NCBI GenBank assembly: GCA_963711465.1
Contig: CAVQEG010000001.1
Coordinates: 2,462,332 to 2,526,331, forward strand
Length of the DNA: 64,000 nucleotides
Direction of reading: 5' to 3'
DNA from: Chlorobiota bacterium
Lineage (GTDB): Bacteria; Bacteroidota; Ignavibacteria; OLB7
A model generated the notes under the pieces. That model saw only the letters and a program-made list of their open reading frames with translations, did not search any database and had not been told where the DNA came from. Both the position numbers and the translations under genes were made by a program. Below are positions 1 to 64,000 of this stretch, piece by piece. Within the stretch, counting starts at the first letter, position 1; each line of letters starts with the position of its first letter.

Positions 1-422
1 CCGAGGCACTCCAGCCGATCCCGTTCATGCTCCTGTACATCGTGCTCGGCTACTTCCTCTTCGCCTCGTTTTTCATCGGGTTCGGCTCACTGGTCACGAC
101 CGAACAGGAGGCGCAGCTGGTGACGCAGTACATCTCGATGTTCCTGGTTGCGCCGCTGGCGTTTGCCTTCGTGGTGATGCAGAATCCGGACGCGTCGTAC
201 ATCCAGACGCTGAGCTACATCCCGATTCTGACGCCGGCGATGATGATCATCCGCGTGGTGACGAAGATGCCGTCGCCATTGGAGATCATTTCGACGCTGG
301 CGGTAATGCTGGTGACGACGGTCGTGGTGATGTGGGCAGCCAGCCGCGTGTTCCGCACGGCGATTCTGATGTACGGCAAGCGCCCGTCGCTGCGGGAGAT
401 CGTGCGGTGGGTGCGGGCGTAG
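1..422 (+). CDS. 3' end of a membrane-protein gene that starts upstream of the window (ABC-2-type permease-like, partial)
   Basis: The open frame runs from base 3 with no stop until 420-422. The translation is very hydrophobic with several TM-like segments (LLYIVLGYFLFASFFIGFGSLV, LAFAFVVM, VMLVTTVVVMWAA). Confidence 0.5.
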   Translation, partial: EALQPIPFMLLYIVLGYFLFASFFIGFGSLVTTEQEAQLVTQYISMFLVAPLAFAFVVMQNPDASYIQTLSYIPILTPAMMIIRVVTKMPSPLEIISTLAVMLVTTVVVMWAASRVFRTAILMYGKRPSLREIVRWVRA

Positions 423-489
423 GAATCAATGCGAGTCGCTCCATGGGAGGACGAGGTCGTTTCCCTTCTACTCGAGTGGAGCCCTGTCG

Positions 490-2241
490 CTACACCTCCT
501 CGTCGCCTCCGGCGCAGGAGGTGAGGTAGGCGCGGATCTCGTCGGCAGTCGACATGCGGAGCGCTGCCCGGGCTCGATCGTGCGCCTCGCTCGTATTGAT
601 CGAACGAACGCGGTGCTTCAGCGGGCCGAGTTCCTTCGGCGGAACGGAGAACCGTCGCACGCCGAGACCGATGAGCAGTCCGGTGCCGAGAGGATTGGCT
701 CCCATCTCTCCGCACAGCGTCACGGGAATTCCGGCACGCCGTCCGGCCAGCACGGTCGCACGGATCAGGTACAGCACGGCGGGATGGAATTCGTCGTAGT
801 GGCTTGCCATCCAGTCCTCCTCCCGATCGACCGCGAGGGTGTACTGCGCCAGATCGTTCGTGCCGATTGAGAGGAACGAACACTCGGCGGCGAGCGACGA
901 GGCGGTCAACGCTGCGGCCGGCGTCTCGACCATGGTGCCGATCGGCATGAACTCATCGAACGGAATCTTCTGCGCGCGAAGCTTGGCGCGGGTCTCATCG
1001 ATGATGCGTCGGACTTTTCGAATCTCATCGACGGAGGCGACCATCGGAAGCATGTAGCGGATGTTCTTCAGCGACGAGGCGCGCAGCACCGCCTCGACCT
1101 GGCGGCGGAGAATGTCGGGATAGGCAAGCAGCAGGCGGGTACCGCGCAGCCCGAGGGGCGAATGCGAGCGCTCCCACGCCTCACCGCCGAGTTTCTCGCT
1201 GCCGATGTCGAACGCGCGGAGCGTCACATTCAGCGGATAGGCGCGCTCGGCGATGCGGGTGTAGAATTCAGTCTGCTCCTCGACGCTCACCTCCGCATCA
1301 CGTCCCATCACGAGGTACTCGGTCCGCATCAGTCCGATCTCGTCGGCTCCGTTGGCCAGAATCTGGTCCATCTCCTCCATCAGGTCGAGGTTCGCCGCGA
1401 GGATCACGCGCGTACCGTCCTTCGTCTCCGACGGCAGATCGCGCAGGCGTTCGTGGCTCCGGCGCCGCAGTTCGAGCTCCTCGCGACGCTCGCGGTATCG
1501 GCGCAGCGTTTCCTCGCATGGATCGATCACCACCGTGCCCGTGTACCCGTCGACGATGATCAGGTCTGTCCCGGCGGCGCGCCGAACGACGTCGTTGATG
1601 CCCGAGACCATCGGCACGCCGAAGGAGCGGGCAAGGATCGCCGCGTGCGAGTTGATTCCACCAGTCTCGAGCACGAATCCCGCGGCACCGTTGCGCGAGT
1701 GCACGACCGCGTCGCCCGGCGAGAGTGCATGGAACACGAGCACCGAATCGCGGTGGACGCCGCTCGGCGTCTCAGTGGTCGACAGGCTGGAGAGCAGATG
1801 CGACTCGAGCGCGACGATGTCGTCGGCGCGGGAGCTGAACGTGACGTCGTCGGAGGTACGCATCAGATCGGCAAGCCACGTCATCTCCGCAACGATCGCC
1901 GCGTGCGCGGTCGTGTGCCGGGAGCGGATGTGATCGACGATCGCATTGATGAGTACCGGATCGTGCAGCATCATCCTGTGCGCCTCGAAGATGCCGGCCC
2001 GCTCGGCGACCTCGAGCCGCGCCATCGATTCGATCTGTGCCAGCACGTCGTCGGCGCGCTGCACCGCCTGCTGCAGGCGCTCGATCTCGACCGACACCTC
2101 CGCATCGGACAGGTGACGTGTGTCATGATCCGCCTCGCGCTCCGGCGCGATCACATGCACCGGAGCAATCGCGATTCCCGGTGAGGTCGGCGTTCCCTCG
2201 AACGTTCGTTCCTGCGTCTTCATCTCGTTGACTGTGGTCTG
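490..2241 (-). CDS. ptsI: Phosphoenolpyruvate-protein phosphotransferase (PTS enzyme I)
   Basis: ORF 490..2301 (-) translates to a PEP-utilizing enzyme with N-terminal ...TPTSPGIAIAPVHVI, a central PEP-utilizing domain (AAGFVLETGGINSHAAILARSFGVPMVSG) and a C-terminal TIM barrel (RTEY...LSIGTNDLAQY). The start was trimmed to ATG at 2241 (MQTTVNEMK) with GGAG 10 nt upstream. Confidence 0.88.
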   Translation of the reverse strand, partial: QTTVNEMKTQERTFEGTPTSPGIAIAPVHVIAPEREADHDTRHLSDAEVSVEIERLQQAVQRADDVLAQIESMARLEVAERAGIFEAHRMMLHDPVLINAIVDHIRSRHTTAHAAIVAEMTWLADLMRTSDDVTFSSRADDIVALESHLLSSLSTTETPSGVHRDSVLVFHALSPGDAVVHSRNGAAGFVLETGGINSHAAILARSFGVPMVSGINDVVRRAAGTDLIIVDGYTGTVVIDPCEETLRRYRERREELELRRRSHERLRDLPSETKDGTRVILAANLDLMEEMDQILANGADEIGLMRTEYLVMGRDAEVSVEEQTEFYTRIAERAYPLNVTLRAFDIGSEKLGGEAWERSHSPLGLRGTRLLLAYPDILRRQVEAVLRASSLKNIRYMLPMVASVDEIRKVRRIIDETRAKLRAQKIPFDEFMPIGTMVETPAAALTASSLAAECSFLSIGTNDLAQYTLAVDREEDWMASHYDEFHPAVLYLIRATVLAGRRAGIPVTLCGEMGANPLGTGLLIGLGVRRFSVPPKELGPLKHRVRSINTSEAHDRARAALRMSTADEIRAYLTSCAGGDEEV

Positions 2242-2473
2242 CATGGCGGAGTACTCCGTGCGTGTGAATGCCGGCACTGCCGTGGTCGCCTCACGCCCCA
2301 CGTGCGGCGATCGGATCGCGAAACGTCGAGCGCACGACGACGCTGCATCGGCGACGGTAATGAATCACTGTGGACGGACTGACACGGGGTGGCGTCGGTG
2401 AGGTCGCGTGAAACGCAGGCAGGCGCATCAGCACTCCGACGGCAATCAATGTACGTCGCAGGTCGATCTTCCG

Positions 2474-3892
2474 TCAGGTCTTCAGCCGAACACCGGGATC
2501 GCTCTGAAGGCGTTCGGCAAGGCACCGGTGAATTCCACCGAACCCTCCATTGGACATGATCACCACCACGTCGCCCGGCTCGAGGTGCTCGTCGAGATGC
2601 TCCACGATCTGCCCGACCTCCGCCACGTACTGCGCCTCGGTGCCGGTATCGCACAGATCGGCGACCAGTCGCTCGGGATCCAGCCGCTCGGAGGCATCCA
2701 GCTCCTCGAGTCGATTCACCTTGGCCAGCAGCACGCGATCGGCAATCGAAAACGCGTCGACGAACTGCCGCTGAAAGACGTTCCGACGCGTCGTGTTGCT
2801 GCGTGGCTCGAATACCGCCCAGATGGTGTTCGTCCGATGACGCTGCCGAAGCGCCCGCAACGTTTCGCGAATCGCCGTCGGGTGATGGGCAAAGTCGTCG
2901 TAGACGCTCACCCCTCTGAATTCTCCCTTCAATTCCATCCGCCGTCGCGTGTTGCGGAACGAGTCGAGGCCGGACTGAATTTCCCCGTCGCTGAGCCCGA
3001 GCCATCGCGCCATGGCGACAACCGCCAGGACGTTTCGAACGTTGAATTCTCCCGCAAGCGCCGTTCGTACTCTCACTTCGTATCCATCGCGTGCGACGAC
3101 GGTGAACGAGGTCGCCTCTGGCTGGTAGTCGATCCGCTCGGCCCGAAGGTCCGCCGTGCGGCCGAGACCGATCGTCGTCACCGGCGCGAAGGACTGCGAG
3201 ACGACCGCCACGGTGTTCGGATCGTCACCATTGGCGACGACCAGTCCGTTGCGGGGCACGAGGTTGACGAGCCGACGGAAGGAGAGCATGATGTCGGCAA
3301 GGGAACCGAAGATGTCGGCGTGATCGAATTCGACGTTGTTGACCAGCAGGACGCTCGGCAGGTAGTGGAGGAATTTGGAGCGCTTGTCGAAGAAGGCGGT
3401 GTCGTACTCATCGCCCTCGAGCACGACGAGTGCACTGGAGGGACGGTACTGCCAGCCCGCGCGGAAGTTCTCCGGAACGCCGCCGATCATGAAGTTCGGC
3501 TCCCGTCCGGCGTTCTGGAGTACCCAGGCGATCATCGACGAGACGGTCGTCTTTCCGTGGGTACCGCTGATGACGACCGAGGTGCGGCCCTCGATGAGTT
3601 CTCGCTTGAGCAGTTCGGGCAGCGAGGTGTAGGGAATCCTTCGTTCGAGGGTGGCCTCGACTTCCTCATCGCCACGCGACATGCGGTTGCCGATGACGAC
3701 CAGTTCGGGCGTGGGATCGAGGTTCCCGGCGTGGAAACCGCGCATGATCTCGACGCCGGCGTCTTCGAGCAGATCGCTCATCGGCGGATAGACGTTGTCG
3801 TCGCTTCCGGTGACGTCGTGACCCATCGCGCGCATCATGAGCGCGACGTTCCCCATGGCGGTACCGCAGATACCGATGAAGTGAATGTGCAT
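2474..3892 (-). CDS. mpl: UDP-N-acetylmuramate:L-alanyl-gamma-D-glutamyl-meso-diaminopimelate ligase (Mur ligase family, Mpl-like)
   Basis: The N-terminus MHIHFIGICGTAMGNVALMMRAMGHDVTGSD is typical of Mpl. It has a Mur-ligase P-loop (VISGTHGKTTVSSM) and a 472 aa length consistent with Mpl. Confidence 0.85.
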   Translation of the reverse strand: MHIHFIGICGTAMGNVALMMRAMGHDVTGSDDNVYPPMSDLLEDAGVEIMRGFHAGNLDPTPELVVIGNRMSRGDEEVEATLERRIPYTSLPELLKRELIEGRTSVVISGTHGKTTVSSMIAWVLQNAGREPNFMIGGVPENFRAGWQYRPSSALVVLEGDEYDTAFFDKRSKFLHYLPSVLLVNNVEFDHADIFGSLADIMLSFRRLVNLVPRNGLVVANGDDPNTVAVVSQSFAPVTTIGLGRTADLRAERIDYQPEATSFTVVARDGYEVRVRTALAGEFNVRNVLAVVAMARWLGLSDGEIQSGLDSFRNTRRRMELKGEFRGVSVYDDFAHHPTAIRETLRALRQRHRTNTIWAVFEPRSNTTRRNVFQRQFVDAFSIADRVLLAKVNRLEELDASERLDPERLVADLCDTGTEAQYVAEVGQIVEHLDEHLEPGDVVVIMSNGGFGGIHRCLAERLQSDPGVRLKT

Positions 3893-3964
3893 CGCGTGAC
3901 GTAGGTGCGGTGCTGAGTGGATTGGAGGGAATCCGCCTGAGGGCGTGCGCCCCGAGAGCGAAGT

Positions 3965-5866
3965 TCAGAGCTCGATCTGTGCGCCGAGCTCGACGACGCG
4001 TCCGGGCGGCAGGCAGAAGTACTGCGTCGCCGGCGGCGCGTTGCGCGACATCCAGGCGAAGAGTCGCTGGCGCCAGACCATCATGCCGGTGTGCTCGGCC
4101 GGCAGCAGACGTTCGCGACCGAGAAAATAGGTGGTCTCCATCGGTTTGAGCATCGGTCCGATTTGCGGATGCTGCTCGAGCACGTACGGGATGTCGGGCG
4201 ACTCCATGAAGCCGTAGCTGATCAACACGCGGTAGAATCCTTCGCCGATCTCCTCGAGTTCCACACGCCGGTGCCCGCGGACGTGCGGCACGTCTTCGGT
4301 GCGAACGTTGACGATGATCACGCGCTCGTGGATGACCTTGTTGTGCCGCAGATTGTGCAGCAGCGCGGGCGGGGTTCCGTCGGGATTGCTGTACATGAAC
4401 ACGGCCGTTCCGTCGACGCGATGCGGCATCTCGACGCGCACCGACTCGAGCAGCTGAGAGAGCGGCAGCACGCGATCCTGCATTCGCTGTCGGAGAATCT
4501 GTCGCCCCCGTCGCCACGTCGTCATCAATGTCAGCACGATACCACCGATCAGCAGCGGGAACCATCCGCCCTGCACGATCTTCACCACCGTTGCGCTGAA
4601 GAAGCTGAGGTCGACGACGATGAAGACGAGGCACAGAGCCAGGACGGCGAACTGATTCCACTTCCACCGCTGGCGCGCGACGATATAGAAGAGGACGGTG
4701 GTGATGACCATCGTCGTCGTGACGGCCACGCCGTAGGCGGCGGCAAGGTTGCTGGAGGAACCGAAGCCGATCACCAGCGCAACGCATGCGATGAGCAGCA
4801 CCCAGTTGACCATTGGAATGTAGATCTGACCGATCTCGTGGGCCGACGTGTGCTCGATGGCGATTCGTGGAGCGTAGCCGAGCTGAATCGCCTGGCGGGT
4901 GAGCGAGAACGCACCGGAGATCACCGCCTGCGATGCGATCACCGTCGCCATGGTGGCCAGGCCGACCATGGGGAAGAGCGCCCACGACGGCACCATTCGA
5001 TAGAACGGATTCTCCGCGGCCACCGGCGAACTCAGCAGCAGCGCGCCCTGACCGAAGTAGTTGATCAGCAGCGCCGGCAGCACGCAACAGTACCATGTCA
5101 GCCGGATCGGACGGGCACCGAAGTGTCCGAGATCGGCGTAGAGTGCCTCGCCGCCGGTGACCACCAGGAAGACCGATCCAAGTACGAGGAATCCCATCCA
5201 GCCGTTGTGCTCGAAGAACGTGACCGCGTGCACCGGGCTGATGGCGACCAGCACGTGCGGTACACGAACGATGTAGACGATGCCGAGCACGGCAATGGCG
5301 AAGAACCAGACGAGCGTGATCGGACCGAAGATCTTTCCGACGCCGGCGGTGCCGTGGTGCTGGAAGGCGAACAGACCGATGAGGATCGCGACGGTGATCG
5401 GAATGACGTACGGCTGGAAGATCGGCGTGGCGACGTTGAGCCCCTCCACCGCACTGAGCACCGAGATCGCCGGCGTGATCATCCCGTCGCCGTAGAGCAG
5501 GGCCGCACCGAAGAGGCCGAGGAGCATCGTCAGACCGAGCCGTCCGGCCGTGCCCGCATGCACGGGCCGCGCCAGCGCCGTCAGCGCCAGAATTCCTCCT
5601 TCACCGTCATTGTCCGCGCGCAGAATGAACACGAGGTACTTCGTCGAGATCACCAGTACCAGCGCCCAGAACACCAGTGACAGAACGCCGAGCACGTTCG
5701 CGTGCGAGACCGGGACGCCGTGTTCACCATGAAAACATTCGCGCAGGGCATACAGCGGACTCGTGCCGATGTCGCCGTAGACGATGCCGAGAGCAGTGAG
5801 TGAGAGCACCAGCAGGTAGCGGCCGCCGGAACGGCCACCATCGGTGCTTTCGGGAGCTGATTGCAT
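3965..5866 (-). CDS. kup: KUP/HAK/KT family potassium uptake transporter
   Basis: LVLSLTALGIVYGDIGTSPLYA is the Kup signature and the protein has about 12 TM segments. The start was trimmed to ATG at 5866 (MQSAPES...). The original ORF extends to 6019 through an Arg-rich, non-protein-like N-terminus. Confidence 0.88.
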   Translation of the reverse strand: MQSAPESTDGGRSGGRYLLVLSLTALGIVYGDIGTSPLYALRECFHGEHGVPVSHANVLGVLSLVFWALVLVISTKYLVFILRADNDGEGGILALTALARPVHAGTAGRLGLTMLLGLFGAALLYGDGMITPAISVLSAVEGLNVATPIFQPYVIPITVAILIGLFAFQHHGTAGVGKIFGPITLVWFFAIAVLGIVYIVRVPHVLVAISPVHAVTFFEHNGWMGFLVLGSVFLVVTGGEALYADLGHFGARPIRLTWYCCVLPALLINYFGQGALLLSSPVAAENPFYRMVPSWALFPMVGLATMATVIASQAVISGAFSLTRQAIQLGYAPRIAIEHTSAHEIGQIYIPMVNWVLLIACVALVIGFGSSSNLAAAYGVAVTTTMVITTVLFYIVARQRWKWNQFAVLALCLVFIVVDLSFFSATVVKIVQGGWFPLLIGGIVLTLMTTWRRGRQILRQRMQDRVLPLSQLLESVRVEMPHRVDGTAVFMYSNPDGTPPALLHNLRHNKVIHERVIIVNVRTEDVPHVRGHRRVELEEIGEGFYRVLISYGFMESPDIPYVLEQHPQIGPMLKPMETTYFLGRERLLPAEHTGMMVWRQRLFAWMSRNAPPATQYFCLPPGRVVELGAQIEL

Positions 5867-6079
5867 GCCTTGCCAATTGGTGTGTTGACGGGGTTCGGCG
5901 GCGATACAGTCGATCGTGCGATGCCGGCTGCGCGCCCAACGGCGCCGCCGGGGGTCGTCGACACAAATCATGGTCCAACCGCACGAGGTCCGACCGCGCG
6001 TGCGGCCGGACGTCCGCACCCTCGGATGCGGTCGCGATAACGGGCGGCAAGGTAACCGAATCGTGGGAGATGGCGTGGA

Positions 6080-6676
6080 TCAGACGCGGTAGTACTGCTC
6101 CAGTTCGCTGCGAAGCACCTGCCGCGCGCGATGCAGTCTCGACTTCACCGCCGAGATGGAGATATCGAGCTTCTCGGAGGTCTCCTCGGACGACCGCTGC
6201 TCGAGGTCGCGGAGCACGAAGACCGCTCTCTGCGACGGCGTCAGACGCTCCATGGCCCGCTCCAGTACCGAATACAGCTCCGCGTTGAGCAGACCGCTGT
6301 CGGGGGATTCGTTGTGATTCGTCGCAACGTCGGGTACCGCTTCGTATTCCGGACCACCGTCGAGCGGCACCATCGCCTGATCGATCTTCCGGCGACGTCG
6401 CTTCATCTTGCAGTTGTTGACGATCACCGTGTAGAGCCATGTGGTGAATTTCGAGGCGCCGTCGAACTGGTCGAGCTTGCGGTAGATGCTCACGAACGTG
6501 TCCTGCGCGTTCTCGTGCGCCACGGCACGGTCCCGGCACACTTTCATCGAAACGCTGAAGATATACGGCTCGACCTGTTGGACGAGTCTGGTGAACGCGC
6601 GGCCGTCGCCGGAGCGCACATCCTGCAGCAATGCTTCGATCGGCGCGTCGCCGGCCAGAATTTCCCGATTGTTCAT
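6080..6676 (-). CDS. RNA polymerase ECF-type sigma factor (sigma-70 regions 2 and 4)
   Basis: 198 aa. The region-2 motif is LVQQVEPYIFSVSMKVCRDRAVAHENAQDTFVSIYRKL. Region 4 is LTPSQRAVFVLRDLEQRSSEETSEKLDISISAVKSRLHRARQVL. Confidence 0.85.
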   Translation of the reverse strand: MNNREILAGDAPIEALLQDVRSGDGRAFTRLVQQVEPYIFSVSMKVCRDRAVAHENAQDTFVSIYRKLDQFDGASKFTTWLYTVIVNNCKMKRRRRKIDQAMVPLDGGPEYEAVPDVATNHNESPDSGLLNAELYSVLERAMERLTPSQRAVFVLRDLEQRSSEETSEKLDISISAVKSRLHRARQVLRSELEQYYRV

Positions 6677-6735
6677 GCGTATTGATTCCTCGATGGTACC
6701 ATGCGCAATGGTAGACGGATTCCGTCGCCCGAACC

Positions 6736-7755
6736 ATGTCCTCGGTCATGGTTTCGCATGGGAAGAATTCCGATCCAACGCCCGCCTCGACCTTCTGCAC
6801 AGGTCCGCGGCATACCTCTTCCGCTCGATTGGCGAACGCTCTGAACACACCGGACACAGCACCCTCGGCCCGGATCGAGGCCGCCTACGCGCACTGCCTG
6901 CGCCTGGCACGCGAGCACTATGAGAATTTTCCCGTCGCTTCCCTCCTGCTGCCCCGGGTGCTTCGGCGGGAGGTAGCCAGCATCTACGCCTTTGCCCGCC
7001 ACGCCGACGACATCGCCGACGAGGGGACCATCGAGAGCGCAGTTCGGCTGCAACGGCTGGACGCGTGGGAGTCACAACTCGACGCCGCACTTGCCGGAAA
7101 CGCCGACGATCCGGTTCTCCTGGCGGTCGCGCATACGATCCACCGGCGGAATCTTCCGACCGAACCGCTGCGCGCCCTGTTGCGCGCCTTCCGTTTCGAC
7201 GTCCGTAACGAGGGCTTCGCAACACCCGAAGAGCTCCTGGCGTACTGCCGCTGCTCAGCCAATCCGGTAGGGCGCATCGTGCTGCATCTCTGGGGGTTGG
7301 CGACCGAGGATCGGCTCGAACTCTCGGATGCCGTCTGCACGGGTCTGCAGCTGACGAATTTCTGGCAGGACGTGTCGCTCGACGTACCGCGTGGACGGGT
7401 GAACGTTCCTCGCTCGGTACTGCGCGCGCACGGCTGGAGCGTCGAGCGGCTGGCCCGCGATGTCGCCGATGAGCACTTCAGACAGATGATGGCGGAGCTC
7501 GTGGCCGGCGCGGCCCGCCATCTCGCGATCGGTCGTGGCCTGCTGCAACGCCTTCCCGACCGCCGGCTGCGCATCGAGATCGCTGCGACGATCGGCGGCG
7601 CCGAATGGATTCTGAACCGGATCGTGGAGGCCGACTTCGACGTTCTGCGCATTCGTCCGACGCTTTCGAGGTTCCGGGGGGCGCTGGTGGGACTCAGGGC
7701 GATCGCAGCGGCCGTCGGCGACGACCGCGAGCCACCCGCGATCACGGTTCGATAG
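6736..7755 (+). CDS. Squalene/phytoene synthase family protein, HpnC-like (hydroxysqualene synthase-like)
   Basis: YENFPVASLLLP and FARHADDIADEG are isoprenoid-synthase Asp-rich motifs. It carries the trans-IPPS head-to-head fold signature QLTNFWQDVSLD. The exact start is uncertain (ATG at 6736 or a downstream start). Confidence 0.75.
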   Translation: MSSVMVSHGKNSDPTPASTFCTGPRHTSSARLANALNTPDTAPSARIEAAYAHCLRLAREHYENFPVASLLLPRVLRREVASIYAFARHADDIADEGTIESAVRLQRLDAWESQLDAALAGNADDPVLLAVAHTIHRRNLPTEPLRALLRAFRFDVRNEGFATPEELLAYCRCSANPVGRIVLHLWGLATEDRLELSDAVCTGLQLTNFWQDVSLDVPRGRVNVPRSVLRAHGWSVERLARDVADEHFRQMMAELVAGAARHLAIGRGLLQRLPDRRLRIEIAATIGGAEWILNRIVEADFDVLRIRPTLSRFRGALVGLRAIAAAVGDDREPPAITVR

Positions 7756-7860
7756 CTTTCGACCGGACGGTTTTTTCGTTAGAATTGATGCTTCACTCAA
7801 CGCGCAGGCACCGGATCGAGGGGGCTGGTTGAGGCCATCGATCCGATCGCAGCGACTGAC

Positions 7861-8784
7861 ATGCCGAACCTGATCGTATCCGACATCGAAGATCCCGCGC
7901 TGGCGCTGCAGCAGCCGAGGACGAGCTTCTACTACTCGTTCTCACTGTTGCCCCGTGACGAGCGCAACGCGATGCATTCGGTCTACGCATTCTGTCGGTA
8001 TGCCGACGACATCATCGACGAGGAGAGTCTCTACGATACCGAGCCAGGTATCGTGGAGCCGAACGACCGAATCGCGCGGAAGCGGGAGCGACTCAACTGG
8101 CTGCGCCGGGAAGTGGAGCGGTGCTACCGGGGAGAGTCGCGCCACCCGATCCTCGCGCCGCTGTCGGCGGTGGTCAAGCGATTCCGCATTCCCCGGCAGT
8201 ACTTCCTGACGCTGCTCGACGGTATGGAGATGGACCTCGTGCGCAACCGCTACCAGAGGTTCGAGGACCTGCGCGAGTACTGCTACAGTGTCGCCTCGGT
8301 GGTCGGTCTGATCTGCGTCGAGATTTTCGGCTATCAGTACGAGGAGACCAAGGAGTACGCGGTGAATCTGGGGATCGCGCTGCAGTTGACGAACATCCTG
8401 CGGGACATCGAGGCCGACGCGCGCCGCGGTCGCATCTATCTGCCGCTCGAGGATCTGCGCGCCTTCGGCTACACCGAGTCGGACCTGCTTGCATCGCGCT
8501 ACAATCTCCCGTTCATCGAGCTGATGCGCTACGAGACCCGTCGCGCCCGCGAGTACTACGGCCGCGCACGCGCCGCGCTGCGTCCCGACGAGCGCAAGAC
8601 GATGTTCGCCGCGGAAATCATGGACGCCATCTACTATCGGATGCTCGAGAAGATCGAGCTGAACGAGTTCAACGTCTTCGGGCGTCGCAAGATCAGCGTC
8701 AGCACGCCACACAAGCTCTGGATCGCCGTGAAGCTCTGGCTCGTCACACGGGTGCTGGTCAACAGACGCAGCGCGGACGAGTAG
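7861..8784 (+). CDS. Squalene/phytoene synthase family protein, HpnD/CrtB-like
   Basis: Motifs are SFYYSFSLLPRDERNAMHSVYAFCRYADDIIDE (first Asp-rich motif), ALQLTNILRDIEADARRGRIYLP and YY..M. The length is 307 aa. Confidence 0.78.
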   Translation: MPNLIVSDIEDPALALQQPRTSFYYSFSLLPRDERNAMHSVYAFCRYADDIIDEESLYDTEPGIVEPNDRIARKRERLNWLRREVERCYRGESRHPILAPLSAVVKRFRIPRQYFLTLLDGMEMDLVRNRYQRFEDLREYCYSVASVVGLICVEIFGYQYEETKEYAVNLGIALQLTNILRDIEADARRGRIYLPLEDLRAFGYTESDLLASRYNLPFIELMRYETRRAREYYGRARAALRPDERKTMFAAEIMDAIYYRMLEKIELNEFNVFGRRKISVSTPHKLWIAVKLWLVTRVLVNRRSADE

Positions 8785-8802
8785 TGCCTAAGACGTATTG
8801 AA

Positions 8803-9951
8803 TTGAATTGCCCTGAACCTCCAGCCACGACGAGCGTTCCAATGATCACCGATTCGAGTGCATCCAGCCCCCGCCTCTTCGCAGGCATTCCATCCGTGGC
8901 CCTGCTGCTCGGCCTGCTGCTGGTGGGCTGTTCCGGCAAGGGCGACCTCGTGGTCGATCCCAACAGCGGATCGAGCAATGAGACGTCACTGATCGCGGTG
9001 AACCGCGGTCAGACGCCGGAGCTCGTACGGTACAGCGAGCAGAGCGGGATCGTCACGAACTCGGCGTATTCCGACGCGAATCAGGGTGCGGCGCTCGATG
9101 CCGGCGTCGATGCAATCTTCACGTCGTTCGACAAGGTGTACCTGCATCAACGATCGACGGGGTCGATCACGGTGCTCGGTCTGGAGAGTCGCAAGAAGAT
9201 CGGCGAGCTGGACGGATTCGCCGGTAGTGCCGACAGCGGATTGTGTGACATGGCGTTCAGCAACCTCTCTCAGGCGTGGGTGGTTTCATTCGCTGCACGC
9301 AAGCTCTATCTGATCGACGCGGTGAATCTGGCGCCCGGCACGGAGGAGCCGATCGACCTTCCCGGCAATCCCACGAGCGTCGGCGCGGTCGGCACCAGGG
9401 TGTTTGTCGGAATGGTCATGCCGGACGGTAGTGCCCAGGCAGCAATTCTCAGCAGCAATGCCGGCGTCTACTCCGTGGAGGGAATGATTCCGACGGAGAG
9501 TCCGGTGATATACATCGCCGGCAATCCGGACAACGACGAGGTGCTCATGCTCACCTCGGGCACGCCCGGCGGCCAGCCGCAGCTGCATGCCTACGACGCG
9601 ACGACGCTCGAGCAGCTGACCGAGACGGCGATTCCATCGGTCGACATGCGCGCGATGATCGGTCAGGAGCCCAATTTCGCCGCGATTTCCTACGACAACT
9701 ACCTCTACATCGCCGGACCCGAATCACTCGTCCGAGTCGACACCAAGAGCCGTCAGCGCAAGCGGGCGAGCGTCATTCTCCAGCGCGCCTATCCCGTGAT
9801 CGCCGTCGACTACTTCACCGATCTGCTCTATGCCTGGTCACCAGGCAGCGACGGGATCCAGCGCTATACCGTCGACGGCAACGAATTGGAGTCGATCCCT
9901 GTGACCGATCCCGTCACGGCGATCGGATTCGTACGGCAGAACCAGATGTAG
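8803..9951 (+). CDS. Putative lipoprotein of unknown function (secreted, repeat/beta-rich)
   Basis: N-terminal signal with lipobox (ALLLGLLLVGCSGKG). There is no recognisable catalytic motif. The real start may be ATG at 8842 (MITDS...). Confidence 0.55.
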   Translation: MNCPEPPATTSVPMITDSSASSPRLFAGIPSVALLLGLLLVGCSGKGDLVVDPNSGSSNETSLIAVNRGQTPELVRYSEQSGIVTNSAYSDANQGAALDAGVDAIFTSFDKVYLHQRSTGSITVLGLESRKKIGELDGFAGSADSGLCDMAFSNLSQAWVVSFAARKLYLIDAVNLAPGTEEPIDLPGNPTSVGAVGTRVFVGMVMPDGSAQAAILSSNAGVYSVEGMIPTESPVIYIAGNPDNDEVLMLTSGTPGGQPQLHAYDATTLEQLTETAIPSVDMRAMIGQEPNFAAISYDNYLYIAGPESLVRVDTKSRQRKRASVILQRAYPVIAVDYFTDLLYAWSPGSDGIQRYTVDGNELESIPVTDPVTAIGFVRQNQM

Positions 9952-9972
9952 TGCCCGAGCCCACAATTCTTC

Positions 9973-10410
9973 ATGTCCCTGCCATTCCGACTCACCGAGC
10001 GCGTTCGCTGGATCGACTGCGACGCTGCCCGGATCATCTACTACGGCGCGTACATTCGATTCTTCGAGATTGCGGAGACGGAGATGTACCGGGCCGCCAA
10101 CCTGCCGTACGCGGTCGCGTTCGACGAACTCGGATGCTTTCCCATCCGCGGCACCTACCACTGCGAGTATCGTACGCCCGCGCTGCTGGACGACCTGATG
10201 GAGATCTCCATCTGGGTGAGTCGATGGGGTTCGAAATCATTCACCATTTCCTTCCGCTTCGAGCGGGCGAGCGATGGTAGCGGCGCGGGTGATCTGCTTG
10301 CCGAGGGGTACTGCGCGCTGGTGACGGTCGACCTGCAGACGAAGCGACCGATCCCGGTGCCGGATCTGCTGCGTGAGCGCCTTGCGCCGTTCACGATCAC
10401 CGAACCGTAG
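9973..10410 (+). CDS. Acyl-CoA thioesterase, 4HBT/YbgC hot-dog fold family
   Basis: 145 aa. RVRWIDCDAARIIYYGAYIRFFEIAETEMYRA is typical of YbgC-like thioesterases. Confidence 0.75.
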   Translation: MSLPFRLTERVRWIDCDAARIIYYGAYIRFFEIAETEMYRAANLPYAVAFDELGCFPIRGTYHCEYRTPALLDDLMEISIWVSRWGSKSFTISFRFERASDGSGAGDLLAEGYCALVTVDLQTKRPIPVPDLLRERLAPFTITEP

Positions 10411-10546
10411 ACCCGTGGCGAATTCACACTTCGTCATCGCCGATGGCCGACGCAACCGGTAGCTTGAATTCTCCCGACGCTCGGGTTCCGCGCACGAATC
10501 CGACACCAACCCACGAATCGACCTCGAGTCAGACCCGGAGTCCGCA

Positions 10547-11596
10547 ATGAGTCGCTCCCCGCTCGCCATCGCCTATCGCAACGGCCGCATCGACAGTGCC
10601 CACTACGGATCGGTCGCCGTTGCCGATCCGGACGGCACGGTGCTCTTCGCCTACGACGAGCCGCACTACCCGGCCTACCTGCGTTCGTCGGTCAAGATGA
10701 TTCAGACGCTTCCGGTAGTGCTCACCGGCGCTGCGGAGCGGTTCGGTCTGACCGATACGGAGCTTGCGATCTGCTGCGCGAGTCACACCGGAGCCGAGTA
10801 CCACCTGCGGGCGGTCGAGGGAATTCTCGAGAAGCTCGGCGTCGACTCGGAGTCGTTGCGGTGCGGTCCGCACGAACCGGATGACCGGCGCGAGCGCAAT
10901 CGGTTGATTCGGGCCGGCGATGAGCCGTCGCAGCTGCACAACAACTGTTCGGGGAAGCACGCGGGAATGCTGGCGGCCTGCATGGCGATGAACTGGCCTC
11001 TGGAGAACTACCTCGAGGAGCGCCATCCGCTGCAGCAGATGATTCTCGAGCTGCTTGCGGAGTATTCCGACACGCCGCGCCACATGATCGTCACCGGAAC
11101 CGATGGCTGTTCGCTGCCGACGTGTTACCTGCCGCTTTCGTCAACTGCGACCGTCCTGGCGCGATTCGTCGCCAAGGCGATTTCGAACGAAGCGGCACCG
11201 GCGCGGATCATGAGTGCCGTCGGCAGTCATCCGGAAATGATCCATGCGCATGGCGGATTCGACTCCGAGCTCTCGCGGGTGCTGGCGGGCCGCGGAATCG
11301 CCAAACGCGGCGCGATGGCGATTCACGTGGTCGGCATGAACACCGAACGATTCGGTCCCATCGGGATCGCGATCAAGTTGGAGGATGGAAATTCAGATGT
11401 CGTGCCGTTGGCGATGATGCGGACGCTGCGGCAGCTCGACGTACTCGGCGAGGAGGAGCTGGATCATCTCGCCGCCTTCGACTCGATGACACTTCGCAAC
11501 TGGAGGGGAATTCAGATCGGACACGCGACGTCTGAATTCAACATTCCCGGTGCCCCCGTACGGCTGGACGAACCGGAAGCGGGACCGCTTGCGTGA
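10547..11596 (+). CDS. L-asparaginase II family protein (Rhizobium-type asparaginase)
   Basis: Motifs AIAYRNGRIDSAHYGSVAV, CCASHTGAEYHLRAV and NNCSGKHAGMLAAC match the asparaginase_II family. Confidence 0.75.
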   Translation: MSRSPLAIAYRNGRIDSAHYGSVAVADPDGTVLFAYDEPHYPAYLRSSVKMIQTLPVVLTGAAERFGLTDTELAICCASHTGAEYHLRAVEGILEKLGVDSESLRCGPHEPDDRRERNRLIRAGDEPSQLHNNCSGKHAGMLAACMAMNWPLENYLEERHPLQQMILELLAEYSDTPRHMIVTGTDGCSLPTCYLPLSSTATVLARFVAKAISNEAAPARIMSAVGSHPEMIHAHGGFDSELSRVLAGRGIAKRGAMAIHVVGMNTERFGPIGIAIKLEDGNSDVVPLAMMRTLRQLDVLGEEELDHLAAFDSMTLRNWRGIQIGHATSEFNIPGAPVRLDEPEAGPLA

Positions 11597-11614
11597 GGGC
11601 CGAACGACGATGGA

Positions 11615-11998
11615 TCAGTTGTCGTGCGCTCCCTCCTCGATCCACACAGCCACACCGCGACGCTGGTTGTCGGTGACCTCGGTGAAGTAGGGCGTATTGA
11701 CGTGTGGCAGTCGACCGAAGAGCACCTGCACGAGAACGCTCGATGAAGAGTCCTTCGGCAGCACCAGCCCGGGCTGCTGGAAGAGGTCGGTATAGGTCTC
11801 CAGCGCAAACCCACCAGCCATCGTTCCATGATCGTGACAGCCGCTGAATGCGCAGCTTTGCAGGAAGAATGGCTTCACGTGGGCATTGAAGCTGACGTCG
11901 GACTCCGGGAAGGTAAACGACTGGCGTTGGTCGACGCCCGTGCTGTCACAGGCAGCAAGCAGCGTGGCGAACAGGACGATGGGCAGGATTGGCTTCAT
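11615..11998 (-). CDS. Small lipoprotein of unknown function
   Basis: Trimmed from ORF 11615..12289 to ATG at 11998. MKPILPIVLFATLLAACDS is a signal peptide with lipobox Cys. About 127 aa, with no recognisable domain. Confidence 0.5.
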   Translation of the reverse strand: MKPILPIVLFATLLAACDSTGVDQRQSFTFPESDVSFNAHVKPFFLQSCAFSGCHDHGTMAGGFALETYTDLFQQPGLVLPKDSSSSVLVQVLFGRLPHVNTPYFTEVTDNQRRGVAVWIEEGAHDN

Positions 11999-12032
11999 GG
12001 CGGTCGCTCGGAGTCCGTTGTTCACTGGAAGT

Positions 12033-12842
12033 TCAGGGGTAACTCTCGGATTCGTCGGGGAAGGTACCCTTCCGGACGTCCTGACCGTACTGTGTTGCAG
12101 CTGACCGGGCCCGGTCGGCGAACTCCTCGTAGCGGCGTACGAAGCGCGGGTTGAAGTCGATCGTGAGGCCGAGCATGTCGGTAGAGACGAGGATCTGGCC
12201 ATCGCAGTGGGGACCGGCGCCGATACCGATGGTGGGCACCGAGATCGATTCGGTGACGCACTTTGCGAGCCCCATGGGAATTTTTTCAAGCACGATGGCG
12301 AACGCGCCGGCTTCTTCGAGCACGCGGGCGTCCTCGAGGATCTTCTGCGCTTCGTCCTCGGAGGTACCGCGGGGACGGTAGCCGCCGTATCGATGGATCG
12401 ACTGTGGCTGGAGTCCGAGATGTCCCATTACGGGAATTCCCGACGTGGTCATTCGTCGCACTGCTTCGGCCACCTCCTCGCCACCCTCGAGCTTCACCGC
12501 ACTGGCATCGGTTTCCTTCATGATGCGACCGGCGTTGCGAAACGCCTCGTCGACGCGGACCTGGTAGGTCATGAACGGCATGTCGCTGACCACCATGGCT
12601 CGTTCCACGCCACGGAGAACCGCTCGCGTGTGATAGATGATGTCCTCGAGCGTCACGGGCAGCGTCGTCTCGTGGCCCTGCACGACGTTACCGAGCGAGT
12701 CGCCCACCAGGAGAACATCGACACCGGCCTGGTCGAAGACGCGTGCCATGAGTGCGTCGTAGGCCGTCAACGAGACGATGCGCTCGTTCTTCCGCTTCAT
12801 TTCGGCGATCGTCCTGGTGGTTACTCGCTTTGGGTTACTCAT
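12033..12842 (-). CDS. panB: 3-methyl-2-oxobutanoate hydroxymethyltransferase
   Basis: [75 protein letters not shown] is canonical PanB. Trimmed to ATG at 12842 (270 aa). Confidence 0.9.
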
Positions 12843-12876
12843 CGCGCTCGGTGGTCGGATTGCTGGATGGAAATGC

Positions 12877-13686
12877 TCAGATCGCCTCGAGGGAGAAGCG
12901 GTCCGAGGCCGATTCGTCTTCGGCGTTGCCGTACATGTCGGCGAAGGAGGCGGGAATCGGATCGGCGGTGAATCTCTGGGCGAATCCATCCACGATCGCG
13001 TCGGCCAGCCGTTCGTCCTCCGGTGCTTCTCCCGCGAACACATCCGTCAGCGTGGCTGTACGTGCACGGAGGCGACCCCGCAACGCGTTCCGCGACGCCT
13101 CATCGGTCGGCCGCCGGAACAGATCGACGATCTGGAGGTGTGCTTCGCCGAGCAGCAGTGAGCCATGCTGCAGCAGCACGTGCTCGTAGCGGCGCTGTGC
13201 CGAACCGAGGAGCTTGCGTCCCTGCCAGGTCAGCTCGTTGAGCGCGGATACGCTGAAGCAGCTCGCCGAATCGAGTTGTCTGTAGTGACTACGGAAGTCG
13301 GGCTGTGTGCGGCTGAATTCGAGGTCGCGGGCACCGATGGATTCGAGTCCAATTCGAAGTGCATCGGAAATTCTGGCGTATGTGTCGTGAATGCCGCGAC
13401 CGTCGCATCGCATGGCGACGGCGTAGGTAAGCTCTTCTGCATGCAGCACGGCGCGACCGCCGGTCGGACGACGGACCAGATCGACACCTCGAAGCGCGAG
13501 CTCGTCCACATCGATGTCGTCGGTCAACTGACCGTGACCAAGCGATAGTGCCCACGGAGCCCACGAGTACATCCGCAGCCGGGGAATGCCGTCGCGAAGG
13601 CACGCCACAGCCATCGATTCGTCCCGCACCATGTTCTCCACGCCACGCACGCGTGGCTCGACGATGTAGAGCCACCGATCAGCCAT
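12877..13686 (-). CDS. Lipoate-protein ligase / octanoyltransferase family protein (BPL/LPL catalytic domain)
   Basis: [17 protein letters not shown]...[22 protein letters not shown] matches the LplA/LipB-type catalytic domain. Trimmed to ATG at 13686 (MADRWLYIV..., 270 aa). Confidence 0.7.
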
Positions 13687-13744
13687 AGTCGCGGAAGTTA
13701 GGGCCGTCGAAATGATTCGCCAACGGGATGGTGGGAGCGTTCGA

Positions 13745-15985
13745 CTACATCTGCAGGACGAGGATCTCGGTGCGCCGGTTGCGGCGACGTCCCTCCTCGG
13801 TGTCGTTCGAGGCGGCGGGTTCGGACTCACCGTATCCATGCACGGCAAGCCGTGCGCTGTCAATGCCACCGACCTGGGAGAGATACTGCGCCACCGACCG
13901 CGCGCGGCGCAGCGAGAGGTCGCGATTGTAGGAGGTCGAGCCGATGTTGTCAGTGTGTCCGCCGACTTCGATTCGAAGCGTCGGGTTGTCGTGCAGCAGA
14001 TCGATCAGCCGGTCGAGTTCGAGACGGGACCGGGGACTGAGCCGGGCGGCGTTGTACTCGAAGACGATGTTGTTGACCACGAATGCGTGGCCGGGAGTGA
14101 GGCGATCGAGCTTCACATCCCGCATGTGTTCATCGTATCCGGCGTCTTCGGGAACCTCAAAATGGTCGGAGTGAAATACGTAGCCGGGTGCCTCGACCGA
14201 CAGTCCATAGTCGCGACCCGGACGGAGCACGGCGGTGTACCGACCGCTGAGCGAATCGTTTCGCGCGCGATAAACAACCGACTGTTCGGCGAGGTCCTCG
14301 ATGGTGATCGATGCGTTGACCGGCTGCGACGTATTCCTGTCGCTGACCCGCAGGTCCACGAGTACGACGCGAGCCATGCGACGAACCTCGGGCATCGCCG
14401 ACTGAAGGCCCACGGTTCCGAAGTCCGGCGGTGCAAGCGTCGACGAGGCAGCGGCCAGGCGAAGCATGGCGACGTCGGAGACTTCCGGACGGGGCGGCAG
14501 GTGCAACAGCGACTCGACGGTCGGGACGCGATCGATGGGAATAGCAATGGCCCGTGGCGCGGCCATCGGTGTGTTCAGCGGAGCGACGTTCCGCAGATTC
14601 ACTGCCGAAATCACGCCTCCCAACGTCGACGCAGAAGATTCGATCGCGTTCGGAAGCCGCCGCGACAGCACACGGTCGATGTCAGCCGGTGGGCGAACGA
14701 CGAGCTCCGGCCGATCCTCCGGGATGGCGGCACCGACTGCCTCGTGCGCCGCCGGGCCACGGGGCTCGACGACGGGTTGATCCGACGGACGAATGCGCGG
14801 CGGCAGGTCGGCATGGGCGATGACGGTCGGCCCGGTCGCAGGGTCGGAATTCCCGAATCGAAGCGGCGTCTGTCGGCGCGGTCGCAGGTCGGGAACGGCC
14901 ATCGCCGCTCCGTCGGCAAATCCACCGAGCGAACGCGTACGAATCGTCGGTGCAAGCTCGAGCTTCGAGGAGAAGTCGAGCGGATCGGCAAGTACGGGAA
15001 CCGACGAGGCGATCGACTCGTCGTGCGCCCCGCCCGAGACGATTCCGAGAAGCACCGGCTCCTGCCAACCCGACTGTTGTTCGACCGTCACGAACACGGA
15101 CTCGACTCCGGTAGCCGTATCGTACGATGCAAAGAACAGCGTTCTGCCGTCGGGACCGAGATGCGGCGCGTAGCATCCGCCGGGACGGTTGACCGCACCG
15201 CTCAACAGCGTCGGGTATTCCCACGAACCGCTGGAGTCGCGCCGCGAAATCCAGATCTGATGATGATCCGTCGGCGAATGCACCGTCGTGGCAAAATAGA
15301 ATGTTCGCTCGTCGCGACTGATTGCAGCACCATAGACACGGAACTGACGACTGCGATTTCTCGTTCGGAAGAACTCGGCGATTCCGCCACCCATACCGTG
15401 CACCGACGTCCACTCCGCTCCGTGCAGCTCCGCGATGTAGTACGGACCGCCATCGAGCTCCCATCCTCGCTTGAGCGAGGTGAAGTAGACCGTACGGCCG
15501 TCGGGGCCGATAGCGGCGATGGCGTCGTCGCAGTTCGAATTGATCTCCGGCCCCATGTTGACCGGCCGACCCCATGGAGAACCATCACCATCAGAACGAA
15601 GCGCGAAGTAGATATCCTCGTCGAACCGACGGCTGGTCGAGTCGAACCTGGCCCAGGAGCGCGCGCCCTGGCGGGTCGAGTTGAAGAACAGAATGCTGCT
15701 GTCGGAAGTGACGAGAGGGGTGTTGTCGCGAGGAAGGTCGGGGGTGGTGCTGACGGCGCGTGCGGTGGCGACCTCGCCCGGCGGACCGCTCGGTAGCAGT
15801 CCTCGGTGGGTCGCCCCACCGGGAAGCAGCTCACGCTGTGCGTGTGCCGATGGCGCGGTCGCGAGCAGCGTGAGCAGTAGAAGCGCCGCCGCGACACTAT
15901 TATATATAGTGTAGTTCCAGGTCGTCTGAACTGCGCCCATGGCCGTATTGGTGTTTGATTGCCCTACGAGACGGCCGGTGTCCAT
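13745..15985 (-). CDS. OmpA-family outer-membrane protein with TolB-like (PD40) beta-propeller repeats
   Basis: Signal peptide AAALLLLTLLATAPSAHAQ. There are repeated WD40-like propeller blades (YFATT..., FFAS...). The C-terminal OmpA domain is LRIEVGGHTDNIGSTSYNRDLSLRRARSVAQYLSQVGGIDSARLAVHGYGESEP. Confidence 0.82.
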   Translation of the reverse strand: MDTGRLVGQSNTNTAMGAVQTTWNYTIYNSVAAALLLLTLLATAPSAHAQRELLPGGATHRGLLPSGPPGEVATARAVSTTPDLPRDNTPLVTSDSSILFFNSTRQGARSWARFDSTSRRFDEDIYFALRSDGDGSPWGRPVNMGPEINSNCDDAIAAIGPDGRTVYFTSLKRGWELDGGPYYIAELHGAEWTSVHGMGGGIAEFFRTRNRSRQFRVYGAAISRDERTFYFATTVHSPTDHHQIWISRRDSSGSWEYPTLLSGAVNRPGGCYAPHLGPDGRTLFFASYDTATGVESVFVTVEQQSGWQEPVLLGIVSGGAHDESIASSVPVLADPLDFSSKLELAPTIRTRSLGGFADGAAMAVPDLRPRRQTPLRFGNSDPATGPTVIAHADLPPRIRPSDQPVVEPRGPAAHEAVGAAIPEDRPELVVRPPADIDRVLSRRLPNAIESSASTLGGVISAVNLRNVAPLNTPMAAPRAIAIPIDRVPTVESLLHLPPRPEVSDVAMLRLAAASSTLAPPDFGTVGLQSAMPEVRRMARVVLVDLRVSDRNTSQPVNASITIEDLAEQSVVYRARNDSLSGRYTAVLRPGRDYGLSVEAPGYVFHSDHFEVPEDAGYDEHMRDVKLDRLTPGHAFVVNNIVFEYNAARLSPRSRLELDRLIDLLHDNPTLRIEVGGHTDNIGSTSYNRDLSLRRARSVAQYLSQVGGIDSARLAVHGYGESEPAASNDTEEGRRRNRRTEILVLQM

Positions 15986-16181
15986 ACTGTGCCGGGCGCA
16001 ACCTACGAAAGTTTTTCACTGACGCGCATGCGATCGAAGAAAATTGTGTGGGGTGGTTGAGGTTCGTGCCGCCGAGGCAAAAAAATGGGCCGAAGGACCC
16101 GACCAGAGTCCTCCGACCCGTGGAGTGTTGCCACTCCTGTCTACCCCATGCGCATTGTCTTGGCCGTCGGGGCTGGACGGC

Positions 16182-17885
16182 TCACAACTTCAGAACGGTG
16201 AACTCGGTGCGCCGGTTCATCTTCCGTCCATCTTCCGTGTCGTTCGAGGCCGCCGGCTTCTCGAATCCATAGCCGTGCGTCTCGATCCGTGTCGAGTCGA
16301 TTCCTCCGACGTCGACGAGGTACTCCTTGACGGCATCCGCCCGACGTTGCGACAGCCCCTTGTTGTACCAGGCCGACCCAACGTTGTCCGTATGTCCGCC
16401 GACCTCGATGTGCATCTTGTCCTGCTCCTTGAGCAGCTTGATCAACCGATCGAGTTCAGGACGGGATTCGTAGCTGACGGTGTCGACATCGTACCCGAAG
16501 AAGATGTTGTTCACCGTAAAGCTGCTCCCCTGCTGCAGGTGCTCGAGTTCGAAGTTCTGCGCGTACTCCTCGTAGGTCGCATCCTTCGGAATCGTGTAGC
16601 GCTTCGAGTAGAAGACGTAGCCATCGGCATTGACCGAGATTCCGTAGTCACGTCCCGGCTGTAGCACGACCGTATAGCGGCCCGAGGCAGAGTTGCTGTT
16701 GGCGTTGAAAATGGTCTTCCCTTCCTGCAGATCCTCGATCGTCACGTTCGCTTCGATCGGCTTGCCGGATGACTTGTCGAGCACCAGGCCGCTGAGCAGG
16801 ACCACCTGCGACGGACGGAGCACCGACGGAAGTGGAACCCGGTAGATATCGTCGTCGCTGCCATCACGCGAACTCGAGATGTAGGCCCGATCGCCCGAGG
16901 CAGGCACCGAAAGGAAGGAGTCGTCACCAGGGGTGTTCAGCGGCTCGCCGACGTTTGCAGGCTCACTCCACTTGCCGTCCTTGTAGACGGTCACGTAGAT
17001 GTCGTCGCCGCCCAAACCGCCGTCCCGACCGGATGCGAAGAAGAGGGTCTTGCCGTCAGCGGCGAGGAACGGAGCGTAGCTTCCCTTGGCCGAGTTGATC
17101 ATCGGTCCGAGGTTCTCCGGATACCCCCACTGACCGTCGTCCTGCAGGTGCGATACCCAGATCTGGTGCTGTCCGGTCTGCGAATTGACCGTGGTCGCGA
17201 AGTAGAACTGTTTTCCATCGGGGCTGATCGCCGCGCCGTACATGCGAAAGCGCGCGCTCAGATCGCGATTGCGGAAGAACTGCGTGATACCGCCGCCCAT
17301 CCCCTGGATCGACGCCCACTTGGTTCCGCTGAGCTTTGCCGAATAGAACGGACCGCCATCGTGATCCCACCCCGGCTTCAGCGATGAGAAATACGCACGT
17401 TGACCGTCCGGGGCGATCGCTACGATACCGTCGTCCTCGCTGGAATTGACCTCGGGCCCGAGGTTGATCGGATCGTTCCACACCTCGTCGTCGAGGCGCA
17501 CGACCGATCGCGTCGCGTAATAGATATCGTCGTCGTAGCGGTTCCACGCGGAGTTGAACCGCGCCCATTTCCGATCCCCGCGACGTGTCGAGTTGAAGAA
17601 AATGATGCTGCCGTCAGCCGAAATGATCGGGTTGTTGTCACGTGCATCCGAATTGACGCCACGTACCTTCACCGCCTTCAGCTTTGCGACGCCGGACATG
17701 GCGGTACCGGTCGGCATCGCACTGTGCTCATTGATGTGATCGGCGAAGATGCTCGCCAGTCGATCGGTGGAACGTCTGCCGAGCACTGTTGGAACCATTT
17801 GTGCCGGCAGCGACTGCGCTCCGAACGCAGCGAAGAGCGCGATCGGGATGAACCGTGTAGAGCGTATCAGGAAATTTCTGATCAT
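16182..17885 (-). CDS. OmpA-family outer-membrane protein with TolB-like beta-propeller repeats (paralog of 13745..15985)
   Basis: It has the same architecture as its neighbour. The C-terminal OmpA domain is MHIEVGGHTDNVGSAWYNKGLSQRRADAVKEYLVDVGGIDSTRIETHGYGFEKP. Trimmed to ATG at 17885 (MIRNFL...) with GGAGG 6 nt upstream. Confidence 0.82.
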   Translation of the reverse strand: MIRNFLIRSTRFIPIALFAAFGAQSLPAQMVPTVLGRRSTDRLASIFADHINEHSAMPTGTAMSGVAKLKAVKVRGVNSDARDNNPIISADGSIIFFNSTRRGDRKWARFNSAWNRYDDDIYYATRSVVRLDDEVWNDPINLGPEVNSSEDDGIVAIAPDGQRAYFSSLKPGWDHDGGPFYSAKLSGTKWASIQGMGGGITQFFRNRDLSARFRMYGAAISPDGKQFYFATTVNSQTGQHQIWVSHLQDDGQWGYPENLGPMINSAKGSYAPFLAADGKTLFFASGRDGGLGGDDIYVTVYKDGKWSEPANVGEPLNTPGDDSFLSVPASGDRAYISSSRDGSDDDIYRVPLPSVLRPSQVVLLSGLVLDKSSGKPIEANVTIEDLQEGKTIFNANSNSASGRYTVVLQPGRDYGISVNADGYVFYSKRYTIPKDATYEEYAQNFELEHLQQGSSFTVNNIFFGYDVDTVSYESRPELDRLIKLLKEQDKMHIEVGGHTDNVGSAWYNKGLSQRRADAVKEYLVDVGGIDSTRIETHGYGFEKPAASNDTEDGRKMNRRTEFTVLKL

Positions 17886-18067
17886 CTGGACCTCCGACGC
17901 ATCTGGACAATGCGCAAACGTGTAGTGCCCCGTGGGATTGGGCGACATACGCCATGGCCTGGAGGGACCCGTCGCGAGCGGTGTTGGACCTGAAGAACGT
18001 TACGGAGCTGTCGGAGAATCAATCACGGCGGCACTACCATCGGACGTCCGTTAGCGCATGTACTTTT

Positions 18068-18310
18068 CGCACGCCTGGACCGCGTGCGATACGCCGACGG
18101 ATCGGACCCGGATGGTTCGACCACGTGATTTCCGGAAGCTGCGGCTCGTCGTTACTGGACCGTCACCGTACGAACTGGACCGTTCCGTAGGTGTCAAACG
18201 ACACGTAGCGTACGCCGGAACTGAGTTTTTAATGAAAAATCGGGGAATCAGGGAACGATGGTTCTGGACCGTTGGACCTTGGACCGAATCATGACTGGAC
18301 CTGGATACCC
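18068..18310. repeat. Cluster of CTGGACC motifs, at least two in 7-nt hairpin loops
   Basis: 18068-18088 is cgcacgc-CTGGACC-gcgtgcg, a perfect 7-bp stem with the motif as loop. 18168-18189 is tacgaa-CTGGACC(g)-ttc(c)gta. Further CTGGACC/TGGACC copies lie at 18153-18164, 18262-18290 and 18297-18305. About 10 TGGACC copies fall in about 250 bp. Confidence 0.6.
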
Positions 18311-19060
18311 CCTCTGAATGAGGTAGACGGCTGCGAATCTACAACGGCGGGAGTGCAATTGTCAAGAGGTCCGCACGCAAAAAAACTTCGGAGCCCACCC
18401 TGCTCCCTACCCACTAAACGGACAAAACCGTGTAGGACAGGCAAAATTTCCACAAAAGTTGTATTGAGCGGGGCGGCGTCAGCCCGTAGTTTATTTCACC
18501 TTCTCACTGGAGACGGTCGCCATCCCCCCCCGCTGCCTTCATGCGACCCGCCACCAGACCAACACGAATACTTGAGAGGACACGTAGCCAACGACGGGCG
18601 CCGCAACGGCGTCCGGCGACCATTCAGTTTCACCACCACATCGAACCACCGAAGCCCCGACCTGTGCGGTACGGACATCCGGGCGCAGGTCGGGGCGGTC
18701 GGAGGACACGCCCCACCATGATGTCGGGCGGATCGACGGAATCGATCCGTCACCGTTTCTGCTCCGGAGTTCAATCTGCCGGGAGCTGAGGAGACGCCTT
18801 TGGATTACCGGACGTCGCAGGGTCGACGTCCGAAGCACGACGCGTGATTGCTGCGAGCGGACCCTTCCGATCGTTGTACTGCGCGCAACCACCCCCATCC
18901 CTGTTCGGCCGCCCGGCTCTTTCGGAGTGGCCGATAGTGGATGACGATACCGGTCACGGTCAATGATACAGTTGCATTTTCAGTGTCACGTATGGCCGGA
19001 GGCAACTGGTTGCCTCCCGAGCCACGCCCTGTTACACACAGGCTGGGGGAACAAGAAATC

Positions 19061-20287
19061 ATGCCACGCACACGAGCCCGCGTTGTCGAACCCATCGAGA
19101 TGTTGACCAGGCTGGTCAGCGAGTATCCGGAACCGCACAACCAGCGTCCGCTGCGAATGCTGTTGATGCTCAAGCGCGACGAAAAGATGACGCTTCGCAC
19201 CGCTGCGGACAAGCTTGGTGTCTCCGAGCGAACGATTCGCAGGTGGTGGGCGCAGTATCAAGCCGAGGGACCTCTCGTCTTCTGCCAGGCGAAAACGGAC
19301 CGCGAACGCCGGTTGAAGCCCTCGGAGATCGAGGCATTCCGCCAATATGCCCTGAAGCACGGATTCAGCGAACTCAGTGAAGCGCGTGAGTGGATCCTGA
19401 AGGAATTCGGAGCGGAGTACAGCGTCTCGGGAGTCGCCGCGCTGTTGCGCAAGATGGACATCCACTACGACAGCCAGTGGGGCCCCGGCGCAGAAGCACC
19501 CGACTCCACGATCTGCGACGGGATCGACTACGGCCCACTGCTACGATTCATGATGCAGGTGCCGGAGAAGGAGGATATCATTGAGACTTGTCACTCCCTC
19601 CGATCAGCGCTCATGGAGATGTTGCCAGACGTCGACTGGATGATGATCAATATCAACACTAGCCTTGCGCCCCTCAACTCAAGTGAGTACATGTTTGTTC
19701 AGTCAGAAAGTTGCGGCAAGATCGAGTCGTTTCTCTATCACCAACCGGGCAATCTGTCGCCTGACACTCGGCTGCTAGCAACGATCAAACGTCGGAACTT
19801 TCCGGTTGAGCAATACCACCCGATGACCTTTATCCATGTAACCGCCGGTGACTCATATTGCGGCAGCTTCATACTCTGGCGCGATCGTAGCAAGGCCCCG
19901 ATTTCTGAGTCAACACTGAGCACTGTCGATCAGTTGATGCCTCTTTTCCGGTTCATCTTCTCAGACATTGCCCATCGACACGACCGGCGCCAACCGGCGG
20001 GCGTACTCTTCCGATATGTGTTGGGCAGGCTGCACTGTTCCAAGACTCTTACCGAACAGGAGCTCCGAGTAGTCTCATATCGCCTCCTTGGAAACTCATA
20101 CAAGGAGATTGCCGAGCTCCTTCATATCTCAGTTGGCACCGTAAAGAAGCATCTGCACTCTGTTTACACGAAGACCGGCACCAAGAATCATGTCGACCTA
20201 TTTGCACGCCACCTCAGCGGATCCTTGAATGCAGACATAGCGAATCGGCGTCATAACGGGCCATCGTCCAACAATGACGTCGCCTGA
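19061..20287 (+). CDS. Transcriptional regulator with IS630-transposase-like N-terminal HTH module and C-terminal LuxR-type HTH
   Basis: The ORF runs 18941..20287. The likely start is ATG at 19061 (MPRTRARVV...). The N-terminus KMTLRTAADKLGVSERTIRRWWAQYQAEG...RRLKPSEIEAFRQYALKHGFSELSEAREWILKEFGAEYSVSGVAALLRKMDIHY follows the two-HTH pattern of IS630/Tc1 transposase DNA-binding domains. The C-terminus LTEQELRVVSYRLLGNSYKEIAELLHISVGTVKKHLHSVYTKTG is a LuxR/GerE HTH. There is no DDE catalytic domain. The local GC is about 50 % against about 65 % in the flanks. Confidence 0.7.
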   Translation: MPRTRARVVEPIEMLTRLVSEYPEPHNQRPLRMLLMLKRDEKMTLRTAADKLGVSERTIRRWWAQYQAEGPLVFCQAKTDRERRLKPSEIEAFRQYALKHGFSELSEAREWILKEFGAEYSVSGVAALLRKMDIHYDSQWGPGAEAPDSTICDGIDYGPLLRFMMQVPEKEDIIETCHSLRSALMEMLPDVDWMMININTSLAPLNSSEYMFVQSESCGKIESFLYHQPGNLSPDTRLLATIKRRNFPVEQYHPMTFIHVTAGDSYCGSFILWRDRSKAPISESTLSTVDQLMPLFRFIFSDIAHRHDRRQPAGVLFRYVLGRLHCSKTLTEQELRVVSYRLLGNSYKEIAELLHISVGTVKKHLHSVYTKTGTKNHVDLFARHLSGSLNADIANRRHNGPSSNNDVA

Positions 20288-20382
20288 ACGCGTACTCTAG
20301 AGACATGACGCGATCCGATTCGCCAACAATGCATGACATTGTACTATATTAATGGCGTTCTACTTCGGAACGAACCAACGCC

Positions 20383-21633
20383 ATGGGAAACTCGCTAGTC
20401 GTCACTGAAACGGATCAACAGCTTGCAGAACTGGAGCTGGCAAGCGCCGACATGCGTATCCAACAGCGCATTCGCTTCTTACGGCTGCTGAAGAACCGTT
20501 CGAACGGATCTCCCAACGCCGTCGCAATCGAAGTGGGATGTTCGCCTCGTACGGCTCAACGCTGGTGGAATGCGTACCGCGACGGCGGTCTCGATGCGCT
20601 GCTAACCGTGGGGACCCCTGGTCGAAAACGCGATACGAAGCTTCCAGACCAGAAGCTCGATCTTCTGCGGTCCAAACTTGCGTCGGATGGGTTCCACAGC
20701 GTTTCGGAAGCACAGAGCTGGCTCCGCAAAGAGCTTGAGGTCGAGTATAGCCGGACCTCTGTGTGGAATATCCTGCGATCAGAGAGTGGGCGGCCTGCTC
20801 GCTGGACAGCTGCGGCCTCGGGACAGTACTTCATCGATTCACCACTTGCGCCACCACCGAATCAGGCACCGCTGTCACTGGCGTCTGACATGATTTCGTT
20901 TCTCAATGCGCTTCCGACGTCCTCCGACGCCAAGACCTGGGTTGGCGAGTTCCGGGAGGCACTTAGCAGGATGTTGGGCGACGTCGACCGCATATCGATC
21001 AACGTCAATATGAACTGCAATCTGCGAGATCCCGAAAGCTATACGGTTAGCCTCACGGTGCGGCAACACCTTTCGTCAGACGATGAAGGAGACGCCGCTG
21101 TCGACGTACAACCGGGGGCGCGTAACGAAGGCGCGACCGCATCAGAGGAGCTCGTGGCGGACCTTCGCCGGAAGGGCTTTCCCTTGGACGACTTCCATGA
21201 GCCAACCTGCTTTGACTATTACTATGCAGATGTTGCATATCTCGGCACGATGATTCTTTGGCGCGATCGGACGAAGACTCCGATCTCTGAAACAACTATT
21301 CAGACGGTGTCTCAACTACAACCCTTCATCGTGTTCGCCCTGAGCGACCTTGTGGTTCGAAATCAGCTGGAACGGCCGATCGACAGCGTGTTCAACGATT
21401 CGCTTCAGATTCTGAGAGATGAGGCGGGCTTGACGCCGTCAGAGTCCCGGATCGTGGTGCTCCAGTTGTTGGGACATTCATATAAGGACATGGCCGACGT
21501 GCTGGCAGTCTCTGTGGATACCGTGAAGAAGCACGTGAAGCAGATCCACAGGAAGACCAACACCCGCGGTCAGTCCGAGCTTTTCGCAAAGTACTTCACT
21601 TCGCGGATCAGTCTGCGCGAAGAGGAGGGATAG
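20383..21633 (+). CDS. Paralogous transposase-HTH / LuxR-HTH regulator
   Basis: The N-terminus AIEVGCSPRTAQRWWNAYRDGG...PGRKRDTKLPDQKLDLLRSKLASDGFHSVSEAQSWLRKELEVEYSRTSVWNILR is the same IS630-like pattern. The shared middle motif is YLGTMILWRDRTKTPISETTIQTVSQLQPF, against YCGSFILWRDRSKAPISESTLSTVDQLMPLF in the first copy. The C-terminal LuxR HTH is LTPSESRIVVLQLLGHSYKDMADVLAVSVDTVKKHVKQIHRKT. Confidence 0.7.
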   Translation: MGNSLVVTETDQQLAELELASADMRIQQRIRFLRLLKNRSNGSPNAVAIEVGCSPRTAQRWWNAYRDGGLDALLTVGTPGRKRDTKLPDQKLDLLRSKLASDGFHSVSEAQSWLRKELEVEYSRTSVWNILRSESGRPARWTAAASGQYFIDSPLAPPPNQAPLSLASDMISFLNALPTSSDAKTWVGEFREALSRMLGDVDRISINVNMNCNLRDPESYTVSLTVRQHLSSDDEGDAAVDVQPGARNEGATASEELVADLRRKGFPLDDFHEPTCFDYYYADVAYLGTMILWRDRTKTPISETTIQTVSQLQPFIVFALSDLVVRNQLERPIDSVFNDSLQILRDEAGLTPSESRIVVLQLLGHSYKDMADVLAVSVDTVKKHVKQIHRKTNTRGQSELFAKYFTSRISLREEEG

Positions 21634-21865
21634 CCCGAGAAGTTCCTACCACCCTCAATCGTCAGCAATCGCCGCCGAACCTAACGCTCCACCCCCGGCC
21701 CGGAACCGCAATTTCTGCGATTTTGCACAGATTCAGTCGAAAGGTCCACCCCGGAATCAACCTTTCAGTTGACAGATCTCCACCCAACCGCCCTCTACCT
21801 TTGCACCCGTAGTCAACCCGAAGAATTCCCCAAATGTGTACTTGTCGGCCTTGACGTCACGGGGC

Positions 21866-21873
21866 TATGTTTG
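21866..21873 (+). promoter_or_regulatory. Bacteroidetes-type sigma-A -7 element (TAtgTTTG) upstream of 21926 gene
   Basis: TATGTTTG is a perfect match to the Bacteroidetes TAnnTTTG -7 consensus. It sits about 45 nt upstream of the ATG at 21926. TTG-containing candidates for the -33 element lie 16-27 nt upstream. Confidence 0.45.
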
Positions 21874-21925
21874 CTACCGTCAGAAAGGCCGCTAGGTACA
21901 CTCGAACCAAATCGAGTGCCTCACG

Positions 21926-22465
21926 ATGAAAACCCTGAGCAGCCTACTGACGCTGGTGGTTCTGCTGACATTAAGCGCCTGGTCGCCAGCCGCTGCAGCT
22001 CCCCAGCCTCCGAATGCTGACTTGACGTACCAAGGATCGACCAGTGTCACAATCGACGCTTCGGGCCAGTGGCTCGGAACCGCTAGTGACAAGGACAAGG
22101 AGAAGCCGACGGGATCCGTCAGCAGTGAGATCTTTTTCTGGAGGACGGCCACCGGAAACATTCAGATCCAGCTGAACACCTCGTCAATCAGCTCCACGGG
22201 GTCGGCGATCGACAAGTTTAGCAGCGACGAGCTCTTTGAACTGCTTTCGAGGGCAGGAATCCAGAAGGCGATGCAGATGGGCCTGGTCACGTTGAACAGC
22301 AACACGACGGTATACACCGATGGTTGCTACACGCGGACGGGCTCCGGAAGCACAACCTCCTTCACCGTCTGCAGCCCGCGGGTCTACGTGGCCAACTGGT
22401 ATACGATCAAGGCCGATGGCACGATCGTCAAGACGGGCAGCAGCAACGGAGCCAGCCTCAAGTAA
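21926..22465 (+). CDS. Secreted hypothetical protein (signal peptide, Ser/Thr-rich)
   Basis: MKTLSSLLTLVVLLTLSAWSPAAAAPQ is a signal peptide. 179 aa with no recognisable domain. It lies in the lower-GC island. Confidence 0.55.
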   Translation: MKTLSSLLTLVVLLTLSAWSPAAAAPQPPNADLTYQGSTSVTIDASGQWLGTASDKDKEKPTGSVSSEIFFWRTATGNIQIQLNTSSISSTGSAIDKFSSDELFELLSRAGIQKAMQMGLVTLNSNTTVYTDGCYTRTGSGSTTSFTVCSPRVYVANWYTIKADGTIVKTGSSNGASLK

Positions 22466-22507
22466 GCAGTCAGTCAGATTGAAAACCCAACAGATTCAGC
22501 CGATTGA

Positions 22508-22546
22508 GACCCCGCTCGCTGCCTTGTCCGGGCAGTGAGCGGGGTC
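22508..22546 (+). terminator. Stem-loop (intrinsic-terminator-like) downstream of 21926..22465
   Basis: gaccccgctcgctgcc-ttgtccg-ggcagtgagcggggtc, a 16-bp stem with one mismatch. No U-tract follows, which is common in this lineage. Confidence 0.5.
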
Positions 22547-22689
22547 AAAGCGGCACACGGATCGCCTCCACGTCCCGGAGGTGAGGGTTCAGACAGACGA
22601 GAGGTCCCGAGCAATGCCGAGAAGGTCCGCAGGTCCGACCTACTGCGCTAACTCCCGAACCGTTCGTTCCGTTTGAGTCACAAGGTGTG

Positions 22690-23960
22690 CCCAGCACTCG
22701 ATGCGGGGAAGAGGTCACCCCGTCTTGAGACGACGTGCCCGACAGGCATTGGGGTAGTATGAGAAGTCGGCGTCCTGCTCGTACTACCCCAATGGAATCC
22801 GCGGGCAAGTCCAAAGAAAGTTCAAGGGTCCAACGGTCCACGGTCCAGGTCCATTCGCCAATACCTGCCAAATCCCGTTACCCACTGCCTTGACAACCAA
22901 GAAGATGTTTCAGAGTGCCCTCTCTGTAACGAGCTCGAGCGAACGCCATGAGGTAAGATTGCTTCGCTTTTGAGCACCATGCCCGACCGGAGCGAAGGGG
23001 AACAGGTTGCCCCGAGTTGCGCTCCATGCCCATTGAGTTTCAGGGGACGGTATGAAGGGCCAATGCCCACGGCACTTCATACCGCCCCTTCGAGACACGG
23101 GCGAGCAGGGTAGAGATGAGAGGCCTTCTGCTTGAGAGTTTCGAACTGTTCATTGTCTTTGTTTGTGCCCCTTCTGCCGGCCTGATGTGGGAAAGAGGTC
23201 ATCCCATCCAGGCCCACAGTGCCCAGAGTGCCCCTCCCCGGTGCCCACCGGCGACGGGCCGTGCCCAACAGGTTGCGTCTGGTGCCCTTCAGACGAAACC
23301 AGTGCCCAAACGGAGCCGCGGCGGCGATGAGGTCTGCTTCCGCTGGCTCCAGTGCCCAACAACTCTGCGGGACGGTATGAGGTTGGCTCGATCCCACAAT
23401 CGAGTGTCTCATACCGTCCCGAACGGGCCGGGGGGCCGAACAGACAATTCGAGCAAATTCGCAGAACGTGTGTGATGTTCTTTGGTTTTGTGCCCAGACA
23501 GTTCGGGAGCCCGGGATCACGAGGTCCGATTCCGCACTCTCGATTCAGTGCCCAGCACGCTCATCGTGGGAAAGAGGTCATCCCATGTGAGCAATGTGCC
23601 CAACATGGCTCGGCCGGGAATGAGGTCTCCCCGTCGAGTTGTGCTCAACCCGGAATCGCCGGCTTATGAGGTCAAGCCCGTGATTCCATGCCCAGAAGGC
23701 GGGCAATCGAGGTTACCGCCGGTCCCACAGCCGGTTCGTCTCGTACGCTCGTCATGATGCTCGGCAGGACGTTGAGGTCAGTTCCTGCCGGGTGATGTGC
23801 CTATCGGAATGCTCCGGATGAAGGAAGAGGTCACCTTCGTCCCGAGCAGTGTGCCCAGCAACAGCTCGGGGCGGTCGCCAACACCACTGGCAACCGCCCC
23901 ATTTTTTTGCCCTGTTCCGTCGCCGACCGCCAGTCGCCGTGCCCACAGCCGCCGCTTCCT
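22690..23960. repeat. Non-coding region saturated with GTGCCCA (about 19 copies) and GAGGTCA (about 9 copies) motifs, degenerate ~350-bp tandem units with conserved hairpins
   Basis: GTGCCCA[A/G] recurs with about 20-bp spacing in 23218-23352 and occurs elsewhere in the region. The 18-mer GGGAAAGAGGTCATCCCA is repeated exactly at 23187-23204 and 23567-23584. Hairpin stems GGGACGGTATGA[A/G]G...C[T/C]TCATACCG[T/C]CCC occur at 23044-23093 and 23374-23424. There is no credible ORF across about 1.5 kb. Confidence 0.6.
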
Positions 23961-24024
23961 CCGCTTCCCCTATTTTTGTCCTCAGATACGACCCATCTCT
24001 CTCGATACCATCTGAGGTTCTCCT

Positions 24025-25221
24025 ATGCGATTCGCACAGCGAATGTCGCGGCTCGGCACCGAAACCGCCTTCGAAGTGCTCGTCCGAGCCCGAAAACTCG
24101 AAGCCCAGGGACGCGACATCGTCCACCTCGAAATCGGCGAACCCGACTTCGATACGCCGGCGAACATCGTCTCCGCGGCCAAGTCAGCCCTCGACCACGG
24201 ATACACCCATTACGGCCCCTCCGCCGGCCTCCCCGAGGCACGCGAGGCAATCGCCGCCTATATCGAGCGCACCCGCTCCGGCGTCCGCTGTACACCCGAG
24301 CAGATCGTCATCACGCCCGGCGCCAAGCCCATCATGTTCTACGCAATCATGGCGACCGTCGATGAAGGCGACGAGGTGATCTATCCGAATCCGGGCTTCC
24401 CGATCTACGAGTCGGTGATCAATTTCCTCGGCGCCCGCCCGGTTGCCCTTCCGCTTCGCGAAGACAAGGGTTTTCGCTTCGAAATCGACGATCTGGAGTC
24501 CAGGATCACCGACCGCACACGGATGCTGATCATCAACTCCCCGCAGAATCCCACCGGCGGCGTGCTTGAACACAGCGATCTGGCTCGCATTGCGGAACTG
24601 GCCGTCAAACACAATTTCCTCGTGTTTTCCGACGAGATATACTCCCGCATCACCTACGACGGGTTCCAGCACGAGTCGATTCTCCAGTTCGATGGCATGA
24701 CCGAGCGCACCATCATGCTCGATGGATTCTCGAAGACATATGCGATGACCGGGTGGCGCCTCGGCTACGGAATGATGCCCGCGTCACTCGCAGCCGCCGT
24801 GGCGAAACTGCAGACGAACTGCACCAGCTGCACCGCCGGGTTCAGTCAGATCGCAGGAATCGAAGCGCTAGGAGGCGATCAGTCGGCCGCAGATGCCATG
24901 ATCCAGGAATTCGGCCGCCGCCGCGACGTGATCGTCGATGGCCTCAACAGCATTCCCGGCTTCCGCTGCCACAGACCGCATGGCGCCTTCTACGTGTTCC
25001 CCAACATTGAAGGCACTGGATTCTCCTCACAACGCATGGCCGATCACCTGCTCGAGGAAGCGGGGGTGGCGTGTCTCAGTGGAACCTCATTCGGTCAGTT
25101 CGGCGAGGGATTCATCCGGTTCAGCTACGCGAATTCCATCGAAAACATCGAAAAGGCCCTCAATCGTGTCGACGAGGCCGTGCGGAAGCTCCGTTCGTCC
25201 GGATCGCGCGTCGAAGCCTGA
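24025..25221 (+). CDS. Pyridoxal-phosphate-dependent aminotransferase, class I/II (aspartate/aromatic aminotransferase-like)
   Basis: MSRLGTETAFEVLVRARKLEAQGRDIVHLEIGEPDFDTPANIV is class-I aminotransferase. FSKTYAMTGWRLGYG carries the PLP-lysine motif. The length is 398 aa. Confidence 0.85.
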   Translation: MRFAQRMSRLGTETAFEVLVRARKLEAQGRDIVHLEIGEPDFDTPANIVSAAKSALDHGYTHYGPSAGLPEAREAIAAYIERTRSGVRCTPEQIVITPGAKPIMFYAIMATVDEGDEVIYPNPGFPIYESVINFLGARPVALPLREDKGFRFEIDDLESRITDRTRMLIINSPQNPTGGVLEHSDLARIAELAVKHNFLVFSDEIYSRITYDGFQHESILQFDGMTERTIMLDGFSKTYAMTGWRLGYGMMPASLAAAVAKLQTNCTSCTAGFSQIAGIEALGGDQSAADAMIQEFGRRRDVIVDGLNSIPGFRCHRPHGAFYVFPNIEGTGFSSQRMADHLLEEAGVACLSGTSFGQFGEGFIRFSYANSIENIEKALNRVDEAVRKLRSSGSRVEA

Positions 25222-25363
25222 TCCTCCGGAGCATCTCATATGAACGACGCCCCTTCCGAATTCTCGGAAGGGGCGTCTATGTTGAATATCGTTCAGCAAT
25301 TCTGGCGCATCACCTGTCGAATCGGATCCTGCGCCATCGGTCGGTGGCCATGCTGTAGCACGT

Positions 25364-25813
25364 TCAACGCATGGCTGCCTTCGGAACGGCCTCACGGACG
25401 ATGGCCCGCAGCGTCTCGAACCCGACCTGATCGCTCGTCAGATCGATCTTCGTCACGGGCTGATTCCCCTCGCCCCTTCGACGGTTCGACAGATGCAGCA
25501 CGACGTACGGATGCTTGCTCAGTCTGACCTCCTCCTCATAGAAATCGGTGATATCCTCCCATCGGAGCGAACGGACCCGCTGGAACAGATTGCGCATACG
25601 CACGCCCTCGCTGTCGACCCGGACCCAACGAATGGTCCACAGTTGCCAGATGGCGATTCCAGCAATAATTGCCCAGATCACAACAGCACCGTTCAACGAA
25701 CCAGAGGCTATCAGGCCGTAGACCGCAATAACGCACGTACCGATCCAGAGAGCAACGAGCAGCTTCTTCGGCGGAAAAATGCGTGGTATGTCGAGAACCG
25801 AGAGATTGGGCAT
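25364..25813 (-). CDS. Small membrane protein, unknown function
   Basis: Trimmed from ORF 25364..26032 to ATG at 25813 (MPNLSVLDIP...). Two N-terminal TM helices (LLVALWIGTCVIAVYGLIA, AVVIWAIIAGIAIWQLW) precede a soluble tail. It sits 4 nt downstream of the recQ stop. Confidence 0.5.
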   Translation of the reverse strand: MPNLSVLDIPRIFPPKKLLVALWIGTCVIAVYGLIASGSLNGAVVIWAIIAGIAIWQLWTIRWVRVDSEGVRMRNLFQRVRSLRWEDITDFYEEEVRLSKHPYVVLHLSNRRRGEGNQPVTKIDLTSDQVGFETLRAIVREAVPKAAMR

Positions 25814-25817
25814 GTGG

Positions 25818-28310
25818 CTACCCTGTTGGTTTTCCGTCACGATCCGGATTGATCGCCCGCAGCGTCTCGGTCCGCACCCAAGCGGCGGCAATCCGCAGCT
25901 GCGGGTACTCGACAGCCCCGCCCAGCAGCGCGCGGAGCTCGCGCAGCGTCGCCCTCGGCATCCGCTCGAGTTCGTCGCGCACCCGCCGAACGATCCCTCC
26001 GGTGACGAAGTGCTCGATCGGCATCGCCGCACCCGCCTCCAGAAGCTCCTGCACGTGGTTGCTCACCGTCGATGGCTGCAGTGCCGAACGCCCCGCTATT
26101 TCCTCGAGAGAACACCCCTCGCCCCAGAGTTGATACGTCCGAAGCAGCCGAATCGGAAGCTCCCGCTCGAACGGACTTGCCGCCCTCGGCTCGTCCTCGT
26201 CCCGTTGCTCGCCTGCGCCGGAAATACTGAATACTGTTAAAGAAAGATGGCGCACCTTCGCGCGACCAGCAGACGTGGCGCGAACCACCGGCCGCATCGT
26301 CGCGCTGCGTTCGAGCAACCGCCGCTCGAGCAACCACTCCGCCAGTCGTGCCAGTTCCGTTCGCTCAATGTCCGCAAGTGCTCCGAATCGCGGATACCGT
26401 TCCAGTTCGGCCGATGAAGACGTTGCAGGCCGCACACCGCGAAGGATGTCAACGAGGGTCATCTTCCCGAATCGACCGCCAAGTTCGACAGCGGCGGCCA
26501 GCAACAGGTCGGCGGCCCGCCGGTGTCGCGGGGAGAGTTCGGCGTCGAAACGCGCGACCGGCGTCGGATCGACGTCGATTCGCGTGCAGCAATCACAGCG
26601 ACCACAGGTGGAATCGGCGATTTCCGCACAGAAATACTCGAGAATCACGTTTCGCCGACACGTCGTTCCGTTGACATATCGCACCATCGCATCGAGCTTC
26701 CGAAGCGACCGTTCCCGCCCCGATTCAATGGCCGCTTCATCGATCCGAACGTTGCGGGCCGGGAGCCGTTCGGCCAGGAACTGGACTCCACGACCGGGAG
26801 TCGGAGGAGTGAACTCGAGCAGACCCGCCGCCATGAGCGCGCGCAGGTGGCGTTCGAATGCCACCGGTGACAGCGAGTAGCGCCCTGCGACATCGGTGAA
26901 GTTGAAGAACGTCTGCTGGGTGAGCGCCGCGCCGCCCAGCGTCCGTAGCAGAGCGACGATGGCCGACCTGCGCTCCTCATCGCGCGTTCGCTCGAAATAC
27001 CGCTGAATTTCGTCGCTTCCGGCAATGAACCGCACAGCGGCGAGGCGATCGGCCCGTACGAACCGCAGAACACCGTTACGCTCGAGCACGTTGAGCACGC
27101 TCGACAGCGCCGCCACGTGAATTTTCGCACGCGCCGCAATCAAGGTGCGGTCTGGCACGAAGACGCCCTCACAGCGGCTTCCAAGGCCCACCTGGAGCAC
27201 ATCCCAGAGTGCATCGTAGACGGCGTTGACCTGATCCCGGGTCGGGCAGCTGGTTCGAATGAAGAATTCCTGGAGTCGCCGCTCTCCTCCATCGGCCAGC
27301 AACGTGCAGGCAGCGGGATTTCCATCACGGCCGGCACGCCCTGCCTCCTGGTAGTACGCCTCGATCGAGCCCGGCATGTCGTAGTGCACCACCTGCCTGA
27401 CGTCCGGCTTATCGATCCCCATTCCGAAGGCGTTGGTCGCCACGATCACGCGCGCCCTGCCGGAAATAAAGGCCTCCTGCGCCGCTCGGCGGTCTGCATC
27501 CTTCATCCCGGCATGGTAGATCGTGACCGGCAGCCGCTCGGCGTGAAGCATCGTACCGACGCGCTCGACCGACCGTCTGGTGCCACAGTACACGATCACC
27601 GACCCCTGATCTGCTCCCGGCGCCGTGAGCATGCGGCGCAGTGTCGCATCCTTGTCGGACCCCTGAGCAACGGAATAGGCCAGATTCGGCCGATCGAAAC
27701 CGCGAACGAACCGCCGCGGACGTTTCAGGCCCAACTGGCGGACGATGTCTTCCTGGACGGAAGGCGTGGCAGTGGCGGTCAGGGCGATGACGGGAGGACG
27801 GGCAAAGTGCTCCAGCGCTTCGCGAAGCTTGAGGTAGCTCGGGCGGAAGTCATGGCCCCACTCGGAGATGCAGTGTGCCTCGTCAATGGCGAACAGCGCG
27901 ATGCGAACGCCGGCCATCTGCTCGAGGAAGCGGGGGTTCTCGAAACGTTCGGGAGCAACGTAGACGAGCGAGTAGAGTCCGTGGCGGATGTCGTTCAGCC
28001 GCTGGGAGAGTGCGCCGAATTCGAGTGTGGAGTTGATGGTCGTTGCGCGGATGCCCCGTTGCTCAAGTGCATCGACCTGATCCTTCATCAGGGCGATGAG
28101 CGGCGAAACGACGACGGTCACACCCCGAAGCAGCAGAGCCGGCACCTGGTAGCAGAGCGACTTGCCACCGCCGGTCGGCATGACGACCAGCGTGTCATCG
28201 CCGTCGAGGACCGACTGGATGATCTCGCGCTGAGCGGACCGAAAGTCTTCGAAACCAAAGAAGCGCCTCAGCGCCTCGGCTGGCGACGACGGACGAGCTG
28301 CCTCGAGCAT
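25818..28310 (-). CDS. recQ: RecQ-family ATP-dependent DNA helicase with long C-terminal extension (HTH-like)
   Basis: FGFEDFRSAQREIIQSVLDGDDTLVVMPTGGGKSLCYQVPALL carries helicase motif I. A DEAH box is present (FAIDEAHCISEWGHDFRP). The RQC zinc motif is CRRNVILEYFCAEIADSTCGRCDCC. Trimmed to ATG at 28310, giving 831 aa, about 230 aa longer than E. coli RecQ. Confidence 0.85.
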   Translation of the reverse strand: MLEAARPSSPAEALRRFFGFEDFRSAQREIIQSVLDGDDTLVVMPTGGGKSLCYQVPALLLRGVTVVVSPLIALMKDQVDALEQRGIRATTINSTLEFGALSQRLNDIRHGLYSLVYVAPERFENPRFLEQMAGVRIALFAIDEAHCISEWGHDFRPSYLKLREALEHFARPPVIALTATATPSVQEDIVRQLGLKRPRRFVRGFDRPNLAYSVAQGSDKDATLRRMLTAPGADQGSVIVYCGTRRSVERVGTMLHAERLPVTIYHAGMKDADRRAAQEAFISGRARVIVATNAFGMGIDKPDVRQVVHYDMPGSIEAYYQEAGRAGRDGNPAACTLLADGGERRLQEFFIRTSCPTRDQVNAVYDALWDVLQVGLGSRCEGVFVPDRTLIAARAKIHVAALSSVLNVLERNGVLRFVRADRLAAVRFIAGSDEIQRYFERTRDEERRSAIVALLRTLGGAALTQQTFFNFTDVAGRYSLSPVAFERHLRALMAAGLLEFTPPTPGRGVQFLAERLPARNVRIDEAAIESGRERSLRKLDAMVRYVNGTTCRRNVILEYFCAEIADSTCGRCDCCTRIDVDPTPVARFDAELSPRHRRAADLLLAAAVELGGRFGKMTLVDILRGVRPATSSSAELERYPRFGALADIERTELARLAEWLLERRLLERSATMRPVVRATSAGRAKVRHLSLTVFSISGAGEQRDEDEPRAASPFERELPIRLLRTYQLWGEGCSLEEIAGRSALQPSTVSNHVQELLEAGAAMPIEHFVTGGIVRRVRDELERMPRATLRELRALLGGAVEYPQLRIAAAWVRTETLRAINPDRDGKPTG

Positions 28311-28358
28311 GGATTGATGGAGCGATCGTTGGGGACGAAACGTTCCCAATATAAAAAA

Positions 28359-28608
28359 CGGAGGCTGGTGGTCCAGACCAGCCTCCGTGTCCTTGAACAA
28401 TCAGTACTGAAGCATCGAGAGAGAAGGTGAGCCGGTGGTCCAGACCGGCTCACCCATGTTCTCATCGATCGCGCGCCCAGGGTATTCCCCGTGATGATTC
28501 CGACCGCGAATGTAGTGCCTCGAATTCCGGTGGTCCAGACCGGGATATTCGGTGAGCACTACGGACCGGAATCGGGGTCCGTTCGTCGTGGTCCGAACGA
28601 GCGAACGG
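28359..28608. repeat. Tandem hairpins with variable stems and conserved 7-nt loop GGTCCAG (CTGGACC on the other strand)
   Basis: 28359-28385 is ggaggctggT-GGTCCAG-Accagcctcc. 28425-28453 is ggtgagccggT-GGTCCAG-Accggctcacc. 28526-28542 is ccggT-GGTCCAG-Accgg. 28579-28608 is ccgttcgtcgT-GGTCCGA-Acgagcgaacgg. Stems differ in sequence but stay complementary, which is compensatory change. Related aGGTCCAGG copies lie at 28647-28655 and 28752-28760. Confidence 0.65.
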
Positions 28609-28983
28609 CTGTACGCGCATGACTATCAACGGTGTCAGCGAGCGGGAGGTCCAGGCCAGCTCATCTGACGTATCGGGCGACGTGGGCACGGGCCGATCCG
28701 GCAAACCGGAACTCGACCGTTAAGAATGCAGCATACCGGGTTCGAGGTGGGAGGTCCAGGCCCAGCCCGAGCGGTGATCTGCGATGTCACCCTGATAGTC
28801 AAAGAACAACGAACGAGGGTGTCCCCCAGCTGCCTTCTCCCCGTGATACTCGATACGGAAACCGCGTGGTGACTCGTTCCGTATCTCGACCGCGAGGGGC
28901 ACACTGGCCGCTCATTCGTCGCGGTTACGGATGCAAAGCTAGGGTTGCGGGCGGTGGAGATCCGTCAGCCAAAAGGTGGAGAA

Positions 28984-29064
28984 GGGGGGTGGATTAGGGG
29001 TATGAATCCCCCTCGACCCTGCCGAAATTCAGCGAATTTCGCGGAATCAAACGATCCACCCCCC
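28984..29064. other. Nested stem-loop element downstream of the MalT-like gene
   Basis: The outer 10-bp inverted repeat is GGGGGTGGAT...ATCCACCCCC. It encloses hairpins aggggtatgaatcccct and cgaaattc-agc-gaatttcg. It lies in the 3' region of the minus-strand gene that ends at 29127. Confidence 0.4.
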
Positions 29065-29126
29065 GAAGCAGCCGCGCAGTCGGCCGGCCGGGGCCGATGC
29101 GCATTGCCGGGAACGTGGAACGCCCC

Positions 29127-31898
29127 CTACAGCAGGTTCAGCTCGCGCGCCCTGGCAAGCGCCTGGGTGCGGGACTCGACATCGAGCTTGCTGTAGAGGT
29201 TGTTGATGTGGGTCTTGACGGTACTGACCGAGATGTAGAGAGTGTCGGCGATGGTAGCATTTGATTTTCCATCCGCGATCAACTTGAGGACTTCGACCTC
29301 GCGATCGCTCAGTGGGGTCGGAAGATCGGCGGCCAACCGCGCTGCGGTCTCGCCTGCCGGCTCCTCCTTCGCCGACTCCTCACCTGCGCCCGGCTTGATG
29401 CCGAACGCCTCGAGCAGACGATCAAGGTAGTGGAGGGAAACGGTGGCCGGAATGTCCGTCTCCTCGTCCAGTCGCGCCGTGCGCACTACAAGTAAAAGTT
29501 CCTTGAGAGTCTTGCCCTCCGAAATGAATGTGCGAACATAACCCTCCGGCTCTGCCAGAACAAGCGCGCGGGACAATGTTCCGACCGATTGTTCATTTTC
29601 ATCCTGAAGGTTGAGGGCGATCGACTGCAGAACGAGGATGCGAATCATCGCGTCCACCTCCCCCCCGGACTCGGCGGTCTCCAACAGCGGCGCGAGCAGC
29701 TCGAGAGCGTCGACTGTCTGTCCGCGTGCAATCATCAGTCGTGCCAGCGCCATGTCCTCGAGCATGCCGACACCTGCCGGACGATGCCGCGTCGGATCGC
29801 TTACCCGTTCGAGAATCCGCTCGTGCGCCCAGTGCTCCGCTCCCTCGAGATCGCCCTGCGACAGAAGGACCTCCATGCGAAGTGCGACCAGCGGTCCGAT
29901 CAGTTCCCGCGATGCACCGTATCCACGAAGAATTCCTCGGGCCTCGTCGATCGCGTCGAGCGCGCCGCCGAGATCTCCCCTCGTCTGATGGACCCGAGCG
30001 AGCAACACCCGAGAGTCCCGGATGATCTCGACGTCGTCAACCCGCCGAGCGTCCTTGAGCCCCTCGGCCAGATACCGCATCGCGCTCTCCAGATCGTTCC
30101 ACTCGTAGTGGATCTCGCCCAGCCCCACGTTCGCCACCGCGGCGATCTCGACCATATCACCGCCCGCGACCGGCTGTTTCTCAACTGTCTGCAATGCCTC
30201 CTGGAACGTCGCCGATGCCGTGCGCAACTGTCCCATTCGCATCTGCAGTCGCGCCAGTTGCGGCAGCGCATCCAGCGCACCGAATGGTGCCGCCGGTTCT
30301 GCCTGACCGTCCGCAGCCCGAACCGCGCCGGGCAGCGCACCGGAGGTGCCGCCGTTGTCCCGCCGACCGATCGTCGATTCGAGCGCGATGGTTCCGTGAT
30401 GAATCTGCTCCTCCTCGGTCTGCCTGACCGCCTCGTGAGCAAGCTCGCGCGCACGGTTTACGTCCCCCCGAATCCGCGACAGGAACGTGTTTACCGTTGC
30501 GGCCCGATTGAGAATCTCCTCGAGGTCGTCTCCAGCCATCAGCTGCGCGCAATGGCGCGCATACTCCAGGTACTTCTCCACGTTCTGCAGCCGACCCGCC
30601 AGCAGCAACGTCCAGGCGAAGGCGAGCGACAGTCGGGGACGGTATCGAACCTGCTCCTCCGGCAGTGCCGCCATCCATCCGCTCAGCACCTCGAGCTCGC
30701 GTCGGGAGAGTAGCGTCTCCGCATGCCGTTCGATCAGATCCGCTGCCTGCTCGAATTCCTCGCCCCGCAACAGATGATCGGCCGCCTCGCGGACGTACCC
30801 GTTGTCGCGGTACCACCACCCTGCCCTGCGGTGCAGATCGATCGCCCGCGCCCCTCCGCGCTGCCCTAGCCGGGAGCGCAGCACCTCGGCGAACAGATGA
30901 TGGTACCGATACCAGCATCGAGCATCGTCCAGCGGAACGATGAACAGGTTGTCGTCCTCGAGCCGCTCGAGAATACTCTGGGAGTCGTCGCGCCCCGCCA
31001 CCGCGTCGCAGACATCCGCACAGAGCGAATCCAGGACGCAGGTATCCAGCAGGAACTGCCGGACCGTTTCCGGCTGGCGCTCATACACGTCGCCGACGAG
31101 ATAGTCGAGCACGTACCGGGGAATTCGCTCGGAGCCGACTCGGAAATCCGAGCCCGACTGCATCGACAGCGCCATCAGCTGAAGACCGGTCGGCCACCCC
31201 TCCGTCCGCTTCTCGATCTCGGCTACCACCGATGCCGGCAGCTCTTCACCCAGCACACCGTTGAGGAACCCCACCGCCTCTTCGAATGTGAATCGTAGAT
31301 CTCCGGTCCGCAGCTCGGCCAGCTCGCCAGCAGCACGCAGTCGAGTCAGACGAAGCGGAGGTGCGCTGCGGCTGGCGATGTAGAGATGCAGCTGCGCAGG
31401 CATGCGCTCGATGAAGAACGCGAGCGATGCGTGGATGTCCTCGGAGCGGATGTGATGGTAGTCGTCGAGAACGAAGGCGATCGTGCCGGTGACCGAGGCA
31501 AGCTCGTTGATGAGGTCGGTCAACACCCGATTCACATCCAGCGGCGACTGGCCGTAGATGTGCTCCAGAGCTTCCGCTCCGAGCCCCGGCACCTGCAGCG
31601 TCTGCAGTGAACCGATCATGTACGCCCAGAAGCGGTCGAGCCGGTTGTCGCTCTCATCGAACGACACCCACGCGACCTTCTGCTTGCTCTGCTGAACCCA
31701 GGTGCTGAGGAGGGTGGTCTTTCCGTAACCCGATGGTGCCGAAATGGTGGTGAGGCGGCAGTTCAGTCCGTCGCTGAGCCGCATCATCAGTGCTGGTCGC
31801 GCCACGAGGTCGGACCGCGTTCGCGCGATATGGAACTTCGTGCTGAGCAACGGGAACCGCCCCGTCGTGCCTACAGCACGCTCGCCGTCCAAGGCCAT
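29127..31898 (-). CDS. MalT-like LuxR-family transcriptional regulator (STAND NTPase + TPR-like + LuxR HTH)
   Basis: The N-terminal P-loop is TTISAPSGYGKTTLLSTW. There is a long helical-repeat middle. The C-terminus is LSDREVEVLKLIADGKSNATIADTLYISVSTVKTHINNLYSKLDVESRTQALARARELNLL. The length is 923 aa. Confidence 0.85.
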   Translation of the reverse strand: MALDGERAVGTTGRFPLLSTKFHIARTRSDLVARPALMMRLSDGLNCRLTTISAPSGYGKTTLLSTWVQQSKQKVAWVSFDESDNRLDRFWAYMIGSLQTLQVPGLGAEALEHIYGQSPLDVNRVLTDLINELASVTGTIAFVLDDYHHIRSEDIHASLAFFIERMPAQLHLYIASRSAPPLRLTRLRAAGELAELRTGDLRFTFEEAVGFLNGVLGEELPASVVAEIEKRTEGWPTGLQLMALSMQSGSDFRVGSERIPRYVLDYLVGDVYERQPETVRQFLLDTCVLDSLCADVCDAVAGRDDSQSILERLEDDNLFIVPLDDARCWYRYHHLFAEVLRSRLGQRGGARAIDLHRRAGWWYRDNGYVREAADHLLRGEEFEQAADLIERHAETLLSRRELEVLSGWMAALPEEQVRYRPRLSLAFAWTLLLAGRLQNVEKYLEYARHCAQLMAGDDLEEILNRAATVNTFLSRIRGDVNRARELAHEAVRQTEEEQIHHGTIALESTIGRRDNGGTSGALPGAVRAADGQAEPAAPFGALDALPQLARLQMRMGQLRTASATFQEALQTVEKQPVAGGDMVEIAAVANVGLGEIHYEWNDLESAMRYLAEGLKDARRVDDVEIIRDSRVLLARVHQTRGDLGGALDAIDEARGILRGYGASRELIGPLVALRMEVLLSQGDLEGAEHWAHERILERVSDPTRHRPAGVGMLEDMALARLMIARGQTVDALELLAPLLETAESGGEVDAMIRILVLQSIALNLQDENEQSVGTLSRALVLAEPEGYVRTFISEGKTLKELLLVVRTARLDEETDIPATVSLHYLDRLLEAFGIKPGAGEESAKEEPAGETAARLAADLPTPLSDREVEVLKLIADGKSNATIADTLYISVSTVKTHINNLYSKLDVESRTQALARARELNLL

Positions 31899-32137
31899 TG
31901 GATCAAGAACAGGTGGGTCGGAGAGTTTCCCCGCGGTAGAGGTTTCGGCCGTGCCGCGCGAAAGCTATGGACGGGTGTGATGGTTTCCAAAGCCAGGAAC
32001 GACAAAATGTGCGCCGATTCACACATGTAGTGCCGAAGCCCGCCCGCCCCCGCCGCGACCGACCCGGCACCATTTGGCCCGACAGGGTCACCCGCAGTAT
32101 TTTGGCGCCAGTTGTTTTTATAACCATGTGAACCACA

Positions 32138-33889
32138 TTGAAATACCGTTGGATTATTCCGCCTGAAGAAGATGACCCTAACGTTCAGAAGCTAGCACAG
32201 ACCATCAACGTATCGCCGACGATCGCGCGGATCCTGGTTGCCCGAGGTGTCAACACCTTCGAACTCGCAAAACAGTTCTTCCGCCCGAGTCTGAACGATC
32301 TGCACGACCCGTTCCTTATGGACGGGATGGAGGCCGCCGTCGAGCGGTCGATGCGTGCAGTGGCTTCAGGCGAGAAGATTGCGATCTACGGCGACTACGA
32401 CGTTGACGGGACGAATTCGGCCGCGATGCTCCACCTCTATTTCCGAGGACTGGGTGCCGATGTCGACTTCTATATTCCCGATCGCTTCACCGAGGGCTAC
32501 GGCATTTCTACGGTCGGTATCGACCGGCTCCATGCCCGGGGGGTCACGCTCATCATTGCCATCGACTGCGGTATCACCGCCGTCGAACAGGTCGCGTATG
32601 CGAACACGCTCTCGCTGGACGTGATCATCTGTGATCACCACGAGGCGGGCGACGCGATTCCACCCGCGTACGCCGTGCTCGATCCCATCAAGCCCGGCTG
32701 CTCCTATCCCTTCAAGTACCTCTCCGGTTGCGGGGTCGGCTTCAAGCTGATCCAGGCTATCGCCTTGCGCCGAAACGAACCCGAGACCGTCTACCAGTAC
32801 CTCGACTTCGTTGCGATCGCGGCCGCAGCCGATATCGTTCCATTGACCGGTGAGAATCGTTCGCTCGTCGCTCATGGCCTGCGAAAGCTCAACGAGCGCC
32901 CGCGCCCCGGCTTCCGCGGTCTGTTCGAATGCGCCGGTATCAAGTCGGGAGCCATCGGGACCTCGCAGATCGTCTTCGGCGTCGCACCCCGCATCAATGC
33001 CGCCGGTCGACTCGGGGATGCACGGCGCGCCGTCGAAATGCTCATCGAAGAGGATGAGGTTCGAGCGTTTCAGCGTGCGCAGGAACTTGAAAGCGACAAC
33101 CGTAATCGCCGCGCGATCGATGAGGAGACGTTCGCCGAAGCACAGGTGATGGCCGACGCAATGATCGCCGGTCGTGAGACCTGCCGCGCCCTGGTGATTC
33201 ACAACCCGCACTGGCACCCGGGCGTGATCGGCATCGTCGCCTCTCGCCTGGTGGAGCGCTACTACCTGCCCACCGTATTGCTGACCACTGTCGACGGCGT
33301 GGCAAAAGGGTCCGCCCGGTCGATTGCCGGTTTCGATATCTATAGTGCGCTCAAGCACTGCGAGGAACACATCGAACAGTTCGGCGGCCACAAGTACGCC
33401 GCCGGATTGTCGATCCGTGAAGAGAATATCGACGTCCTCCGCTCCGAACTCGAGAAGTTCGCCGACTACCGCGTCAGCGACGCCATGCTGACGCCCGAAC
33501 TGTTCATCGATGCCGAAGTGGAGCTCGAGGAGATCTCTCCCCGGTTCGTCACCATCATTCGGCAGTTTGCTCCCTTCGGCCCGGGAAACGCCCGCCCGCT
33601 GTTCATGCTTCGCAACGCACACGTCGTCGGGTACCCGCGCGTCGTCGGCAAGGATCACCTCAAGTTCCGCGTACGAAACGGACACGGGTATATCGACGCC
33701 ATCAGTTTCGGCAATGGAACGCGGATCGAGGAACTCAACGGGCGTGAGCGCTACGACCTCGTCTTCAACGTTGAAGAGAACGAGTACCGCGGCACCGTCA
33801 CACAGCAGCTTCGTGTGATCGATTTCCGCGTGTCCTCCGATACCGAAGACCACGTCGTGCGTGCCGGTGCCGGCGAGGCAACGCTGTAG
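32138..33889 (+). CDS. recJ: Single-stranded-DNA-specific exonuclease RecJ
   Basis: The DHH-family motifs are IAIYGDYDVDGTNSAAMLH, CDHHEAGD and GGHKYAAG. The length is 583 aa. Confidence 0.9.
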   Translation: MKYRWIIPPEEDDPNVQKLAQTINVSPTIARILVARGVNTFELAKQFFRPSLNDLHDPFLMDGMEAAVERSMRAVASGEKIAIYGDYDVDGTNSAAMLHLYFRGLGADVDFYIPDRFTEGYGISTVGIDRLHARGVTLIIAIDCGITAVEQVAYANTLSLDVIICDHHEAGDAIPPAYAVLDPIKPGCSYPFKYLSGCGVGFKLIQAIALRRNEPETVYQYLDFVAIAAAADIVPLTGENRSLVAHGLRKLNERPRPGFRGLFECAGIKSGAIGTSQIVFGVAPRINAAGRLGDARRAVEMLIEEDEVRAFQRAQELESDNRNRRAIDEETFAEAQVMADAMIAGRETCRALVIHNPHWHPGVIGIVASRLVERYYLPTVLLTTVDGVAKGSARSIAGFDIYSALKHCEEHIEQFGGHKYAAGLSIREENIDVLRSELEKFADYRVSDAMLTPELFIDAEVELEEISPRFVTIIRQFAPFGPGNARPLFMLRNAHVVGYPRVVGKDHLKFRVRNGHGYIDAISFGNGTRIEELNGRERYDLVFNVEENEYRGTVTQQLRVIDFRVSSDTEDHVVRAGAGEATL

Positions 33890-34016
33890 AATCCTCCCGG
33901 TGTCCACGCGGCAATGACCGCGCGCGAACGCCGGACCGATCGAGATCCGCACCGTGCGTCCCCATCAGCAGGTCGAATTCGACAATCCCCTTCATCAATC
34001 CCGAGACAGATCAGAC

Positions 34017-34769
34017 ATGGCAGGCCATAGCAAGTGGGCGAACATCAAGCATCGCAAGAGTGCCGCCGACGCGAAGCGCGGCAAGGTGTTCACCAAAATC
34101 GCCCGGGAACTCACCATCGCCGCCCGCGAAGGCAGCGGTGATCCCGATGCGAATCCGCGCCTGCGCCTGGCAATCCAGCAGGCGCGTGCGGTCAACATGC
34201 CCAACGACAATATCAAGCGCGCCATTCAGCGCGGTACCGGCGAAATCGAGGGTCAGCAGTTCGAGGAAATCACGCTCGAAGGGTACGGTCCCGGCGGAAT
34301 TCAGATCCTCATGGAGTGCGTCACCGATAACCGTAACCGCACCGTCGCCGATATCCGCCACCTGCTCTCACGCGGCAATGGCTCCATGGCCGAAGCCAAC
34401 GCCGTCGCATGGAACTTCACCCGAAAGGGCGTCGTCGCCGTTGAAAAGGGTGGGAATTCCGAGGAGGATGTGCTCATGGCCGTCCTCGATGCCGGTGCCG
34501 AGGATGTGAAAGTGGGCGAGGAGACGTTCGACGTCTACGCGCCCGTCGAATCCTTCGAATCGGTCCGCTCCGCACTCGAATCCGCCGGGTTCGATATCCG
34601 CGAAGCCACCATGCATTTCGTCCCGAACCAGACCGTCGAACTCTCCGGTTCGGAAGCTGCCTCCGCGCTCAAACTGCTCGAATCGCTCGATGACTACGAC
34701 GATCTGCAGAACCTCTATACGAGCCTGGAAGTCGACGACGAGGAACTCGCCCGGATCGAAGGGAACTGA
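34017..34769 (+). CDS. yebC: YebC/PmpR family DNA-binding transcriptional regulator
   Basis: MAGHSKWANIKHRKSAADAKRGKVFTKIARELTIAAREG is the canonical YebC N-terminus. Trimmed to ATG at 34017. Confidence 0.9.
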   Translation: MAGHSKWANIKHRKSAADAKRGKVFTKIARELTIAAREGSGDPDANPRLRLAIQQARAVNMPNDNIKRAIQRGTGEIEGQQFEEITLEGYGPGGIQILMECVTDNRNRTVADIRHLLSRGNGSMAEANAVAWNFTRKGVVAVEKGGNSEEDVLMAVLDAGAEDVKVGEETFDVYAPVESFESVRSALESAGFDIREATMHFVPNQTVELSGSEAASALKLLESLDDYDDLQNLYTSLEVDDEELARIEGN

Positions 34770-34792
34770 TCGGTTCCAATGATGGCTCTATC

Positions 34793-34823
34793 GGCGCCGT
34801 CCCGGCCTGCGCGGGGACGGCGC
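34793..34823 (+). terminator. Perfect stem-loop downstream of yebC
   Basis: ggcgccgtccc-ggcctgcgc-gggacggcgcc. The stem is 11 bp perfect. Confidence 0.5.
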
Positions 34824-34973
34824 CGCTGCGTTCGGGGCGAATTCCCGATGCCCGAAGCGCCGATGCTCGCTCCGCCCGAATTCTCGCCCACCATGATACA
34901 TCCGTTCAATCCCGACGTCTTACTCGCGTCAGGCCGTATCCGAACACCCGCCCCCTGGCGACTTCAGACGGAT

Positions 34974-35007
34974 CCGAACCAGCCGTACCGCGCGTGCCAG
35001 CATCTCC
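34974..35007 (+). promoter_or_regulatory. Putative ECF-type promoter (CCGAACCAGCC ... CATCTCC) upstream of sigma gene
   Basis: The 11-mer CCGAACCAGCC sits at 34974-34984. It is identical to the 11-mer at 40154-40164 upstream of the paralogous sigma gene. It has the ECF-like -35 core GAACC with a -10-like element about 19 nt downstream. Confidence 0.45.
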
Positions 35008-35071
35008 TCGACATATCCCGATCGACACTCCGGCCGAACCCGCCGACGCGGATCTGCTCGAGCGCTTTCTC

Positions 35072-35638
35072 ATGGGCGACGATTCGTCGTTCACCCGGCT
35101 CTACGAGCGCTACGACGCTCGCGTGCTCACCTACCTGCGTACCGTGCTGAAGGACTGTCCGGATGTGGCCGATGATCTCTTTCAGGAAACGTTCGTCCGC
35201 CTCTGGCGGGAACGTGCGCGCAGGTCGTCGGCCGGAGAATACCGTGCGATCGACAACGTGCGGGGCTGGCTCTTCCGCGTGGCACACAACCTCGCGATCA
35301 GCCATCTGCGCAGCCGACGACAGACCGTGACCATCTCCGGCGATGACGAATCCGGCGGCGCGCGCTGGGATGAACGGCTGATGGTGCCGGTCGAGGAATC
35401 GTTCGCACTGCTCTTCGGCGATGAGGACCCCGTCACCGCCGACGGGATGTTCGACAGGTTGCGTGAATGCCTCGAGCTGCTCCCGCCGGCGCTGCGCGAG
35501 GTGTACGTGCTCCGGGAACTCAACGGCCTGGAGTACGAGGAGGTCGCCGAGATCGCCAACTGTTCGCAGGAAGCCGCCCGTATGCGCATCAGTCGAGCCC
35601 GCCGCTCACTGCGCAAGGCGCTGGAGAAGTATCTGTAG
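35072..35638 (+). CDS. ECF RNA polymerase sigma factor
   Basis: Region 2 is RLYERYDARVLTYLRTVLKDCPDVADDLFQETFVRLWRER...GWLFRVAHNLAISHLRSRR. Region 4 is LPPALREVYVLRELNGLEYEEVAEIANCSQEAARMRISRARRSLRKAL. The ORF track begins at GTG 34994. ATG 35072 is preferred because the putative promoter overlaps the earlier start. Confidence 0.75.
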   Translation: MGDDSSFTRLYERYDARVLTYLRTVLKDCPDVADDLFQETFVRLWRERARRSSAGEYRAIDNVRGWLFRVAHNLAISHLRSRRQTVTISGDDESGGARWDERLMVPVEESFALLFGDEDPVTADGMFDRLRECLELLPPALREVYVLRELNGLEYEEVAEIANCSQEAARMRISRARRSLRKALEKYL

Positions 35639-35679
35639 CACCGTTCGTTCGACGCTCGCGTGTCGACGCCGATACCGTG

Positions 35680-37359
35680 ATGAATATCGAAGACCTGATC
35701 TCGCAGTACGTCGATGCGGAGCTCACCTCCGAGCAGGAGGCGGAGCTCCACCATCGGCTCTCGGTTTCGCCCGATGACCGCCGTCGGTTCCGGCAGCACG
35801 TCGCGCTGCATGGGCTGGCGCAGGATCGACGCGTGCTGCAGCAGCCGGGCGCCGCCCTGCGCGCCGCGCTCTTCGAGCGACTGCGCCGGGAGGAAGGGAA
35901 GAATTCGGTCGTGCCCGCCAACGGCACCGCAGCGAAGGCCGCTCCTCTCCCGTTCGCCGCCGACGCCGGTCCCCATGCAGCCGCCGGTCTTCGCGCCCCG
36001 CTTCCCTCCCGGACCGCGCCCGCCGCGCGCCGCCGCCGTCGGCTGTCTGCCATCGTGGTGCCGTTCGTCCTCGGACTGCTCTCCATGGCCGCGGTCTGGA
36101 GAATCACCGACGGCACCAACGTCGATTCGCCGGTAGGAACGATCGCCTCGAACACCGGCCGATCGGCCGCCGCTCCCGCTCCCGAGTCAGAAGCGCCGAT
36201 GCTCGCCGATGCCGCAACACCCCGCACCGCACGCGTCGCGCGACCAGAGCCGCATCGGTCGTTCGCGGCTGAATCGCCCACGGAGCACGGCCTAGCACCC
36301 TCCGCTGCCGGCGCGCGTAGTTCCGATGCGTCGGAGCGGGCGCCGCGTGCGTCCGAACGGGGCCGAATGGCAGTGGGGCCCGATATGAAGTCCGTAGCGC
36401 CATCGGAGATGTTCGCGCATCGCATGCAGGCGACATCGATTGCCCCGATGACGTCGGCCCGGGCGCAGCCGGAGGCACCGATGTCGAGACCCGACGACCG
36501 ACCGGTATCACCGCAGAGTTCCGCTGACGGATCCGGCGCGGCTGCGCCCGAGGTGCGTACGACCGCCGCCGAGCGGTCGTCCTCCTCGGTTAGGGCCGAG
36601 GCGGCACCATCGAACGGTATCGCAATGACGATGGCACCGTCGTCGACGTCGTCGAACGACACCGTCTCTTCGCATGCCGGCGGGTCGACGACGGTCAATC
36701 CGCTTCAGATCTTCACCGGTCGTCCGCCGGCCCTCTTTGCACAGGTACGGCAGTCGTTCACGCTCGGGCTCAGCACCGCCCGCGTTCTGCCGGAGGTCGA
36801 CCTGCGTCTGGGCGGTGTGCTCGGCAACGACCATCAGATCTACGCCATCGTCGGCCGTTCCGGCTATCGCGCGATGGCATCCTCCACCGTCACCGACAAC
36901 CACGTGGCACGAGAAGTGGCCGACATCATCACGACCACCAACAGCTTCGGCCAGACGAAACTGGATACGGTCTATGCCGACCACACGATCACAACCACGA
37001 CGACGGACAACACGGCGGAGGATCGGTATGAATTCTGGGCTGGAGCGGGCTACCGCTATTCCAGGCCGGTCATGAATCACCTCCGTGCCGGGGGCGGCAT
37101 CTGGGCAGGGGTCGGTGCAGCAAATCTCCACTTCGGCGTCGAGCTTCCCATCGATGTCGCAATGACCGATCGCATCCGCTTCGAGGCGGTGCCGGTCGTC
37201 GAGTACCGGCGCGCCCTTCACGCAGCGACGTCGAATGAACACGCCTCGAGCGACGTCGCCTCGCGCTCGAGCAGAATCGAACGAGTCACCTCCGGGAGCG
37301 CCGCTTCCTCGGAGGTTACCGTCGGACTCGGACTCGGCGTGACGGTCCTGATGCGCTAG
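35680..37359 (+). CDS. Putative anti-sigma factor (N-terminal anti-sigma domain, single TM, large Ala/Ser/Pro-rich and beta-rich extracytoplasmic region)
   Basis: The N-terminus MNIEDLISQYVDAELTSEQEAELHHRLSVSPDDRRRFRQHVALHGL resembles the RseA/ChrR-type anti-sigma. The TM helix is LSAIVVPFVLGLLSMAAVW. It lies immediately downstream of the ECF sigma. Trimmed from ORF 35467 to ATG 35680 (560 aa). Confidence 0.6.
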   Translation: MNIEDLISQYVDAELTSEQEAELHHRLSVSPDDRRRFRQHVALHGLAQDRRVLQQPGAALRAALFERLRREEGKNSVVPANGTAAKAAPLPFAADAGPHAAAGLRAPLPSRTAPAARRRRRLSAIVVPFVLGLLSMAAVWRITDGTNVDSPVGTIASNTGRSAAAPAPESEAPMLADAATPRTARVARPEPHRSFAAESPTEHGLAPSAAGARSSDASERAPRASERGRMAVGPDMKSVAPSEMFAHRMQATSIAPMTSARAQPEAPMSRPDDRPVSPQSSADGSGAAAPEVRTTAAERSSSSVRAEAAPSNGIAMTMAPSSTSSNDTVSSHAGGSTTVNPLQIFTGRPPALFAQVRQSFTLGLSTARVLPEVDLRLGGVLGNDHQIYAIVGRSGYRAMASSTVTDNHVAREVADIITTTNSFGQTKLDTVYADHTITTTTTDNTAEDRYEFWAGAGYRYSRPVMNHLRAGGGIWAGVGAANLHFGVELPIDVAMTDRIRFEAVPVVEYRRALHAATSNEHASSDVASRSSRIERVTSGSAASSEVTVGLGLGVTVLMR

Positions 37360-37509
37360 ACCCAGGCGTCCATGTAAACCTTTCCACCGACGTCGTATCA
37401 AACGAACACCACCACCATGGCGTGGCAGGATTCTTGACGAAGTGAGGGATGTGATGGACGTATATATATACAGTCATCACCGTGCCGTAGGAACAGGTTG
37501 TAGCACAAC

Positions 37510-40011
37510 ATGGACAAGCGCATGAAGTACCTCGTCATCGGCGCGCTGGCATCCGGTCTCACCGTTGCCGGTGCGGTTTCGGGCGGCCTGGTGGCTCTGC
37601 CGGGCGCAGCGGCCGTCAATGGCATCGTTGCGAACGGACTCGAGGCGCCGGCACCGGAATTCACTCGATACGCCGAATTCAAACAGATCGACGCGCCGGT
37701 CGCCACCGACTTCGGAACCTATTCGCCCTATCCTGTCCCCCGCTATCAGCCCATGGTCGGACTCGACGAGCCGACCGTCAGCGCAGGCTTCGGCAACGTT
37801 GCCACCGGTGGTGCGGCATTGCAGTGGTCCACGTTCTTCAGTCAGCGGGAGCTGGCGATGCTGCGGGACAACAGCTTCGTCGCGCGCCCCGAGCCGATCG
37901 GTACGTTCGCCCAGGCGTATGTGCTCGATCGGACCGGACTGCCGCCGTTCGTCACGACCGATGCAGTGATGCACGGACTGCGGATCACGCTGGACGAGGC
38001 ATATCGGGAATACGAACACGACCAGATGGTCCCGATGCTGCAGTCGTTGCTGGGTGAGGTGGCGAAGAACATCGAGTCGCAGCTGGACGCAGGTCCGAGG
38101 GCCTCTGTGGCTACCGATCTGTCCCGTGCACTCGCGTACGTGCAGACGGCGCAGACACTCCTCGATCCCTCCAGGGAGATCGATCCGCGAGTCCGAAAGG
38201 CGGTCTCGATCGAGATCGACCGCATCACATCGGGCGCCGGCGTGCAGTCGAGCGTGATCCTTCCGACGCAACGCGTCGACTACGCGGCATTCGTTCCCAC
38301 GGGACATTACACGCTCGACGATACGTTCCGTCGGCTCTACCAGGCGCGTACCTGGCTGCAACGGGTCGGCTTTGCGCTTCGTTCCAACGGCGCCGTCGAC
38401 GTCTCGACCGCCCGCTCGGCAATGCTGCTCGCGCGAACCATGGACGTACTCGCCGAGGACCCGGACTTCGCCGACACCTATCGAGGCATCATTGCGCCGA
38501 TGGGGTTCTTCGAAGGAGTCGCCCGCACCGACATGAGCTGGGACATGCTCGGTGGCGCGGAGCGCAGTTACCTCGGCACGTTCGAATTCTCGAACACCTC
38601 CAGTTTCGCCGACGACGCCACGATCCGGGAATTCGTCCCGTATCTCGAGAACGATCTTCCGTCGGAGGTGGTCGCCGCCGGCTCCACGTTCCGTCTGCTC
38701 GGACGGACATACGATCCCGGCGAATGGCTCGACGATCAGATCCGCGCAAGCGCCGCGAGCGGGTCGCAGCTCCAGGGCGTTCGCCTCATGGCAGCCATGG
38801 GCAGTCAGACCGCTTCGCGAATCGTGAATGAGAAGTCGGACGCGTCGACCACGCTTGCCTCACGCCCGGTGGAGGAACGCGTCCAGAGTCTTGGCGCGGC
38901 AACGCTCTACACGCTCGAGCCGCTGCTGGAGACGCCGACCGGCGCGGACACCTATTCCGCCGGCTATCCCCGGTTCATGCGCTCGGCTGCGTGGCGCCAG
39001 CGGGAGCTCGTCTCGGCACTTGGCGCGTGGGCAGACTACCGTGATCCCATGCAGTCGATTCCCATGTCCGCAACCAACGCGGCGGCGGGTACCGCCGGTC
39101 CGGTCGGGGCCGGATACGTCGAACCGAACCCGGAGGCGTGGGGGCGCATCGCCGCGCTGGCCGGCTACGTGCGCAGCGGCTTCGAATCTGATCGTTTCGG
39201 CGCCTCGATCAGCCGCGATCTGCTCGACAAACTGAAGGATGTGGAGAATTCCGCCGCACGTCTGATGCGCATTGCGGCAGCGGAACTCGAGTCGACACCG
39301 CTCACGGCGGATCAGTCGGAATTCGTCGCAACCATGCCCCAGCGGATCGCTGCCTACGCGACGTTCGCCCATGCCGATCTGAAGGGCGACGGTACGCCGG
39401 CAGTCGTCGACGCCTCGACGGCCGGACCCGCCACCGGTCTGCCGATGGCGATCTACGCCATCGTGCCCCGCAACGATGCCAGTGGTGGACTCATGCTCGT
39501 GCGGGGGGCGATCTACTCGTACTACGAGACTGATGCCGCCGCGCCGAACTGGGTGCAGACGCTCACGTCGGGATCGTCCGGCATCGCACCGGACCGCCGC
39601 CTCATCGGATCGTTCGTCGCCGCGACCGATGGGTTCTCCCAACCCGCATCGCAGCTCCGATCGGTTGCTGCCTCGCTGCCGTCGGTCGCGAACTACCATC
39701 TGACCGAGCGCGAGCGCAAGCAGATCCTTCCGACGGTCGGGCTGTCGCTCGAGTCGAACGTCGCCCGCCGCTCCAGCGGAGAGCTCTGGTTCACCGTCAG
39801 CGCTCCGAACCTCAGCGGCGCCATGGTGGTGATCAACGTCGTCAACAGTGCCGGGCAGACCGTCTATCAGAGCCAGCCGGAGGAACTCGTCAACGGGCAG
39901 CGGCAGGACCTCGTCCAGGTGCACGAATACACGCCGGGACAGTACTTCATCCGCATCTCCGACCTCAGCGACCGGACGCTCGCCTCCGGACGGTTCGTGG
40001 TCGTGCAGTGA
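37510..40011 (+). CDS. Secreted protein with T9SS (Por) C-terminal sorting domain, unknown function
   Basis: The signal peptide is MKYLVIGALASGLTVAGAVSG. The C-terminal approximately 75 aa are VVINVVNSAGQTVYQSQPEELVNGQRQDLVQVHEYTPGQYFIRISDLSDRTLASGRFVVVQ, which fits the T9SS CTD pattern. The length is 833 aa. Confidence 0.7.
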   Translation: MDKRMKYLVIGALASGLTVAGAVSGGLVALPGAAAVNGIVANGLEAPAPEFTRYAEFKQIDAPVATDFGTYSPYPVPRYQPMVGLDEPTVSAGFGNVATGGAALQWSTFFSQRELAMLRDNSFVARPEPIGTFAQAYVLDRTGLPPFVTTDAVMHGLRITLDEAYREYEHDQMVPMLQSLLGEVAKNIESQLDAGPRASVATDLSRALAYVQTAQTLLDPSREIDPRVRKAVSIEIDRITSGAGVQSSVILPTQRVDYAAFVPTGHYTLDDTFRRLYQARTWLQRVGFALRSNGAVDVSTARSAMLLARTMDVLAEDPDFADTYRGIIAPMGFFEGVARTDMSWDMLGGAERSYLGTFEFSNTSSFADDATIREFVPYLENDLPSEVVAAGSTFRLLGRTYDPGEWLDDQIRASAASGSQLQGVRLMAAMGSQTASRIVNEKSDASTTLASRPVEERVQSLGAATLYTLEPLLETPTGADTYSAGYPRFMRSAAWRQRELVSALGAWADYRDPMQSIPMSATNAAAGTAGPVGAGYVEPNPEAWGRIAALAGYVRSGFESDRFGASISRDLLDKLKDVENSAARLMRIAAAELESTPLTADQSEFVATMPQRIAAYATFAHADLKGDGTPAVVDASTAGPATGLPMAIYAIVPRNDASGGLMLVRGAIYSYYETDAAAPNWVQTLTSGSSGIAPDRRLIGSFVAATDGFSQPASQLRSVAASLPSVANYHLTERERKQILPTVGLSLESNVARRSSGELWFTVSAPNLSGAMVVINVVNSAGQTVYQSQPEELVNGQRQDLVQVHEYTPGQYFIRISDLSDRTLASGRFVVVQ

Positions 40012-40153
40012 CGACGCTCCGCAACCCCCGCGCTCCACGCTGAACGCACCCCGCCGGCACCGCACCCCCGAGATCGTCTCGAGCGTCCGGATGCCGGCGG
40101 GGTGTTACTTTGATCCTCCCATGGTGTCATCCTTCGTCGAACGGCAGGAGACA

Positions 40154-40188
40154 CCGAACCAGCCATCGTTCACCGAATGCTCCGTCTA
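40154..40188 (+). promoter_or_regulatory. Putative ECF-type promoter (CCGAACCAGCC ... CCGTCTAC)
   Basis: It has the same 11-mer as at 34974. CCGTCTAC lies about 20 nt downstream and resembles ECF -10 (CGTC) elements. It overlaps the first codons of the ORF-track start (ATG 40177). Confidence 0.45.
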
Positions 40189-40209
40189 CGACGTACCGAT
40201 ACCCGCGCA

Positions 40210-40797
40210 GTGCTCCATACGCTGCGCGACGACGAGTTGTTCTCCCGATTCCTCGCTGGCGACGACGAAGCCTACGATGTACTCTACGAGCGTTACGGCG
40301 CACGCGTCCTCAACTACATCCGCTCGCTGCTTCGCGAGGAAGCCCCCGCTGCCGATGACGTGTTCCAGGAGACGTTCCTTCGCCTGTTCCGCGAACGCGC
40401 ACGGTGTCGCGACGGACGCTCCCGGCCGGTGAAGAACGCCGGCGGCTGGCTCTTCCGCGTCGCACGTAATCTGACGCTCAACCACCTTCGCTCCGCGAGC
40501 TATCTCTCGAACATGGAACCCGGCGAGGAGCTGCTCGCCGTTCCGATCGAAGAGTCCTACGGACCGCTCTTTGGCGATGCCATCGATGAGGACCGTCTGA
40601 TCGAGGAGGTGCATCGTATCGTCGCGACGCTACCGGAGGCCCTGCGGGAAGTGTTCGTGCTGCGCGAAGTCAACGGAATGAGCTATCAGGAAACCGCGGC
40701 GATCGTCGGCTGCAGCGAGGAGGCCGCGCGCATGCGTCTGAGTCGCGCCCGAAGCGCGATCCGCCGCGCGCTGCGCCCCCTGTTCGTCGACGAGTGA
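40210..40797 (+). CDS. ECF RNA polymerase sigma factor (paralog of 35072..35638)
   Basis: FSRFLAGDDEAYDVLYERYGARVLNYIRSLL...DDVFQETFLRLFRER...GWLFRVARNLTLNHLRS...LPEALREVFVLREVNGMSYQETAAIVGCSEEAARMRLSRARSAIRRAL. The ORF track starts at ATG 40177. The start here is tentatively GTG 40210 because the promoter motif overlaps the earlier start. Confidence 0.7.
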   Translation: MLHTLRDDELFSRFLAGDDEAYDVLYERYGARVLNYIRSLLREEAPAADDVFQETFLRLFRERARCRDGRSRPVKNAGGWLFRVARNLTLNHLRSASYLSNMEPGEELLAVPIEESYGPLFGDAIDEDRLIEEVHRIVATLPEALREVFVLREVNGMSYQETAAIVGCSEEAARMRLSRARSAIRRALRPLFVDE

Positions 40798-40873
40798 CGC
40801 CGTTCGTAACGTCCAATTTCCACGGTCACCGTTCTCACGCGTTGCGCTTCGGTGCCTCGCGGGTCCTAACAGC

Positions 40874-42238
40874 GTGTCACACCTCGAGTCGCTCATATCT
40901 CGATACCTCGACGGCGAGCTCGCAACGCCTGAACTCGACGAGCTCCTGCGATTGCTCGATCGCTCGGCCGACGCGCGCGCGCGCTTCGACGCGATGGCGG
41001 CACTCGTGCGCGCCGCGCGGTCGACGCCCGCCGAAGACCGCCCGACGCCGGCGATGGACTCGCGGCTGTTCGATCGCCTTCGCCTCGAGGGCTATCGCAG
41101 TCCGCGAATCGCCGGCACCGGCCGTATCGAATCTCGTGGCCCCGTCGCCTCCCCGCTCGTGCGTCGATCGTTCACCACTGTCCTCCTGCTGCTGCTGTCC
41201 CTGGCCATCGGCGATCGATTCCACGATGCCACCGTCGCCACCATGCCGCACGCCGTCGCTTCGCTCGATCCTCCCTCGATCCCCCCGATTTCCGCTCCGC
41301 TCCCGTCGCCGCACGCCAGTTCCGATTCGCCGGTCCGACTGAATTCCATCCGGTCGAATCCTGGCCTCCGGAATACAGGTCGGGTGAATTCAAACGGCTT
41401 GAATTCAAATCGTCTGAATTCAAACCGGTCGCGTTCGGACGACGGCGCTGCGCTGCCCGCCCGGCTGGCGACCGCGGAGGAACCGAATGCCACCGATTCC
41501 CACGAGTATTCCGCCACTGCGCCCGACGCGCCATCGCGCCGACCGGACGGTGGTGCGAAGCACCTCAACGGCAGACGATCGGCATCCGATGAGTCGATCG
41601 ATCGGTCCGATGCGGACGCACTCGCGGCCAACTCGGCCATCGCCTCCACCGCTCACGGCATCGTGATCGGACTGCGCCCTTCCGCCGGCATTGCACTGCT
41701 CAACGAGGGTAACACGGCCAACGAATTCGCCGTTCGCATCGATGTGGAGGTGGCCGAGCATCACCGCTTCTTCGCCTTCGCCGGTTCCTCTCCCGTCATC
41801 ACTCAGTTTTCGCCCGGTCCATCGATGTCCTCGGCAGCCGTGCAGTCCGGTTCGTCGAATGCTCAGCCGCGTCAGAACCTGCCTTCAGGTGCGGGTGAGA
41901 GTCTGGCCATCGCCTCCGAGGCGTGGGCGGGCGTCGGTTACGAATACACCTACGCCCGGACCGGCCCGCTCGAGTTCGCCCTGGGCGGCAGTGCCGGCGC
42001 CGGTTCACGCACCTGGCGCGCCGGCATCGAAGCTCCCGTCAGCTTCCGAATCACTCCGTCGGTCTCCGTCGAATGTGTTCCGTCGATCACCCGTGTGATA
42101 CCGCATGACCAGTCGCGTGTGCTCAGAACGCGCCAGGGCGACTACCGGACGATGTATCTGGAGTGGGCCGAGCACCCCGCGTTCACGACCGCCGGCGTCC
42201 AGCTGGGAGTCAGCGTCTCGTTCGGGGAGAATCGGTAG
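40874..42238 (+). CDS. Putative anti-sigma factor (paralog of 35680..37359)
   Basis: The N-terminus MSHLESLISRYLDGELATPELDELLRLLDRSADARARFDAMAALVRAA is similar to the first anti-sigma. The TM helix is FTTVLLLLLSLAIG. The C-terminal beta-rich region resembles that of 35680..37359. Confidence 0.6.
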   Translation: MSHLESLISRYLDGELATPELDELLRLLDRSADARARFDAMAALVRAARSTPAEDRPTPAMDSRLFDRLRLEGYRSPRIAGTGRIESRGPVASPLVRRSFTTVLLLLLSLAIGDRFHDATVATMPHAVASLDPPSIPPISAPLPSPHASSDSPVRLNSIRSNPGLRNTGRVNSNGLNSNRLNSNRSRSDDGAALPARLATAEEPNATDSHEYSATAPDAPSRRPDGGAKHLNGRRSASDESIDRSDADALAANSAIASTAHGIVIGLRPSAGIALLNEGNTANEFAVRIDVEVAEHHRFFAFAGSSPVITQFSPGPSMSSAAVQSGSSNAQPRQNLPSGAGESLAIASEAWAGVGYEYTYARTGPLEFALGGSAGAGSRTWRAGIEAPVSFRITPSVSVECVPSITRVIPHDQSRVLRTRQGDYRTMYLEWAEHPAFTTAGVQLGVSVSFGENR

Positions 42239-42296
42239 CTCGGGGACCATCCGCCGTCGCATGCATTTCAACCGTCGAATCTCATCGGAGTCGTCC

Positions 42297-43298
42297 ATGA
42301 CCGAACCGCGTTCCATGCTGCACAGCTGCGTCCGATCCATCTGTCTGCTCGCACTTTTTGCCGCCTGCATCACCGGCCTGAGTCATCGCGCCGTGGCGCA
42401 GCTCCAGACCACGCCGTTCCTGGCGAAGGACGGTCTGTCGAGCGCGACCTCCGCTGCACGTGATTCACTCGGCGACGACGCGACGCTGATGTACATCGGC
42501 ACCTTCGGCGACTACGAAATCGACCTCGGAAGCTTCACGCTCCACACCGTGTTCGACCTCACCAACGGGAAGGCCAACACGTGGGGATACGTGTTCTACT
42601 CGAAGTCGCAGGATCGGACACTCGTCTTTGCGGTGGTCAAGCTCGTCGCCTTCTACCAGGCGTTCGGTCTCGGAGCGCTGCCGTTTCCGGCACGTCTGTC
42701 GGACACGGCGCTGACGCTGTCGGGGACCTACGGCAACAGCGACGCGTTCGTCAACCGGCTGATGGAGGATTCGATCTACAACTCGTTCCGTATCGAATAC
42801 CCCGATGCGACTCCCGACCTCGTGAGTCTCGGGCAGCTGGTGCCCGGCGACTCGCTGCCGATTCCACCCGCGTTCCCCCTCGATGAGCCGACGTGGTCGG
42901 TGTCGTTCCTCGGAGGTGGTGATTCATCGCTCACCTGTTTCGTAACCACCGCAACGGGTGAGACGCTCTGTCGCCAGGGCATCGCCGTCTCCGGCGTCGA
43001 TGCACCGACCGTCCGACAGCGCTCCGCTGGCGCCATCACGCTTACACCCAATCCCGCCTCCGGATACGTCCGCGTGCAGCTGGACACGCCGGTCGGCATG
43101 GCGCTCGACGGCGCGACGCACATGGCCATCTATGACGAAGCCGGACGCGAGGTACTCGACCTCACCGACCGGCTCATCGATGGCGGTGGCCACAGCGCCG
43201 TCATCGACGCACGGGGGCTGCCCGCGGGGACCTACTACGTTCGCGCCCGGGGTACCGACTTCTCGGCGGTCGCGGGACTGATCGTTTCCGGGCGCTGA
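42297..43298 (+). CDS. Secreted protein with T9SS C-terminal sorting domain, unknown function
   Basis: Trimmed to ATG 42297 (MTEPRSMLHSCVRSICLLALFAACITGLSHRAVAQ, a signal peptide). The CTD is TLTPNPASGYVRVQLDTPVGMALDGATHMAIYDEAGREVLDLTD...GLPAGTYYVRARGTDFSAVAGLIVSGR. Confidence 0.7.
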   Translation: MTEPRSMLHSCVRSICLLALFAACITGLSHRAVAQLQTTPFLAKDGLSSATSAARDSLGDDATLMYIGTFGDYEIDLGSFTLHTVFDLTNGKANTWGYVFYSKSQDRTLVFAVVKLVAFYQAFGLGALPFPARLSDTALTLSGTYGNSDAFVNRLMEDSIYNSFRIEYPDATPDLVSLGQLVPGDSLPIPPAFPLDEPTWSVSFLGGGDSSLTCFVTTATGETLCRQGIAVSGVDAPTVRQRSAGAITLTPNPASGYVRVQLDTPVGMALDGATHMAIYDEAGREVLDLTDRLIDGGGHSAVIDARGLPAGTYYVRARGTDFSAVAGLIVSGR

Positions 43299-43308
43299 AG
43301 CCGCCGGC

Positions 43309-45144
43309 TCACGGCTCGAGCCAGATCCTGCGGTTTCGCTTCTGCGCCTCGGTCTGTCGAGGGAGCTCCACGAGCGACAGCGGTCGCATATCGCGTTCGA
43401 TGCTGCGGACGCGGATGGTCATCAGTCGGGAACCCCGGAAGATCGTCAGCTCCAGCGGCGACCCGGGCGACTTCATGCTCATCACCGTCTTCCAGTTGCG
43501 CTTGTCGAGCCGCTCACCGTCGACCGCGATCACGACGTCGCCGGCGCTCAGTCCGGCTTCGGCCGCGGGCGAGCCCTCGATCACGTTGTAGAGCGTGACG
43601 AACTCGCCGGGGAATTTCGGCTTCATGTCGTGGACCATGATGCCGGTGAAGAGCAACTGCTGATTCTCCTCCTCACTGGAGCGCTTCGCCGCATCCCCGC
43701 GCCGCAGCTCGAGTCCCACGTACCGCAGATACCGGCGAGCGTCGATATCCTCGGTACTCTCGATCGCACGACGCAGGAAGGCCCGCAGCGAACGACCGGC
43801 GACCGCGGCGACGGCATCGTAGACGTCCTGCTCGGTGTAACCGCTTCCGGGCAGATAGTATGCGTCGTGATCGGCCTCGAGGTAGGTCGTGCGGTAGAGC
43901 TCGCGTATCACGTCATCGAGCGACCGTGCGTTCTTCGTGATCCGCCGCAGCTCCATGTCGAGCAGGCAGGCGACGACCGCCCCCTTGTTGTAGTAGTTGA
44001 CGTACGTGTTGCGGATGTTGCTCGCGGTTCCAAGGGGACTTCGCGAGCCGCCCGCGATCCACGTGTCGAAACTCGCCTCCCGCAGCGTGCGATGGTGACG
44101 CCCCGGCGAGCGATCAACGGTGGTGAACTCCCCGGCCAGCCGTTTGAAGAACGTCCGGTCGTTCCAGACTCCCGCGCGGCGGACCATCAGATGGCCGTAG
44201 TACTGCGTGAATCCCTCGGCGAACCAGAGCAGCGTCGTATGTCGCTCGCGTGAATAGTCGAAGGGACCGAGCTCCGCCGGCCGCAGCCGCTTGACGTTCC
44301 AGATATGGAAGAATTCGTGCGAGGTGACGTCCAGCAGTCCGTCGTAGACGTCATCATCGGTGATGTAGCCGTTGATCACCAGCCGCGTCGAGGCCAGATG
44401 CTCCATGCCGTCGCCCGACTCGGCATACGGATCGATGTTGACCAGGAAATAGTAGTCACGGAATTCGGGATCGCCGAACGTGTCGACATAGGCACGCACG
44501 ATCTTCTCCGCATCGCTCACGTACCGGTCGATCCGCTCGCGCATTACCGCCGTGCGCACGACAGATGAGCTGGCGGCGATGTCGAGCACGAGGTGGTACT
44601 TCGCATTGCGATACGAGAACGTGCGAACGGTCGGGCGCCCGATCTCCAGCGGCGAATCGATCAGCACGTCGTAATTCTCCGCCGACCAGACCTGTCGTCC
44701 GTCACGCCGACGCTTCTTCAACGACGTGTGGACGCGCCAGTCGTCCGGAGCGTCGATCGTGAGCTCGACCGGCTCGTGCACGCGACCGACGAGGTAGGCG
44801 AACACCGAGGGACCGTTGACCGCGGCATGGCGATCGTCCAGCTGCGAGAACGTGCCGCTGAGCGTGTTGCCGAACATCCGGTAGCGTACGGTGATGCGCT
44901 CGGCGCCATCGGTGCTCACGCGCCATCGCCCCTTGGCGATCTTGTCGACCGCGAGCGGCCGCCCCTGCTCGTCGCTGGCGCCGAGCTCCTGGAGGTTGCG
45001 GGCGAAGTCGTAGATATAGTACCGGCCCGGCGACCATGCCGGCATCTCCAGGTCCACGTGCGTGGCGCCGTCGACAGGTGCGGTGATCTCAATGGAAAAC
45101 AGGTGGGCGGCGGGATCGCCGAGCGACAACGTGTAGGTGATCAT
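43309..45144 (-). CDS. M61-family glycyl aminopeptidase with C-terminal PDZ domain
   Basis: The HEXXH zinc motif is HEFFHIWNVKRLRP. The M61 N-terminal beta domain is present. The C-terminal PDZ-like segment is GSPAAEAGLSAGDVVIAVDGERL. Trimmed to ATG 45144 (MITYTLSLGD...). Confidence 0.75.
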   Translation of the reverse strand: MITYTLSLGDPAAHLFSIEITAPVDGATHVDLEMPAWSPGRYYIYDFARNLQELGASDEQGRPLAVDKIAKGRWRVSTDGAERITVRYRMFGNTLSGTFSQLDDRHAAVNGPSVFAYLVGRVHEPVELTIDAPDDWRVHTSLKKRRRDGRQVWSAENYDVLIDSPLEIGRPTVRTFSYRNAKYHLVLDIAASSSVVRTAVMRERIDRYVSDAEKIVRAYVDTFGDPEFRDYYFLVNIDPYAESGDGMEHLASTRLVINGYITDDDVYDGLLDVTSHEFFHIWNVKRLRPAELGPFDYSRERHTTLLWFAEGFTQYYGHLMVRRAGVWNDRTFFKRLAGEFTTVDRSPGRHHRTLREASFDTWIAGGSRSPLGTASNIRNTYVNYYNKGAVVACLLDMELRRITKNARSLDDVIRELYRTTYLEADHDAYYLPGSGYTEQDVYDAVAAVAGRSLRAFLRRAIESTEDIDARRYLRYVGLELRRGDAAKRSSEEENQQLLFTGIMVHDMKPKFPGEFVTLYNVIEGSPAAEAGLSAGDVVIAVDGERLDKRNWKTVMSMKSPGSPLELTIFRGSRLMTIRVRSIERDMRPLSLVELPRQTEAQKRNRRIWLEP

Positions 45145-45222
45145 CGACACGTGGGGTTGGACAGGCGTACGGTTGAATTTTTCGGCGACAAGTATAGGCA
45201 CATTTTTCCCGTCCCCCACAGC

Positions 45223-46281
45223 ATGGCACTACGAGGAACCCGGCTCGACACCGGCAATCGATTCGTGACGACGTCGAAGGAATCGTTCGACGACGGGTGG
45301 AATTCGTTCGAGGACGCACCCGACCCCCGCACCGAATTCATCGACGACGCATCCCGCTCGGCGTTCGCCACGAACACGAGCCCCGACATTCCGTTCAGCC
45401 ATTCGATCAATCCGTACCGCGGCTGCGAGCACGGCTGCGCCTACTGCTACGCGCGGCCGACGCATGAGTACCTCGGGTACAACGCGGGGATCGATTTCGA
45501 AACGAAGATCGTCGTCAAGCGCGACGCGGCGCGACTGGCACGCGAAGAGATGATGCGACGCCGCTGGAAGCCGACGGTCGTGTCCATCAGCGGCGTGACC
45601 GATCCGTACCAGCCGGCCGAACGGCGGTTCGGCATCACGCGCTCGGTGCTCGAGACGATGCTCGAGTTCCGCAACCCCGTCGGCATCGTCACCAAGAACG
45701 CGTTGGTACTGCGTGATCTCGATGTGCTCGGTGCGCTCGCGTCGTTCCACTGCGTGGCCGTGTTCGTTTCGATCACGACGCTCGATCGGGACCTGGCGCG
45801 ACGTCTGGAGCCCCGCACCTCGACGCCCGAGCGACGCCTCGACGCGGTGCGACGACTGACCGATGCCGGCGTTCCGGTCGGCGTGATGCTCGCGCCGATC
45901 ATCCCCGGTCTGAACGACGAGGAAATTCCGGCGATCCTCGAGGCCGTCGCCGATGCCGGTGCCGTCGAAGCATCCCACGTCATGCTTCGACTCCCGATGG
46001 CCGTGCGGCCCGTCTTCCTCGACTGGCTGCAACGCGAGCATCCGGCGCGCGTCGCAAAGGTGCGGCACGCGCTGGAGGACATGCGCGACGGAAAGCTCAA
46101 CCTCAGCCAGTTCGGCGATCGCTTCTCCGGCAGCGGACCCCGCGCCGAGCTGATCAAGAACCTGTTCCGGCTGAGTGCCGAGCGTGCGGGACTCAACCGG
46201 GAGCGAATTCAACTGACGACCGAGCACTTCCGTCGTCCGGCCGCCGGCGGACAGATCGAACTGTTCGACGCCGAACGGTGA
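45223..46281 (+). CDS. Radical SAM protein, SplB/PA0069-like (DNA-repair photolyase-like family)
   Basis: INPYRGCEHGCAYCYARPTHEY is a CxxxCxxC-type radical SAM cluster motif. Trimmed from ORF 44593 to ATG 45223 (MALRGTRLDTG...). It is divergent from the M61 gene with a 78-bp spacer. Confidence 0.75.
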   Translation: MALRGTRLDTGNRFVTTSKESFDDGWNSFEDAPDPRTEFIDDASRSAFATNTSPDIPFSHSINPYRGCEHGCAYCYARPTHEYLGYNAGIDFETKIVVKRDAARLAREEMMRRRWKPTVVSISGVTDPYQPAERRFGITRSVLETMLEFRNPVGIVTKNALVLRDLDVLGALASFHCVAVFVSITTLDRDLARRLEPRTSTPERRLDAVRRLTDAGVPVGVMLAPIIPGLNDEEIPAILEAVADAGAVEASHVMLRLPMAVRPVFLDWLQREHPARVAKVRHALEDMRDGKLNLSQFGDRFSGSGPRAELIKNLFRLSAERAGLNRERIQLTTEHFRRPAAGGQIELFDAER

Positions 46282-46325
46282 TGTCCACACCTCAATATTT
46301 TTCGCGCGATCGAGTCACTCTACCT

Positions 46326-47084
46326 ATGGCATTCTCCCGGTCCCTCCAACGCCCCATGCTTCGACATCGCACCCTCCTGCTGACGGCCATCGGCCTGCTC
46401 ATGGCCGCCTCCGGACTGCTGGCGCAGCCGAGCACCGGAGACGAGCCGGGTGCCGGATCGACCGGCAAGGCCGCTTCGCGCAGCGCATTCGTCCTCGCCC
46501 GACTGAAGTATGACGGCGGGGGTGACTGGTACAACGACCGGGGAGCCGATGCGAACATGCTCAAGTACCTCCGCGCCCACACCACCATCGACGTCCGCCC
46601 CGAGTTCGAATACGTCGATGTCTCGAGCGACGCGATCTTCGACTACCCGATGCTCTTTCTCACCGGGCATGGCAACGTGGTGTTCAGCGACGGCGACGTG
46701 AAGCGACTGCGCGCGTACCTGGAGAACGGCGGGTTCCTCTACATCGACGACGACTACGGACTCGACACCGCGATCCGGCGGGAGATGCACAAGGTCTTCC
46801 CCGACCAGGAGTTCGAGGAGCTGCCGTTCTCGCACGAGATCTACCACTGCTACTACACCTTTGATCACGGACTGCCGAAGATCCACGAGCATGACGGCAA
46901 GCCGCCGCGCGGCTACGGTCTCTTCGATCGAAAGCACGACAACCGGCTCTGTGTGTTCTACACGGTCGAGACCAATCCCTCCGACGGATGGGCCGATCCC
47001 GAGATCCACGGCGACCCGCCGGCGAAGCGCGAGGAGGCGTTCAAGATCGGGACGAACATCATCGTCTACGCGCTGACGAATTAG
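46326..47084 (+). CDS. DUF4159-like secreted protein
   Basis: A signal peptide is followed by LKYDGGGDWYNDRGADANMLKYL...PMLFLTGHGNVVFSDGDVKRLRAYLENGGFLYIDDDYG...KIGTNIIVYALT, the conserved DUF4159 pattern. The start is ATG 46326 or 46356. Confidence 0.65.
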   Translation: MAFSRSLQRPMLRHRTLLLTAIGLLMAASGLLAQPSTGDEPGAGSTGKAASRSAFVLARLKYDGGGDWYNDRGADANMLKYLRAHTTIDVRPEFEYVDVSSDAIFDYPMLFLTGHGNVVFSDGDVKRLRAYLENGGFLYIDDDYGLDTAIRREMHKVFPDQEFEELPFSHEIYHCYYTFDHGLPKIHEHDGKPPRGYGLFDRKHDNRLCVFYTVETNPSDGWADPEIHGDPPAKREEAFKIGTNIIVYALTN

Positions 47085-47135
47085 GGGCTCATCTGCGACG
47101 ATCGCGCCGTCCGGATTCGCCCGAGGGGCATCGCA

Positions 47136-48797
47136 CTACAGCGCAGCCAGGTGAGCCGCGAGATTCACCTTCGACCCCAGCTCCATCTTCTTTCTGATCC
47201 AGTAGCGGTGGCTTTCGATGTTTCGAATCGAGACCGAGAGCAGGTTGGCGATCTCCTTGTTCGACAGGTTGATCTTCAGCAGTGCGCACACCTTCAGCTC
47301 CGCGGGCGTCAGTTTCGGATAGCGCTGTGAGAGGGTGCGCATGAAATCCTCGTGCACCAGCTGGAACTCCTGTTCGAAGCGCTGCCAGTCATCATCGCCG
47401 CGAAGGTGTTCGTCGATATCGGCGACCACCCGCTTCGGCCCGCCATCACGGGTTGGACGACCATCGGCGGCATCGCGACGAAGCTTCTGCAGGAAGGCAT
47501 TCTTGCGCACCAGATGCATCGCAAGCGAGGTGAGCTCCTTGGAGCGCTGGCGCATCATTTCCTCGAGATGCTCGGTGCGCAGGCGGAAGACCTCCCGTTC
47601 GCGTTCGGCCCGTTCGACATCGAAGCGTGCCTGGGTAATCGCCACCGTCCGTTGTTTCTCCTCACCGATCAGCGCGTCTCTGAGCGACTGGTAGGTCTGC
47701 AGGTGTACGTACGCCTCTTCAAATCGACCGAGCGCGGCGTGGGCATTGGCAAGTCCCAGGCGGACATCGGTGCGGAGCTTCAGCAGACCGAGACGTTCTC
47801 CGAGAGCATCGGCCGCGCGGTAGAGTTCGATCGCCCGCTGGGGTTCCCCCTGCGTCAACATCAGATTTCCGAGTCGCACCTGACCATCGCCGAGCGCCTC
47901 ACCGTTGCCGACCTCTTCTGACAGCTCGATGCCCCTCTGAAGTTCGGCACGGGCACGAGCGAAATCGCCGCGCAGCTCCTGAAGCATTCCGAGCTTCACG
48001 CGGGTGGTGGCTTCGTAGCGTCGCTCACCGATGCGCTGGAAGATCGCGAGCGTCTCCTCGAGCGCGTCGAGCGCGGTATCGTAGTCGCCACGCGCCTTGT
48101 AGATGCCGGAGATGTTCCCCTGCGCGATGGCGATGCTCAGATCGTTCTCAAGCCGTCGGTAGACGAGCAGCGCACGGGAGTGGAATTCAAACGAGGCGTC
48201 GTAGTCCTCGAGGTAGTAGTGGATGTTGCCGATGTTGGACGTGACGATCGCGCCGTTGTGCTCCTGTCCGGTCTCCTCGTAGAGTTTCAACGCCTGCAGG
48301 TAGTAGTCGATCGCCTCGGAGTAGTTGCCGATCGATTCGTGAACGGTGCCGACGTTGTTGAGCGCTGCGGCGGTGCGCACCCTGTCATCGAGTTCGCGAA
48401 AGATTTCCAGTGCCCGGGTGAACGCATCGAGCGACTCGGTGAGCACCGACATGTCGCGGGCGATGATGCCGACGAGATTCAGCAGGTTGGCGGTGTTGAG
48501 CGGATCGTCGAGTTTCTCGAAGATCCGCAGCGATGCGCGGGCGGCCTCCATGGCCTCCGGATACCGGGAGACGGCAACCAACGCCTTCGAGAGCTGCTGC
48601 AGGCAGCGGGCCTGCTGCCGGATCGAGCCCGACCGCTCGGCAAGCGCCCAGGCACGCTCGGCGCGCTCGACGGCCTGAGGCGGATTGCGCTGCCATACCT
48701 CGTCGAACCCCTCCAGGTAGCGCTCGATCCGCTCGCTGTCGTTGGAGGGGTCGGATTCGTCTCGTGCGTCGATATCGTCGGGCCGATCCTGCGACAT
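47136..48797 (-). CDS. TPR-repeat transcriptional regulator with C-terminal LuxR-type HTH
   Basis: There are multiple TPR-like repeats (ALELYRAADALGERLG..., AIDYYLQALKLYEETGQ...). The C-terminus is LTPAELKVCALLKINLSNKEIANLLSVSIRNIESHRYWIRKKMEL. The length is 553 aa. Confidence 0.8.
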   Translation of the reverse strand: MSQDRPDDIDARDESDPSNDSERIERYLEGFDEVWQRNPPQAVERAERAWALAERSGSIRQQARCLQQLSKALVAVSRYPEAMEAARASLRIFEKLDDPLNTANLLNLVGIIARDMSVLTESLDAFTRALEIFRELDDRVRTAAALNNVGTVHESIGNYSEAIDYYLQALKLYEETGQEHNGAIVTSNIGNIHYYLEDYDASFEFHSRALLVYRRLENDLSIAIAQGNISGIYKARGDYDTALDALEETLAIFQRIGERRYEATTRVKLGMLQELRGDFARARAELQRGIELSEEVGNGEALGDGQVRLGNLMLTQGEPQRAIELYRAADALGERLGLLKLRTDVRLGLANAHAALGRFEEAYVHLQTYQSLRDALIGEEKQRTVAITQARFDVERAEREREVFRLRTEHLEEMMRQRSKELTSLAMHLVRKNAFLQKLRRDAADGRPTRDGGPKRVVADIDEHLRGDDDWQRFEQEFQLVHEDFMRTLSQRYPKLTPAELKVCALLKINLSNKEIANLLSVSIRNIESHRYWIRKKMELGSKVNLAAHLAAL

Positions 48798-49126
48798 GAT
48801 GGCCGGGAAAATAGTGAACCTCCCCGCTCGGCTGCCAATTCAGCCGTATCCGCCACCACATCCGCCGCTCCAGTAGTAAACCAGTAGGACACCAATCGCG
48901 GCGAACCCTCATCTTCCATACGTGCCAGACGATCGGTGGGAACGGGGTTAACCGGGATTGGATTCCTCGTGTGATCTTCGGATCACGCTGGGCATGGGGA
49001 TCCTTTCCCGCCCCGTCCCGCCGAACGTCGTTACCTTCCCCGAGCGACCATCACCTCCCGACCTCTCGGCACCCCGCCGCGCGGAGCGATCGCGTACCTC
49101 GCTCACAGCGCCTGTATCACGAACTG

Positions 49127-49158
49127 AATTTCGTCTCGATCAAATTTCGTCTCGATCG
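49127..49158 (+). promoter_or_regulatory. Tandem direct repeat (2 x 16 bp, [G/A]AATTTCGTCTCGATC) 30 bp upstream of the HAF-repeat gene
   Basis: gaatttcgtctcgatc / aaatttcgtctcgatc are adjacent copies. They lie in the divergent region between the TPR-LuxR gene (start 48797) and 49188. Confidence 0.5.
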
Positions 49159-49187
49159 GACTTCATCACGATTTACTGGGTTGCACC

Positions 49188-51080
49188 ATGCGTTCTCTAC
49201 TGCCATCACCGCTCGCCGCCGCGTTCGTGTTCATCACCCTTCTCTGTACGGCTGTCTGTGTCTCCGTGGCGCAGGACATCACGTTCGAGCCGCTCGGAGT
49301 CGGCCCGGGGCCGAACGACCAGAGCACTGCGACGGCCACCAACCGCGACGGGTCGGTCGTCGTCGGCAATCAATTCATCCAGAGCCAGTCCGAATTCGGA
49401 ACCGAGGCGTTTGAGTGGAAAGGCGGCTCGATCACCGGACTCGGCGCGCTCGACGATCCGGATCGGAAGTCGTCGACCGCCTCGGGAGTCTCCGCCGACG
49501 GCACCACGATCGTCGGCAGCTCCAGTTCGGCTGACGGCAATCGCGGCGTTCGCTGGACCAACGGCACACTGGTCGCGTTCGGAACGATTTACTCCGGCGA
49601 CGGCGCGCAGAGCTCCTGCGACGGAATCAGCGACAACGCCGACTGGTTCGTCGGCCAGAGCATCTCGAATATCGAAATCAAAAAAATGGATTCAATCGAG
49701 ATGGAAGTCAGGACCATCGACGCCGTGCTCTGGCACAACGGCTCTCTGACGTCGCTTGGATCGCTCGGAGGGAACGCCAATTACGGCAGTAATGCCACGG
49801 CCACCTGCGTTTCGGACGACGGCTCCGTCGTCGTCGGATCGTCGTCGACGAACGATGGACCGTACACGGGATTCATCTGGAGCGGCGGGTCGATGCAGCC
49901 GCTTCCACCACTTTCCGGTGCCACCGGCAGCTGCGCTGCGAAGGACATGACGCCCGATGGCTCGACGATCGTCGGTTGGTCGAGTCTGCCGGACGACGAT
50001 TCGCACTATACGCTGGTTGCCTGGCGGAATGGTACGGCCGTCGATCTCGGTGTGCCGGGCGGGTTCAACAGCAGTCGTGACGTCCGTGTGTCCGACGACG
50101 GGAACGTCATCGCCGGTGAATACGCCGCCGATCATGGCTCCATGCCGTTCATCTGGACCAGTGCAACCGGTGCCGTGCCGATTCCGACGCTGCTGCAGAG
50201 TCGCGCCACCGATGCCGAAGGGTGGTCGAACCTGACCGTGACCGACATCTCCGGCGACGGTCGCGTCATCGTTGGCCAGGGCACCAATCCCGACGGAAAG
50301 ACCGAGGCGTGGCGCATATCGGTCTCCGTACCCGCGGGCTTCGCCGGCGTCGAAGTTCCAACGGACGGACTGTATGAATTCGGAGGAACCGGTGCCTCGT
50401 TCGCTCTCGCCGGCGTCGGAACGCGCACGCGTCGCGAGCACGACGTCAGGCTCCTGGGCGCCGAGGCCGACACCGTCTACGTGGAGCGTTACGATGCCGC
50501 GCCGACGGCCCACGACGGAATCGCTTCGGATCAGCTTCTTCCGGTCGACTGGGTGGCCAGCGCGACCGACGGCTTCACCTTCACCTCCGCCGAAGCACGT
50601 TTCAACCTCGACTCCGTCGGCATCACCGTCGTCGATCCGGCCGATGTACGCGTCTGGCATCGTGACGTCGCCGGCACCGGCATGTTCGAGCAACTGCAGA
50701 CGAGCGTCGACGACGCCACCGGAGCGATCGTAGCCACTGGAATCACGTCGCTGGGTGAATTCGTGCTCACCGGGTCGATCCCGTCGAAGGTCGCCGCCCG
50801 GAGTCACACCTCCGGGACCGAGCGCCTGAGCGTCACCGGCGCGAATCCCTTTGCCTCAGCCACCACGCTGGAGCTCACGCTTGGCGCCCCGTCGCGAGTG
50901 GTCATCGAGGCACGCGACATCCTCGGTCACCGCGCTGCGCTGCTGCACGACGGACCGATGGCCACAGGCACCCATCGGATCTCCTTCGACGCGGACGGTC
51001 TGCCCTCGGGCGTCTACCTGATCAGTGCCACCGACGGCAAAGGTGTCATCGGCTCCACGACCCTCGCACTTCGGCATTGA
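49188..51080 (+). CDS. HAF-repeat secreted protein with T9SS C-terminal sorting domain
   Basis: Signal peptide MRSLLPSPLAAAFVFITLLCTAVCVSVAQ. The repeated units are GVSADGTTIVGSS, CVSDDGSVVVGSS, DMTPDGSTIVGWS, RVSDDGNVIAGEY and DISGDGRVIVGQG, which fit the HAF extracellular repeat pattern. The CTD is NPFASATTLELTLGAPSRVVIEARDILGHRAALL...GLPSGVYLISATDGKGVIGSTTLALRH. Confidence 0.72.
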   Translation: MRSLLPSPLAAAFVFITLLCTAVCVSVAQDITFEPLGVGPGPNDQSTATATNRDGSVVVGNQFIQSQSEFGTEAFEWKGGSITGLGALDDPDRKSSTASGVSADGTTIVGSSSSADGNRGVRWTNGTLVAFGTIYSGDGAQSSCDGISDNADWFVGQSISNIEIKKMDSIEMEVRTIDAVLWHNGSLTSLGSLGGNANYGSNATATCVSDDGSVVVGSSSTNDGPYTGFIWSGGSMQPLPPLSGATGSCAAKDMTPDGSTIVGWSSLPDDDSHYTLVAWRNGTAVDLGVPGGFNSSRDVRVSDDGNVIAGEYAADHGSMPFIWTSATGAVPIPTLLQSRATDAEGWSNLTVTDISGDGRVIVGQGTNPDGKTEAWRISVSVPAGFAGVEVPTDGLYEFGGTGASFALAGVGTRTRREHDVRLLGAEADTVYVERYDAAPTAHDGIASDQLLPVDWVASATDGFTFTSAEARFNLDSVGITVVDPADVRVWHRDVAGTGMFEQLQTSVDDATGAIVATGITSLGEFVLTGSIPSKVAARSHTSGTERLSVTGANPFASATTLELTLGAPSRVVIEARDILGHRAALLHDGPMATGTHRISFDADGLPSGVYLISATDGKGVIGSTTLALRH

Positions 51081-51124
51081 CGACATCGCTCGTCGGTCGG
51101 TCTCGCGTGCCGGTCGCGATGTTC

Positions 51125-51157
51125 GAGGCCCCGGAGCGTTCACTGCTCCGGGGCCTC
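51125..51157 (+). terminator. Perfect 13-bp stem-loop downstream of 49188..51080
   Basis: gaggccccggagc-gttcact-gctccggggcctc. Confidence 0.55.
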
Positions 51158-51517
51158 GCCGTTCATATCCACTTCAGAACGCAGCCCTCCCAAATTCCAG
51201 TTCGATAATACCCTCGGTCGACCGGCGGTGCATTTCGGATTCAATAACCGATAATGGACCATCGAGCCCGGCTTCAACTATCCGAATCCGCGGACAGGCG
51301 AGTTCGAAAACAACAGCAGTAAGTGTTGCGATTGGTCGTCGCGGGAGATACGTTCGCCGCGCACGAGGCGCCCGCCAATGTGAGATCATCGGCCGGTCAC
51401 GTCACCCCCGCTCTCTGCCGAGATGACGCCACCGACGATGGTGCACGAATTCCTGTTCCCATATCACCGGACGGGGTGATAGAGAAACTGACAGGCAGGA
51501 GATGCAGCAACGATCAG

Positions 51518-53419
51518 ATGAGAATCGACATGAAAATCTCAACGATAATATGGTGGAATCTCTCGGCGCTCGGTCGTGTGCGACGGGCGATGCTCGACTG
51601 CCTGACGGTTGTCGGTGCGGTCCTGCTCGTGCTCACGACCGTGGCCCACGCGCAGTCGACCCGCATCGACCCGCGCTCGCCGTACGTGCGATCGCTGCCG
51701 GAAGTCGGGCGGATGGAGGGGACGATCACGCACGTTGCCGAAGAGACGCATCCGGAGAGCTTCGGAAACCAGATATACCCCGTTGGTGATGTCAACAATG
51801 ATGGTCTACAGGACTTCATTGTAGCACGGGATCGGGCGGATACGGCGATTCCGGTGCTCACGACGGAATACACGCGAACACCGGAGGAACTGCTGCTGTA
51901 CCTCGGGGTACGGGACGGACTGCCGACGGTGGAGTCCGGGGAACGTATCGGGATCACGGAGATCGCGACAGCGACAACGTTTTTGGCCGCCGGAGATTGG
52001 GATGCTGACGGGAATCGGGACATCGCCTGTCGGGTGGAGATCATCAATGATACCGCGGCGGGAAATCCTGCCGCGCCCAACGGACGACGCATCGCAACCG
52101 TTGTCGTGTTCTGGGGAGACGGGACTGGCGCGTACGGCCTCGGTGACACGACGCGACTGGAGGGCTTCGGAATCCGGTGGCTGGGCGTGGACAATGCTGC
52201 CGCCGGCGATCTCGATGGCGACGGCATCGATGATCTGACGTTCCGCGCGTCGTCTGGGCTCACTGCTGGTCAACTCGTCGCGCAACCGACATTGTTCTTC
52301 TATCGGGGCCATCGGCGCACCCGCTGGGGACGAGCAGGCATACCACGGAGCGGCGACATGTTCTGGTGGACGGCGCCGGACTTCCGCCGAGTGCAACTGG
52401 TCGATCAGGACTGCGACGGCGCCAATGACCTGGCGTTCTACTTCGACAGCCAGAGCGTGAGCAATCCCGGCATGATGTGGGTGCTCTACGGCCGGGCCGG
52501 AGGCGGATTTCCCGATACGAACGACTACCAGTACCTCTCCTTCGACACGGCACATGGCCGCTACGGACTGCTGCGAGATGTCACCGGTGACGGTACCGTC
52601 GACCTGATCTTGACCTCAGGCAACCAGGAGCGCATTCAGATCTTCGCCGGCCGGCCCGGCGAACGTCTGGATGCGGTCTATGGCACCGGCAATGAGGCGC
52701 CACGCCCGGGCGAGACGGAGTGGTGGGGCCGGCCGTGGGCCCAGATCCTGATGCCGCGGAGCATGCACGACGGCTGGGCCTACACATTGGAGAAGATCTT
52801 TGATCTGGGTGACAGCAACCTCGACTCGGTGGCGGACCTGTGGATGGTGGGCGGCCCCTACCTGCTCGGCTACCGCTGCGGCCGACTGATCGACTCGCTG
52901 ATCGACGTGATTGAGACGGTGCCGAGAGCGGACTTCACGGGCATGGCGCGCCTGGGTGACATCGACGGCTCCGGCGTCGAGACGATCGCCATCGGCTACG
53001 ATGACATCCCGCAACGTGGATGGAACCTGTTCCCGGGCGGCATCAAGTTCATCAAGCCGGCAGTGTACCCTCCCGTCGGTGCGTGGCCGCGTCCCGTGCC
53101 GCACGTGCCGGGAGAGCACTGCGGCTCGAGCGTCAGCAGTGTCGAACAACCGCCAGCACTACCCACTGCGGTAGCGTTCACCGTCACCCCGAACCCTGCC
53201 GAGGAGGCAATCGAGGTTTCCTGGAGCGTGGCCGCATCGACCACCGATCTTCGCGTCACGCTGTACAGCATCACGGGAACGGAACTCCACGAGTTCGCGG
53301 AGCGCGGCGCCAGCGGCCGCCAGAGGATCGCGACGACGGACCTGCCGGCGGGCACATACCTCGTCGCGCTGTCATCGGGCACGACGCGCCTCGCCACGCG
53401 TGTCGTGATCGTTCACTAA
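51518..53419 (+). CDS. FG-GAP/VCBS-like repeat surface protein with T9SS C-terminal sorting domain (array copy A, divergent)
   Basis: Signal peptide LDCLTVVGAVLLVLTTVAHAQS. The Asp-rich propeller repeats are GDVNNDGLQD, GDWDADGNRDIACRVE, GDLDGDGIDDLTF, DQDCDGANDLAFYFD and DVTGDGTVDLILTSG. The CTD is VTPNPAEEAIEVSW...LYSITGTELHEF...LPAGTYLVALSSGTTRLATRVVIVH. It is about 60 % identical to copies B-E. Confidence 0.78.
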   Translation: MRIDMKISTIIWWNLSALGRVRRAMLDCLTVVGAVLLVLTTVAHAQSTRIDPRSPYVRSLPEVGRMEGTITHVAEETHPESFGNQIYPVGDVNNDGLQDFIVARDRADTAIPVLTTEYTRTPEELLLYLGVRDGLPTVESGERIGITEIATATTFLAAGDWDADGNRDIACRVEIINDTAAGNPAAPNGRRIATVVVFWGDGTGAYGLGDTTRLEGFGIRWLGVDNAAAGDLDGDGIDDLTFRASSGLTAGQLVAQPTLFFYRGHRRTRWGRAGIPRSGDMFWWTAPDFRRVQLVDQDCDGANDLAFYFDSQSVSNPGMMWVLYGRAGGGFPDTNDYQYLSFDTAHGRYGLLRDVTGDGTVDLILTSGNQERIQIFAGRPGERLDAVYGTGNEAPRPGETEWWGRPWAQILMPRSMHDGWAYTLEKIFDLGDSNLDSVADLWMVGGPYLLGYRCGRLIDSLIDVIETVPRADFTGMARLGDIDGSGVETIAIGYDDIPQRGWNLFPGGIKFIKPAVYPPVGAWPRPVPHVPGEHCGSSVSSVEQPPALPTAVAFTVTPNPAEEAIEVSWSVAASTTDLRVTLYSITGTELHEFAERGASGRQRIATTDLPAGTYLVALSSGTTRLATRVVIVH

Positions 53420-53880
53420 TACCCCCTGGAATTACCACAATCCACAACGCCAATGGCGGGGGAACACCATGCGTCCCATCGTTCGAACTACTCCGAACGA
53501 AAATGAGGGATACTGGCTGCCTCGCGGACGCCACTGACAGTTCTATCTGGCGCTTGGACTGATCACTTCTGGGGTAGGACAACACGATTGGAAAACCTGT
53601 GGAATTTCCGCTTGCCATCGATAAGCGGCAGCTATACCTTCATCGCGCACGAGACGCCCGGCGTATCCCCCACACCACGCGCCGCCGTGCATTGAACGCG
53701 GCGCGGGTCGCATAGGCCGCGGAAGCACCGACCGCCCCACCGGACGGCCGCCGCAATCGAAAGATCGATCACGTCGCACTGCTACCTTGCGAGATGGTAA
53801 TGGCAGAGCAGGTATTGAATTCGTCAGTGTGTGGAGAATGGATGGCGGACCCGATCGCGAGCATGGAGTATAGCCGCTGA

Positions 53881-55815
53881 ATGGTGACAGAAATGAGACA
53901 ATTGACGCTGAAACCTCAGGCCACCTCGCATCCGGCGAGGCGACGGCGCCCACGGCTCGAGCGCATGAGCAGAGTGGTGGCGGGTGTACTGGCGCTGACG
54001 GGACTTGCCGTTGCTGCAACCGACTCGGCGCAGGCGCAGCCAAAGCGGATCGACCCACGCGCGCCCGGCGTGGTGACTGGGCTGCCGGAGTTGGGGCGGA
54101 TGTATGGGCTGGTCAATGGGTCGGGCGCCGAGAACTTCGGCGGGTCCTACATCGGCGGCGGAGATGGCATTACCGCCCTGGGGGATATTTCCGGGGACGG
54201 CATCAATGACTTCGCCGTCTGGCACCGGCGGACCGACACGGCTGGCGCCCCGCAGGAGCTGCTGATCTACCACGGGGTGCGCGGCGGCCTTCCGGCCTCG
54301 ACGAGCGGACAGCGGGTTCGCGTCAGCGAGGCGCCGTCGTACATCACGTTGCTCGGAAGCGGGGATTTCGATGGGGACGGCTACGGCGACCTCGTCACAC
54401 AGGTGGAGATTGAGGGCGATACATCTGCCGGTAACGATTCGATGGGCCGCTCGATCTCGCGCCTGGTCATTTTCTGGAACGACGGGCACGGGTACTACTC
54501 GCTCTCGGACACGACGCGACTGGAGTGCGACGCACAAATGTGGCTGGGGATTTTCGCCGGCCTGGGTCAGGATTTCGACGGGGATGGTGTCGACGACCTG
54601 CTCGTGCGGAACTCCGGCGGATTCTCCAATGGCTATGTCGTGGCGCAGCCTGCGCTGCGGATCTACCGCGGTCACCGAGACGGCCGCTGGGGTCGCGACG
54701 GACTCTCGCGACGTGCGGACTGGCGGAAGTGGAATATTCTCCCGAGCGGACCGGATCTCGATGTGGTCCGGATCCTCGACCAGGACTGCGATGGAAACCC
54801 CGATGTGGTGTTCATCGACGATAGCCACGCCGTCGGCGTTGGTGGGCACGTGGGCGTGCTCTATGGCCGCTCCGGTGCCTTCCCCGATACGACACAACTC
54901 GAGGTTATCGATCTGTCCGCTATCGATGGGCTGACCATGCAGTTTGCCGACGTCACCGGCGATGGGACCTTCGATCTGCTTGCCAACTGCCTCAGATTTC
55001 GGGATGACGGCCGCATGGACGGACGCATTCGTATCTACGCCGGAAGACCCGGGCAGAGACTCATCGAGCAGTTCGGCTCCGGTGACGATGATCCGATCCA
55101 GGGGCACGGGTGGTGGCGGCGTCCGTGGGCGGAGGTGCTCTCGCCCGACCAGCTGCACGAGGACGGCTGGGGAGGCAGCGGCGGAGGGCCGCTCTACGAC
55201 ATGGGCGACGCCAACCTCGACGGCGCCGATGAGATCTGGACGGCGTCGTGGCCACTGATCATCGGGTATTCGGGTGGGCGTGGCATCGACTCGCTGATCG
55301 ATGTGGTGATCCACTTCCCCGGCACCGACATCATGAGCATCGCACGACTGGGAGACATCGACGGGTCGGGGGAACCGACGGTGGCGATCGGGTACAACAA
55401 CTATCCGAATGACAATGGCTTTCCGGGTGCCATCGTGTTTCTGAAGCCGGACCAGTCGGTTCCGACGTGGACGCCGCACCCTCGGCTGCTGCCGCACCTG
55501 CCGGGAGAGTTCTGCGGTGCGACCTCGGCAGCGGTGGAGGTGCCAGCACGCACCTCCGCGAATGCTCTGGCAATCCGGGTGATTCCGAATCCGGCTGCTG
55601 AGACGCTGCGCGTGGAATGGACCGCACCAAATAGCGCAGGCACCGCCAGGATCGAACTGGTTGATGAGAACGGAAACGTGGTTCTGGACCAACCGGTCGG
55701 TGCGACTGCGGGTTTGGCCACGGTCAATACAACGCCCATTGCGGCGGGGACGTACTTCCTTCGGGTCGTGTTCGACGACACCACGACCAGAGCCGTATCC
55801 GTTCGGATTCGGTAG
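53881..55815 (+). CDS. FG-GAP-repeat T9SS-sorted surface protein (array copy B)
   Basis: The 644 aa protein has a signal peptide (RMSRVVAGVLALTGLAVAATDSAQAQ; the alternative start is at MSRVV). The Asp-rich repeats are GDISGDGINDFAV, GDFDGDGYGDLV, DFDGDGVDDLLV, DQDCDGNPDVVFIDD, DVTGDGTFDLLAN and DANLDGADEIWT. The CTD is VIPNPAAETLRVEWTAP...IELVDENGNVVLDQ...AAGTYFLRVVFDDTTTRAVSVRIR. Confidence 0.8.
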   Translation: MVTEMRQLTLKPQATSHPARRRRPRLERMSRVVAGVLALTGLAVAATDSAQAQPKRIDPRAPGVVTGLPELGRMYGLVNGSGAENFGGSYIGGGDGITALGDISGDGINDFAVWHRRTDTAGAPQELLIYHGVRGGLPASTSGQRVRVSEAPSYITLLGSGDFDGDGYGDLVTQVEIEGDTSAGNDSMGRSISRLVIFWNDGHGYYSLSDTTRLECDAQMWLGIFAGLGQDFDGDGVDDLLVRNSGGFSNGYVVAQPALRIYRGHRDGRWGRDGLSRRADWRKWNILPSGPDLDVVRILDQDCDGNPDVVFIDDSHAVGVGGHVGVLYGRSGAFPDTTQLEVIDLSAIDGLTMQFADVTGDGTFDLLANCLRFRDDGRMDGRIRIYAGRPGQRLIEQFGSGDDDPIQGHGWWRRPWAEVLSPDQLHEDGWGGSGGGPLYDMGDANLDGADEIWTASWPLIIGYSGGRGIDSLIDVVIHFPGTDIMSIARLGDIDGSGEPTVAIGYNNYPNDNGFPGAIVFLKPDQSVPTWTPHPRLLPHLPGEFCGATSAAVEVPARTSANALAIRVIPNPAAETLRVEWTAPNSAGTARIELVDENGNVVLDQPVGATAGLATVNTTPIAAGTYFLRVVFDDTTTRAVSVRIR

Positions 55816-55950
55816 AGCGGCGGTGCGTCGTCGCCGGCAATGGCTGCGGCGCATGTGGATCACCGTCGGGCCATGAATACTGAGACAACGCGGCGCAATG
55901 GCGGCCGTAATCGGGCAGGACCGTGTGTCGTAGGTCGTAGAATAATACCG

Positions 55951-56045
55951 TTTGCTATTGGTCAGCGGCGGACGTACGTTTTCGCCGCACGAGACGCCCG
56001 GCGTATCCCCCCACACCACGCGCCGCCGTGCATTGAACGCGGCGG
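55951..56045 (+). promoter_or_regulatory. Conserved leader element upstream of array copy C (same element upstream of copies A, B, D, E)
   Basis: TTTG (55951-54) is followed 20 nt later by TAcgTTTT (55975-82), fitting the Bacteroidetes -33/-7 pattern. The conserved box CGCCGCACGAGACGCCCGGCG lies at 55984-56004. The hairpin ccgccg-tgcattgaacg-cggcgg lies at 56023-56045. Homologous positions are copy A 51326-51376, copy B about 53600-53710, copy D 58291-58385 and copy E about 60620-60715. Confidence 0.5.
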
Positions 56046-56223
56046 GGGGTCGCATACGCCGCGGAAGCACCGACCGCCCAACGCCGACGGCCGCAGCTAT
56101 CGAAACCTTGATCGATTCGCAGTGCTACCTTCGGAGATGGTAATGGCATCGCGGGTAATGTGTTCGTCAGTGTGAGGAGAATGGACGCGTGGCCGGATCG
56201 CGAGCATGGAGTACAGTCATTGA

Positions 56224-58155
56224 ATGGTGACGGAAATGAAACAATTGACGCTGAAACGTCAGGACTCGTCGCAGCTGGCGACCCGACGGCGCCCACGGCT
56301 CCAGCGCATGAGCAGAGTGGTGGCGGGTGTACTGGCGCTGGCGGGACTTGCCGTTGCTGCGTCCGACTCGGCCCACGCGCAGCCAAAGCGGATCGATCCC
56401 CGGGCACCGTGGATGGTGACGGGGCTGCCGGAGTTGGGGCGGATGTACGGGTTTATGACCAATCGCCGTGATCTGGAGGAATTCGGGTGCTCAGAGGTCG
56501 GCGGAGGCATTACGGCACTTGGGGATATTTCCGGGGACGGCATCAATGACTTCGCCGTCTGGCACCGGCGGACCGACACGGCTGGCGCCCCGCAGGAGCT
56601 GCTGATCTACCACGGGGTGCGCGGCGGCCTTCCGGCCTCGACGAGCGGACAGCGGGTTCGCGTCAGCGAGGCGCCGTCGTACATCACGTTGCTCGGAAGC
56701 GGGGATTTCGATGGGGACGGCTACGGCGACCTCGTCACACAGGTGGAGATTGAGGGCGATACATCTGCCGGTAACGATTCGATGGGCCGCTCGATCTCGC
56801 GCCTGGTCATTTTCTGGAACGACGGGCACGGGTACTACTCGCTCTCGGACACGACGCGACTGGAGTGCGACGCACAAATGTGGCTGGGGATTTTCGCCGG
56901 CCTGGGTCAGGATTTCGACGGGGATGGTGTCGACGACCTGCTCGTGCGGAACTCCGGCGGATTCTCCAATGGCTATGTCGTGGCGCAGCCTGCGCTGCGG
57001 ATCTACCGCGGTCACCGAGACGGCCGCTGGGGTCGCGACGGACTCTCGCGACGTGCGGACTGGCGGAAGTGGAATATTCTCCCGAGCGGACCGGATCTCG
57101 ATGTGGTCCGGATCCTCGACCAGGACTGCGATGGAAACCCCGATGTGGTGTTCATCGACGATAGCCACGCCGTCGGCGTTGGTGGGCACGTGGGCGTGCT
57201 CTATGGCCGCTCCGGTGCCTTCCCCGATACGACACAACTCGAGGTTATCGATCTGTCCGCTATCGATGGGCTGACCATGCAGTTTGCCGACGTCACCGGC
57301 GATGGGACCTTCGATCTGCTTGCCAACTGCCTCAGATTTCGGGATGACGGCCGCATGGACGGACGCATTCGTATCTACGCCGGAAGACCCGGGCAGAGAC
57401 TCATCGAGCAGTTCGGCTCCGGTGACGATGATCCGATCCAGGGGCACGGGTGGTGGCGGCGTCCGTGGGCGGAGGTGCTCTCGCCCGACCAGCTGCACGA
57501 GGACGGCTGGGGAGGCAGCGGCGGGGGACCGCTCTACGACATGGGCGACGCCAACCTCGACGGCGCCGATGAGATCTGGACGGCGTCGTGGCCACTGATC
57601 ATCGGGTATTCGGGGGGGCGTGGCATCGACTCGCTGATCGATGTGGTGATCCACTTCCCCGGCACCGACATCATGAGCATCGCACGACTGGGAGACATCG
57701 ACGGGTCGGGGGAACCGACGGTGGCGATCGGGTACAACAACTATCCGAATGACAATGGCTTTCCAGGTGCCATCGTGTTTCTGAAGCCGGACCAGTCGGT
57801 TCCGACGTGGACACCGCACCCTCGGCTGCTGCCGCACCTGCCGGGAGAGTTCTGCGGTGCGACCTCGGCAGCGGTGGAGGTGCCAGCACGTACCTGCGCG
57901 AATGCTCTCGCAATCCGGGTGATTCCGAATCCGGCTGCTGAGACGCTGCGCGTGGAATGGACGGCCCCCGATGACGCACGCGCGGCCAGGATCGAACTGG
58001 TTGATGAGAACGGAAACGTGGTTCTGGACCAACCGGTCGGTGCGACTGCTGGTTCGGCCACGGTCAATACAACGCCCATTGCGGCGGGGACGTACTTCCT
58101 TCGGGTCGTATTCGACGACACCACGACGCAATCCATATCCGTTCGGATTCGGTAG
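56224..58155 (+). CDS. FG-GAP-repeat T9SS-sorted surface protein (array copy C)
   Basis: 643 aa. The N-terminal approximately 100 aa are the alternative version shared with copy E. The central and C-terminal blocks are identical to copy B or D at nucleotide level. Confidence 0.8.
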   Translation: MVTEMKQLTLKRQDSSQLATRRRPRLQRMSRVVAGVLALAGLAVAASDSAHAQPKRIDPRAPWMVTGLPELGRMYGFMTNRRDLEEFGCSEVGGGITALGDISGDGINDFAVWHRRTDTAGAPQELLIYHGVRGGLPASTSGQRVRVSEAPSYITLLGSGDFDGDGYGDLVTQVEIEGDTSAGNDSMGRSISRLVIFWNDGHGYYSLSDTTRLECDAQMWLGIFAGLGQDFDGDGVDDLLVRNSGGFSNGYVVAQPALRIYRGHRDGRWGRDGLSRRADWRKWNILPSGPDLDVVRILDQDCDGNPDVVFIDDSHAVGVGGHVGVLYGRSGAFPDTTQLEVIDLSAIDGLTMQFADVTGDGTFDLLANCLRFRDDGRMDGRIRIYAGRPGQRLIEQFGSGDDDPIQGHGWWRRPWAEVLSPDQLHEDGWGGSGGGPLYDMGDANLDGADEIWTASWPLIIGYSGGRGIDSLIDVVIHFPGTDIMSIARLGDIDGSGEPTVAIGYNNYPNDNGFPGAIVFLKPDQSVPTWTPHPRLLPHLPGEFCGATSAAVEVPARTCANALAIRVIPNPAAETLRVEWTAPDDARAARIELVDENGNVVLDQPVGATAGSATVNTTPIAAGTYFLRVVFDDTTTQSISVRIR

Positions 58156-58563
58156 AGCGGCGGTGCGTCGTCGCCGGCAATGGCTGCGGCGGATGTGGAT
58201 CACCGGCGGGCCATGAATACTGAGACAACACGGCGCAATGGCGGCCGTAATCGGGCAGGACCGTGTGTCGTAGGTCGTAGAATAATACCGTTTGCTATTG
58301 GTCAGCGGCGGACGTACGTTTTCGCCGCACGAGACGCCCGGCGTATCCCCCCACACCACGCGCCGCCGTGCATTGAACGCGGCGGGGGGTCGCATACGCC
58401 GCGGAAGCACCGACCGCCCAACGCCGACGGCCGCAGCTATCGAAACCTTGATCGATTCGCAGTGCTACCTTCGGAGATGGTAATGGCATCGCGGGTAATG
58501 TGTTCGTCAGTGTGTGGAGAATGGACGCGTGGCCGGATCGCGAGCATGGAGTACAGTCATTGA

Positions 58564-60486
58564 ATGGTGACAGAAATGAGACAATTGACGCTGAAACCTC
58601 AGGCCACCTCGCATCCGGCGAGGCGACGGCGCCCACGGCTCGAGCGCATGAGCAGAGTGGTGGCGGGTGTACTGGCGCTGACGGGACTTGCCGTTGCTGC
58701 AACCGACTCGGCGCAGGCGCAGCCAAAGCGGATCGACCCACGCGCGCCCGGCGTGGTGACGGGGCTGCCGGAGTTGGGGCGGATGTATGGGCTGGTCAAT
58801 GGGTCGGGCGCCGAGAACTTCGGCGGGTCCTACATCGGCGGCGGAGATGGCATTACCGCCCTGGGGGATATTTCCGGGGACGGCATCAATGACTTCGCCG
58901 TCTGGCACCGGCGGACCGACACGGCTGGCGCCCCGCAGGAGCTGCTGATCTACCACGGGGTGCGCGGCGGCCTTCCGGCCTCGACGAGCGGACAGCGGGT
59001 TCGCGTCAGCGAGGCGCCGTCGTACATCACGTTGCTCGGAAGCGGGGATTTCGATGGGGACGGATTCGGCGACCTCGTCCTGGCTGTCGAGATCAAGGAC
59101 GACACGACTGCGGGAAACGTACCGGGTGGAAAGCCGGTGGCGCGGTTGGTGATTTTCTGGAACGACGGATACGGCTACTACTCGCTGTCAGATACGACGC
59201 GGTTATCGTGTGAGAGCGAGATGTGGCTGGGGATCCAGAACGGTCTGGGGAAGGATTTTGATGGGGATGGCACTGATGACCTGATGGTCCGCGCCTATGC
59301 GGGGTTCAGCCAGGGTGAAGTCGTGGCGCAGCCGCAGTTGCGGATCTACCGTGGCCATCGCGGTGGCCGGTGGGGTCGCGGGGGGCTCTCGCGGCGAGCG
59401 GACTGGCGAATGTGGAACATTCCACCGACGAAGCAGATCCGCATCCTCGACCAGGACTGCGATGGGAACCCCGATGTGGTGTTCATCGACGATAGCCACG
59501 CCGTCGGTGTTGGGGGGCACGTGGGCGTGCTCTATGGCCGCTCCGGCGCCTTCCCCGATACGACACAACTCGAGGTTATCGATCTGTCCGCTATCGATGG
59601 GCTGACCATGCAGTTTGCCGACGTCACCGGCGATGGGACCTTCGATCTGCTTGCCAACTGCCTCAGATTTCGGGATGACGGCCGCATGGACGGACGCATT
59701 CGTATCTACGCCGGAAGACCCGGGCAGAGACTCATCGAGCAGTTCGGCTCCGGTGACGATGATCCGATCCAGGGGCACGGGTGGTGGCGGCGTCCGTGGG
59801 CGGAGGTGCTCTCGCCCGACCAGCTGCACGAGGACGGCTGGGGAGGCAGCGGCGGGGGACCGCTCTACGACATGGGCGACGCCAACCTCGACGGCGCCGA
59901 TGAGATCTGGACGGCGTCGTGGCCACTGATCATCGGGTATTCGGGGGGGCGTGGCATCGACTCGCTGATCGATGTGGTGATCCACTTCCCCGGCACCGAC
60001 ATCATGAGCATCGCACGACTGGGAGACATCGACGGGTCGGGGGAACCGACGGTGGCGATCGGGTACAACAACTATCCGAATGACAATGGCTTTCCAGGTG
60101 CCATCGTGTTTCTGAAGCCGGACCAGTCGGTTCCGACGTGGACACCGCACCCTCGGCTGCTGCCGCACCTGCCGGGAGAGTTCTGCGGTGCGACCTCGGC
60201 AGCGGTGGAGGTGCCAGCACGTACCTGCGCGAATGCTCTCGCAATCCGGGTGATTCCGAATCCGGCTGCTGAGACGCTGCGCGTGGAATGGACGGCCCCC
60301 GATGACGCACGCGCGGCCAGGATCGAACTGGTTGATGAGAACGGAAACGTGGTTCTGGACCAACCGGTCGGTGCGACTGCTGGTTCGGCCACGGTCAATA
60401 CAACGCCCATTGCGGCGGGGACGTACTTCCTTCGGGTCGTATTCGACGACACCACGACGCAATCCATATCCGTTCGGATTCGGTAG
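58564..60486 (+). CDS. FG-GAP-repeat T9SS-sorted surface protein (array copy D)
   Basis: 640 aa. The N-terminus is identical to copy B. The middle block (FGDLVLAVEIKDDTTAGNVPGGKPVARLV...TKQIRILDQDCDG) is unique. The C-terminal half is identical to copy C. Confidence 0.8.
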   Translation: MVTEMRQLTLKPQATSHPARRRRPRLERMSRVVAGVLALTGLAVAATDSAQAQPKRIDPRAPGVVTGLPELGRMYGLVNGSGAENFGGSYIGGGDGITALGDISGDGINDFAVWHRRTDTAGAPQELLIYHGVRGGLPASTSGQRVRVSEAPSYITLLGSGDFDGDGFGDLVLAVEIKDDTTAGNVPGGKPVARLVIFWNDGYGYYSLSDTTRLSCESEMWLGIQNGLGKDFDGDGTDDLMVRAYAGFSQGEVVAQPQLRIYRGHRGGRWGRGGLSRRADWRMWNIPPTKQIRILDQDCDGNPDVVFIDDSHAVGVGGHVGVLYGRSGAFPDTTQLEVIDLSAIDGLTMQFADVTGDGTFDLLANCLRFRDDGRMDGRIRIYAGRPGQRLIEQFGSGDDDPIQGHGWWRRPWAEVLSPDQLHEDGWGGSGGGPLYDMGDANLDGADEIWTASWPLIIGYSGGRGIDSLIDVVIHFPGTDIMSIARLGDIDGSGEPTVAIGYNNYPNDNGFPGAIVFLKPDQSVPTWTPHPRLLPHLPGEFCGATSAAVEVPARTCANALAIRVIPNPAAETLRVEWTAPDDARAARIELVDENGNVVLDQPVGATAGSATVNTTPIAAGTYFLRVVFDDTTTQSISVRIR

Positions 60487-60892
60487 AGCGGCGGTGCGTC
60501 GTCGCCGGCAATGGCTGCGGCGGATGTGGATCACCGGCGGGCCATGAATACTGAGACAACACGGCGCAATGGCGGGCGTAATCGGGCAGGACCGTGTGTC
60601 GTAGGTCCTAGAATAATACCGTTTGCTATTGGTCAGCGGCGGACGTAGGTTTTCGGCGCACGAGACGCCCGGCGTATCCCCCGCACCACGCGCCGCCGTG
60701 CATTGAACGCGGCGGGAGGGCGCATACGCCGCAGAAGCGCCGACCGCCCCACCGGACGGCCGCAGCTATCGAAACGTTGATCGATTCGCAGTGCTACCTT
60801 CGGAGATGGTAATGGCATCGCGGGTAATGTGTTCGTCAGTGTGTGGAGAATGGACGCGTGGCCGGATCGCGAGCATGGAGTACAGTCATTGA

Positions 60893-62797
60893 ATGGTGAC
60901 AGAAATGAGACAATTGACGCTGAAACCTCAGGCCACCTCGCATCCGGCGAGGCGACGGCGCCCACGGCTCCAGCGCATGAGCAGAGTGGTGGCGGGTGTA
61001 CTGGCGCTGGCGGGACTTGCCGTTGCTGCGTCCGACTCGGCCCACGCGCAGCCAAAGCGGATCGATCCCCGGGCACCGTGGATGGTGACGGGGCTGCCGG
61101 AGTTGGGGCGGATGTACGGGTTTATGACCAATCGCCGTGATCTGGAGGAATTCGGGTGCTCAGAGGTCGGCGGAGGCATTACGGCACTTGGGGATATTTC
61201 CGGGGACGGCATCAATGACTTCGCCGTCTGGCACCGGCGGACCGACACGGCTGGCGCCCCGCAGGAGCTGCTGATCTACCACGGGGTGCGCGGCGGCCTT
61301 CCGGCCTCGACGAGCGGACAGCGGGTTCGCGTCAGCGAGGCGCCGTCGTACATCACGTTGCTCGGAAGCGGGGATTTCGATGGGGACGGCTACGGCGACC
61401 TCGTCACACAGGTGGAGATTGAGGGCGATACATCTGCCGGTAACGATTCGATGGGCCGCTCGATCTCGCGCCTGGTCATTTTCTGGAACGACGGGCACGG
61501 GTACTACTCGCTCTCGGACACGACGCGACTGGAGTGCGACGCACAAATGTGGCTGGGGATTTTCGCCGGCCTGGGTCAGGATTTCGACGGGGATGGTGTC
61601 GACGACCTGCTCGTGCGGAACTCCGGCGGATTCTCCAATGGCTATGTCGTGGCGCAGCCTGCGCTGCGGATCTACCGCGGTCACCGAGACGGCCGCTGGG
61701 GTCGCGACGGACTCTCGCGACGTGCGGACTGGCGGAAGTGGAATATTCTCCCGAGCGGACCGGATCTCGATGTGGTCCGGATCCTCGACCAGGACTGCGA
61801 TGGAAACCCCGATGTGGTGTTCATCGACAACGAGACGAGCTCTCTTGGCAGCGTCGGCGTGCTGTACGGGCGCAAAGGAGCTCTGCCAGACACAACGGAA
61901 CTGGAGGTGGTTGACCTCACGGTAGCAAATGGACACTATGCGCTGTTCAGTGACGTAACGGGCGACGGCAGCTACGATCTGCTGGTCAATTGCGGCGGCG
62001 CGGAACGCATTCGGATCTACGCGGGACGGCCCGCTCAGCGTCTGCTGGAGCAATACGGCAGTGGCTACGAAGGCCCGAGCGATGGACACGGCTGGTGGTC
62101 CCGTCCGTGGGCGGAGGTGCTCTCGCCCGACCAACTGCACGAGGACGGCTGGGGAGGCAGCGGCGGAGCCCCGCTCTACGACATGGGCGACGCCAACCTC
62201 GACGGCGCCGATGAGATCTGGACGGCGTCGTGGCCACTGATCATCGGGTATTCGGGGGGGCGTGGCATCGACTCGCTGATCGATGTGGTGATCCACTTCC
62301 CCGGCACCGACATCATGAGCGTCGCACGACTGGGAGACATCGACGGGTCGGGGGAACCGACGGTGGCGATCGGCTACAACAACTATCCGAATGACAATGG
62401 CTTTCCGGGTGCCATCGTGTTTTTGAAGCCGGACCAGTCGGTTCCGACGTGGACACCGCACCCTCGGCTGCTGCCGCACCTGCCGGGAGAGTTCTGCGGT
62501 GCGACCTCGGCAGCGGTGGAGGTGCCAGCACGTACCTGCGCGAATGCTCTCGCAATCCGGGTGATTCCGAATCCGGCAGCCGAAACGCTCCGGGTGGAAT
62601 GGACCGCGGCTGAGGATGCACGCGCGGCCAGACTCGAACTGGTTGATGAGAACGGGAACGTGGTTCTGGACCAACCGGTCAGTGCGACTGCGGGTTTGGC
62701 CACGGTCGATACAACGCCCATTCCGGCAGGGACGTACTTCCTTCGGATGGTTTTCGACGACACCACGACGCACGCCACAACCGTTCGAATCCGATAG
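60893..62797 (+). CDS. FG-GAP-repeat T9SS-sorted surface protein (array copy E)
   Basis: 634 aa. The N-terminus and middle are identical to copy C. The segment NETSSLGSVGVLYGRKGALPDTTELEVVDLTVANGHYALFSDVTGDGSYDLLVNCGGAERIRIYAGRPAQRLLEQYGSGYEGPSDGHGWWSRPW is unique. The CTD variant ends ...TTTHATTVRIR. Confidence 0.8.
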   Translation: MVTEMRQLTLKPQATSHPARRRRPRLQRMSRVVAGVLALAGLAVAASDSAHAQPKRIDPRAPWMVTGLPELGRMYGFMTNRRDLEEFGCSEVGGGITALGDISGDGINDFAVWHRRTDTAGAPQELLIYHGVRGGLPASTSGQRVRVSEAPSYITLLGSGDFDGDGYGDLVTQVEIEGDTSAGNDSMGRSISRLVIFWNDGHGYYSLSDTTRLECDAQMWLGIFAGLGQDFDGDGVDDLLVRNSGGFSNGYVVAQPALRIYRGHRDGRWGRDGLSRRADWRKWNILPSGPDLDVVRILDQDCDGNPDVVFIDNETSSLGSVGVLYGRKGALPDTTELEVVDLTVANGHYALFSDVTGDGSYDLLVNCGGAERIRIYAGRPAQRLLEQYGSGYEGPSDGHGWWSRPWAEVLSPDQLHEDGWGGSGGAPLYDMGDANLDGADEIWTASWPLIIGYSGGRGIDSLIDVVIHFPGTDIMSVARLGDIDGSGEPTVAIGYNNYPNDNGFPGAIVFLKPDQSVPTWTPHPRLLPHLPGEFCGATSAAVEVPARTCANALAIRVIPNPAAETLRVEWTAAEDARAARLELVDENGNVVLDQPVSATAGLATVDTTPIPAGTYFLRMVFDDTTTHATTVRIR

Positions 62798-62902
62798 GAC
62801 TCACCTGCGGCACCGGCTCACACCGCAAGCGCCGCAACCGACCGGAAACGAACGCTCCTCATAGACCCTTCAAATTCCTTCCACCACGACCGGAGGACCA
62901 CT

Positions 62903-64000
62903 ATGGTCACGTCACTCCGACTTCTCCTGCTCGCCTGCCTGGCGAGCACGGTGCTGCTCGTACCCTCTGCGCACGCGCAATCGACGGGCGACTACCACGG
63001 GTACACCTACGACAGCACGTTCTTCATCGGCGGTATGACCGTCAACCGCACGGCACTGCTGCCGGTGGTGCACGACTCGCTGCACATGTCGGTGATCCAC
63101 TTCTACGGGATTCCGTCATACAGCGATTCGGCGCACGCCTTTCAGCACCTGGCGACGGGCGATTCGGGCGTCTACAATCTGAAGCAGCTGATTCCGGTGC
63201 TGTCGAGTCTGGGAATGGGAATTTCCGCACCGACGGGCCGGACGGACGGACTCATTCGAGCCTCGCACGTGCGCGAGAGCTACCTCGATCGGGATACCGT
63301 CTACGCCCACTGGAGTTGGAATTCTCCGGTCGATACGACGTTGACCACGCGTGATACCAATGCAGTACTGCACGACAAGCTGTTCGCATGGGGCCGCACC
63401 CTACCGCGCGATCCGACAGGCAACGACACCGCGCACCTCGTCGCAGCGAATCCCAACTACTTCAATGACGCCCTCGTTCCCGACGGCCCCTCGTACTACG
63501 CCATGCTCGACAGCATCAGCGGTCCGTCCGGCTATGCGGATAGCTCGCACTACTTCCGGCTCTCATTCGCGGTGAAGATCGATGAGACGAGCACATACTT
63601 CCGCGATTCCGTGGGCGACGCTGACACACTTGCCTACGCCATTCTCTACCGTCGGGACACGACCGGTCAGTCGGACACCTCCTGCTGGTGTAACATCTGG
63701 GTTCCGTGGCGCGTGGTCGGGCTGACGAAGCGCGACTACCTCGACTCCAGGCACGCCGGCGATGGTTACCGTGCGTTCGGCACGACGTTCACCGATACGG
63801 AGTACGGGGGGCTTCCGGCCGCGTGGTTTCAATGGCCGAACAACCGTTCCGATACGGTGTTTGTCGACACCACTCACCCCACGGTCGGGCAGTACTGTGA
63901 CTCGATCGCCGGGACGCTCCCAGGCGCGTACAACATGGGGACGATCCCTGCTCCCGAAAACACGAATCTCACCTACCGCCTGTTCTCCACCCGACGCGTC
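62903..64000 (+). CDS. Secreted hypothetical protein, 5' part (runs off the end of the window)
   Basis: ATG 62903 is preceded by GGAGGA. The signal peptide is MVTSLRLLLLACLASTVLLVPSAHAQ. The frame is open through 64000 (366 codons, no stop). Confidence 0.65.
   Translation, partial: MVTSLRLLLLACLASTVLLVPSAHAQSTGDYHGYTYDSTFFIGGMTVNRTALLPVVHDSLHMSVIHFYGIPSYSDSAHAFQHLATGDSGVYNLKQLIPVLSSLGMGISAPTGRTDGLIRASHVRESYLDRDTVYAHWSWNSPVDTTLTTRDTNAVLHDKLFAWGRTLPRDPTGNDTAHLVAANPNYFNDALVPDGPSYYAMLDSISGPSGYADSSHYFRLSFAVKIDETSTYFRDSVGDADTLAYAILYRRDTTGQSDTSCWCNIWVPWRVVGLTKRDYLDSRHAGDGYRAFGTTFTDTEYGGLPAAWFQWPNNRSDTVFVDTTHPTVGQYCDSIAGTLPGAYNMGTIPAPENTNLTYRLFSTRRV

Follow-up and report, generated by a model that had tools for sequence, protein, structure and literature searches.

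ORF A and ORF B, the two adjacent genes analysed here, are best read as functional and chromosomally fixed one-component regulators, each built of a receptor-like core with an added bipartite DNA-binding head, and we put the probability of this reading, whose targets are putative, at about 0.7. The genes lie in a stretch of 64,000 nucleotides from a Chlorobiota genome, hereafter the window, and the features discussed are collected in Table 1.

Table 1. Positions of the genes, protein modules and non-coding elements in the window
Feature	Position	Strand	Details
TGGACC cluster	17985..18301	+	8 copies, 5 of them CTGGACC; sense to ORF A, in the 1-kb upstream gap
Inverted-repeat left arm, CTGTTCGGCCGCCCGGCTCTTTCGG	18901..18925	.	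136 nt upstream of the likely start of ORF A; unique in the window
ORF A	19061..20287	+	Regulator, 408 aa; 448 aa if the start is 18941
ORF A bipartite transposase-type HTH	19151-19468	+	About aa 71-176 (448-aa numbering); Pfam/NCBIfam matches
ORF A middle domain		+	About aa 190-350 (448-aa numbering)
ORF A LuxR/GerE HTH	20042-20206	+	aa 368-422 (448-aa numbering); Pfam
ORF B	20383..21633	+	Regulator, 416 aa
ORF B helical bipartite HTH head	20413-20784	+	aa 11-134; Pfam/NCBIfam matches, AlphaFold2
ORF B disordered linker		+	aa 136-165; AlphaFold2
ORF B alpha/beta sensor-like domain	20884-21372	+	aa 168-330; AlphaFold2/Foldseek
ORF B LuxR HTH	21376-21621	+	aa 332-413; Pfam/AlphaFold2
Promoter-like block P1, ACCTTTCAGTTGACAGATCTCCACC...TACCTTTG	21760-21811	+	Kept in all orthologous loci
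Promoter-like block P2, TTCCCCAAATGTGTACTTG...TATGTTTG	21826-21873	+	Kept in all orthologous loci
Small secreted-protein gene	21926..22465	+	179 aa; conserved cassette partner of the regulator
Strong hairpin after the small-gene stop codon	22508..22546	+	16-nt arms, 94% complementary, no T-run
Motif array	22600..23908	+	At least 11 units, strand-specific
Inverted-repeat right arm, CCGAACGGGCCGGGGGGCCGAACAG	23419..23443	.	Inside the motif array
Rearranged copy of ancestral regulator promoter and leader	28427..28990	-	
MalT-like STAND/TPR LuxR regulator gene	29127..31898	-	923 aa; Pfam TPR_MalT, GerE, AAA_16

Two paralogous regulators with three HTH units each

Both genes are located on the plus strand at the positions that the first-pass annotation had given, except for the beginning of ORF A, which was placed at 18941. 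The ATG at 19061 is most likely the true start, since A residues 41-448 are matched with 100% identity by P0042, a public gene call of 408 aa, and all homologs open with M-[AP]-R at the alignment column of this ATG. The sequence patterns quoted earlier are found in both ORFs, and their paralogy holds, with 31% identity over 405 aa (BLASTP, E 4e-58). The architecture of three modules is likewise real in both, but comprises three HTH units, namely the two of the bipartite head and the LuxR one, instead of two. The closest homolog of ORF B is P0001 with 60% identity; the nearest relatives of ORF A are only 36-40% identical, and by this measure ORF A is a separate paralog lineage. The G+C content of about 50% once estimated for this region is too low: the measured values are 55-58% (55.6% for ORF A, 56.6% for ORF B and 58.1% for the small secreted-protein gene downstream), still below the surroundings (62.9% for the window). 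ORF A also has a GC3 of 67% against 76-77% in its neighbours and comes without a separate small gene, so that it may have arrived more recently.

The head and its affinity to transposases

At the N-termini of both ORFs, Pfam finds the transposase-type families HTH_23, HTH_28, HTH_29, HTH_32 and HTH_33, and the best NCBIfam match of both is the IS630 transposase model NF033545, with E 1e-14 for A and 2.7e-16 for B. The alignment covers A residues 72-176 and B residues 33-139 and reaches model positions 2-113 of 299 only, which is the DNA-binding part of the IS630 transposase. The scores of 54.7 bits (A) and 59.9 bits (B) lie below the curated cut-off of 100 bits because the match is partial, about 110 of the 299 model positions being present. 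On the whole, the affinity is common to the family: all 24 family N-termini tested match the IS630 model (best E 1e-28), which leads the next-best profile family by 6-18 orders of magnitude, and the other recurrent profile matches, IS481, ISNCY, IS3 and IS21, are all transposase families as well. This agrees with the first-pass annotation, which had also considered that the N-terminal region might be an ordinary sigma-70/GerE-like repeat; the profile search of the 24 heads detects no sigma-70 or GerE affinity. By sequence, the best relative with a solved structure is the DNA-binding region of TnsB (E 2e-4). The head of ORF B modelled alone by AlphaFold2 has a pLDDT of 84.5, and the only Foldseek matches that extend over both head subdomains are the Pax5 paired domain, Mos1, SETMAR and TnsB, all with E > 0.5.

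Outside the family, the nearest relatives of the head are stand-alone HTH proteins of 144 aa in the same genomes (E ~1e-38, with the same Pfam signature), some of whose genes adjoin the cassettes of regulator and small gene. They bear on the claim that the head is a domesticated transposase module, which is plausible, but the direction from transposase to regulator is not shown by the data. A fusion that started from an existing stand-alone regulator would explain the head just as well, since the nearest head relatives are such stand-alone proteins. We therefore give real weight, if less than even odds, to the alternative that the head belongs to an old stand-alone family of bipartite HTHs, kin to transposase domains, which was fused to a LuxR-type receptor; A and B would then be ordinary domain-shuffled regulators, and domestication would be the wrong word. 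The modularity of the family is in accordance with it, as both HTH subdomains are present in 106, one in 40 and none in 31 of 179 family proteins, so that the core occurs without a head and with half a head. No DDE-bearing close relative of the head was found among the scored candidates, although the word-indexed search has limited reach and may have missed distant ones. On the other side, all profiles that recognise the head are transposase models, with the wide lead of IS630 given above, and a product of the IS630 OrfA type would also look like a stand-alone head protein. A review notes how difficult it is to tell which way HTHs passed between mobile elements and their hosts (PMC8987985), a caution that is again in favour of the old stand-alone family. 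The transposase origin of the head is an inference.

A receptor-like core

The full-length AlphaFold2 model of ORF B (pLDDT 77, pTM 0.48) consists of the helical head, a disordered linker, an alpha/beta domain and the C-terminal HTH. Its best Foldseek matches in the PDB are RhlR, QscR, SdiA, TraR, CviR and LasR, followed by VqmA, CodY and GAF domains. The six receptors match with probability 0.9-1.0 over ~270 columns, but with E ~1e-3 and TM-scores of 0.13-0.37, the latter being low because the domains are loosely packed in the model. In the predicted fold, the middle domain and the C-terminal HTH resemble LuxR-type quorum-sensing receptors, and the earlier guess that the middle domain is possibly a sensor gains support from these matches, weak in E and low in TM-score as they are. 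The Pfam autoinducer-binding family PF03472 has no match to ORF B among all 15 families at E <= 1, and none to ORF A among the best 25 of 36 families, down to E 0.004, so that a ligand class cannot be proposed. Among the neighbour genes scanned within the window, no synthase-like or luxI-type gene is seen.

The C-termini of both ORFs match GerE and Sigma70_r4_2 in Pfam. For GerE (PF00196), ORF A scores 44.3 bits against a threshold of 23.5; ORF B is just under it with 22.8 bits, but passes Sigma70_r4_2 with 29.0 bits against 25.7, and the LuxR/GerE HTH described for both proteins is retained on these grounds. When the family profile is compared with known structures, its C-terminus matches the HTHs of VpsT, VraR, NarL and GerE with E 1e-7 to 4e-3. 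In addition, the EpsA model (TIGR03020) is matched at positions 143-243 of 247, with 35.2 bits (A) and 23.9 bits (B) against a cut-off of 170.

Distribution and conservation of the family

The homologs form a family limited to Kapaibacteriota-type genomes, each with several diverged paralogs. An exhaustive search at E <= 1e-30 yields at least 303 cluster representatives (50% identity clusters), found only in Kapaibacteriota-type MAGs, where the paralogs of one genome share 30-60% identity. The full-length architecture and the length are kept in more than 100 of the cluster representatives, and 35 close homologs are of the same length. Across 23 aligned sequences including A there are 30 invariant columns, located in all three modules, and ORF A keeps every one of them. 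Judged by sequence conservation, A and B are conserved host genes and not pseudogenes, and their family is an uncharacterised one specific to Kapaibacteriota-type bacteria. As to existing names, one public source calls homologs "CsgD family", and the homolog P0028 is labelled "transposase" by its source.

No catalytic domain and no sign of recent mobility

As claimed before, no DDE family is found by Pfam in ORF A or B, nor in ten flanking ORF fragments at E <= 1. A DDE domain disrupted by a downstream frameshift had been named as the finding that would make the genes transposase pseudogenes; neither the genes nor the flanks show a DDE remnant in any reading frame. In ORF B, what follows the head is the predicted sensor-like domain and the LuxR HTH. 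The claim that terminal inverted repeats are missing is only partly right. The block is bracketed by an imperfect inverted pair of 25 nt, the only significant one, with 22/25 matches, which exceeds 40 of 40 dinucleotide shuffles (maximum 20). Clusters of TGGACC in inverted orientation lie on the flanks of the block as well, and neither they nor the pair look like IS630 ends. The arms of the pair stand 4.5 kb apart and enclose three genes, and no TA duplication is found at the pair. Near-identical copies of A or B are absent, all paralogs being 30-60% identical, and there is no plasmid match and no defence-system match.

These results bear on the reading that the genes are decaying IS630 insertion sequences, that is, a pseudogene or OrfA remnant read through into a LuxR gene. 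The IS630 match of the N-terminus, the significant inverted pair, the G+C content below the surroundings and the label of P0028 could each be taken for it. Nevertheless, we regard it as extremely improbable: the DDE domain is missing even as a remnant, the full-length architecture is widely kept, the 30 invariant residues are spread over three modules, the divergence of the paralogs means that they are not recent copies, the synteny with the small gene is conserved, and the inverted repeats are 4.5 kb apart, enclosing three genes without a TA duplication. Absence of DDE, conserved architecture, synteny and diverged paralogs effectively refute it.

The conserved cassette and the candidate targets

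The small gene downstream of ORF B encodes a protein with a signal peptide and two Cys, which has no known domain and no Pfam match. Almost all related loci, tandem cassettes among them, have a homolog of this gene immediately after the regulator. The gene is fast-evolving, with products of ~180 aa across loci, and forms the most conserved segment between the loci L003 and L004, with 97-99% nucleotide identity. L001 and L003 have an equivalent of the hairpin after its stop codon at the same place. Upstream of the small gene, P1 and P2 stand in tandem (together 21760..21873), and the TAnnTTTG element is presumably the Bacteroidota -7 box; each locus contains the P2 footprint once only, and P1 has a paralog on the minus strand at 28926-28990.

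The latter belongs to a displaced part of the locus. In L001 and L003-L007, the gene that immediately precedes the regulator encodes a product with 38-46% identity to the MalT-like protein. Orthologous loci keep the MalT-like gene next to the B-type regulator; in the window it has been displaced and inverted. The rearranged copy beside it starts with the promoter block 28990-28926, CCACCTTTTGGCTGA...TAGCTTTG, which aligns with the spacers between the MalT-like gene and the regulator in L001, L003 and L005-L007, and is followed by four CTGGACC (28437-28759, minus strand), 3/4 of them in hairpin loops. This copy now faces a RecQ-like helicase gene, and in the orthologs the same promoter block precedes the regulator.

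LuxR/GerE HTHs of known family members bind DNA as dimers, and IS630/Tc1-mariner transposases grip their inverted repeats with bipartite (paired-like) HTH heads. For the regulators as we read them, each module would presumably bind DNA. The alpha/beta domain, by binding a putative ligand or partner, would control the C-terminal HTH in the style of LuxR receptors, and the head on its disordered linker would provide a second, asymmetric DNA-reading surface, which may extend operator specificity or bridge two sites. Transposition chemistry is not possible for proteins lacking a DDE domain. The P1/P2 region is the best candidate for the operator or regulated promoter, and the promoter of the adjacent small gene is most likely the direct target, an assignment drawn from synteny and the promoter footprint only. 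In the orthologs, the promoter of the regulator itself, with its copy of the same block, would be a second likely target.

The motif arrays

The CTGGACC and GTGCCCA clusters pointed out in the first-pass annotation are real and far above background. In the array downstream of the small gene, a unit opens with GTGCCCA(R)CA and usually continues with a hairpin showing A(A/T)GAGGTC(A) in its loop; four copies of GGTCCA are found at 22827-22854, and an intrinsic terminator, GGGGCGGTCGCCA...TGGCAACCGCCCC with T7, closes the array at 23868-23908. The motifs are confined to one strand, with 11 GTGCCCA and 10 GAGGTC on the plus strand and 0 of either on the minus strand. Of the 10 GAGGTC copies, seven are located in loops on Watson-Crick stems of at least 4 bp, a number that 0/500 shuffles reach, and the stems of these seven hairpins all differ in sequence. 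Similarly, 6/11 GGTCCA copies are in loops in L001 (reached by 0/500 shuffles) and 4/6 TGCCCA copies in L018 (reached by 1/500). The conserved 3' domain of the array shows covariation, and no Rfam family matches the window region at E <= 1 or the regions of L001, L005 and L018 at E <= 0.1. In the orthologous loci the TGGACC motif recurs in sense orientation in the leader of the regulator, often in hairpin loops. Since the motifs are displayed in hairpin loops on stems of varying sequence, the flanking motif DNA looks more like an RNA element than like operator DNA, and the array is a candidate for a structured non-coding RNA or a long 3' extension of the small-gene transcript.

The first-pass annotation had suggested instead that the motif-rich DNA may contain targets of the regulators. 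On this view GGTCCA, GAGGTC or GTGCCCA would be bound by one or both DNA-binding modules, either as double-stranded decoys or as extruded or transcribed hairpins, so that the array titrates the regulator. The usual targets of IS630/Tc1-type heads are sites repeated within transposon ends. This property speaks for such binding, as do the arrays kept beside B-type regulators (in the window, L001, L003-L007 and L018) and the small numbers of the core motif, in both orientations, in the regulator leader and the small-gene promoter region. Conserved loops on variable stems are unlike the evolution of double-stranded operator sites, however; the arrays keep strictly to one strand, with intrinsic terminators at their ends; and many paralogous cassettes with a complete head carry no array. 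We therefore consider titration by the array improbable.

Within the RNA reading of the array, a self-contained regulatory circuit can be outlined, which we offer as a speculative proposal with low odds. It would join the MalT-like LuxR protein, the head-bearing receptor, the secreted protein and the array. The 0.6-1.4 kb 3' of the secreted-protein gene would form a structured RNA with 10-20 GGUCCA/GAGGUC loops, complementary to the UGGACC loops of the regulator mRNA leader, and on account of this complementarity the array RNA might exert feedback on the regulator, either through multivalent kissing-loop pairing or as a sponge for a protein with affinity for GGWCC loops. As for the secreted protein, it may be what the receptor-like domain senses as its signal, in which case every cassette would be a private signal-receptor pair. 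If true, this would be a circuit of a kind not described in the Kapaibacteriota-type lineage.

Comparison with known systems

The N-terminal domain of IS630/Tc1-mariner transposases, like the heads of A and B, has two three-helix HTH subdomains joined by a short basic linker, and the Pax paired domain and SETMAR are eukaryotic domesticated relatives of this DNA-binding domain. A and B differ from IS630 in having no DDE domain, no transposon ends and no recent copies, and in the fusion of the head to a receptor-type regulator. In the predicted fold they resemble TraR, LasR, RhlR, SdiA, QscR and CviR, in which a ligand-binding alpha/beta domain is followed by a C-terminal four-helix LuxR HTH. 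Unlike LuxR quorum receptors and solos, they carry the additional N-terminal head, and they show no autoinducer-family sequence match and no luxI-type gene among the neighbours examined. EpsA and the CsgD/VpsT-type regulators have weak profile similarity to the end of the middle domain and the HTH (E 1e-8 for EpsA and 1e-7 for VpsT), but the score is 35 against 170 bits, and neither an exosortase/PEP-CTERM context nor a receiver domain is present.

As for the array, hairpins that expose one short conserved loop motif are also known from the CsrB/RsmZ sponge RNAs and from antisense kissing-loop systems. The likeness to CsrB/RsmZ includes a single transcript-like unit ending in a terminator, transcription of the array being predicted only; the loop motif is GGUCCA, GAGGUC or UGCCCA instead of GGA, with no Rfam match. 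Direct-repeat arrays of the heptamer TAACTGA are found in intergenic regions of Beggiatoaceae, Cyanobacteria and some Bacteroidetes, as contiguous heptamers that are distributed genome-wide and mostly lie just upstream of start codons (PMC4679880). In contrast, the copies in the window array are spaced, displayed in loops and tied to one locus.

Domain architecture of the two regulators

Both paralogous LuxR-type regulator genes, ORF A and ORF B, are present on the plus strand where the first-pass annotation had placed them, and their paralogy holds (31% identity over 405 residues, E 4e-58 by BLASTP). The start of A is to be moved to ATG 19061, because the family alignment and an identical public gene call begin there (P0042, 408 aa, which matches A residues 41-448 at 100% identity). 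The closest relatives of A are just 36-40% identical to it and B has a 60% homolog, so that A and B are old paralogs and did not arise by a recent tandem duplication. The genes had also been described as an island of about 50% GC; A, B and the small gene downstream of B (55.6%, 56.6% and 58.1% GC respectively) do lie below the whole window (62.9%), but not as low as that.

Within the N-terminal ~135 residues of B, and at ~70-176 of A (448-aa numbering), Pfam detects HTH_23, HTH_28, HTH_29, HTH_32 and HTH_33. The top NCBIfam match of both proteins is an IS630 transposase model (E 1e-14 and 2.7e-16), with an alignment confined to the DNA-binding part of the model (positions 2-113 of 299) and a score under the curated cut-off. 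All 24 N-terminal modules scanned from the family match this model (best E 1e-28), with IS481, ISNCY, IS3 and IS21 transposases as further recurrent matches. If the N-terminus were instead sigma-70 region 4 or a GerE repeat, such models should find it; none of the 24 heads matches them, and the proposed transposase affinity is thus upheld. Modelled alone, the head reaches a pLDDT of 84.5. Foldseek with this model gives no significant match, the sole matches over both head subdomains being the Pax5 paired domain, Mos1, SETMAR and TnsB; TnsB is also the best solved relative by sequence profile (E 2e-4).

The absence of a DDE domain is confirmed as well: Pfam finds no DDE family in either protein, ten ORF fragments taken from the non-coding flanks have no match at E <= 1, and all sequence after the head is taken up by other domains. 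Since neither the proteins nor the flanking fragments contain a DDE domain and the full-length architecture is conserved, the two genes are not transposase pseudogenes. The claim that terminal inverted repeats are missing has to be revised, for a significant imperfect pair of 25-nt arms is found around the block, enclosing both regulator genes and the small gene, as well as two-thirds of the motif-rich array behind it. Its 22 matching positions are more than any of 40 dinucleotide shuffles reaches (their maximum 20), and each arm carries two TTCGG half-sites; no TA duplication is found, and a counterpart is absent from the related loci.

At the other end, the last 60 residues of both proteins match GerE/Sigma70_r4_2 in Pfam. 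The AlphaFold2 model of B (pLDDT 77) has as its top PDB neighbours the quorum-sensing receptors RhlR, QscR, SdiA, TraR, CviR and LasR, followed by VqmA, CodY and GAF domains, in alignments of ~270 columns with probability 0.9-1.0 and E only ~1e-3. These neighbours suggest that the C-terminal two-thirds of the regulator are laid out like a LuxR-type receptor. We regard A and B, with a probability of about 0.7, as receptor-type LuxR regulators to which a bipartite DNA-binding head of transposase type has been added. The architecture put forward in the first-pass annotation stands, and the interpretation given there is partly supported. A head domesticated from a transposase is plausible, in a direction that our data do not establish. 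The closest relatives of the head are HTH proteins that stand alone in the host, not DDE transposases. The direction of such domestication is hard to establish (PMC8987985).

Size, range and modularity of the family

On the whole, 35 same-length relatives at 39-60% identity are found in a word-indexed search, and 303 cluster representatives at E <= 1e-30 in an exhaustive profile search. When one genome per species is scanned, full matches come solely from Kapaibacteriota-type MAGs, with several family paralogs per genome. Part of these MAGs carry the labels Chlorobiota, Bacteroidetes or Ignavibacteria, with evidently wrong labels in a few cases. Thirty alignment columns, distributed over all three modules, are invariant, A included. 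Both head subdomains are present in 106 of the 179 retrieved members (median 411 aa), the first subdomain only in 40 (351 aa), and no head subdomain in 31 (261 aa). In addition, the head is found by itself as a 144-aa protein, whose gene in some cases lies next to a cassette of regulator and small gene. The cassettes themselves stand in tandem in some genomes, suggesting that the family has expanded by local duplication. The regulator family is sizeable, uncharacterised and lineage-restricted. An origin from a plasmid or a defence island was considered and rejected, as there is no plasmid match and the PADLOC defence-system scan gives generic HTH matches only.

Positions of the features in the window and in related loci elsewhere (L handles)
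Feature	Locus	Position	Strand	Remark
PD40 (TolB-like beta-propeller) + OmpA-domain genes, two adjacent	window	13745-15985; 16182-17948	-	
TGGACC copies	window	17985-18301	+	
TGGACC copies	window	28427-28765	-	
Inverted repeat, 25 nt, imperfect	window	18901-18925; 23419-23443		22/25 complementary
ORF A	window	18941-20287	+	first-pass coordinates; probable start ATG 19061
ORF B	window	20383-21633	+	first-pass coordinates
B head	protein	residues 11-134		seven helices (AlphaFold2)
B linker	protein	residues 136-165		disordered (AlphaFold2)
B alpha/beta domain	protein	residues 168-330		AlphaFold2
B LuxR helices	protein	residues 332-413		AlphaFold2
Promoter-like block P1	window	21760-21811	+	CCACCTTTYGGYTGA-N22-TAnnTTTG
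Paralog of P1	window	28926-28990	-	CCACCTTTYGGYTGA-N22-TAnnTTTG
Promoter-like block P2	window	21826-21873		CTCCYCAAAWGTGTACTTG at 21826-21844; exactly one copy per locus
Small gene	window	21926-22465	+	179 aa, signal peptide, no known domain
Small gene	L003/L004	8581-9108		
Array	window	22466-24024	+	
Intrinsic terminator	window	23868-23908		ends array
RecQ-like helicase gene	window	25818-28400	-	
Leader hairpin	window	28453-28427	-	GTGAGCCGGT-CTGGACC-ACCGGCTCAC
MalT-like LuxR gene	window	29127-31898	-	strand opposite to regulators
FG-GAP repeat genes, four tandem paralogs	window	53881-62797	+	~640 aa each, type IX secretion C-terminal sorting domain
Array	L001	10216-10960		
Array	L003/L004	9109-9800		
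Array	L005	9084-9790		
Array	L006	7043-7890		
Array	L007	8954-9620		
Array	L018	1629-2140		
TGGACC in leader	L001	7453/7540		
TGGACC in leader	L005	6376/6437		
TGGACC in leader	L006	4118-4317		
TGGACC in leader	L007	6260-6659		
Stand-alone head gene	L013	9637-10008		144 aa (proteins P0180-P0183); just downstream of cassette
Stand-alone head gene	L008	9526-9894		144 aa (P0180-P0183); just downstream of cassette
Tandem cassettes, three	L011	~332-709; 2171-4164; 7001-8916		
Tandem cassettes, two	L015			
Two regulators	L014			

The small gene, its promoters and the surroundings

A homolog of the small gene lies directly 3' of the regulator in nearly every related locus. Its protein has a few conserved core motifs and only 20-27% identity between orthologs; a homolog search with it recovers the protein itself only, and its relatives are recovered solely by tblastn in syntenic loci. 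The related loci L003 and L004, from two species, are 87% identical overall, with nucleotide identities of 97-99% in the small gene, 94-96% in the array, 81-89% in the regulator and 61-67% in the spacer beyond the array. Thus conservation is higher in the array than in the regulator gene, and the near identity of the small gene, despite fast protein evolution, suggests recent exchange or a nucleotide-level constraint.

Two promoter-like blocks (P1 and P2) upstream of the small gene are common to all orthologs, both with a TAnnTTTG box, which we take to be the Bacteroidota-type promoter element. The minus-strand paralog of P1 is alignable to the DNA that, in orthologs, separates the regulator from the MalT-like gene; in the loci closest to B, this MalT-like LuxR gene (923 aa) is located directly upstream. 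It follows that regulator and small gene ancestrally had one type of promoter in common, and that a rearrangement in the window has put the MalT-like gene, and with it the old promoter/leader of the regulator, in front of the RecQ-like gene. Upstream of ORF A a shared promoter block was searched for, and nothing convincing was found. A and B are predicted to control the adjacent small-gene promoter, a proposal to which we give roughly even odds and for which binding, ligand and targets are all inferred.

Upstream of A, the second PD40/OmpA ORF probably starts at Met22 (ATG 17885), where its signal peptide begins, which would make the gap in front of A longer. The FG-GAP genes with type IX sorting domains fit a Bacteroidota-lineage genome. 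The cumulative GC skew of the window peaks at ~15-17 kb and has its minimum at ~50-51 kb, a course that probably reflects gene-strand blocks.

The motif array and the leaders

The motif clusters reported in the non-coding DNA are real. Within the array GTGCCCA occurs 11 times on the plus strand and never on the minus strand (the full 64 kb has 14 copies on the plus strand), and GAGGTC ten times and never, respectively. The array consists of at least 11 units, each starting with GTGCCCA(R)CA and usually continuing into a hairpin. Seven of the ten GAGGTC copies are located in loops on Watson-Crick stems at least 4 bp long, every stem having a different sequence, a loop count matched by none of 500 flank shuffles. 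A replication origin with DnaA boxes is rejected as an explanation, since the motifs are unlike DnaA boxes and one-stranded, and the neighbour genes are not origin-associated.

Equivalent arrays lie just 3' of the small gene in orthologous loci and again display the motif in loops, as GAGGTCCA(G/A), or TGCCCA in L018. Across loci the loop motif is GGTCCA, GAGGTC or TGCCCA, and the strand-specific array has an intrinsic terminator as its end; distant paralogous cassettes have no arrays. The 3' ~230 nt are alignable over six loci and form hairpins with 97% of cells paired, as compared with 39-53% when partners are slid by 1-3 columns. Pairing is retained through changes on both sides in 7 of 35 pairs, and covariation is 0.270 versus 0.147 in shuffles (0/500 reach the observed value), statistics that come from about four independent sequences, the structure being derived from those same sequences. 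A sequence profile of this domain from the orthologs detects neither the window nor L018, and the window array is therefore not placeable in the alignment.

The complementary core TGGACC is found in sense orientation in ortholog regulator leaders, at 28.4-28.8 kb on the minus strand of the window and in the gap upstream of A. Hairpin loops hold seven of the 12 ortholog copies, and the conserved hairpin GATAAGCGG-TGGACCTGA-CCGCTTATC is among these hairpins; loop display is frequent in the 28-kb region as well, and upstream of A it holds for only 2 of 8 copies. With complementary cores displayed on both sides, leader loops and array loops could pair with each other. The arrays match no Rfam family. 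Judging from these sequence features, we read the array not as operator DNA but as a candidate structured non-coding RNA that would serve as a sponge or as a kissing-loop partner.

Comparison with known regulators

The series of no head, half head, full head and head alone offers a natural comparison set, with which one may ask what a second, asymmetric DNA-reading domain contributes to a dimeric LuxR regulator. The family also marks a multi-copy, lineage-specific cassette of regulator and secreted protein in a phylum-level group that has had little study, and draws attention to a non-coding element, conserved and under strong constraint, whose unusual repeated-loop design is worth separate investigation. 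Unlike the quorum-sensing LuxR receptors, A and B do not match the autoinducer-binding family by sequence, and their similarity to EpsA is far under the EpsA cut-off. The searched literature contains no bacterial regulator with a transposase-type bipartite head added to a complete receptor-type regulator; the prokaryotic regulators known to have been recruited from mobile elements belong to the Xre and RHH types.

Follow-up and report, generated by a model that had tools for sequence, protein, structure and literature searches.

In the 64,000-nucleotide stretch of DNA analyzed here, referred to in the following as the window, two paralogous regulator genes occupy 19061–21633 on the + strand. 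Both proteins have N-terminal paired-like helix-turn-helix (HTH) motifs, a GAF/PAS-like domain and a LuxR-type HTH, and in the model the regulator looks like a LuxR-type ligand receptor. The next gene on this strand (21926–22465) encodes a secreted protein of 179 aa with a signal peptide. Upstream of it, at 21761–21873, are two promoter-like elements, P1 (CCTTTCAGTTGA...TACCTTTG) and P2 (CAAATGTGTACTTGT...TATGTTTG), both conserved in lineages L205, L206, L209, L211 and L212. Just 3′ of the stop codon, an inverted repeat at 22508–22546 (+) forms a hairpin without a U-run. Direct reading of the sequences found hairpins at the equivalent place in L206, L209 and L211. The element that follows might be processed or stabilized here, at its 5′ border. 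That element, which we call RNA-A (22550–23907, +), is supported by the strand bias of its motifs, by folding and by homologous elements in L206, L209, L211 and L212.

The initial annotation had singled out this gap for its GTGCCCA and GAGGTCA repeats. The + strand of 22550–23960 has 20 copies of RTGCCC and 14 of GAGGT, the − strand has none of either, and the combination clusters at a single place in the window. Exact GTGCCCA is found 11 times on the + strand of 22687–23945, compared to seven times in the rest of the 64 kb with both strands counted, an enrichment of ≈155-fold per strand-base; exact GAGGTCA (six copies) is enriched ≈119-fold. The over-representation, previously put at ≈100-fold for GTGCCCA[A/G], is real, and the motif is not similarly frequent elsewhere in the 64 kb. 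The reported number of ≈19 GTGCCCA is right only for the degenerate RTGCCCN (20 on the + strand, none on the −); GAGGTC, for comparison with the reported ≈9 GAGGTCA, is present nine times in the motif-rich region. The second motif, [A/T]GAGGTCA[C/T]CCC, is present in three copies. An exact 18-mer repeat does exist, but its copies start at 23189 and 23568 rather than 23187 and 23567; it lies inside an exact 21-mer at 23187 and 23566. Likewise, the stem GGGACGGTATGARG occurs twice and each copy forms a long hairpin, but the copies begin at 23044 and 23369, the second not at 23374. The suggested periodicity of two helical turns describes four sites, with the ≈20-nt spacing of GUGCCC confined to 23241-23261-23282-23302; the remaining spacings are 9, 13 and 50 nt.

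The region had also been called ORF-free. This is not literally so, as chance ORFs of up to 147 aa are present in this 60% GC DNA, but Pfam searches with eight ORFs of the motif-rich region (E ≤ 1) gave no match except one chance hit, and tblastn between the related elements found no conserved ORF, only fragments of 6–52 aa with E ≥ 0.008. The GC content ranges from 0.56 to 0.63, with no AT-rich stretch and a flat skew. A long, repeat-rich and gene-free region might be a decayed origin or iteron array, a frameshifted pseudogene or the remnant of a mobile element of the REP or MITE type, the first two having been raised in the initial annotation. We regard this as extremely improbable. No ORF matches Pfam or is kept between lineages, there is no replication gene or skew change, and the base composition is not that of an AT-rich origin. 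The element forms one locus in the 64 kb, is syntenic and kept in its gene context in five lineages, and has no dispersed copies in scans of the genome collection or metagenomes for the motif units. These scans, run with two-motif patterns, returned nearly all coding chance matches and no Kapabacteria copy. On viral contigs, matches to a triple-GTGCCCA pattern were overwhelmed by tandem repeats within coding sequence.

RNA-A consists of about four tandem modules (22550–22794, 22795–23088, 23089–23421 and 23422–23907), bearing out the degenerate ≈350-bp units proposed previously; the first three each close with a copy of one hairpin type. Module-end hairpin 1 (22747–22794) is a terminator-type copy (GGGG-N5-AUGA ... 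UCAU-N5-CCCC) without a U-run, hairpin 2 (23043–23088) has the apical loop AAUGCCCAC, and hairpin 3 (23368–23421) contains an inner hairpin with the loop CCCACA. Near the 5′ end is a cluster of GGUCC-type motifs, GAGGUCCC and two copies of AGGUCCG (22598–22640), followed by the hairpin GCGGGG[AAGAGGUCA]CCCCGU (22703–22723) and, at 22826–22853, by four tandem GGUCCA motifs, GGGUCCAACGGUCCACGGUCCAGGUCCA, that are complementary to CUGGACC/UUGGACC loops. The loop AAGAGGUCA is found again in a hairpin at 23179–23215, the inner stem of which (23187–23207) is the first copy of the exact 21-mer. The densest run of GUGCCC(A) spans 23219–23358, with sites at 23219, 23228, 23241, 23261, 23282, 23302 and 23352. 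Two of these sites are in small hairpin loops, CCGG[UGCCCA]CCGG and GUCUG[GUGCCCUU]CAGAC, and another hairpin within the run (23312–23350) has AUGAGGUCU in its loop. At 23503–23847, seven hairpins follow each other with a period of ≈47 nt, each with (A/U/C)GAGGU(C/U) in its loop and a RUGC(C/U)C linker before it; the GAGGU loops are at 23519–23527, 23572–23580, 23620–23627, 23666–23673, ≈23703–23715, 23770–23782 and 23825–23833. The element ends in an inverted repeat at 23868–23907, a 13-bp G+C-rich hairpin followed by U7, which has the features of an intrinsic terminator. The promoter scan, with its loop limit of 3–8 nt and its stem rules, left this terminator out. All of these features are on the + strand.

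The folding z-score for 23090–23910 was −7.5; the global folding energy was equal on both strands. A first, lax test for motifs in loops showed no enrichment and was replaced by a stricter one, in which small loops had to be closed by at least five Watson–Crick pairs. By this test the motifs were over-represented in loops, GGTC at 29% vs. 7.7% (p = 4e-6) and GCCCA at 21% vs. 3.5% (p = 0.005).

RNA-A is found in five Kapabacteria lineages (that of the window, L206, L209, L211 and L212), in the same position in each: past the stop codon of a gene for a small secreted protein, homologous between the lineages by protein alignment, and beside a LuxR-like HTH regulator. This position is kept whether the downstream gene encodes an aminotransferase or an AAA_16 protein, and the aminotransferase neighborhood in relatives L002–L006 has no RNA-A-like element; synteny tracks the upstream genes, not the downstream aminotransferase. 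In all five lineages RNA-A ends in a hairpin and U-run of the intrinsic terminator type, and no lineage has a TAnnTTTG promoter box in the interval from stop codon to terminator. Summed over the five lineages, the motifs are confined to one strand, with + to − counts of 41:0 for GAGGT, 38:0 for GGTCC and 23:0 for YGCCCA. The core shared by the whole family is GGUCCA, not GAGG.

The stems of these hairpins covary. In the AGGUC-loop hairpins, 96% of the positions are paired and all seven pairs have changed on both sides, with several G·U pairs; in the terminator-type hairpin, 97.6% are paired and 7 of 12 pairs have changed on both sides; and the CGCCCAG loop is borne by three unrelated stems in three lineages. 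The number of motif copies per RNA-A varies from ≈6 to ≈40 between lineages, with tandem duplications in the window and in L212, and the window lineage has expanded its RNA-A about threefold in this manner. Motifs on the transcript strand in five lineages, covarying loop stems and an extent that runs from stop codon to terminator support the long structured non-coding RNA that was among the roles originally suggested. Judged from the sequence, the 1.4-kb motif-rich gap most likely corresponds to a structured non-coding RNA from the tail of the small secreted-protein gene; RNA-A would probably be the long 3′ part of that transcript or an RNA processed from it.

Such an element might act only in cis, as a 3′ UTR in which the hairpin array affects stability, termination or localization of the small-protein mRNA and the repeats reflect neutral tandem duplication, with no partner in trans. 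RNA-A is contiguous with the coding sequence, has no recognizable promoter of its own and has a modular build that arose through duplication, all of which fits such a role. However, the loop sequences are kept while the stems change freely, other transcripts from this locus carry the motifs too, and complementary loops are conserved in a second RNA, RNA-B. We consider an exclusively cis-acting 3′ UTR distinctly unlikely.

RNA-A matched no family in Rfam. Rfam 15 gave no matches at gathering for the whole window, and only chance-level miRNA and snoRNA matches at E ≤ 10; the related loci of L206, L209 and L211 gave none at E ≤ 1. There was no covariance-model match to known large or structured non-coding RNAs (OLE, GOLLD, HEARO, ROOL, raiA, 6S, Chlorobi-1 and others). 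A small covariance model of the AGGUC-loop hairpin recovered little outside its own training set.

Several known kinds of repeat were considered and rejected. An iteron array or replication origin does not fit motifs of 6–8 nt at irregular spacing, with regulators, a secreted protein and an aminotransferase as neighbors and a flat skew. Repeat searches, including TRF, found no identical 23–50-nt repeats with unique spacers, as in a CRISPR array. REP/BIME or MITE elements were dismissed because the two-motif cluster lies at one place in the 64 kb, in a syntenic locus and with no dispersed copies, and a type III toxin–antitoxin RNA of the ToxI kind because the units are degenerate, differ in length and the downstream gene encodes an aminotransferase or AAA_16 protein. 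Mimicry of Shine–Dalgarno sequences would account only for GAGGU, which pairs with the anti-Shine–Dalgarno sequence, and the family-wide core is GGUCCA. Pairing of GUGCCC with GGUCAC within each unit, an idea taken from Bacillaceae arrays, was rejected because each GAGGUCA loop already has a covarying stem of its own that closes it, and the pseudoknot would leave no connecting loop. The Bacillaceae arrays themselves matched no Rfam family.

The motifs might instead act at the DNA level. The initial annotation had proposed a binding-site array for the adjacent HTH regulators, which would bind GGTCCA or GTGCCCA repeats flanking their own genes. Indeed, all lineages keep the HTH neighborhood, the HTH genes of the window lie between two oppositely oriented GGTCCA arrays (18301–17990 on the − strand and 22598–22853 on the +), and the regulators carry transposase-like paired HTHs. 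On the other hand, the orientation of the motif always follows the local direction of transcription, the sites are in the loops of covarying hairpins, terminator loops included, and the arrays lie inside transcription units, 3′ of a stop codon or within leaders, and not at promoters. LuxR-type receptors bind palindromic boxes near −35. For a regulator that resembles a LuxR-type receptor, better candidate boxes are the near-palindromic P2 box at the promoter, CAAAAGTGTACTTGT, and the TTGATTRTGGC boxes or arrays that precede the HTH gene in L208, L209 and L212. An operator array appears very unlikely to us.

In four sister lineages (L208, L209, L211 and L212), this locus also encodes RNA-B, the second conserved RNA, in each case with its own P1-type promoter and terminator. 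Its stems are 91% paired, with 8 of 10 pairs changed on both sides, and the columns of the alignment that never vary are the loops. Each of the invariant loops AUGACCU, UUGGACC, UGGACCU and UUGGGC has an exact complement in RNA-A, namely AGGUCAU, GGUCCAA, AGGUCCA and GCCCA(A/G), respectively, and the loops AUGACCUGA, UUGGACCC, UGGACCUGA and UUGGGC are complementary to loop and linker motifs of RNA-A. These sequences are displayed in apical loops of RNA-B, and their RNA-A counterparts in loops and linkers. RNA-B of the L209 type is marked by the hairpins GG[AU]UGACCUGACC and GGUGGACCUGACC, a terminator loop U(U/A)UGGGC and the promoter CCTTTCGGYTGA-N23-TAnnTTTG.

The window contains an RNA-B-like gene on the − strand at 28351–28979, with a P1-type promoter (28979–28934) and a predicted RNA of ≈577 nt (28351–28927) that has a folding z-score of −5.0. 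It has six GGACC-type hairpin loops, of which four read exactly CUGGACC; hairpin by hairpin, the loops are CCUGGACCU (two), CGGACCA (one) and CUGGACC (three). The last CUGGACC hairpin is the terminator stem, and the terminator, a hairpin followed by U6 (28388–28353), is immediately upstream of recQ. The gene may simply be a recQ leader. This RNA matches GGUCC-type sites only. No partner loops for the amplified GAGGUCA and GUGCCCA were found within the 64-kb window; going by the sister lineages, their partner would lie outside it.

Complementarity was scored by counting the sites at which at least 6 nt of RNA-A are complementary to the RNA-B loops found in that lineage, in comparison with other windows of the source. 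RNA-A of the window had 17 sites complementary to its own RNA-B-like loops, compared to an average of 4.4 in other windows. The corresponding numbers were 13 in L209 (average 1.4, maximum 7), 10 in L212 (average 1.3, maximum 6) and 4 in L211 (average 1.5, maximum 4), and the opposite strand had no sites in any of the four. Against the L209 RNA-B loops, RNA-A of the window had 27 sites. This loop-focused test was used in place of a test of complementary k-mers over the whole sequences, which was weakly significant overall and not significant in L211; it was post hoc, with the motifs already known, and the study as a whole draws on five lineages. As to a joint change of loop and motif, the window has GGUCCAG with CUGGACC and the L209 group AGGUCCA with UGGACCU, in a comparison of few lineages in which the GUGCCCA/GAGGUCA partners are absent from the window.

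There are two independent complementary pairs, GGUC(C)A with U(G)GACC and UGCCCA with UGGGCA. Since GGWCC resembles a palindrome, a factor able to bind in both orientations could also account for one of these complementarities; UGGGCA is not palindrome-like. Both motifs of the initial annotation would be explained by one idea, both being complements of RNA-B loops. This includes the choice of A or G in GTGCCCA[A/G], a position able to form an A–U or a G·U pair with the U in the loop UUGGGC. The complementarity to loops of a second RNA had not been foreseen. RNA-A and RNA-B probably pair with each other, and that RNA-A is a many-site pairing partner of RNA-B, either as sponge or as target, has in our estimation a little less than an even chance of being correct.

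The main alternative is that RNA-A is a sponge or scaffold for many copies of one or two proteins that recognize GGUC(C)A and YGCCCA in loops, with the RNA-B loops being incidental or counteracting. Like CsrB, RsmY and RsmZ, RNA-A carries many copies of a short motif in loops and linkers, varies in copy number and shares the motif with mRNA leaders, as is the case for CsrA sites, and both the spread of RNA-A copy numbers between lineages and the tandem duplications would suit such a function. However, no candidate protein was identified, and the RNA-A motif is not GGA or ANGGA: GGA is depleted on the + strand across the five RNA-A elements (47 vs. 103), ANGGA, the motif of CsrA, shows no enrichment (7 on the + strand vs. 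11 on the −), and there is no match to an Rfam Csr/Rsm model. Protein binding would also leave unexplained why exact complements of both motifs are present in conserved RNA-B loops. There is an RNA complement at the same locus, and RNA–RNA pairing is therefore favored over RNA–protein binding; we consider the protein sponge unlikely.

Pairing between RNA-A and RNA-B would have parallels in other systems. RNAIII, the effector of the agr system of Staphylococcus aureus, is a long RNA with many hairpins that also codes for a small secreted product, is controlled by an adjacent signal-responsive regulator, and acts via several short conserved loop motifs that make loop–loop contacts with complementary loops of other RNAs. 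RNA-A is also multi-hairpin, tied to a small secreted product, located beside a regulator and equipped with loop motifs for which pairing is proposed. However, it has no sequence or structural homology to RNAIII, its repeats are 3′ of a coding part for a 179-aa secreted protein, and its sites are far more numerous (about 10–40) and vary between lineages. Its proposed partner is a dedicated small RNA rather than Shine–Dalgarno regions, and control by the LuxR-like regulators is suggested by the neighborhood alone. Recognition through several mutually complementary 6–7-nt apical loops is also found in ColE1 RNA I/RNA II and in CopA/CopT, but these pairs are cis-antisense and fully complementary, whereas RNA-A and RNA-B are separate genes with complementarity in the loops only. 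Like SroC, 3′ETS-leuZ and CpxQ, RNA-A would derive from the 3′ portion of a transcript and might titrate an RNA that acts by base pairing, but the known sponges have one or two sites and RNA-A has tens, of two kinds.

We infer that RNA-A would be transcribed from the + strand together with the 21926–22465 mRNA, as its 3′ part, and would end at the 23868–23907 terminator. It would display GAGGUC(C)A/GGUCCA and (G/U)UGCCCA(A/G) in many copies, in hairpin loops and single-stranded linkers, and make 6–8-nt loop–loop or loop–linker contacts with RNA-B. RNA-A might then serve as a sponge that titrates RNA-B from other targets, or might itself be the target of RNA-B. The anatomy of RNA-A, its conservation, its covarying stems and its complementarity to RNA-B loops are observations; transcription, the pairing as such and its effect on regulation are inferred. 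More tentatively, and at clearly lower confidence than we give to multi-site pairing itself, the two RNAs, placed beside LuxR-like ligand receptors and the gene of a small secreted protein, could constitute an undescribed Kapabacteria module: a circuit of multivalent kissing loops through which a signal sets the expression of envelope and secretion genes. RNA-A would provide an array of ≈6 to ≈40 sites of two kinds that expands and contracts by tandem duplication, RNA-B would provide three or four invariant loops, and extra sites would be found in the leader of the outer-membrane (OmpA/PD40) gene and at the regulator start codon.

We know of no global RNA regulator, RNA sponge or RNA-binding hub from the Kapabacteria/Ignavibacteria branch of Bacteroidota–Chlorobi. 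A text search of the literature for Kapabacteria with small or non-coding RNA returned nothing on Kapabacteria among the papers listed, and literature queries based on the motif sequence or the clade gave nothing of relevance. If our reading is right, the locus offers a concrete, testable RNA–RNA regulatory module in an uncultivated lineage and an unusual case in which the sites on one RNA have been amplified up to several-fold while the partner loops stayed fixed, in effect a natural experiment on multivalent RNA pairing.

Further candidate targets of RNA-B would be GGUCCA sites in three other places: the 5′ UTR that precedes the small-protein gene, the HTH start codon, and the 5′ leader of an OmpA/PD40-family gene on the − strand (17990–18365). 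In this leader, a sigma-70-like promoter, TTGACA-17-TAGATT (18365–18336), is followed by eight copies of GGUCCA(G/A) from 18301 to 17990, all in the sense of that mRNA, and the same arrangement recurs in L205 and L206. The leader has 13 sites complementary to the RNA-B loops of the window, all on the mRNA strand, with zero on the opposite strand.

The two short motifs reported in the initial annotation are indeed very dense between positions 22550 and 23960, and occur there on the forward strand only. Exact GTGCCCA is present 11 times in this region and 7 times in the rest of the 64 kb, counted on both strands, an enrichment of ≈155-fold. The ≈19 GTGCCCA copies originally counted are recovered only with the degenerate RTGCCCN (20 on the forward strand, 0 on the reverse). 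GAGGTC has 9 copies and GAGGTCA 6, and the shorter GAGGT was found 14 times on the forward strand and never on the reverse. The repeated 18-mer lies at 23189 and 23568 rather than 23187 and 23567, within an exact 21-mer at 23187 and 23566, and the two GGGACGGTATGARG hairpins start at 23044 and 23369, the latter having been placed at 23374. The region is not strictly ORF-free, with chance ORFs of up to 147 aa, but none of them matches Pfam and no ORF is conserved between lineages. The window had no match in Rfam 15 at any threshold used, and the element does not qualify as a member of the Csr/Rsm sponges, iterons, CRISPR arrays, REP/MITE elements, ToxI-type antitoxin RNAs or any Rfam family. 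Its repeats might be read as traces of an origin, a pseudogene or a mobile remnant, which we consider very improbable.

Two paralogous HTH regulators are encoded upstream (19061–21633, forward strand); the 416-aa regulator family comprises 35 proteins and is restricted to the Kapabacteria/Ignavibacteria clade. Their contigs share a gene order in which the regulator is followed by a small secreted-protein gene, homologous between lineages (alignment A1), and a long gene-free stretch, referred to here as RNA-A (22550–23907 in the window). Beyond it comes an aminotransferase gene in the window and contig L206, or an AAA_16 gene in L209, L211 and L212. Every gene-free stretch is rich in the same motifs, with a hairpin after the stop codon at one end and a hairpin plus U-run terminator at the other; summed over five lineages, forward versus reverse counts were 41:0 for GAGGT, 38:0 for GGTCC and 23:0 for YGCCCA. 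Common to the whole family are the cores GGUC(C)A and YGCCCA. In the sister lineages L209, L211 and L212 most copies read GAGGUCCA, and GAGGUCA and GUGCCCA have been amplified in the window copy.

Covariation was consistent with a conserved fold. Among hairpins with AGGUC exposed in a loop of 9 nt, comprising five window copies and three orthologues, 96% of positions were paired, 7 of 7 stem pairs had changed on both sides and several were G·U pairs; the CCGCCCAG-loop hairpin has three unrelated stems in three lineages. Small loops with a closing stem of 5 or more Watson–Crick pairs were enriched in the motifs (GGTC, p = 4e-6; GCCCA, p = 0.005), and folding z-scores were −7.5 for 23090–23910 of the window and −2.9 for L209. 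We consider it very probable that the region is a structured RNA element and that its family is conserved. Three internal hairpins of the window, at 22747, 23043 and 23368, align with the terminator hairpin found in L206, L209, L211 and L212 (97.6% paired overall; both partners altered in 7 of 12 pairs), so the window RNA-A comprises roughly four tandem repeats of one ancestral module, with the U-runs lost from the internal hairpins. Inside the RNA-A of L212, a 60-nt unit has independently undergone a threefold tandem duplication (7440–7620, forward; ...CCAUGUCCAGUGGUUG...GAGGUCCAGUGUGGC...), showing that site number varies by duplication in more than one lineage. L211 has an additional 15-bp hairpin (loop GAGGUCCAACU; 9360–9405, forward) in the interval separating the RNA-A terminator from the AAA_16 gene. 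In a more distant relative, a 1.5-kb gene-free stretch contains two long hairpins with internal (G)AGGUCCUCCCG and an inner hairpin (L005:2375–2640, forward), which may be a divergent RNA-A-like element in another gene context.

Bacteroidetes-type TAnnTTTG boxes and conserved P1 and P2 boxes precede the small-protein gene in all lineages, and no TAnnTTTG was found between stop codon and terminator in any of them. The simplest reading is therefore that RNA-A is co-transcribed with the small-protein gene as a long 3' region. Such an arrangement would also suit a purely cis-acting 3' UTR, which we regard as unlikely; sites complementary to RNA-A's loops are found in a second RNA, described below. 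The two promoter-like architectures each end in TAnnTTTG, which occurs just 4 times in the 64 kb, always intergenic and directed at a gene or RNA. P1 has the box CCTTTCGGYTGA ≈23 nt upstream, and P2 has the near-palindromic box CAAAAGTGTACTTGT. These elements lie at 21761–21803 and 21831–21873 (forward) and 28979–28934 (reverse), and also in L205, L206, L209, L211 and L212.

The initial annotation had also considered a binding-site array for the HTH regulators. In the model of the 416-aa protein (pLDDT 80), paired-like HTHs at the N terminus are followed by an alpha/beta GAF/PAS-like domain and, at the C terminus, a LuxR-type HTH; the top PDB matches were SdiA, RhlR, QscR and TraR, all weak (E ≈2e-3). 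LuxR-type receptors of this sort bind palindromic boxes near −35. As operator candidates, the P2 box and the arrays of TTGATTRTGGC upstream of the HTH gene are preferable to the RNA motifs. The TTGATTRTGGC boxes, a candidate DNA operator array absent from the window, lie between the terminator of RNA-B, the second RNA of the locus in sister lineages, and the regulator start codon, with 7 boxes in L208 (5241–5937), 4 in L212 (4727–4938) and 2 in L209 (5801–5940, forward), spaced ≈65–95 bp with larger gaps in L208 and L209. That the motif-dense region itself is a DNA operator array, as the neighboring regulators might suggest, is distinctly unlikely.

In L208, L209, L211 and L212, RNA-B is the predicted product of a stretch of ≈270–550 nt that follows a P1-type promoter located 5' of the HTH gene and ends in a terminator. 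Its stems covary (91% paired; both partners differ in 8 of 10 pairs), and the invariant alignment columns are three apical loops, AUGACCU(G/A)A, UUGGAC(C/A) and UGGACCUGA (GAGACCUGA in L211). The terminator hairpin displays U(U/A)UGGGC in its loop, or AUGGGC in L211. These loops are complements of AGGUCAU, GGUCCAA, AGGUCCA and GCCCA(A/G). Counting RNA-A sites with at least 6 nt complementary to same-lineage RNA-B loops gave 17 in the window (mean of other windows of the source, 4.4), 13 in L209 (mean 1.4, maximum 7), 10 in L212 (mean 1.3, maximum 6) and 4 in L211 (mean 1.5, maximum 4), with none on the opposite strand in any lineage compared. Against the L209 loops, the window RNA-A has 27 complementary sites, by which the GTGCCCA and GAGGTCA motifs would be explained as complements of partner loops; the U of UUGGGC can pair with either the A or the G that ends GTGCCCA[A/G]. 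A single factor reading GGWCC both ways could account for part of this complementarity, but the UGCCCA/UGGGCA pair is not palindrome-like, which favors pairing. We find it rather doubtful that RNA-A is a protein sponge. Our tentative preference is for RNA-A as a many-site pairing partner of RNA-B, as sponge or target, in a local circuit. No L209-type RNA-B is present within the 64-kb window, and the partner of the amplified GUGCCCA and GAGGUCA sites, if it exists, lies outside it.

The window does contain an RNA-B-like gene (28351–28979, reverse), predicted to give an RNA of ≈577 nt (28927–28351; folding z = −5.0) directly upstream of recQ, from a P1-type promoter closely resembling that of the small-protein gene. 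Its six hairpins have the loops CCUGGACCU (twice), CGGACCA and CUGGACC (three times), the last CUGGACC hairpin being a terminator followed by U6. Either a small RNA in its own right or an attenuator-bearing recQ leader could be encoded here. The loops match GGUCC-type RNA-A sites and GGUCCAG (13 sites) in the 5' leader of a divergent OmpA/PD40 gene (17990–18365, reverse), which is filled with GGUCCA(G/A) in the mRNA sense; a TTGACA-17-TAGATT promoter precedes the eight copies, all within 18301–17990. L205 (2345–1890) and L206 (1870–1755) share this arrangement, and in L206 the final copy reads GAGGUCCAcgAUG and abuts the start codon. In L206, AGGUCCA also occurs five times in the small-protein 5' UTR, twice within a hairpin loop. 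Many family regulators begin MARS(R/K) (alignment A3; L209:6001–6015, L212:5001–5015), encoded in L209 as AUGGCGAGGUCCAGA, so that the AGGUCCA site overlaps the coding start. The proposed circuit would also involve the leader of the OmpA/PD40 gene and the start codon of the regulator; we infer all its functional steps from sequence. Elsewhere in the window, four tandem ORFs of ≈640 aa (53881–62797, forward) carry the hairpin TGGTT-CTGGACC-AACCG every 2.3 kb (55685, 58025, 60356 and 62667). This recurrence suggests that the ORFs are paralogues; the hairpins are probably coding sequence, and their CUGGACC is likely coincidental.

Among known systems, the closest functional parallels to RNA-A would be sponge RNAs and RNAIII, a multi-loop RNA that doubles as the message for a secreted product, lies beside a signal regulator and uses loop–loop pairing as proposed here. 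Unusual features are the presence of two kinds of site, tens in all, and the variation of copy number from lineage to lineage. Homologues of the flanking aminotransferase and HTH regulator are labelled Kapabacteria, Chlorobi or Ignavibacteria, and the nearest aminotransferase relative is just 80% identical, indicating a thinly sampled lineage; Logan contig L001 is from the same organism as the window. No RNA-A-like element was found in the aminotransferase neighborhoods of relatives, and motif-pattern scans of genome and metagenome collections gave almost solely chance matches in coding sequence. Non-coding tandem arrays of 55–61-nt units were seen in Bacillaceae (Bacillus sp. ISL-41, Lederbergia, Anaerobacillus and Alkalihalobacillus), at L186:6990–7640, L142:6096–6778 and L183:2725–2906 (forward), L159:6880–7070 and L150:7070–7152 (reverse), and in L166 and L175, with no Rfam match. 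They are either related to the Kapabacteria RNA or merely selected by the search pattern. They share the window's two motifs in the same order, and the only conserved parts of the units are GTGCCC(A), an A-rich stretch of ≈22 nt and AAAGAGGTCAC; the GTG/CAC flanks are complementary and vary from genome to genome (TTGGTG/CACCAA, ATAGTG/CACTAT and TGCGTG/CACGCA).

Follow-up and report, generated by a model that had tools for sequence, protein, structure and literature searches.

Sequence analysis indicates that the stretch between the gene for a MalT-like regulator and recQ most likely encodes a minus-strand non-coding RNA of approximately 0.45-0.58 kb. Within the window, by which is meant the whole 64,000-nucleotide stretch of DNA that was analysed, positions 28358-28770 (cluster C) form seven hairpins, 6/7 of which display the apical loop (C/U)(U/C)GGACC on stems of differing sequence. 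This array of GGA loops is an RNA-level feature of the minus strand and is neither a known repeat nor an Rfam family. By analogy, the best reading of the cluster C RNA appears to be a protein-titrating small RNA of the Csr/Rsm kind, a reading that is held tentatively and with rather less than even confidence.

A common loop on differing stems

The hairpins were checked in three ways, by reading the sequence, with an inverted-repeat finder and by folding each one separately, and the GGTCCAG-type loops reported in the initial annotation are real by all three. The features of the region are as follows, with hairpin coordinates in the minus-strand sense.

29127..31898, minus strand: gene for a MalT-like STAND/LuxR regulator (Pfam), immediately upstream of the RNA and in the same orientation
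28934..28941, minus strand: candidate Bacteroidetes-type -7 box TAGCTTTG (TAnnTTTG), ~150 nt upstream of H1, with a predicted start near 28927
28852..28885, minus strand: hairpin near the 5' end that lacks the motif, GAUACGGAA...UUCCGUAUC (inverted repeat I5, perfect over 9 bp)
28742..28770, minus strand: H1, interrupted stem of 5+4 pairs with the 9-nt loop CCUGGACCU; found by folding and by a covariance model match of 19.3 bits
28634..28669, minus strand: H2, interrupted stem with the 9-nt loop CCUGGACCU; -15.2 kcal/mol, z -2.5; covariance model match of 24.2 bits
28579..28608, minus strand: H3, loop UCGGACC (GGTCCGA in the initial annotation); -14.4 kcal/mol, z -2.2; covariance model match of 17.6 bits
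28561..28582, minus strand: H4, additional 7-bp hairpin ACGGACC/GGUCCGU, with GGACC in the stem and not in the loop
28516..28558, minus strand: H5, CUGGACC loop on a 5-bp perfect stem (28543-28527) with an interrupted, imperfect outer helix; covariance model match of 27.6 bits
28425..28455, minus strand: H6, CUGGACC loop on 11 perfect pairs (12 in the fold); -22.9 kcal/mol, z -4.4; covariance model match of 30.5 bits
28358..28388, minus strand: H7, CUGGACC loop on a 12-bp perfect stem, followed by a U-tract; -23.0 kcal/mol, z -5.2
25818-28310, minus strand: recQ, flanking the hairpin region on the same strand as the MalT-like gene

GGTCCAG occurs in five copies on a single strand within 390 nt, while the shuffle expectation is 8.9 per 64 kb for both strands, or ~0.05 for such a stretch. 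Of the 18 copies of CTGGACC in the window, four are enclosed, with nothing in between, by perfect stems of 5 bp or more. The stems had been described as 9-11 bp long and unrelated in sequence; the third of them (H5) measures 5 bp, and whilst the outer stems do differ, the innermost five pairs, C(C/U)GGU / ACC(G/A)G, are shared by the three best hairpins, H5-H7 (GGTGGTCCAGACC is found three times), and the conserved unit in these three is consequently the 13-mer GGUCUGGACCACC. Nor are the differences between these paralogous hairpins compensatory substitutions in the strict sense, as had been proposed: true ones are confined to comparisons of orthologous hairpins from related metagenomic loci. 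An unpaired AAGGACA (28399-28393) lies just 5' of H7. No Rfam family matches the window at gathering score, and at E<=10 over 28250-29200 there are only weak unrelated matches; a literature search for CUGGACC returned siRNA and miRNA sequences only.

A predicted minus-strand transcript ending at H7

On the minus strand H7 runs into UUUUUU and was called an intrinsic terminator by the terminator scan (28348..28388, including the sequence TATATT). Of H1-H7, only H7 combines a GC-rich hairpin with a U-tract, as an intrinsic terminator does. One pair of H1 is G·U; in the opposite sense it would be a C·A mismatch, and it is hence valid in the minus sense only. Taken together, the strand-specific G·U pair and the terminator point to an RNA in the minus sense. 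The 461-nt minus-strand RNA has a folding z-score of -4.1, and coding-like codon bias is present in none of the ORFs of the hairpin region.

Matches to TANNTTTG (TAnnTTTG) number only 4 in 64 kb, each intergenic and co-oriented with the unit downstream, and a TTG-N21-TAnnTTTG promoter at 21842-21873 is conserved between the window and the syntenic relative L012; promoters of the Bacteroidetes type thus appear to be used by this organism. The call of the -7 box at 28941-28934, one of these four matches, is tentative, since the -33 TTG is poorly placed. Given this box and the H7 terminator, the RNA is predicted to run from ~28927 to ~28350. No convincing terminator follows the MalT-like stop codon (29127) before the hairpins are reached, and for this reason the RNA may alternatively be a 3'UTR processed from the MalT-like mRNA. 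At the other end, the U-tract of H7 enters the TATATT box of recQ (28353-28348), and the same box is found upstream of recQ in L012 and L115; as recQ keeps its own box after H7, the hairpins are not a recQ leader, and the attenuator role suggested in the initial annotation is not supported, this conserved box lying beyond the terminator.

In the relatives L115 and L116 recJ directly adjoins recQ, which indicates that the MalT-like gene and the hairpin region are together an insertion between recQ and recJ; in L012 a cut gene lies 158 nt upstream of recQ. The hairpin region is absent from all three of these syntenic relatives, and no CTGGACC occurs in L012, the sole one searched for it. A RecQ search of genome contigs found relatives at <=51% identity only, the nearest RecQ protein being 65% identical. 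Downstream of the nearest MalT-like homologue (71% identity) there is likewise an 825-nt gap with no called gene and then a co-oriented gene. The RecQ homologues, together with a Por_Secre_tail domain, indicate an affinity with Kapabacteria/Ignavibacteria.

The same heptaloop upstream of ccoNO in Phycisphaerae

When metagenomes were scanned for pairs of GTCTGGACCAC copies 55-85 nt apart, 102 loci were returned, of which 100 are tandem coding repeats or satellites (eukaryotic) and were rejected, leaving L013 and L081 as the only true analogues. Each has a predicted RNA of ~230 nt with three motif hairpins, two of them with GGUCUGGACCACC and one with CUGGACA, and with an intrinsic terminator apart from these. 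The predicted RNA lies upstream of a fused ccoNO gene, in divergent orientation to it, and converges on an unlinked 16S gene. Between the two loci one stem pair changes from A-U to G-C and two others become G·U, which is tolerated in the CUGGACC sense only. Homologues of ccoNO place this lineage in Phycisphaerae (Planctomycetota), and a homologous terminator-ended RNA with 2-3 hairpins lies upstream of ccoNO in L118-121, L123 and L125-127, all of them Phycisphaerae; L122 and L124 have no such RNA. The loops of these homologues read CUGGAC(A/C), mostly CUGGACA, on entirely different stems, and the single-stranded motifs GACAGGA, CAGGGA and CGGAAAG are conserved among the Phycisphaerae RNAs.

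When 22 hairpins from the two phyla are taken together, pairing holds in 82% of stem cells; shuffles give 49% and slid partners 32-44%. G13, G14, A15 and C16 are invariant across the aligned hairpins, most loops having been chosen by that very motif; since the motif itself was the search query, the match between phyla is in part one of ascertainment. Nothing in Rfam matches the Phycisphaerae RNAs or the RNA of the window. The RNA upstream of ccoNO in Phycisphaerae is a predicted sRNA family that is so far undescribed.

Two further clusters in the window

The motif recurs, in one or other orientation, at two other places.

17886..18308, plus strand: cluster A, ten copies of (C/U)UGGAC(C/A), mostly tandem and single-stranded, e.g. 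CTGGACCgtTGGACCtTGGACC
22827..22853, plus strand: cluster B, four tandem GGTCCA (the complement of UGGACC) inside a plus-strand non-coding array

Cluster A contains hairpins at 18067-18089 (8 bp, CUGGACC) and 17898-17914 (5 bp, CUGGACA), and its plus strand has 24 GGA per 435 nt where 8.9±2.5 are expected. The only promoter- or terminator-like signals there are on the minus strand, a terminator-like hairpin at 18406-18390 and a TTGACA-N18-TAGATT site at 18365-18336, both of them a short way upstream of every copy of the motif. The plus strand has one GUGCCCC motif, and k-mer sharing gave no decisive strand preference. A covariance model built from the 22 hairpins matches the window at E<0.05 only in clusters C (minus strand) and A (plus strand). 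The link between the hairpin array and the 18.1-kb cluster, proposed in the initial annotation, is supported.

The array around cluster B is a plus-strand unit with a plus-strand terminator at its end; it comprises 1.4 kb (22.5-23.9 kb) of hairpins with GAGGUC loops and also carries the four GGUCCA at 22.83 kb. The sense-specific motif GUGCCC is common to the minus strand of cluster C and the plus strand of this array, and defines a common sense in which cluster C carries UGGACC and the 22.5-23.9 kb array carries GGUCCA.

Titration of a protein as the preferred reading

Under the decoy model, the RNA would begin downstream of the MalT-like gene, either as a gene of its own or as a unit derived from the 3'UTR, and would end at the H7 terminator (28388-28348), just before the recQ promoter. 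Its six differing stems would show a single GGA-centred loop, CUGGACC, once in the form UCGGACC and twice within the 9-nt CCUGGACCU, and the RNA would act in trans as a multivalent decoy that titrates an RNA-binding protein reading the GGAC loop. This protein would be of the CsrA/RsmA type or a functional analogue, and its titration would free mRNAs that are otherwise under its control. The analysis shows the hairpins, their strand and terminator, the separation from recQ, the return of the loop on covarying stems in a second phylum and the CsrB-like GGA statistics; the action in trans, the titration of a protein and the identity of that protein we infer. The decoy model is the best-supported one, backed by the heptaloop on covarying stems in two phyla, the GGA motifs of the Phycisphaerae RNAs and the terminator architecture.

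GGA is enriched in cluster C, with 16 per 580 nt against 8.8±2.6 in shuffles and 13 per 453 nt against 6.5±2.2. By comparison, E. coli CsrB has 21 GGA per 359 nt, at sites including CAGGATG, CAGGACA, AAGGACA, AGGGACA, CTGGATG and CTGGAAT, and the Phycisphaerae RNAs, which carry CAGGACA, AGGGACA, AAGGACA and CTGGACA, have 7-10 per 206-276 nt. In six hairpins of the window GGA occupies loop positions 3-5, and in a fold of the whole RNA 6/16 GGA lie in hairpin loops. CsrA typically binds GGA-containing hairpin loops (PMC13443453). The initial annotation had proposed that the element acts as RNA (or ssDNA) and is recognised by its loop, perhaps in the manner of a multi-hairpin titrating RNA such as CsrB or RsmZ. 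Action as RNA with a recognised loop is supported by the minus-strand terminator, the G·U pair of H1, the same loop on covarying Phycisphaerae stems and the CsrB-like GGA statistics; the titrating RNA, on the strength of the terminator, the GGA statistics and the Phycisphaerae module, stays the leading model by analogy.

Several observations count against a decoy of this kind. First, two positions before GGA the loop has C where the usual ANGGA core has A: the loops, reading CUGGA or UCGGA, depart from this core, and only AAGGACA (28399-28393) fits it, although E. coli CsrB itself contains two CUGGA sites. Second, none of the seven loop positions varies in the window, a stricter rule than known Csr/Rsm RNAs obey. 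Third, no gene for CsrA, Hfq or an RRM protein lies in the window or in any locus examined, and tblastn with CsrA found nothing in the window; CsrA is widespread in Planctomycetota and scarce in Bacteroidota (PMC13443453). Lastly, clusters of GGUCCA(G) occur at two other sites of the window, seemingly in sense, and a pure protein-decoy model leaves these unexplained. Among the Rfam Csr/Rsm families (CsrB, CsrC, RsmX/Y/Z and others) none shows homology to the hairpin region, and no GacA/UvrY box (TGTAAG-N6-CTTACA) is found within 3 mismatches near any cluster, nor is one expected outside Gammaproteobacteria.

Titration of a global RNA-binding protein by decoy sRNAs is well established in Gammaproteobacteria only; outside that class the protein FliW is regarded as antagonising CsrA, and no CsrA-antagonist sRNA is known in Bacteroidota. 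In the lineages related to Bacteroidota, post-transcriptional control is poorly known. A wider proposal, possible if on balance unlikely, is that RNAs with CUGGAC(A/C) heptaloops may be an undescribed class of multivalent regulatory RNAs across phyla (Kapabacteria-like Bacteroidota and Phycisphaerae). On this view they would be decoys either for a hitherto undescribed loop-reading protein or for CsrA, in which case they would be its first sRNA antagonists to be found outside Proteobacteria. In this genome the cluster C RNA would be part of a local network of three arrays, the CUGGACC loops at 28.4 kb, the (C/U)UGGACC repeats at 18.1 kb and the 1.4-kb GAGGUC-loop array with its four GGUCCA at 22.83 kb, in which the RNAs would sequester one another in addition to a protein. 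The predicted RNA and the Planctomycetota family are concrete candidates through which the decoy principle might be carried into further phyla, or a new loop-reading protein be found, and genome-wide searches can make ready use of the fixed heptaloop.

Alternative explanations

The main rival, itself unlikely, is that the same minus-strand RNA is an antisense regulator whose loops would seed pairing with GGUCCAG sites of other RNAs, the proposed targets being a putative long 5' leader and RBS of an OmpA/PD40 gene (cluster A, minus strand) and the four GGUCCA at 22827-22853 (plus strand). The CUGGACCUCC of the H1/H2 loop and the GGAGGUCCAG (17895-17886, minus strand) directly before the OmpA/PD40 ATG at 17885 are perfectly complementary over 10 nt, although the 3-nt extension of this RBS match is only weakly significant, the site being part of cluster A. 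Pairing would also agree with the minus-strand terminator-like hairpin and TTGACA-N18-TAGATT site just upstream of the cluster A motifs, with the location of cluster B in a plus-strand unit that has its own terminator, and with the shared GUGCCC, which sets UGGACC against GGUCCA in a common sense. The motif copies of clusters A and B are mostly unstructured, as is expected of targets. Furthermore, the CUGG of the loop fits a YUNR U-turn, a fold that Franch and colleagues reportedly described in 1999 for the recognition loops of antisense RNAs and for anticodon loops, and complementary GGUCCA(G) clusters are present with which the loop might pair. However, an identical heptaloop in an unrelated phylum is hard to reconcile with lineage-specific mRNA targets: L081 has no GUCCAG or GGUCCAG upstream of ccoNO, and the GGTCCA copies on its plus strand are only the antisense of the sRNA itself. 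A conserved RNA was tried as target in the form of 16S and failed, for positions ~318-326 of 16S read GGUCCAGAC in most bacteria and the 16S of L081 reads UGCCCGGAC there. The conserved single-stranded GGA motifs of the Phycisphaerae RNAs, moreover, suit protein binding better.

Mimicry of the 16S 3' tail was also considered, as the loops resemble the tail CUGGAUCACCUCC, and was set aside: the resemblance is post hoc, and a U-to-C difference breaks the GAUCA element. The loop presumably has look-alikes in 5S rRNA and tRNA as well.

Another explanation is a role in cis, in which the hairpins would form a 3'UTR and terminator array, REP/BIME-like, that stabilises or terminates the MalT-like mRNA and insulates recQ, the loop being a by-product of local duplication. 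H7 is indeed a terminator, no convincing one precedes the hairpins after the MalT-like stop, and the inner five stem pairs common to H5-H7 are compatible with duplication. Such a role is nonetheless improbable: duplication should copy the stems, yet the outer stems are unrelated and it is the loop that is invariant; the U-tract follows H7 alone; and the loop recurs in cluster A and in the Phycisphaerae sRNAs, where the terminator is separate and free of the motif.

It is also conceivable that the TGGACC boxes are operators in double-stranded DNA, recognised by a regulator of the LuxR type; the candidates are the MalT-like protein and the two HTH_23+GerE proteins encoded at 18941-21633. The motif lies in three intergenic regions adjoining regulator genes and in both orientations, motif and MalT-like gene are both absent from the relatives, and the TGGACC of the H7 loop is at the -35 position relative to the recQ TATATT. 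This is very improbable, given that an operator offers no reason for an asymmetric 7-nt site to sit exactly in the loops of 5-12-bp hairpins with unrelated arms and leaves unexplained both the G·U-type substitutions and the terminator-ended homologues in another phylum; the tandem copies are in addition spaced 6-8 bp apart (18265/18273/18280; 22827/22835/22842/22848), off the helical phase.

Hardly credible is the suggestion of single-stranded DNA hairpin targets of an HUH enzyme, made in the initial annotation, or of a REP/RAYT-like mobile repeat: the general shape of hairpins with a conserved loop is all that speaks for it, no transposase, Rep or RAYT gene is nearby, the stems and any flanking tetranucleotide are not conserved, the copies form no repeat family, and the strand-specific G·U and the terminator point to RNA. 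The rejection of REP elements in the initial annotation is endorsed in turn, as the outer stems bear no relation to one another and the copies yielded no direct-repeat family.

Comparison with known systems

Like REP/BIME elements, the array consists of clustered intergenic hairpins between co-oriented genes; in those elements, however, stems and flanks are conserved and repeated genome-wide, whereas in the present array conservation is in the loop, on stems that vary. ANTAR targets comprise two hexaloop hairpins with A at position 1 and G at position 4, the second hairpin overlapping a terminator; the loops described here have 7 or 9 nt and read CUGGACC, unlike the hexaloops of an ANTAR-type target. 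With the C-rich loops of S. aureus RNAIII and the YUNR loops of CopA, RNAI and Sok, the RNA shares stable hairpins bearing one short conserved loop. As in the YUNR antisense RNAs, this loop starts with a YUNR tetranucleotide (CUGG), and complementary sites exist that include the RBS GGAGGUCCAG. It differs from RNAIII, CopA, RNAI and Sok in that the same loop is found in an unrelated phylum and that its pairing is putative.

CsrB/CsrC and RsmX/Y/Z are likewise terminator-ended non-coding RNAs with many GGA, several of them in apical loops on non-conserved stems and one unpaired beside the terminator. Their GGA density is comparable (CsrB 21/359 nt, against 24/435 for the plus strand of cluster A and 16/580 for cluster C), and CsrB likewise contains CUGGA and NAGGACA/AGGGACA sites. 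The RNA of the window has no sequence or covariance-model similarity to them and no GacA/UvrY box, it has the fixed heptamer CUGGACC instead of a loose ANGGA, and its host, which resembles Kapabacteria/Ignavibacteria, belongs to Bacteroidota, a phylum in which CsrA is rare. The predicted sRNA upstream of ccoNO in Phycisphaerae is of ~200-280 nt, has mostly CUGGACA loops and a terminator hairpin without the motif, and keeps a fixed place by ccoNO and an unlinked 16S gene in another phylum, with no overall homology to the RNA of the window. The two nevertheless share the heptaloop on unrelated stems, additional GGA motifs and an intrinsic terminator, and in L013 and L081 the 13-mer GGUCUGGACCACC itself.

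Insertion and promoter boxes

The MalT-like STAND/LuxR gene and the hairpin RNA, the predicted minus-strand non-coding RNA covering hairpins H1-H7, are an insertion between recQ and recJ (28311-32137); in the syntenic relatives L115 and L116, recQ and recJ are adjacent and divergent. The Bacteroidetes -7 promoter box, TAnnTTTG, has only four copies in 64 kb, all of them intergenic and each oriented toward the downstream unit:

21796-21803, +, TAnnTTTG box
21866-21873, +, TAnnTTTG box
23971-23978, +, TAnnTTTG box
28934-28941, -, TAnnTTTG box

The window and L012, another syntenic relative, share a conserved TTG-N21-TAnnTTTG arrangement that has TTCCNCAAA as an element upstream of it, and the stretch at 18446-18496, ahead of the first HTH gene, resembles this arrangement.

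Related motifs and other features of the window

These features lie as follows:

17886-18308, dense (C/U)UGGAC(C/A) cluster between the divergent OmpA/PD40 gene and the HTH_23+GerE regulator gene
18941-20287 and 20383-21633, +, pair of neighbouring regulators that are paralogues
22470-23906, +, 1.4-kb non-coding array flanked by the genes for a small secreted protein and the aminotransferase
22827-22853, +, four tandem GGTCCA at a spacing of 6-8 nt, inside the array
53881-62797, +, four tandem paralogous FG-GAP/Por_Secre_tail (T9SS-sorted) protein genes

The plus strand of the cluster holds 24 GGA in 435 nt, and its first motif copy overlaps GGAGG on the opposite strand, the ribosome-binding site for OmpA/PD40. 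That gene is possibly preceded by a 6-codon uORF (AUG 17903-17901) whose stop overlaps the main AUG. Both regulators join an N-terminal HTH_23/HTH_28 (transposase-like HTH) to a C-terminal GerE/Sigma70_r4 HTH, and an orthologue is carried by L012.

In the array, some 10-12 hairpins show the loop (A/U)GAGGUC on stems that vary. A (CA)GUGCCC(A) linker, present 15 times, separates them, and a strong plus-strand terminator at about 23867-23906 closes the array; a shorter array with GAGGUC loop, GUGCC linkers and terminal terminator occupies the syntenic position in L012 (4953-5616). The GAGGUC loop is complementary to GACCUC of the H1/H2 loops. The tandem GGTCCA copies complement the UGGACC motif, which is part of the H5-H7 loops; they are also very similar to the tandem block at 18264-18286, but inverted relative to it. 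The four remote motif matches in the window arise because each FG-GAP/Por_Secre_tail gene, one every 2.34 kb or so, holds a conserved in-frame GGTTCTGGACCAACC.

Likenesses to other RNAs

The hairpin top GGUCUGGACCACC of H5-H7, compared with Phycisphaerae locus L081 at 2140-2157, resembles the 16S rRNA 3' end GG-CUGGAUCACC, agreeing at 11/12 positions with one gap, and CUGGACCUCC of H1/H2 looks like this tail lacking UCA. These likenesses were spotted post hoc and may be coincidence.

In Phycisphaerae, sRNA loci are found upstream of fused ccoNO in divergent orientation, and they converge with a 16S rRNA gene of the unlinked type:

L013, ~1005-1250, -
L081, ~2705-2960, -
L118, ~940-1180, -
L123, ~2225-2430, -
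L125, ~1570-1845, -

Each sRNA has an intrinsic terminator and 2-3 hairpins with a CUGGAC(A/C) loop and covarying stems; the motifs GACAGGA, CAGGGA and CGGAAAG are conserved as well. The family, which has no match in Rfam, is previously undescribed, and a candidate role for it is that of a CsrA decoy.
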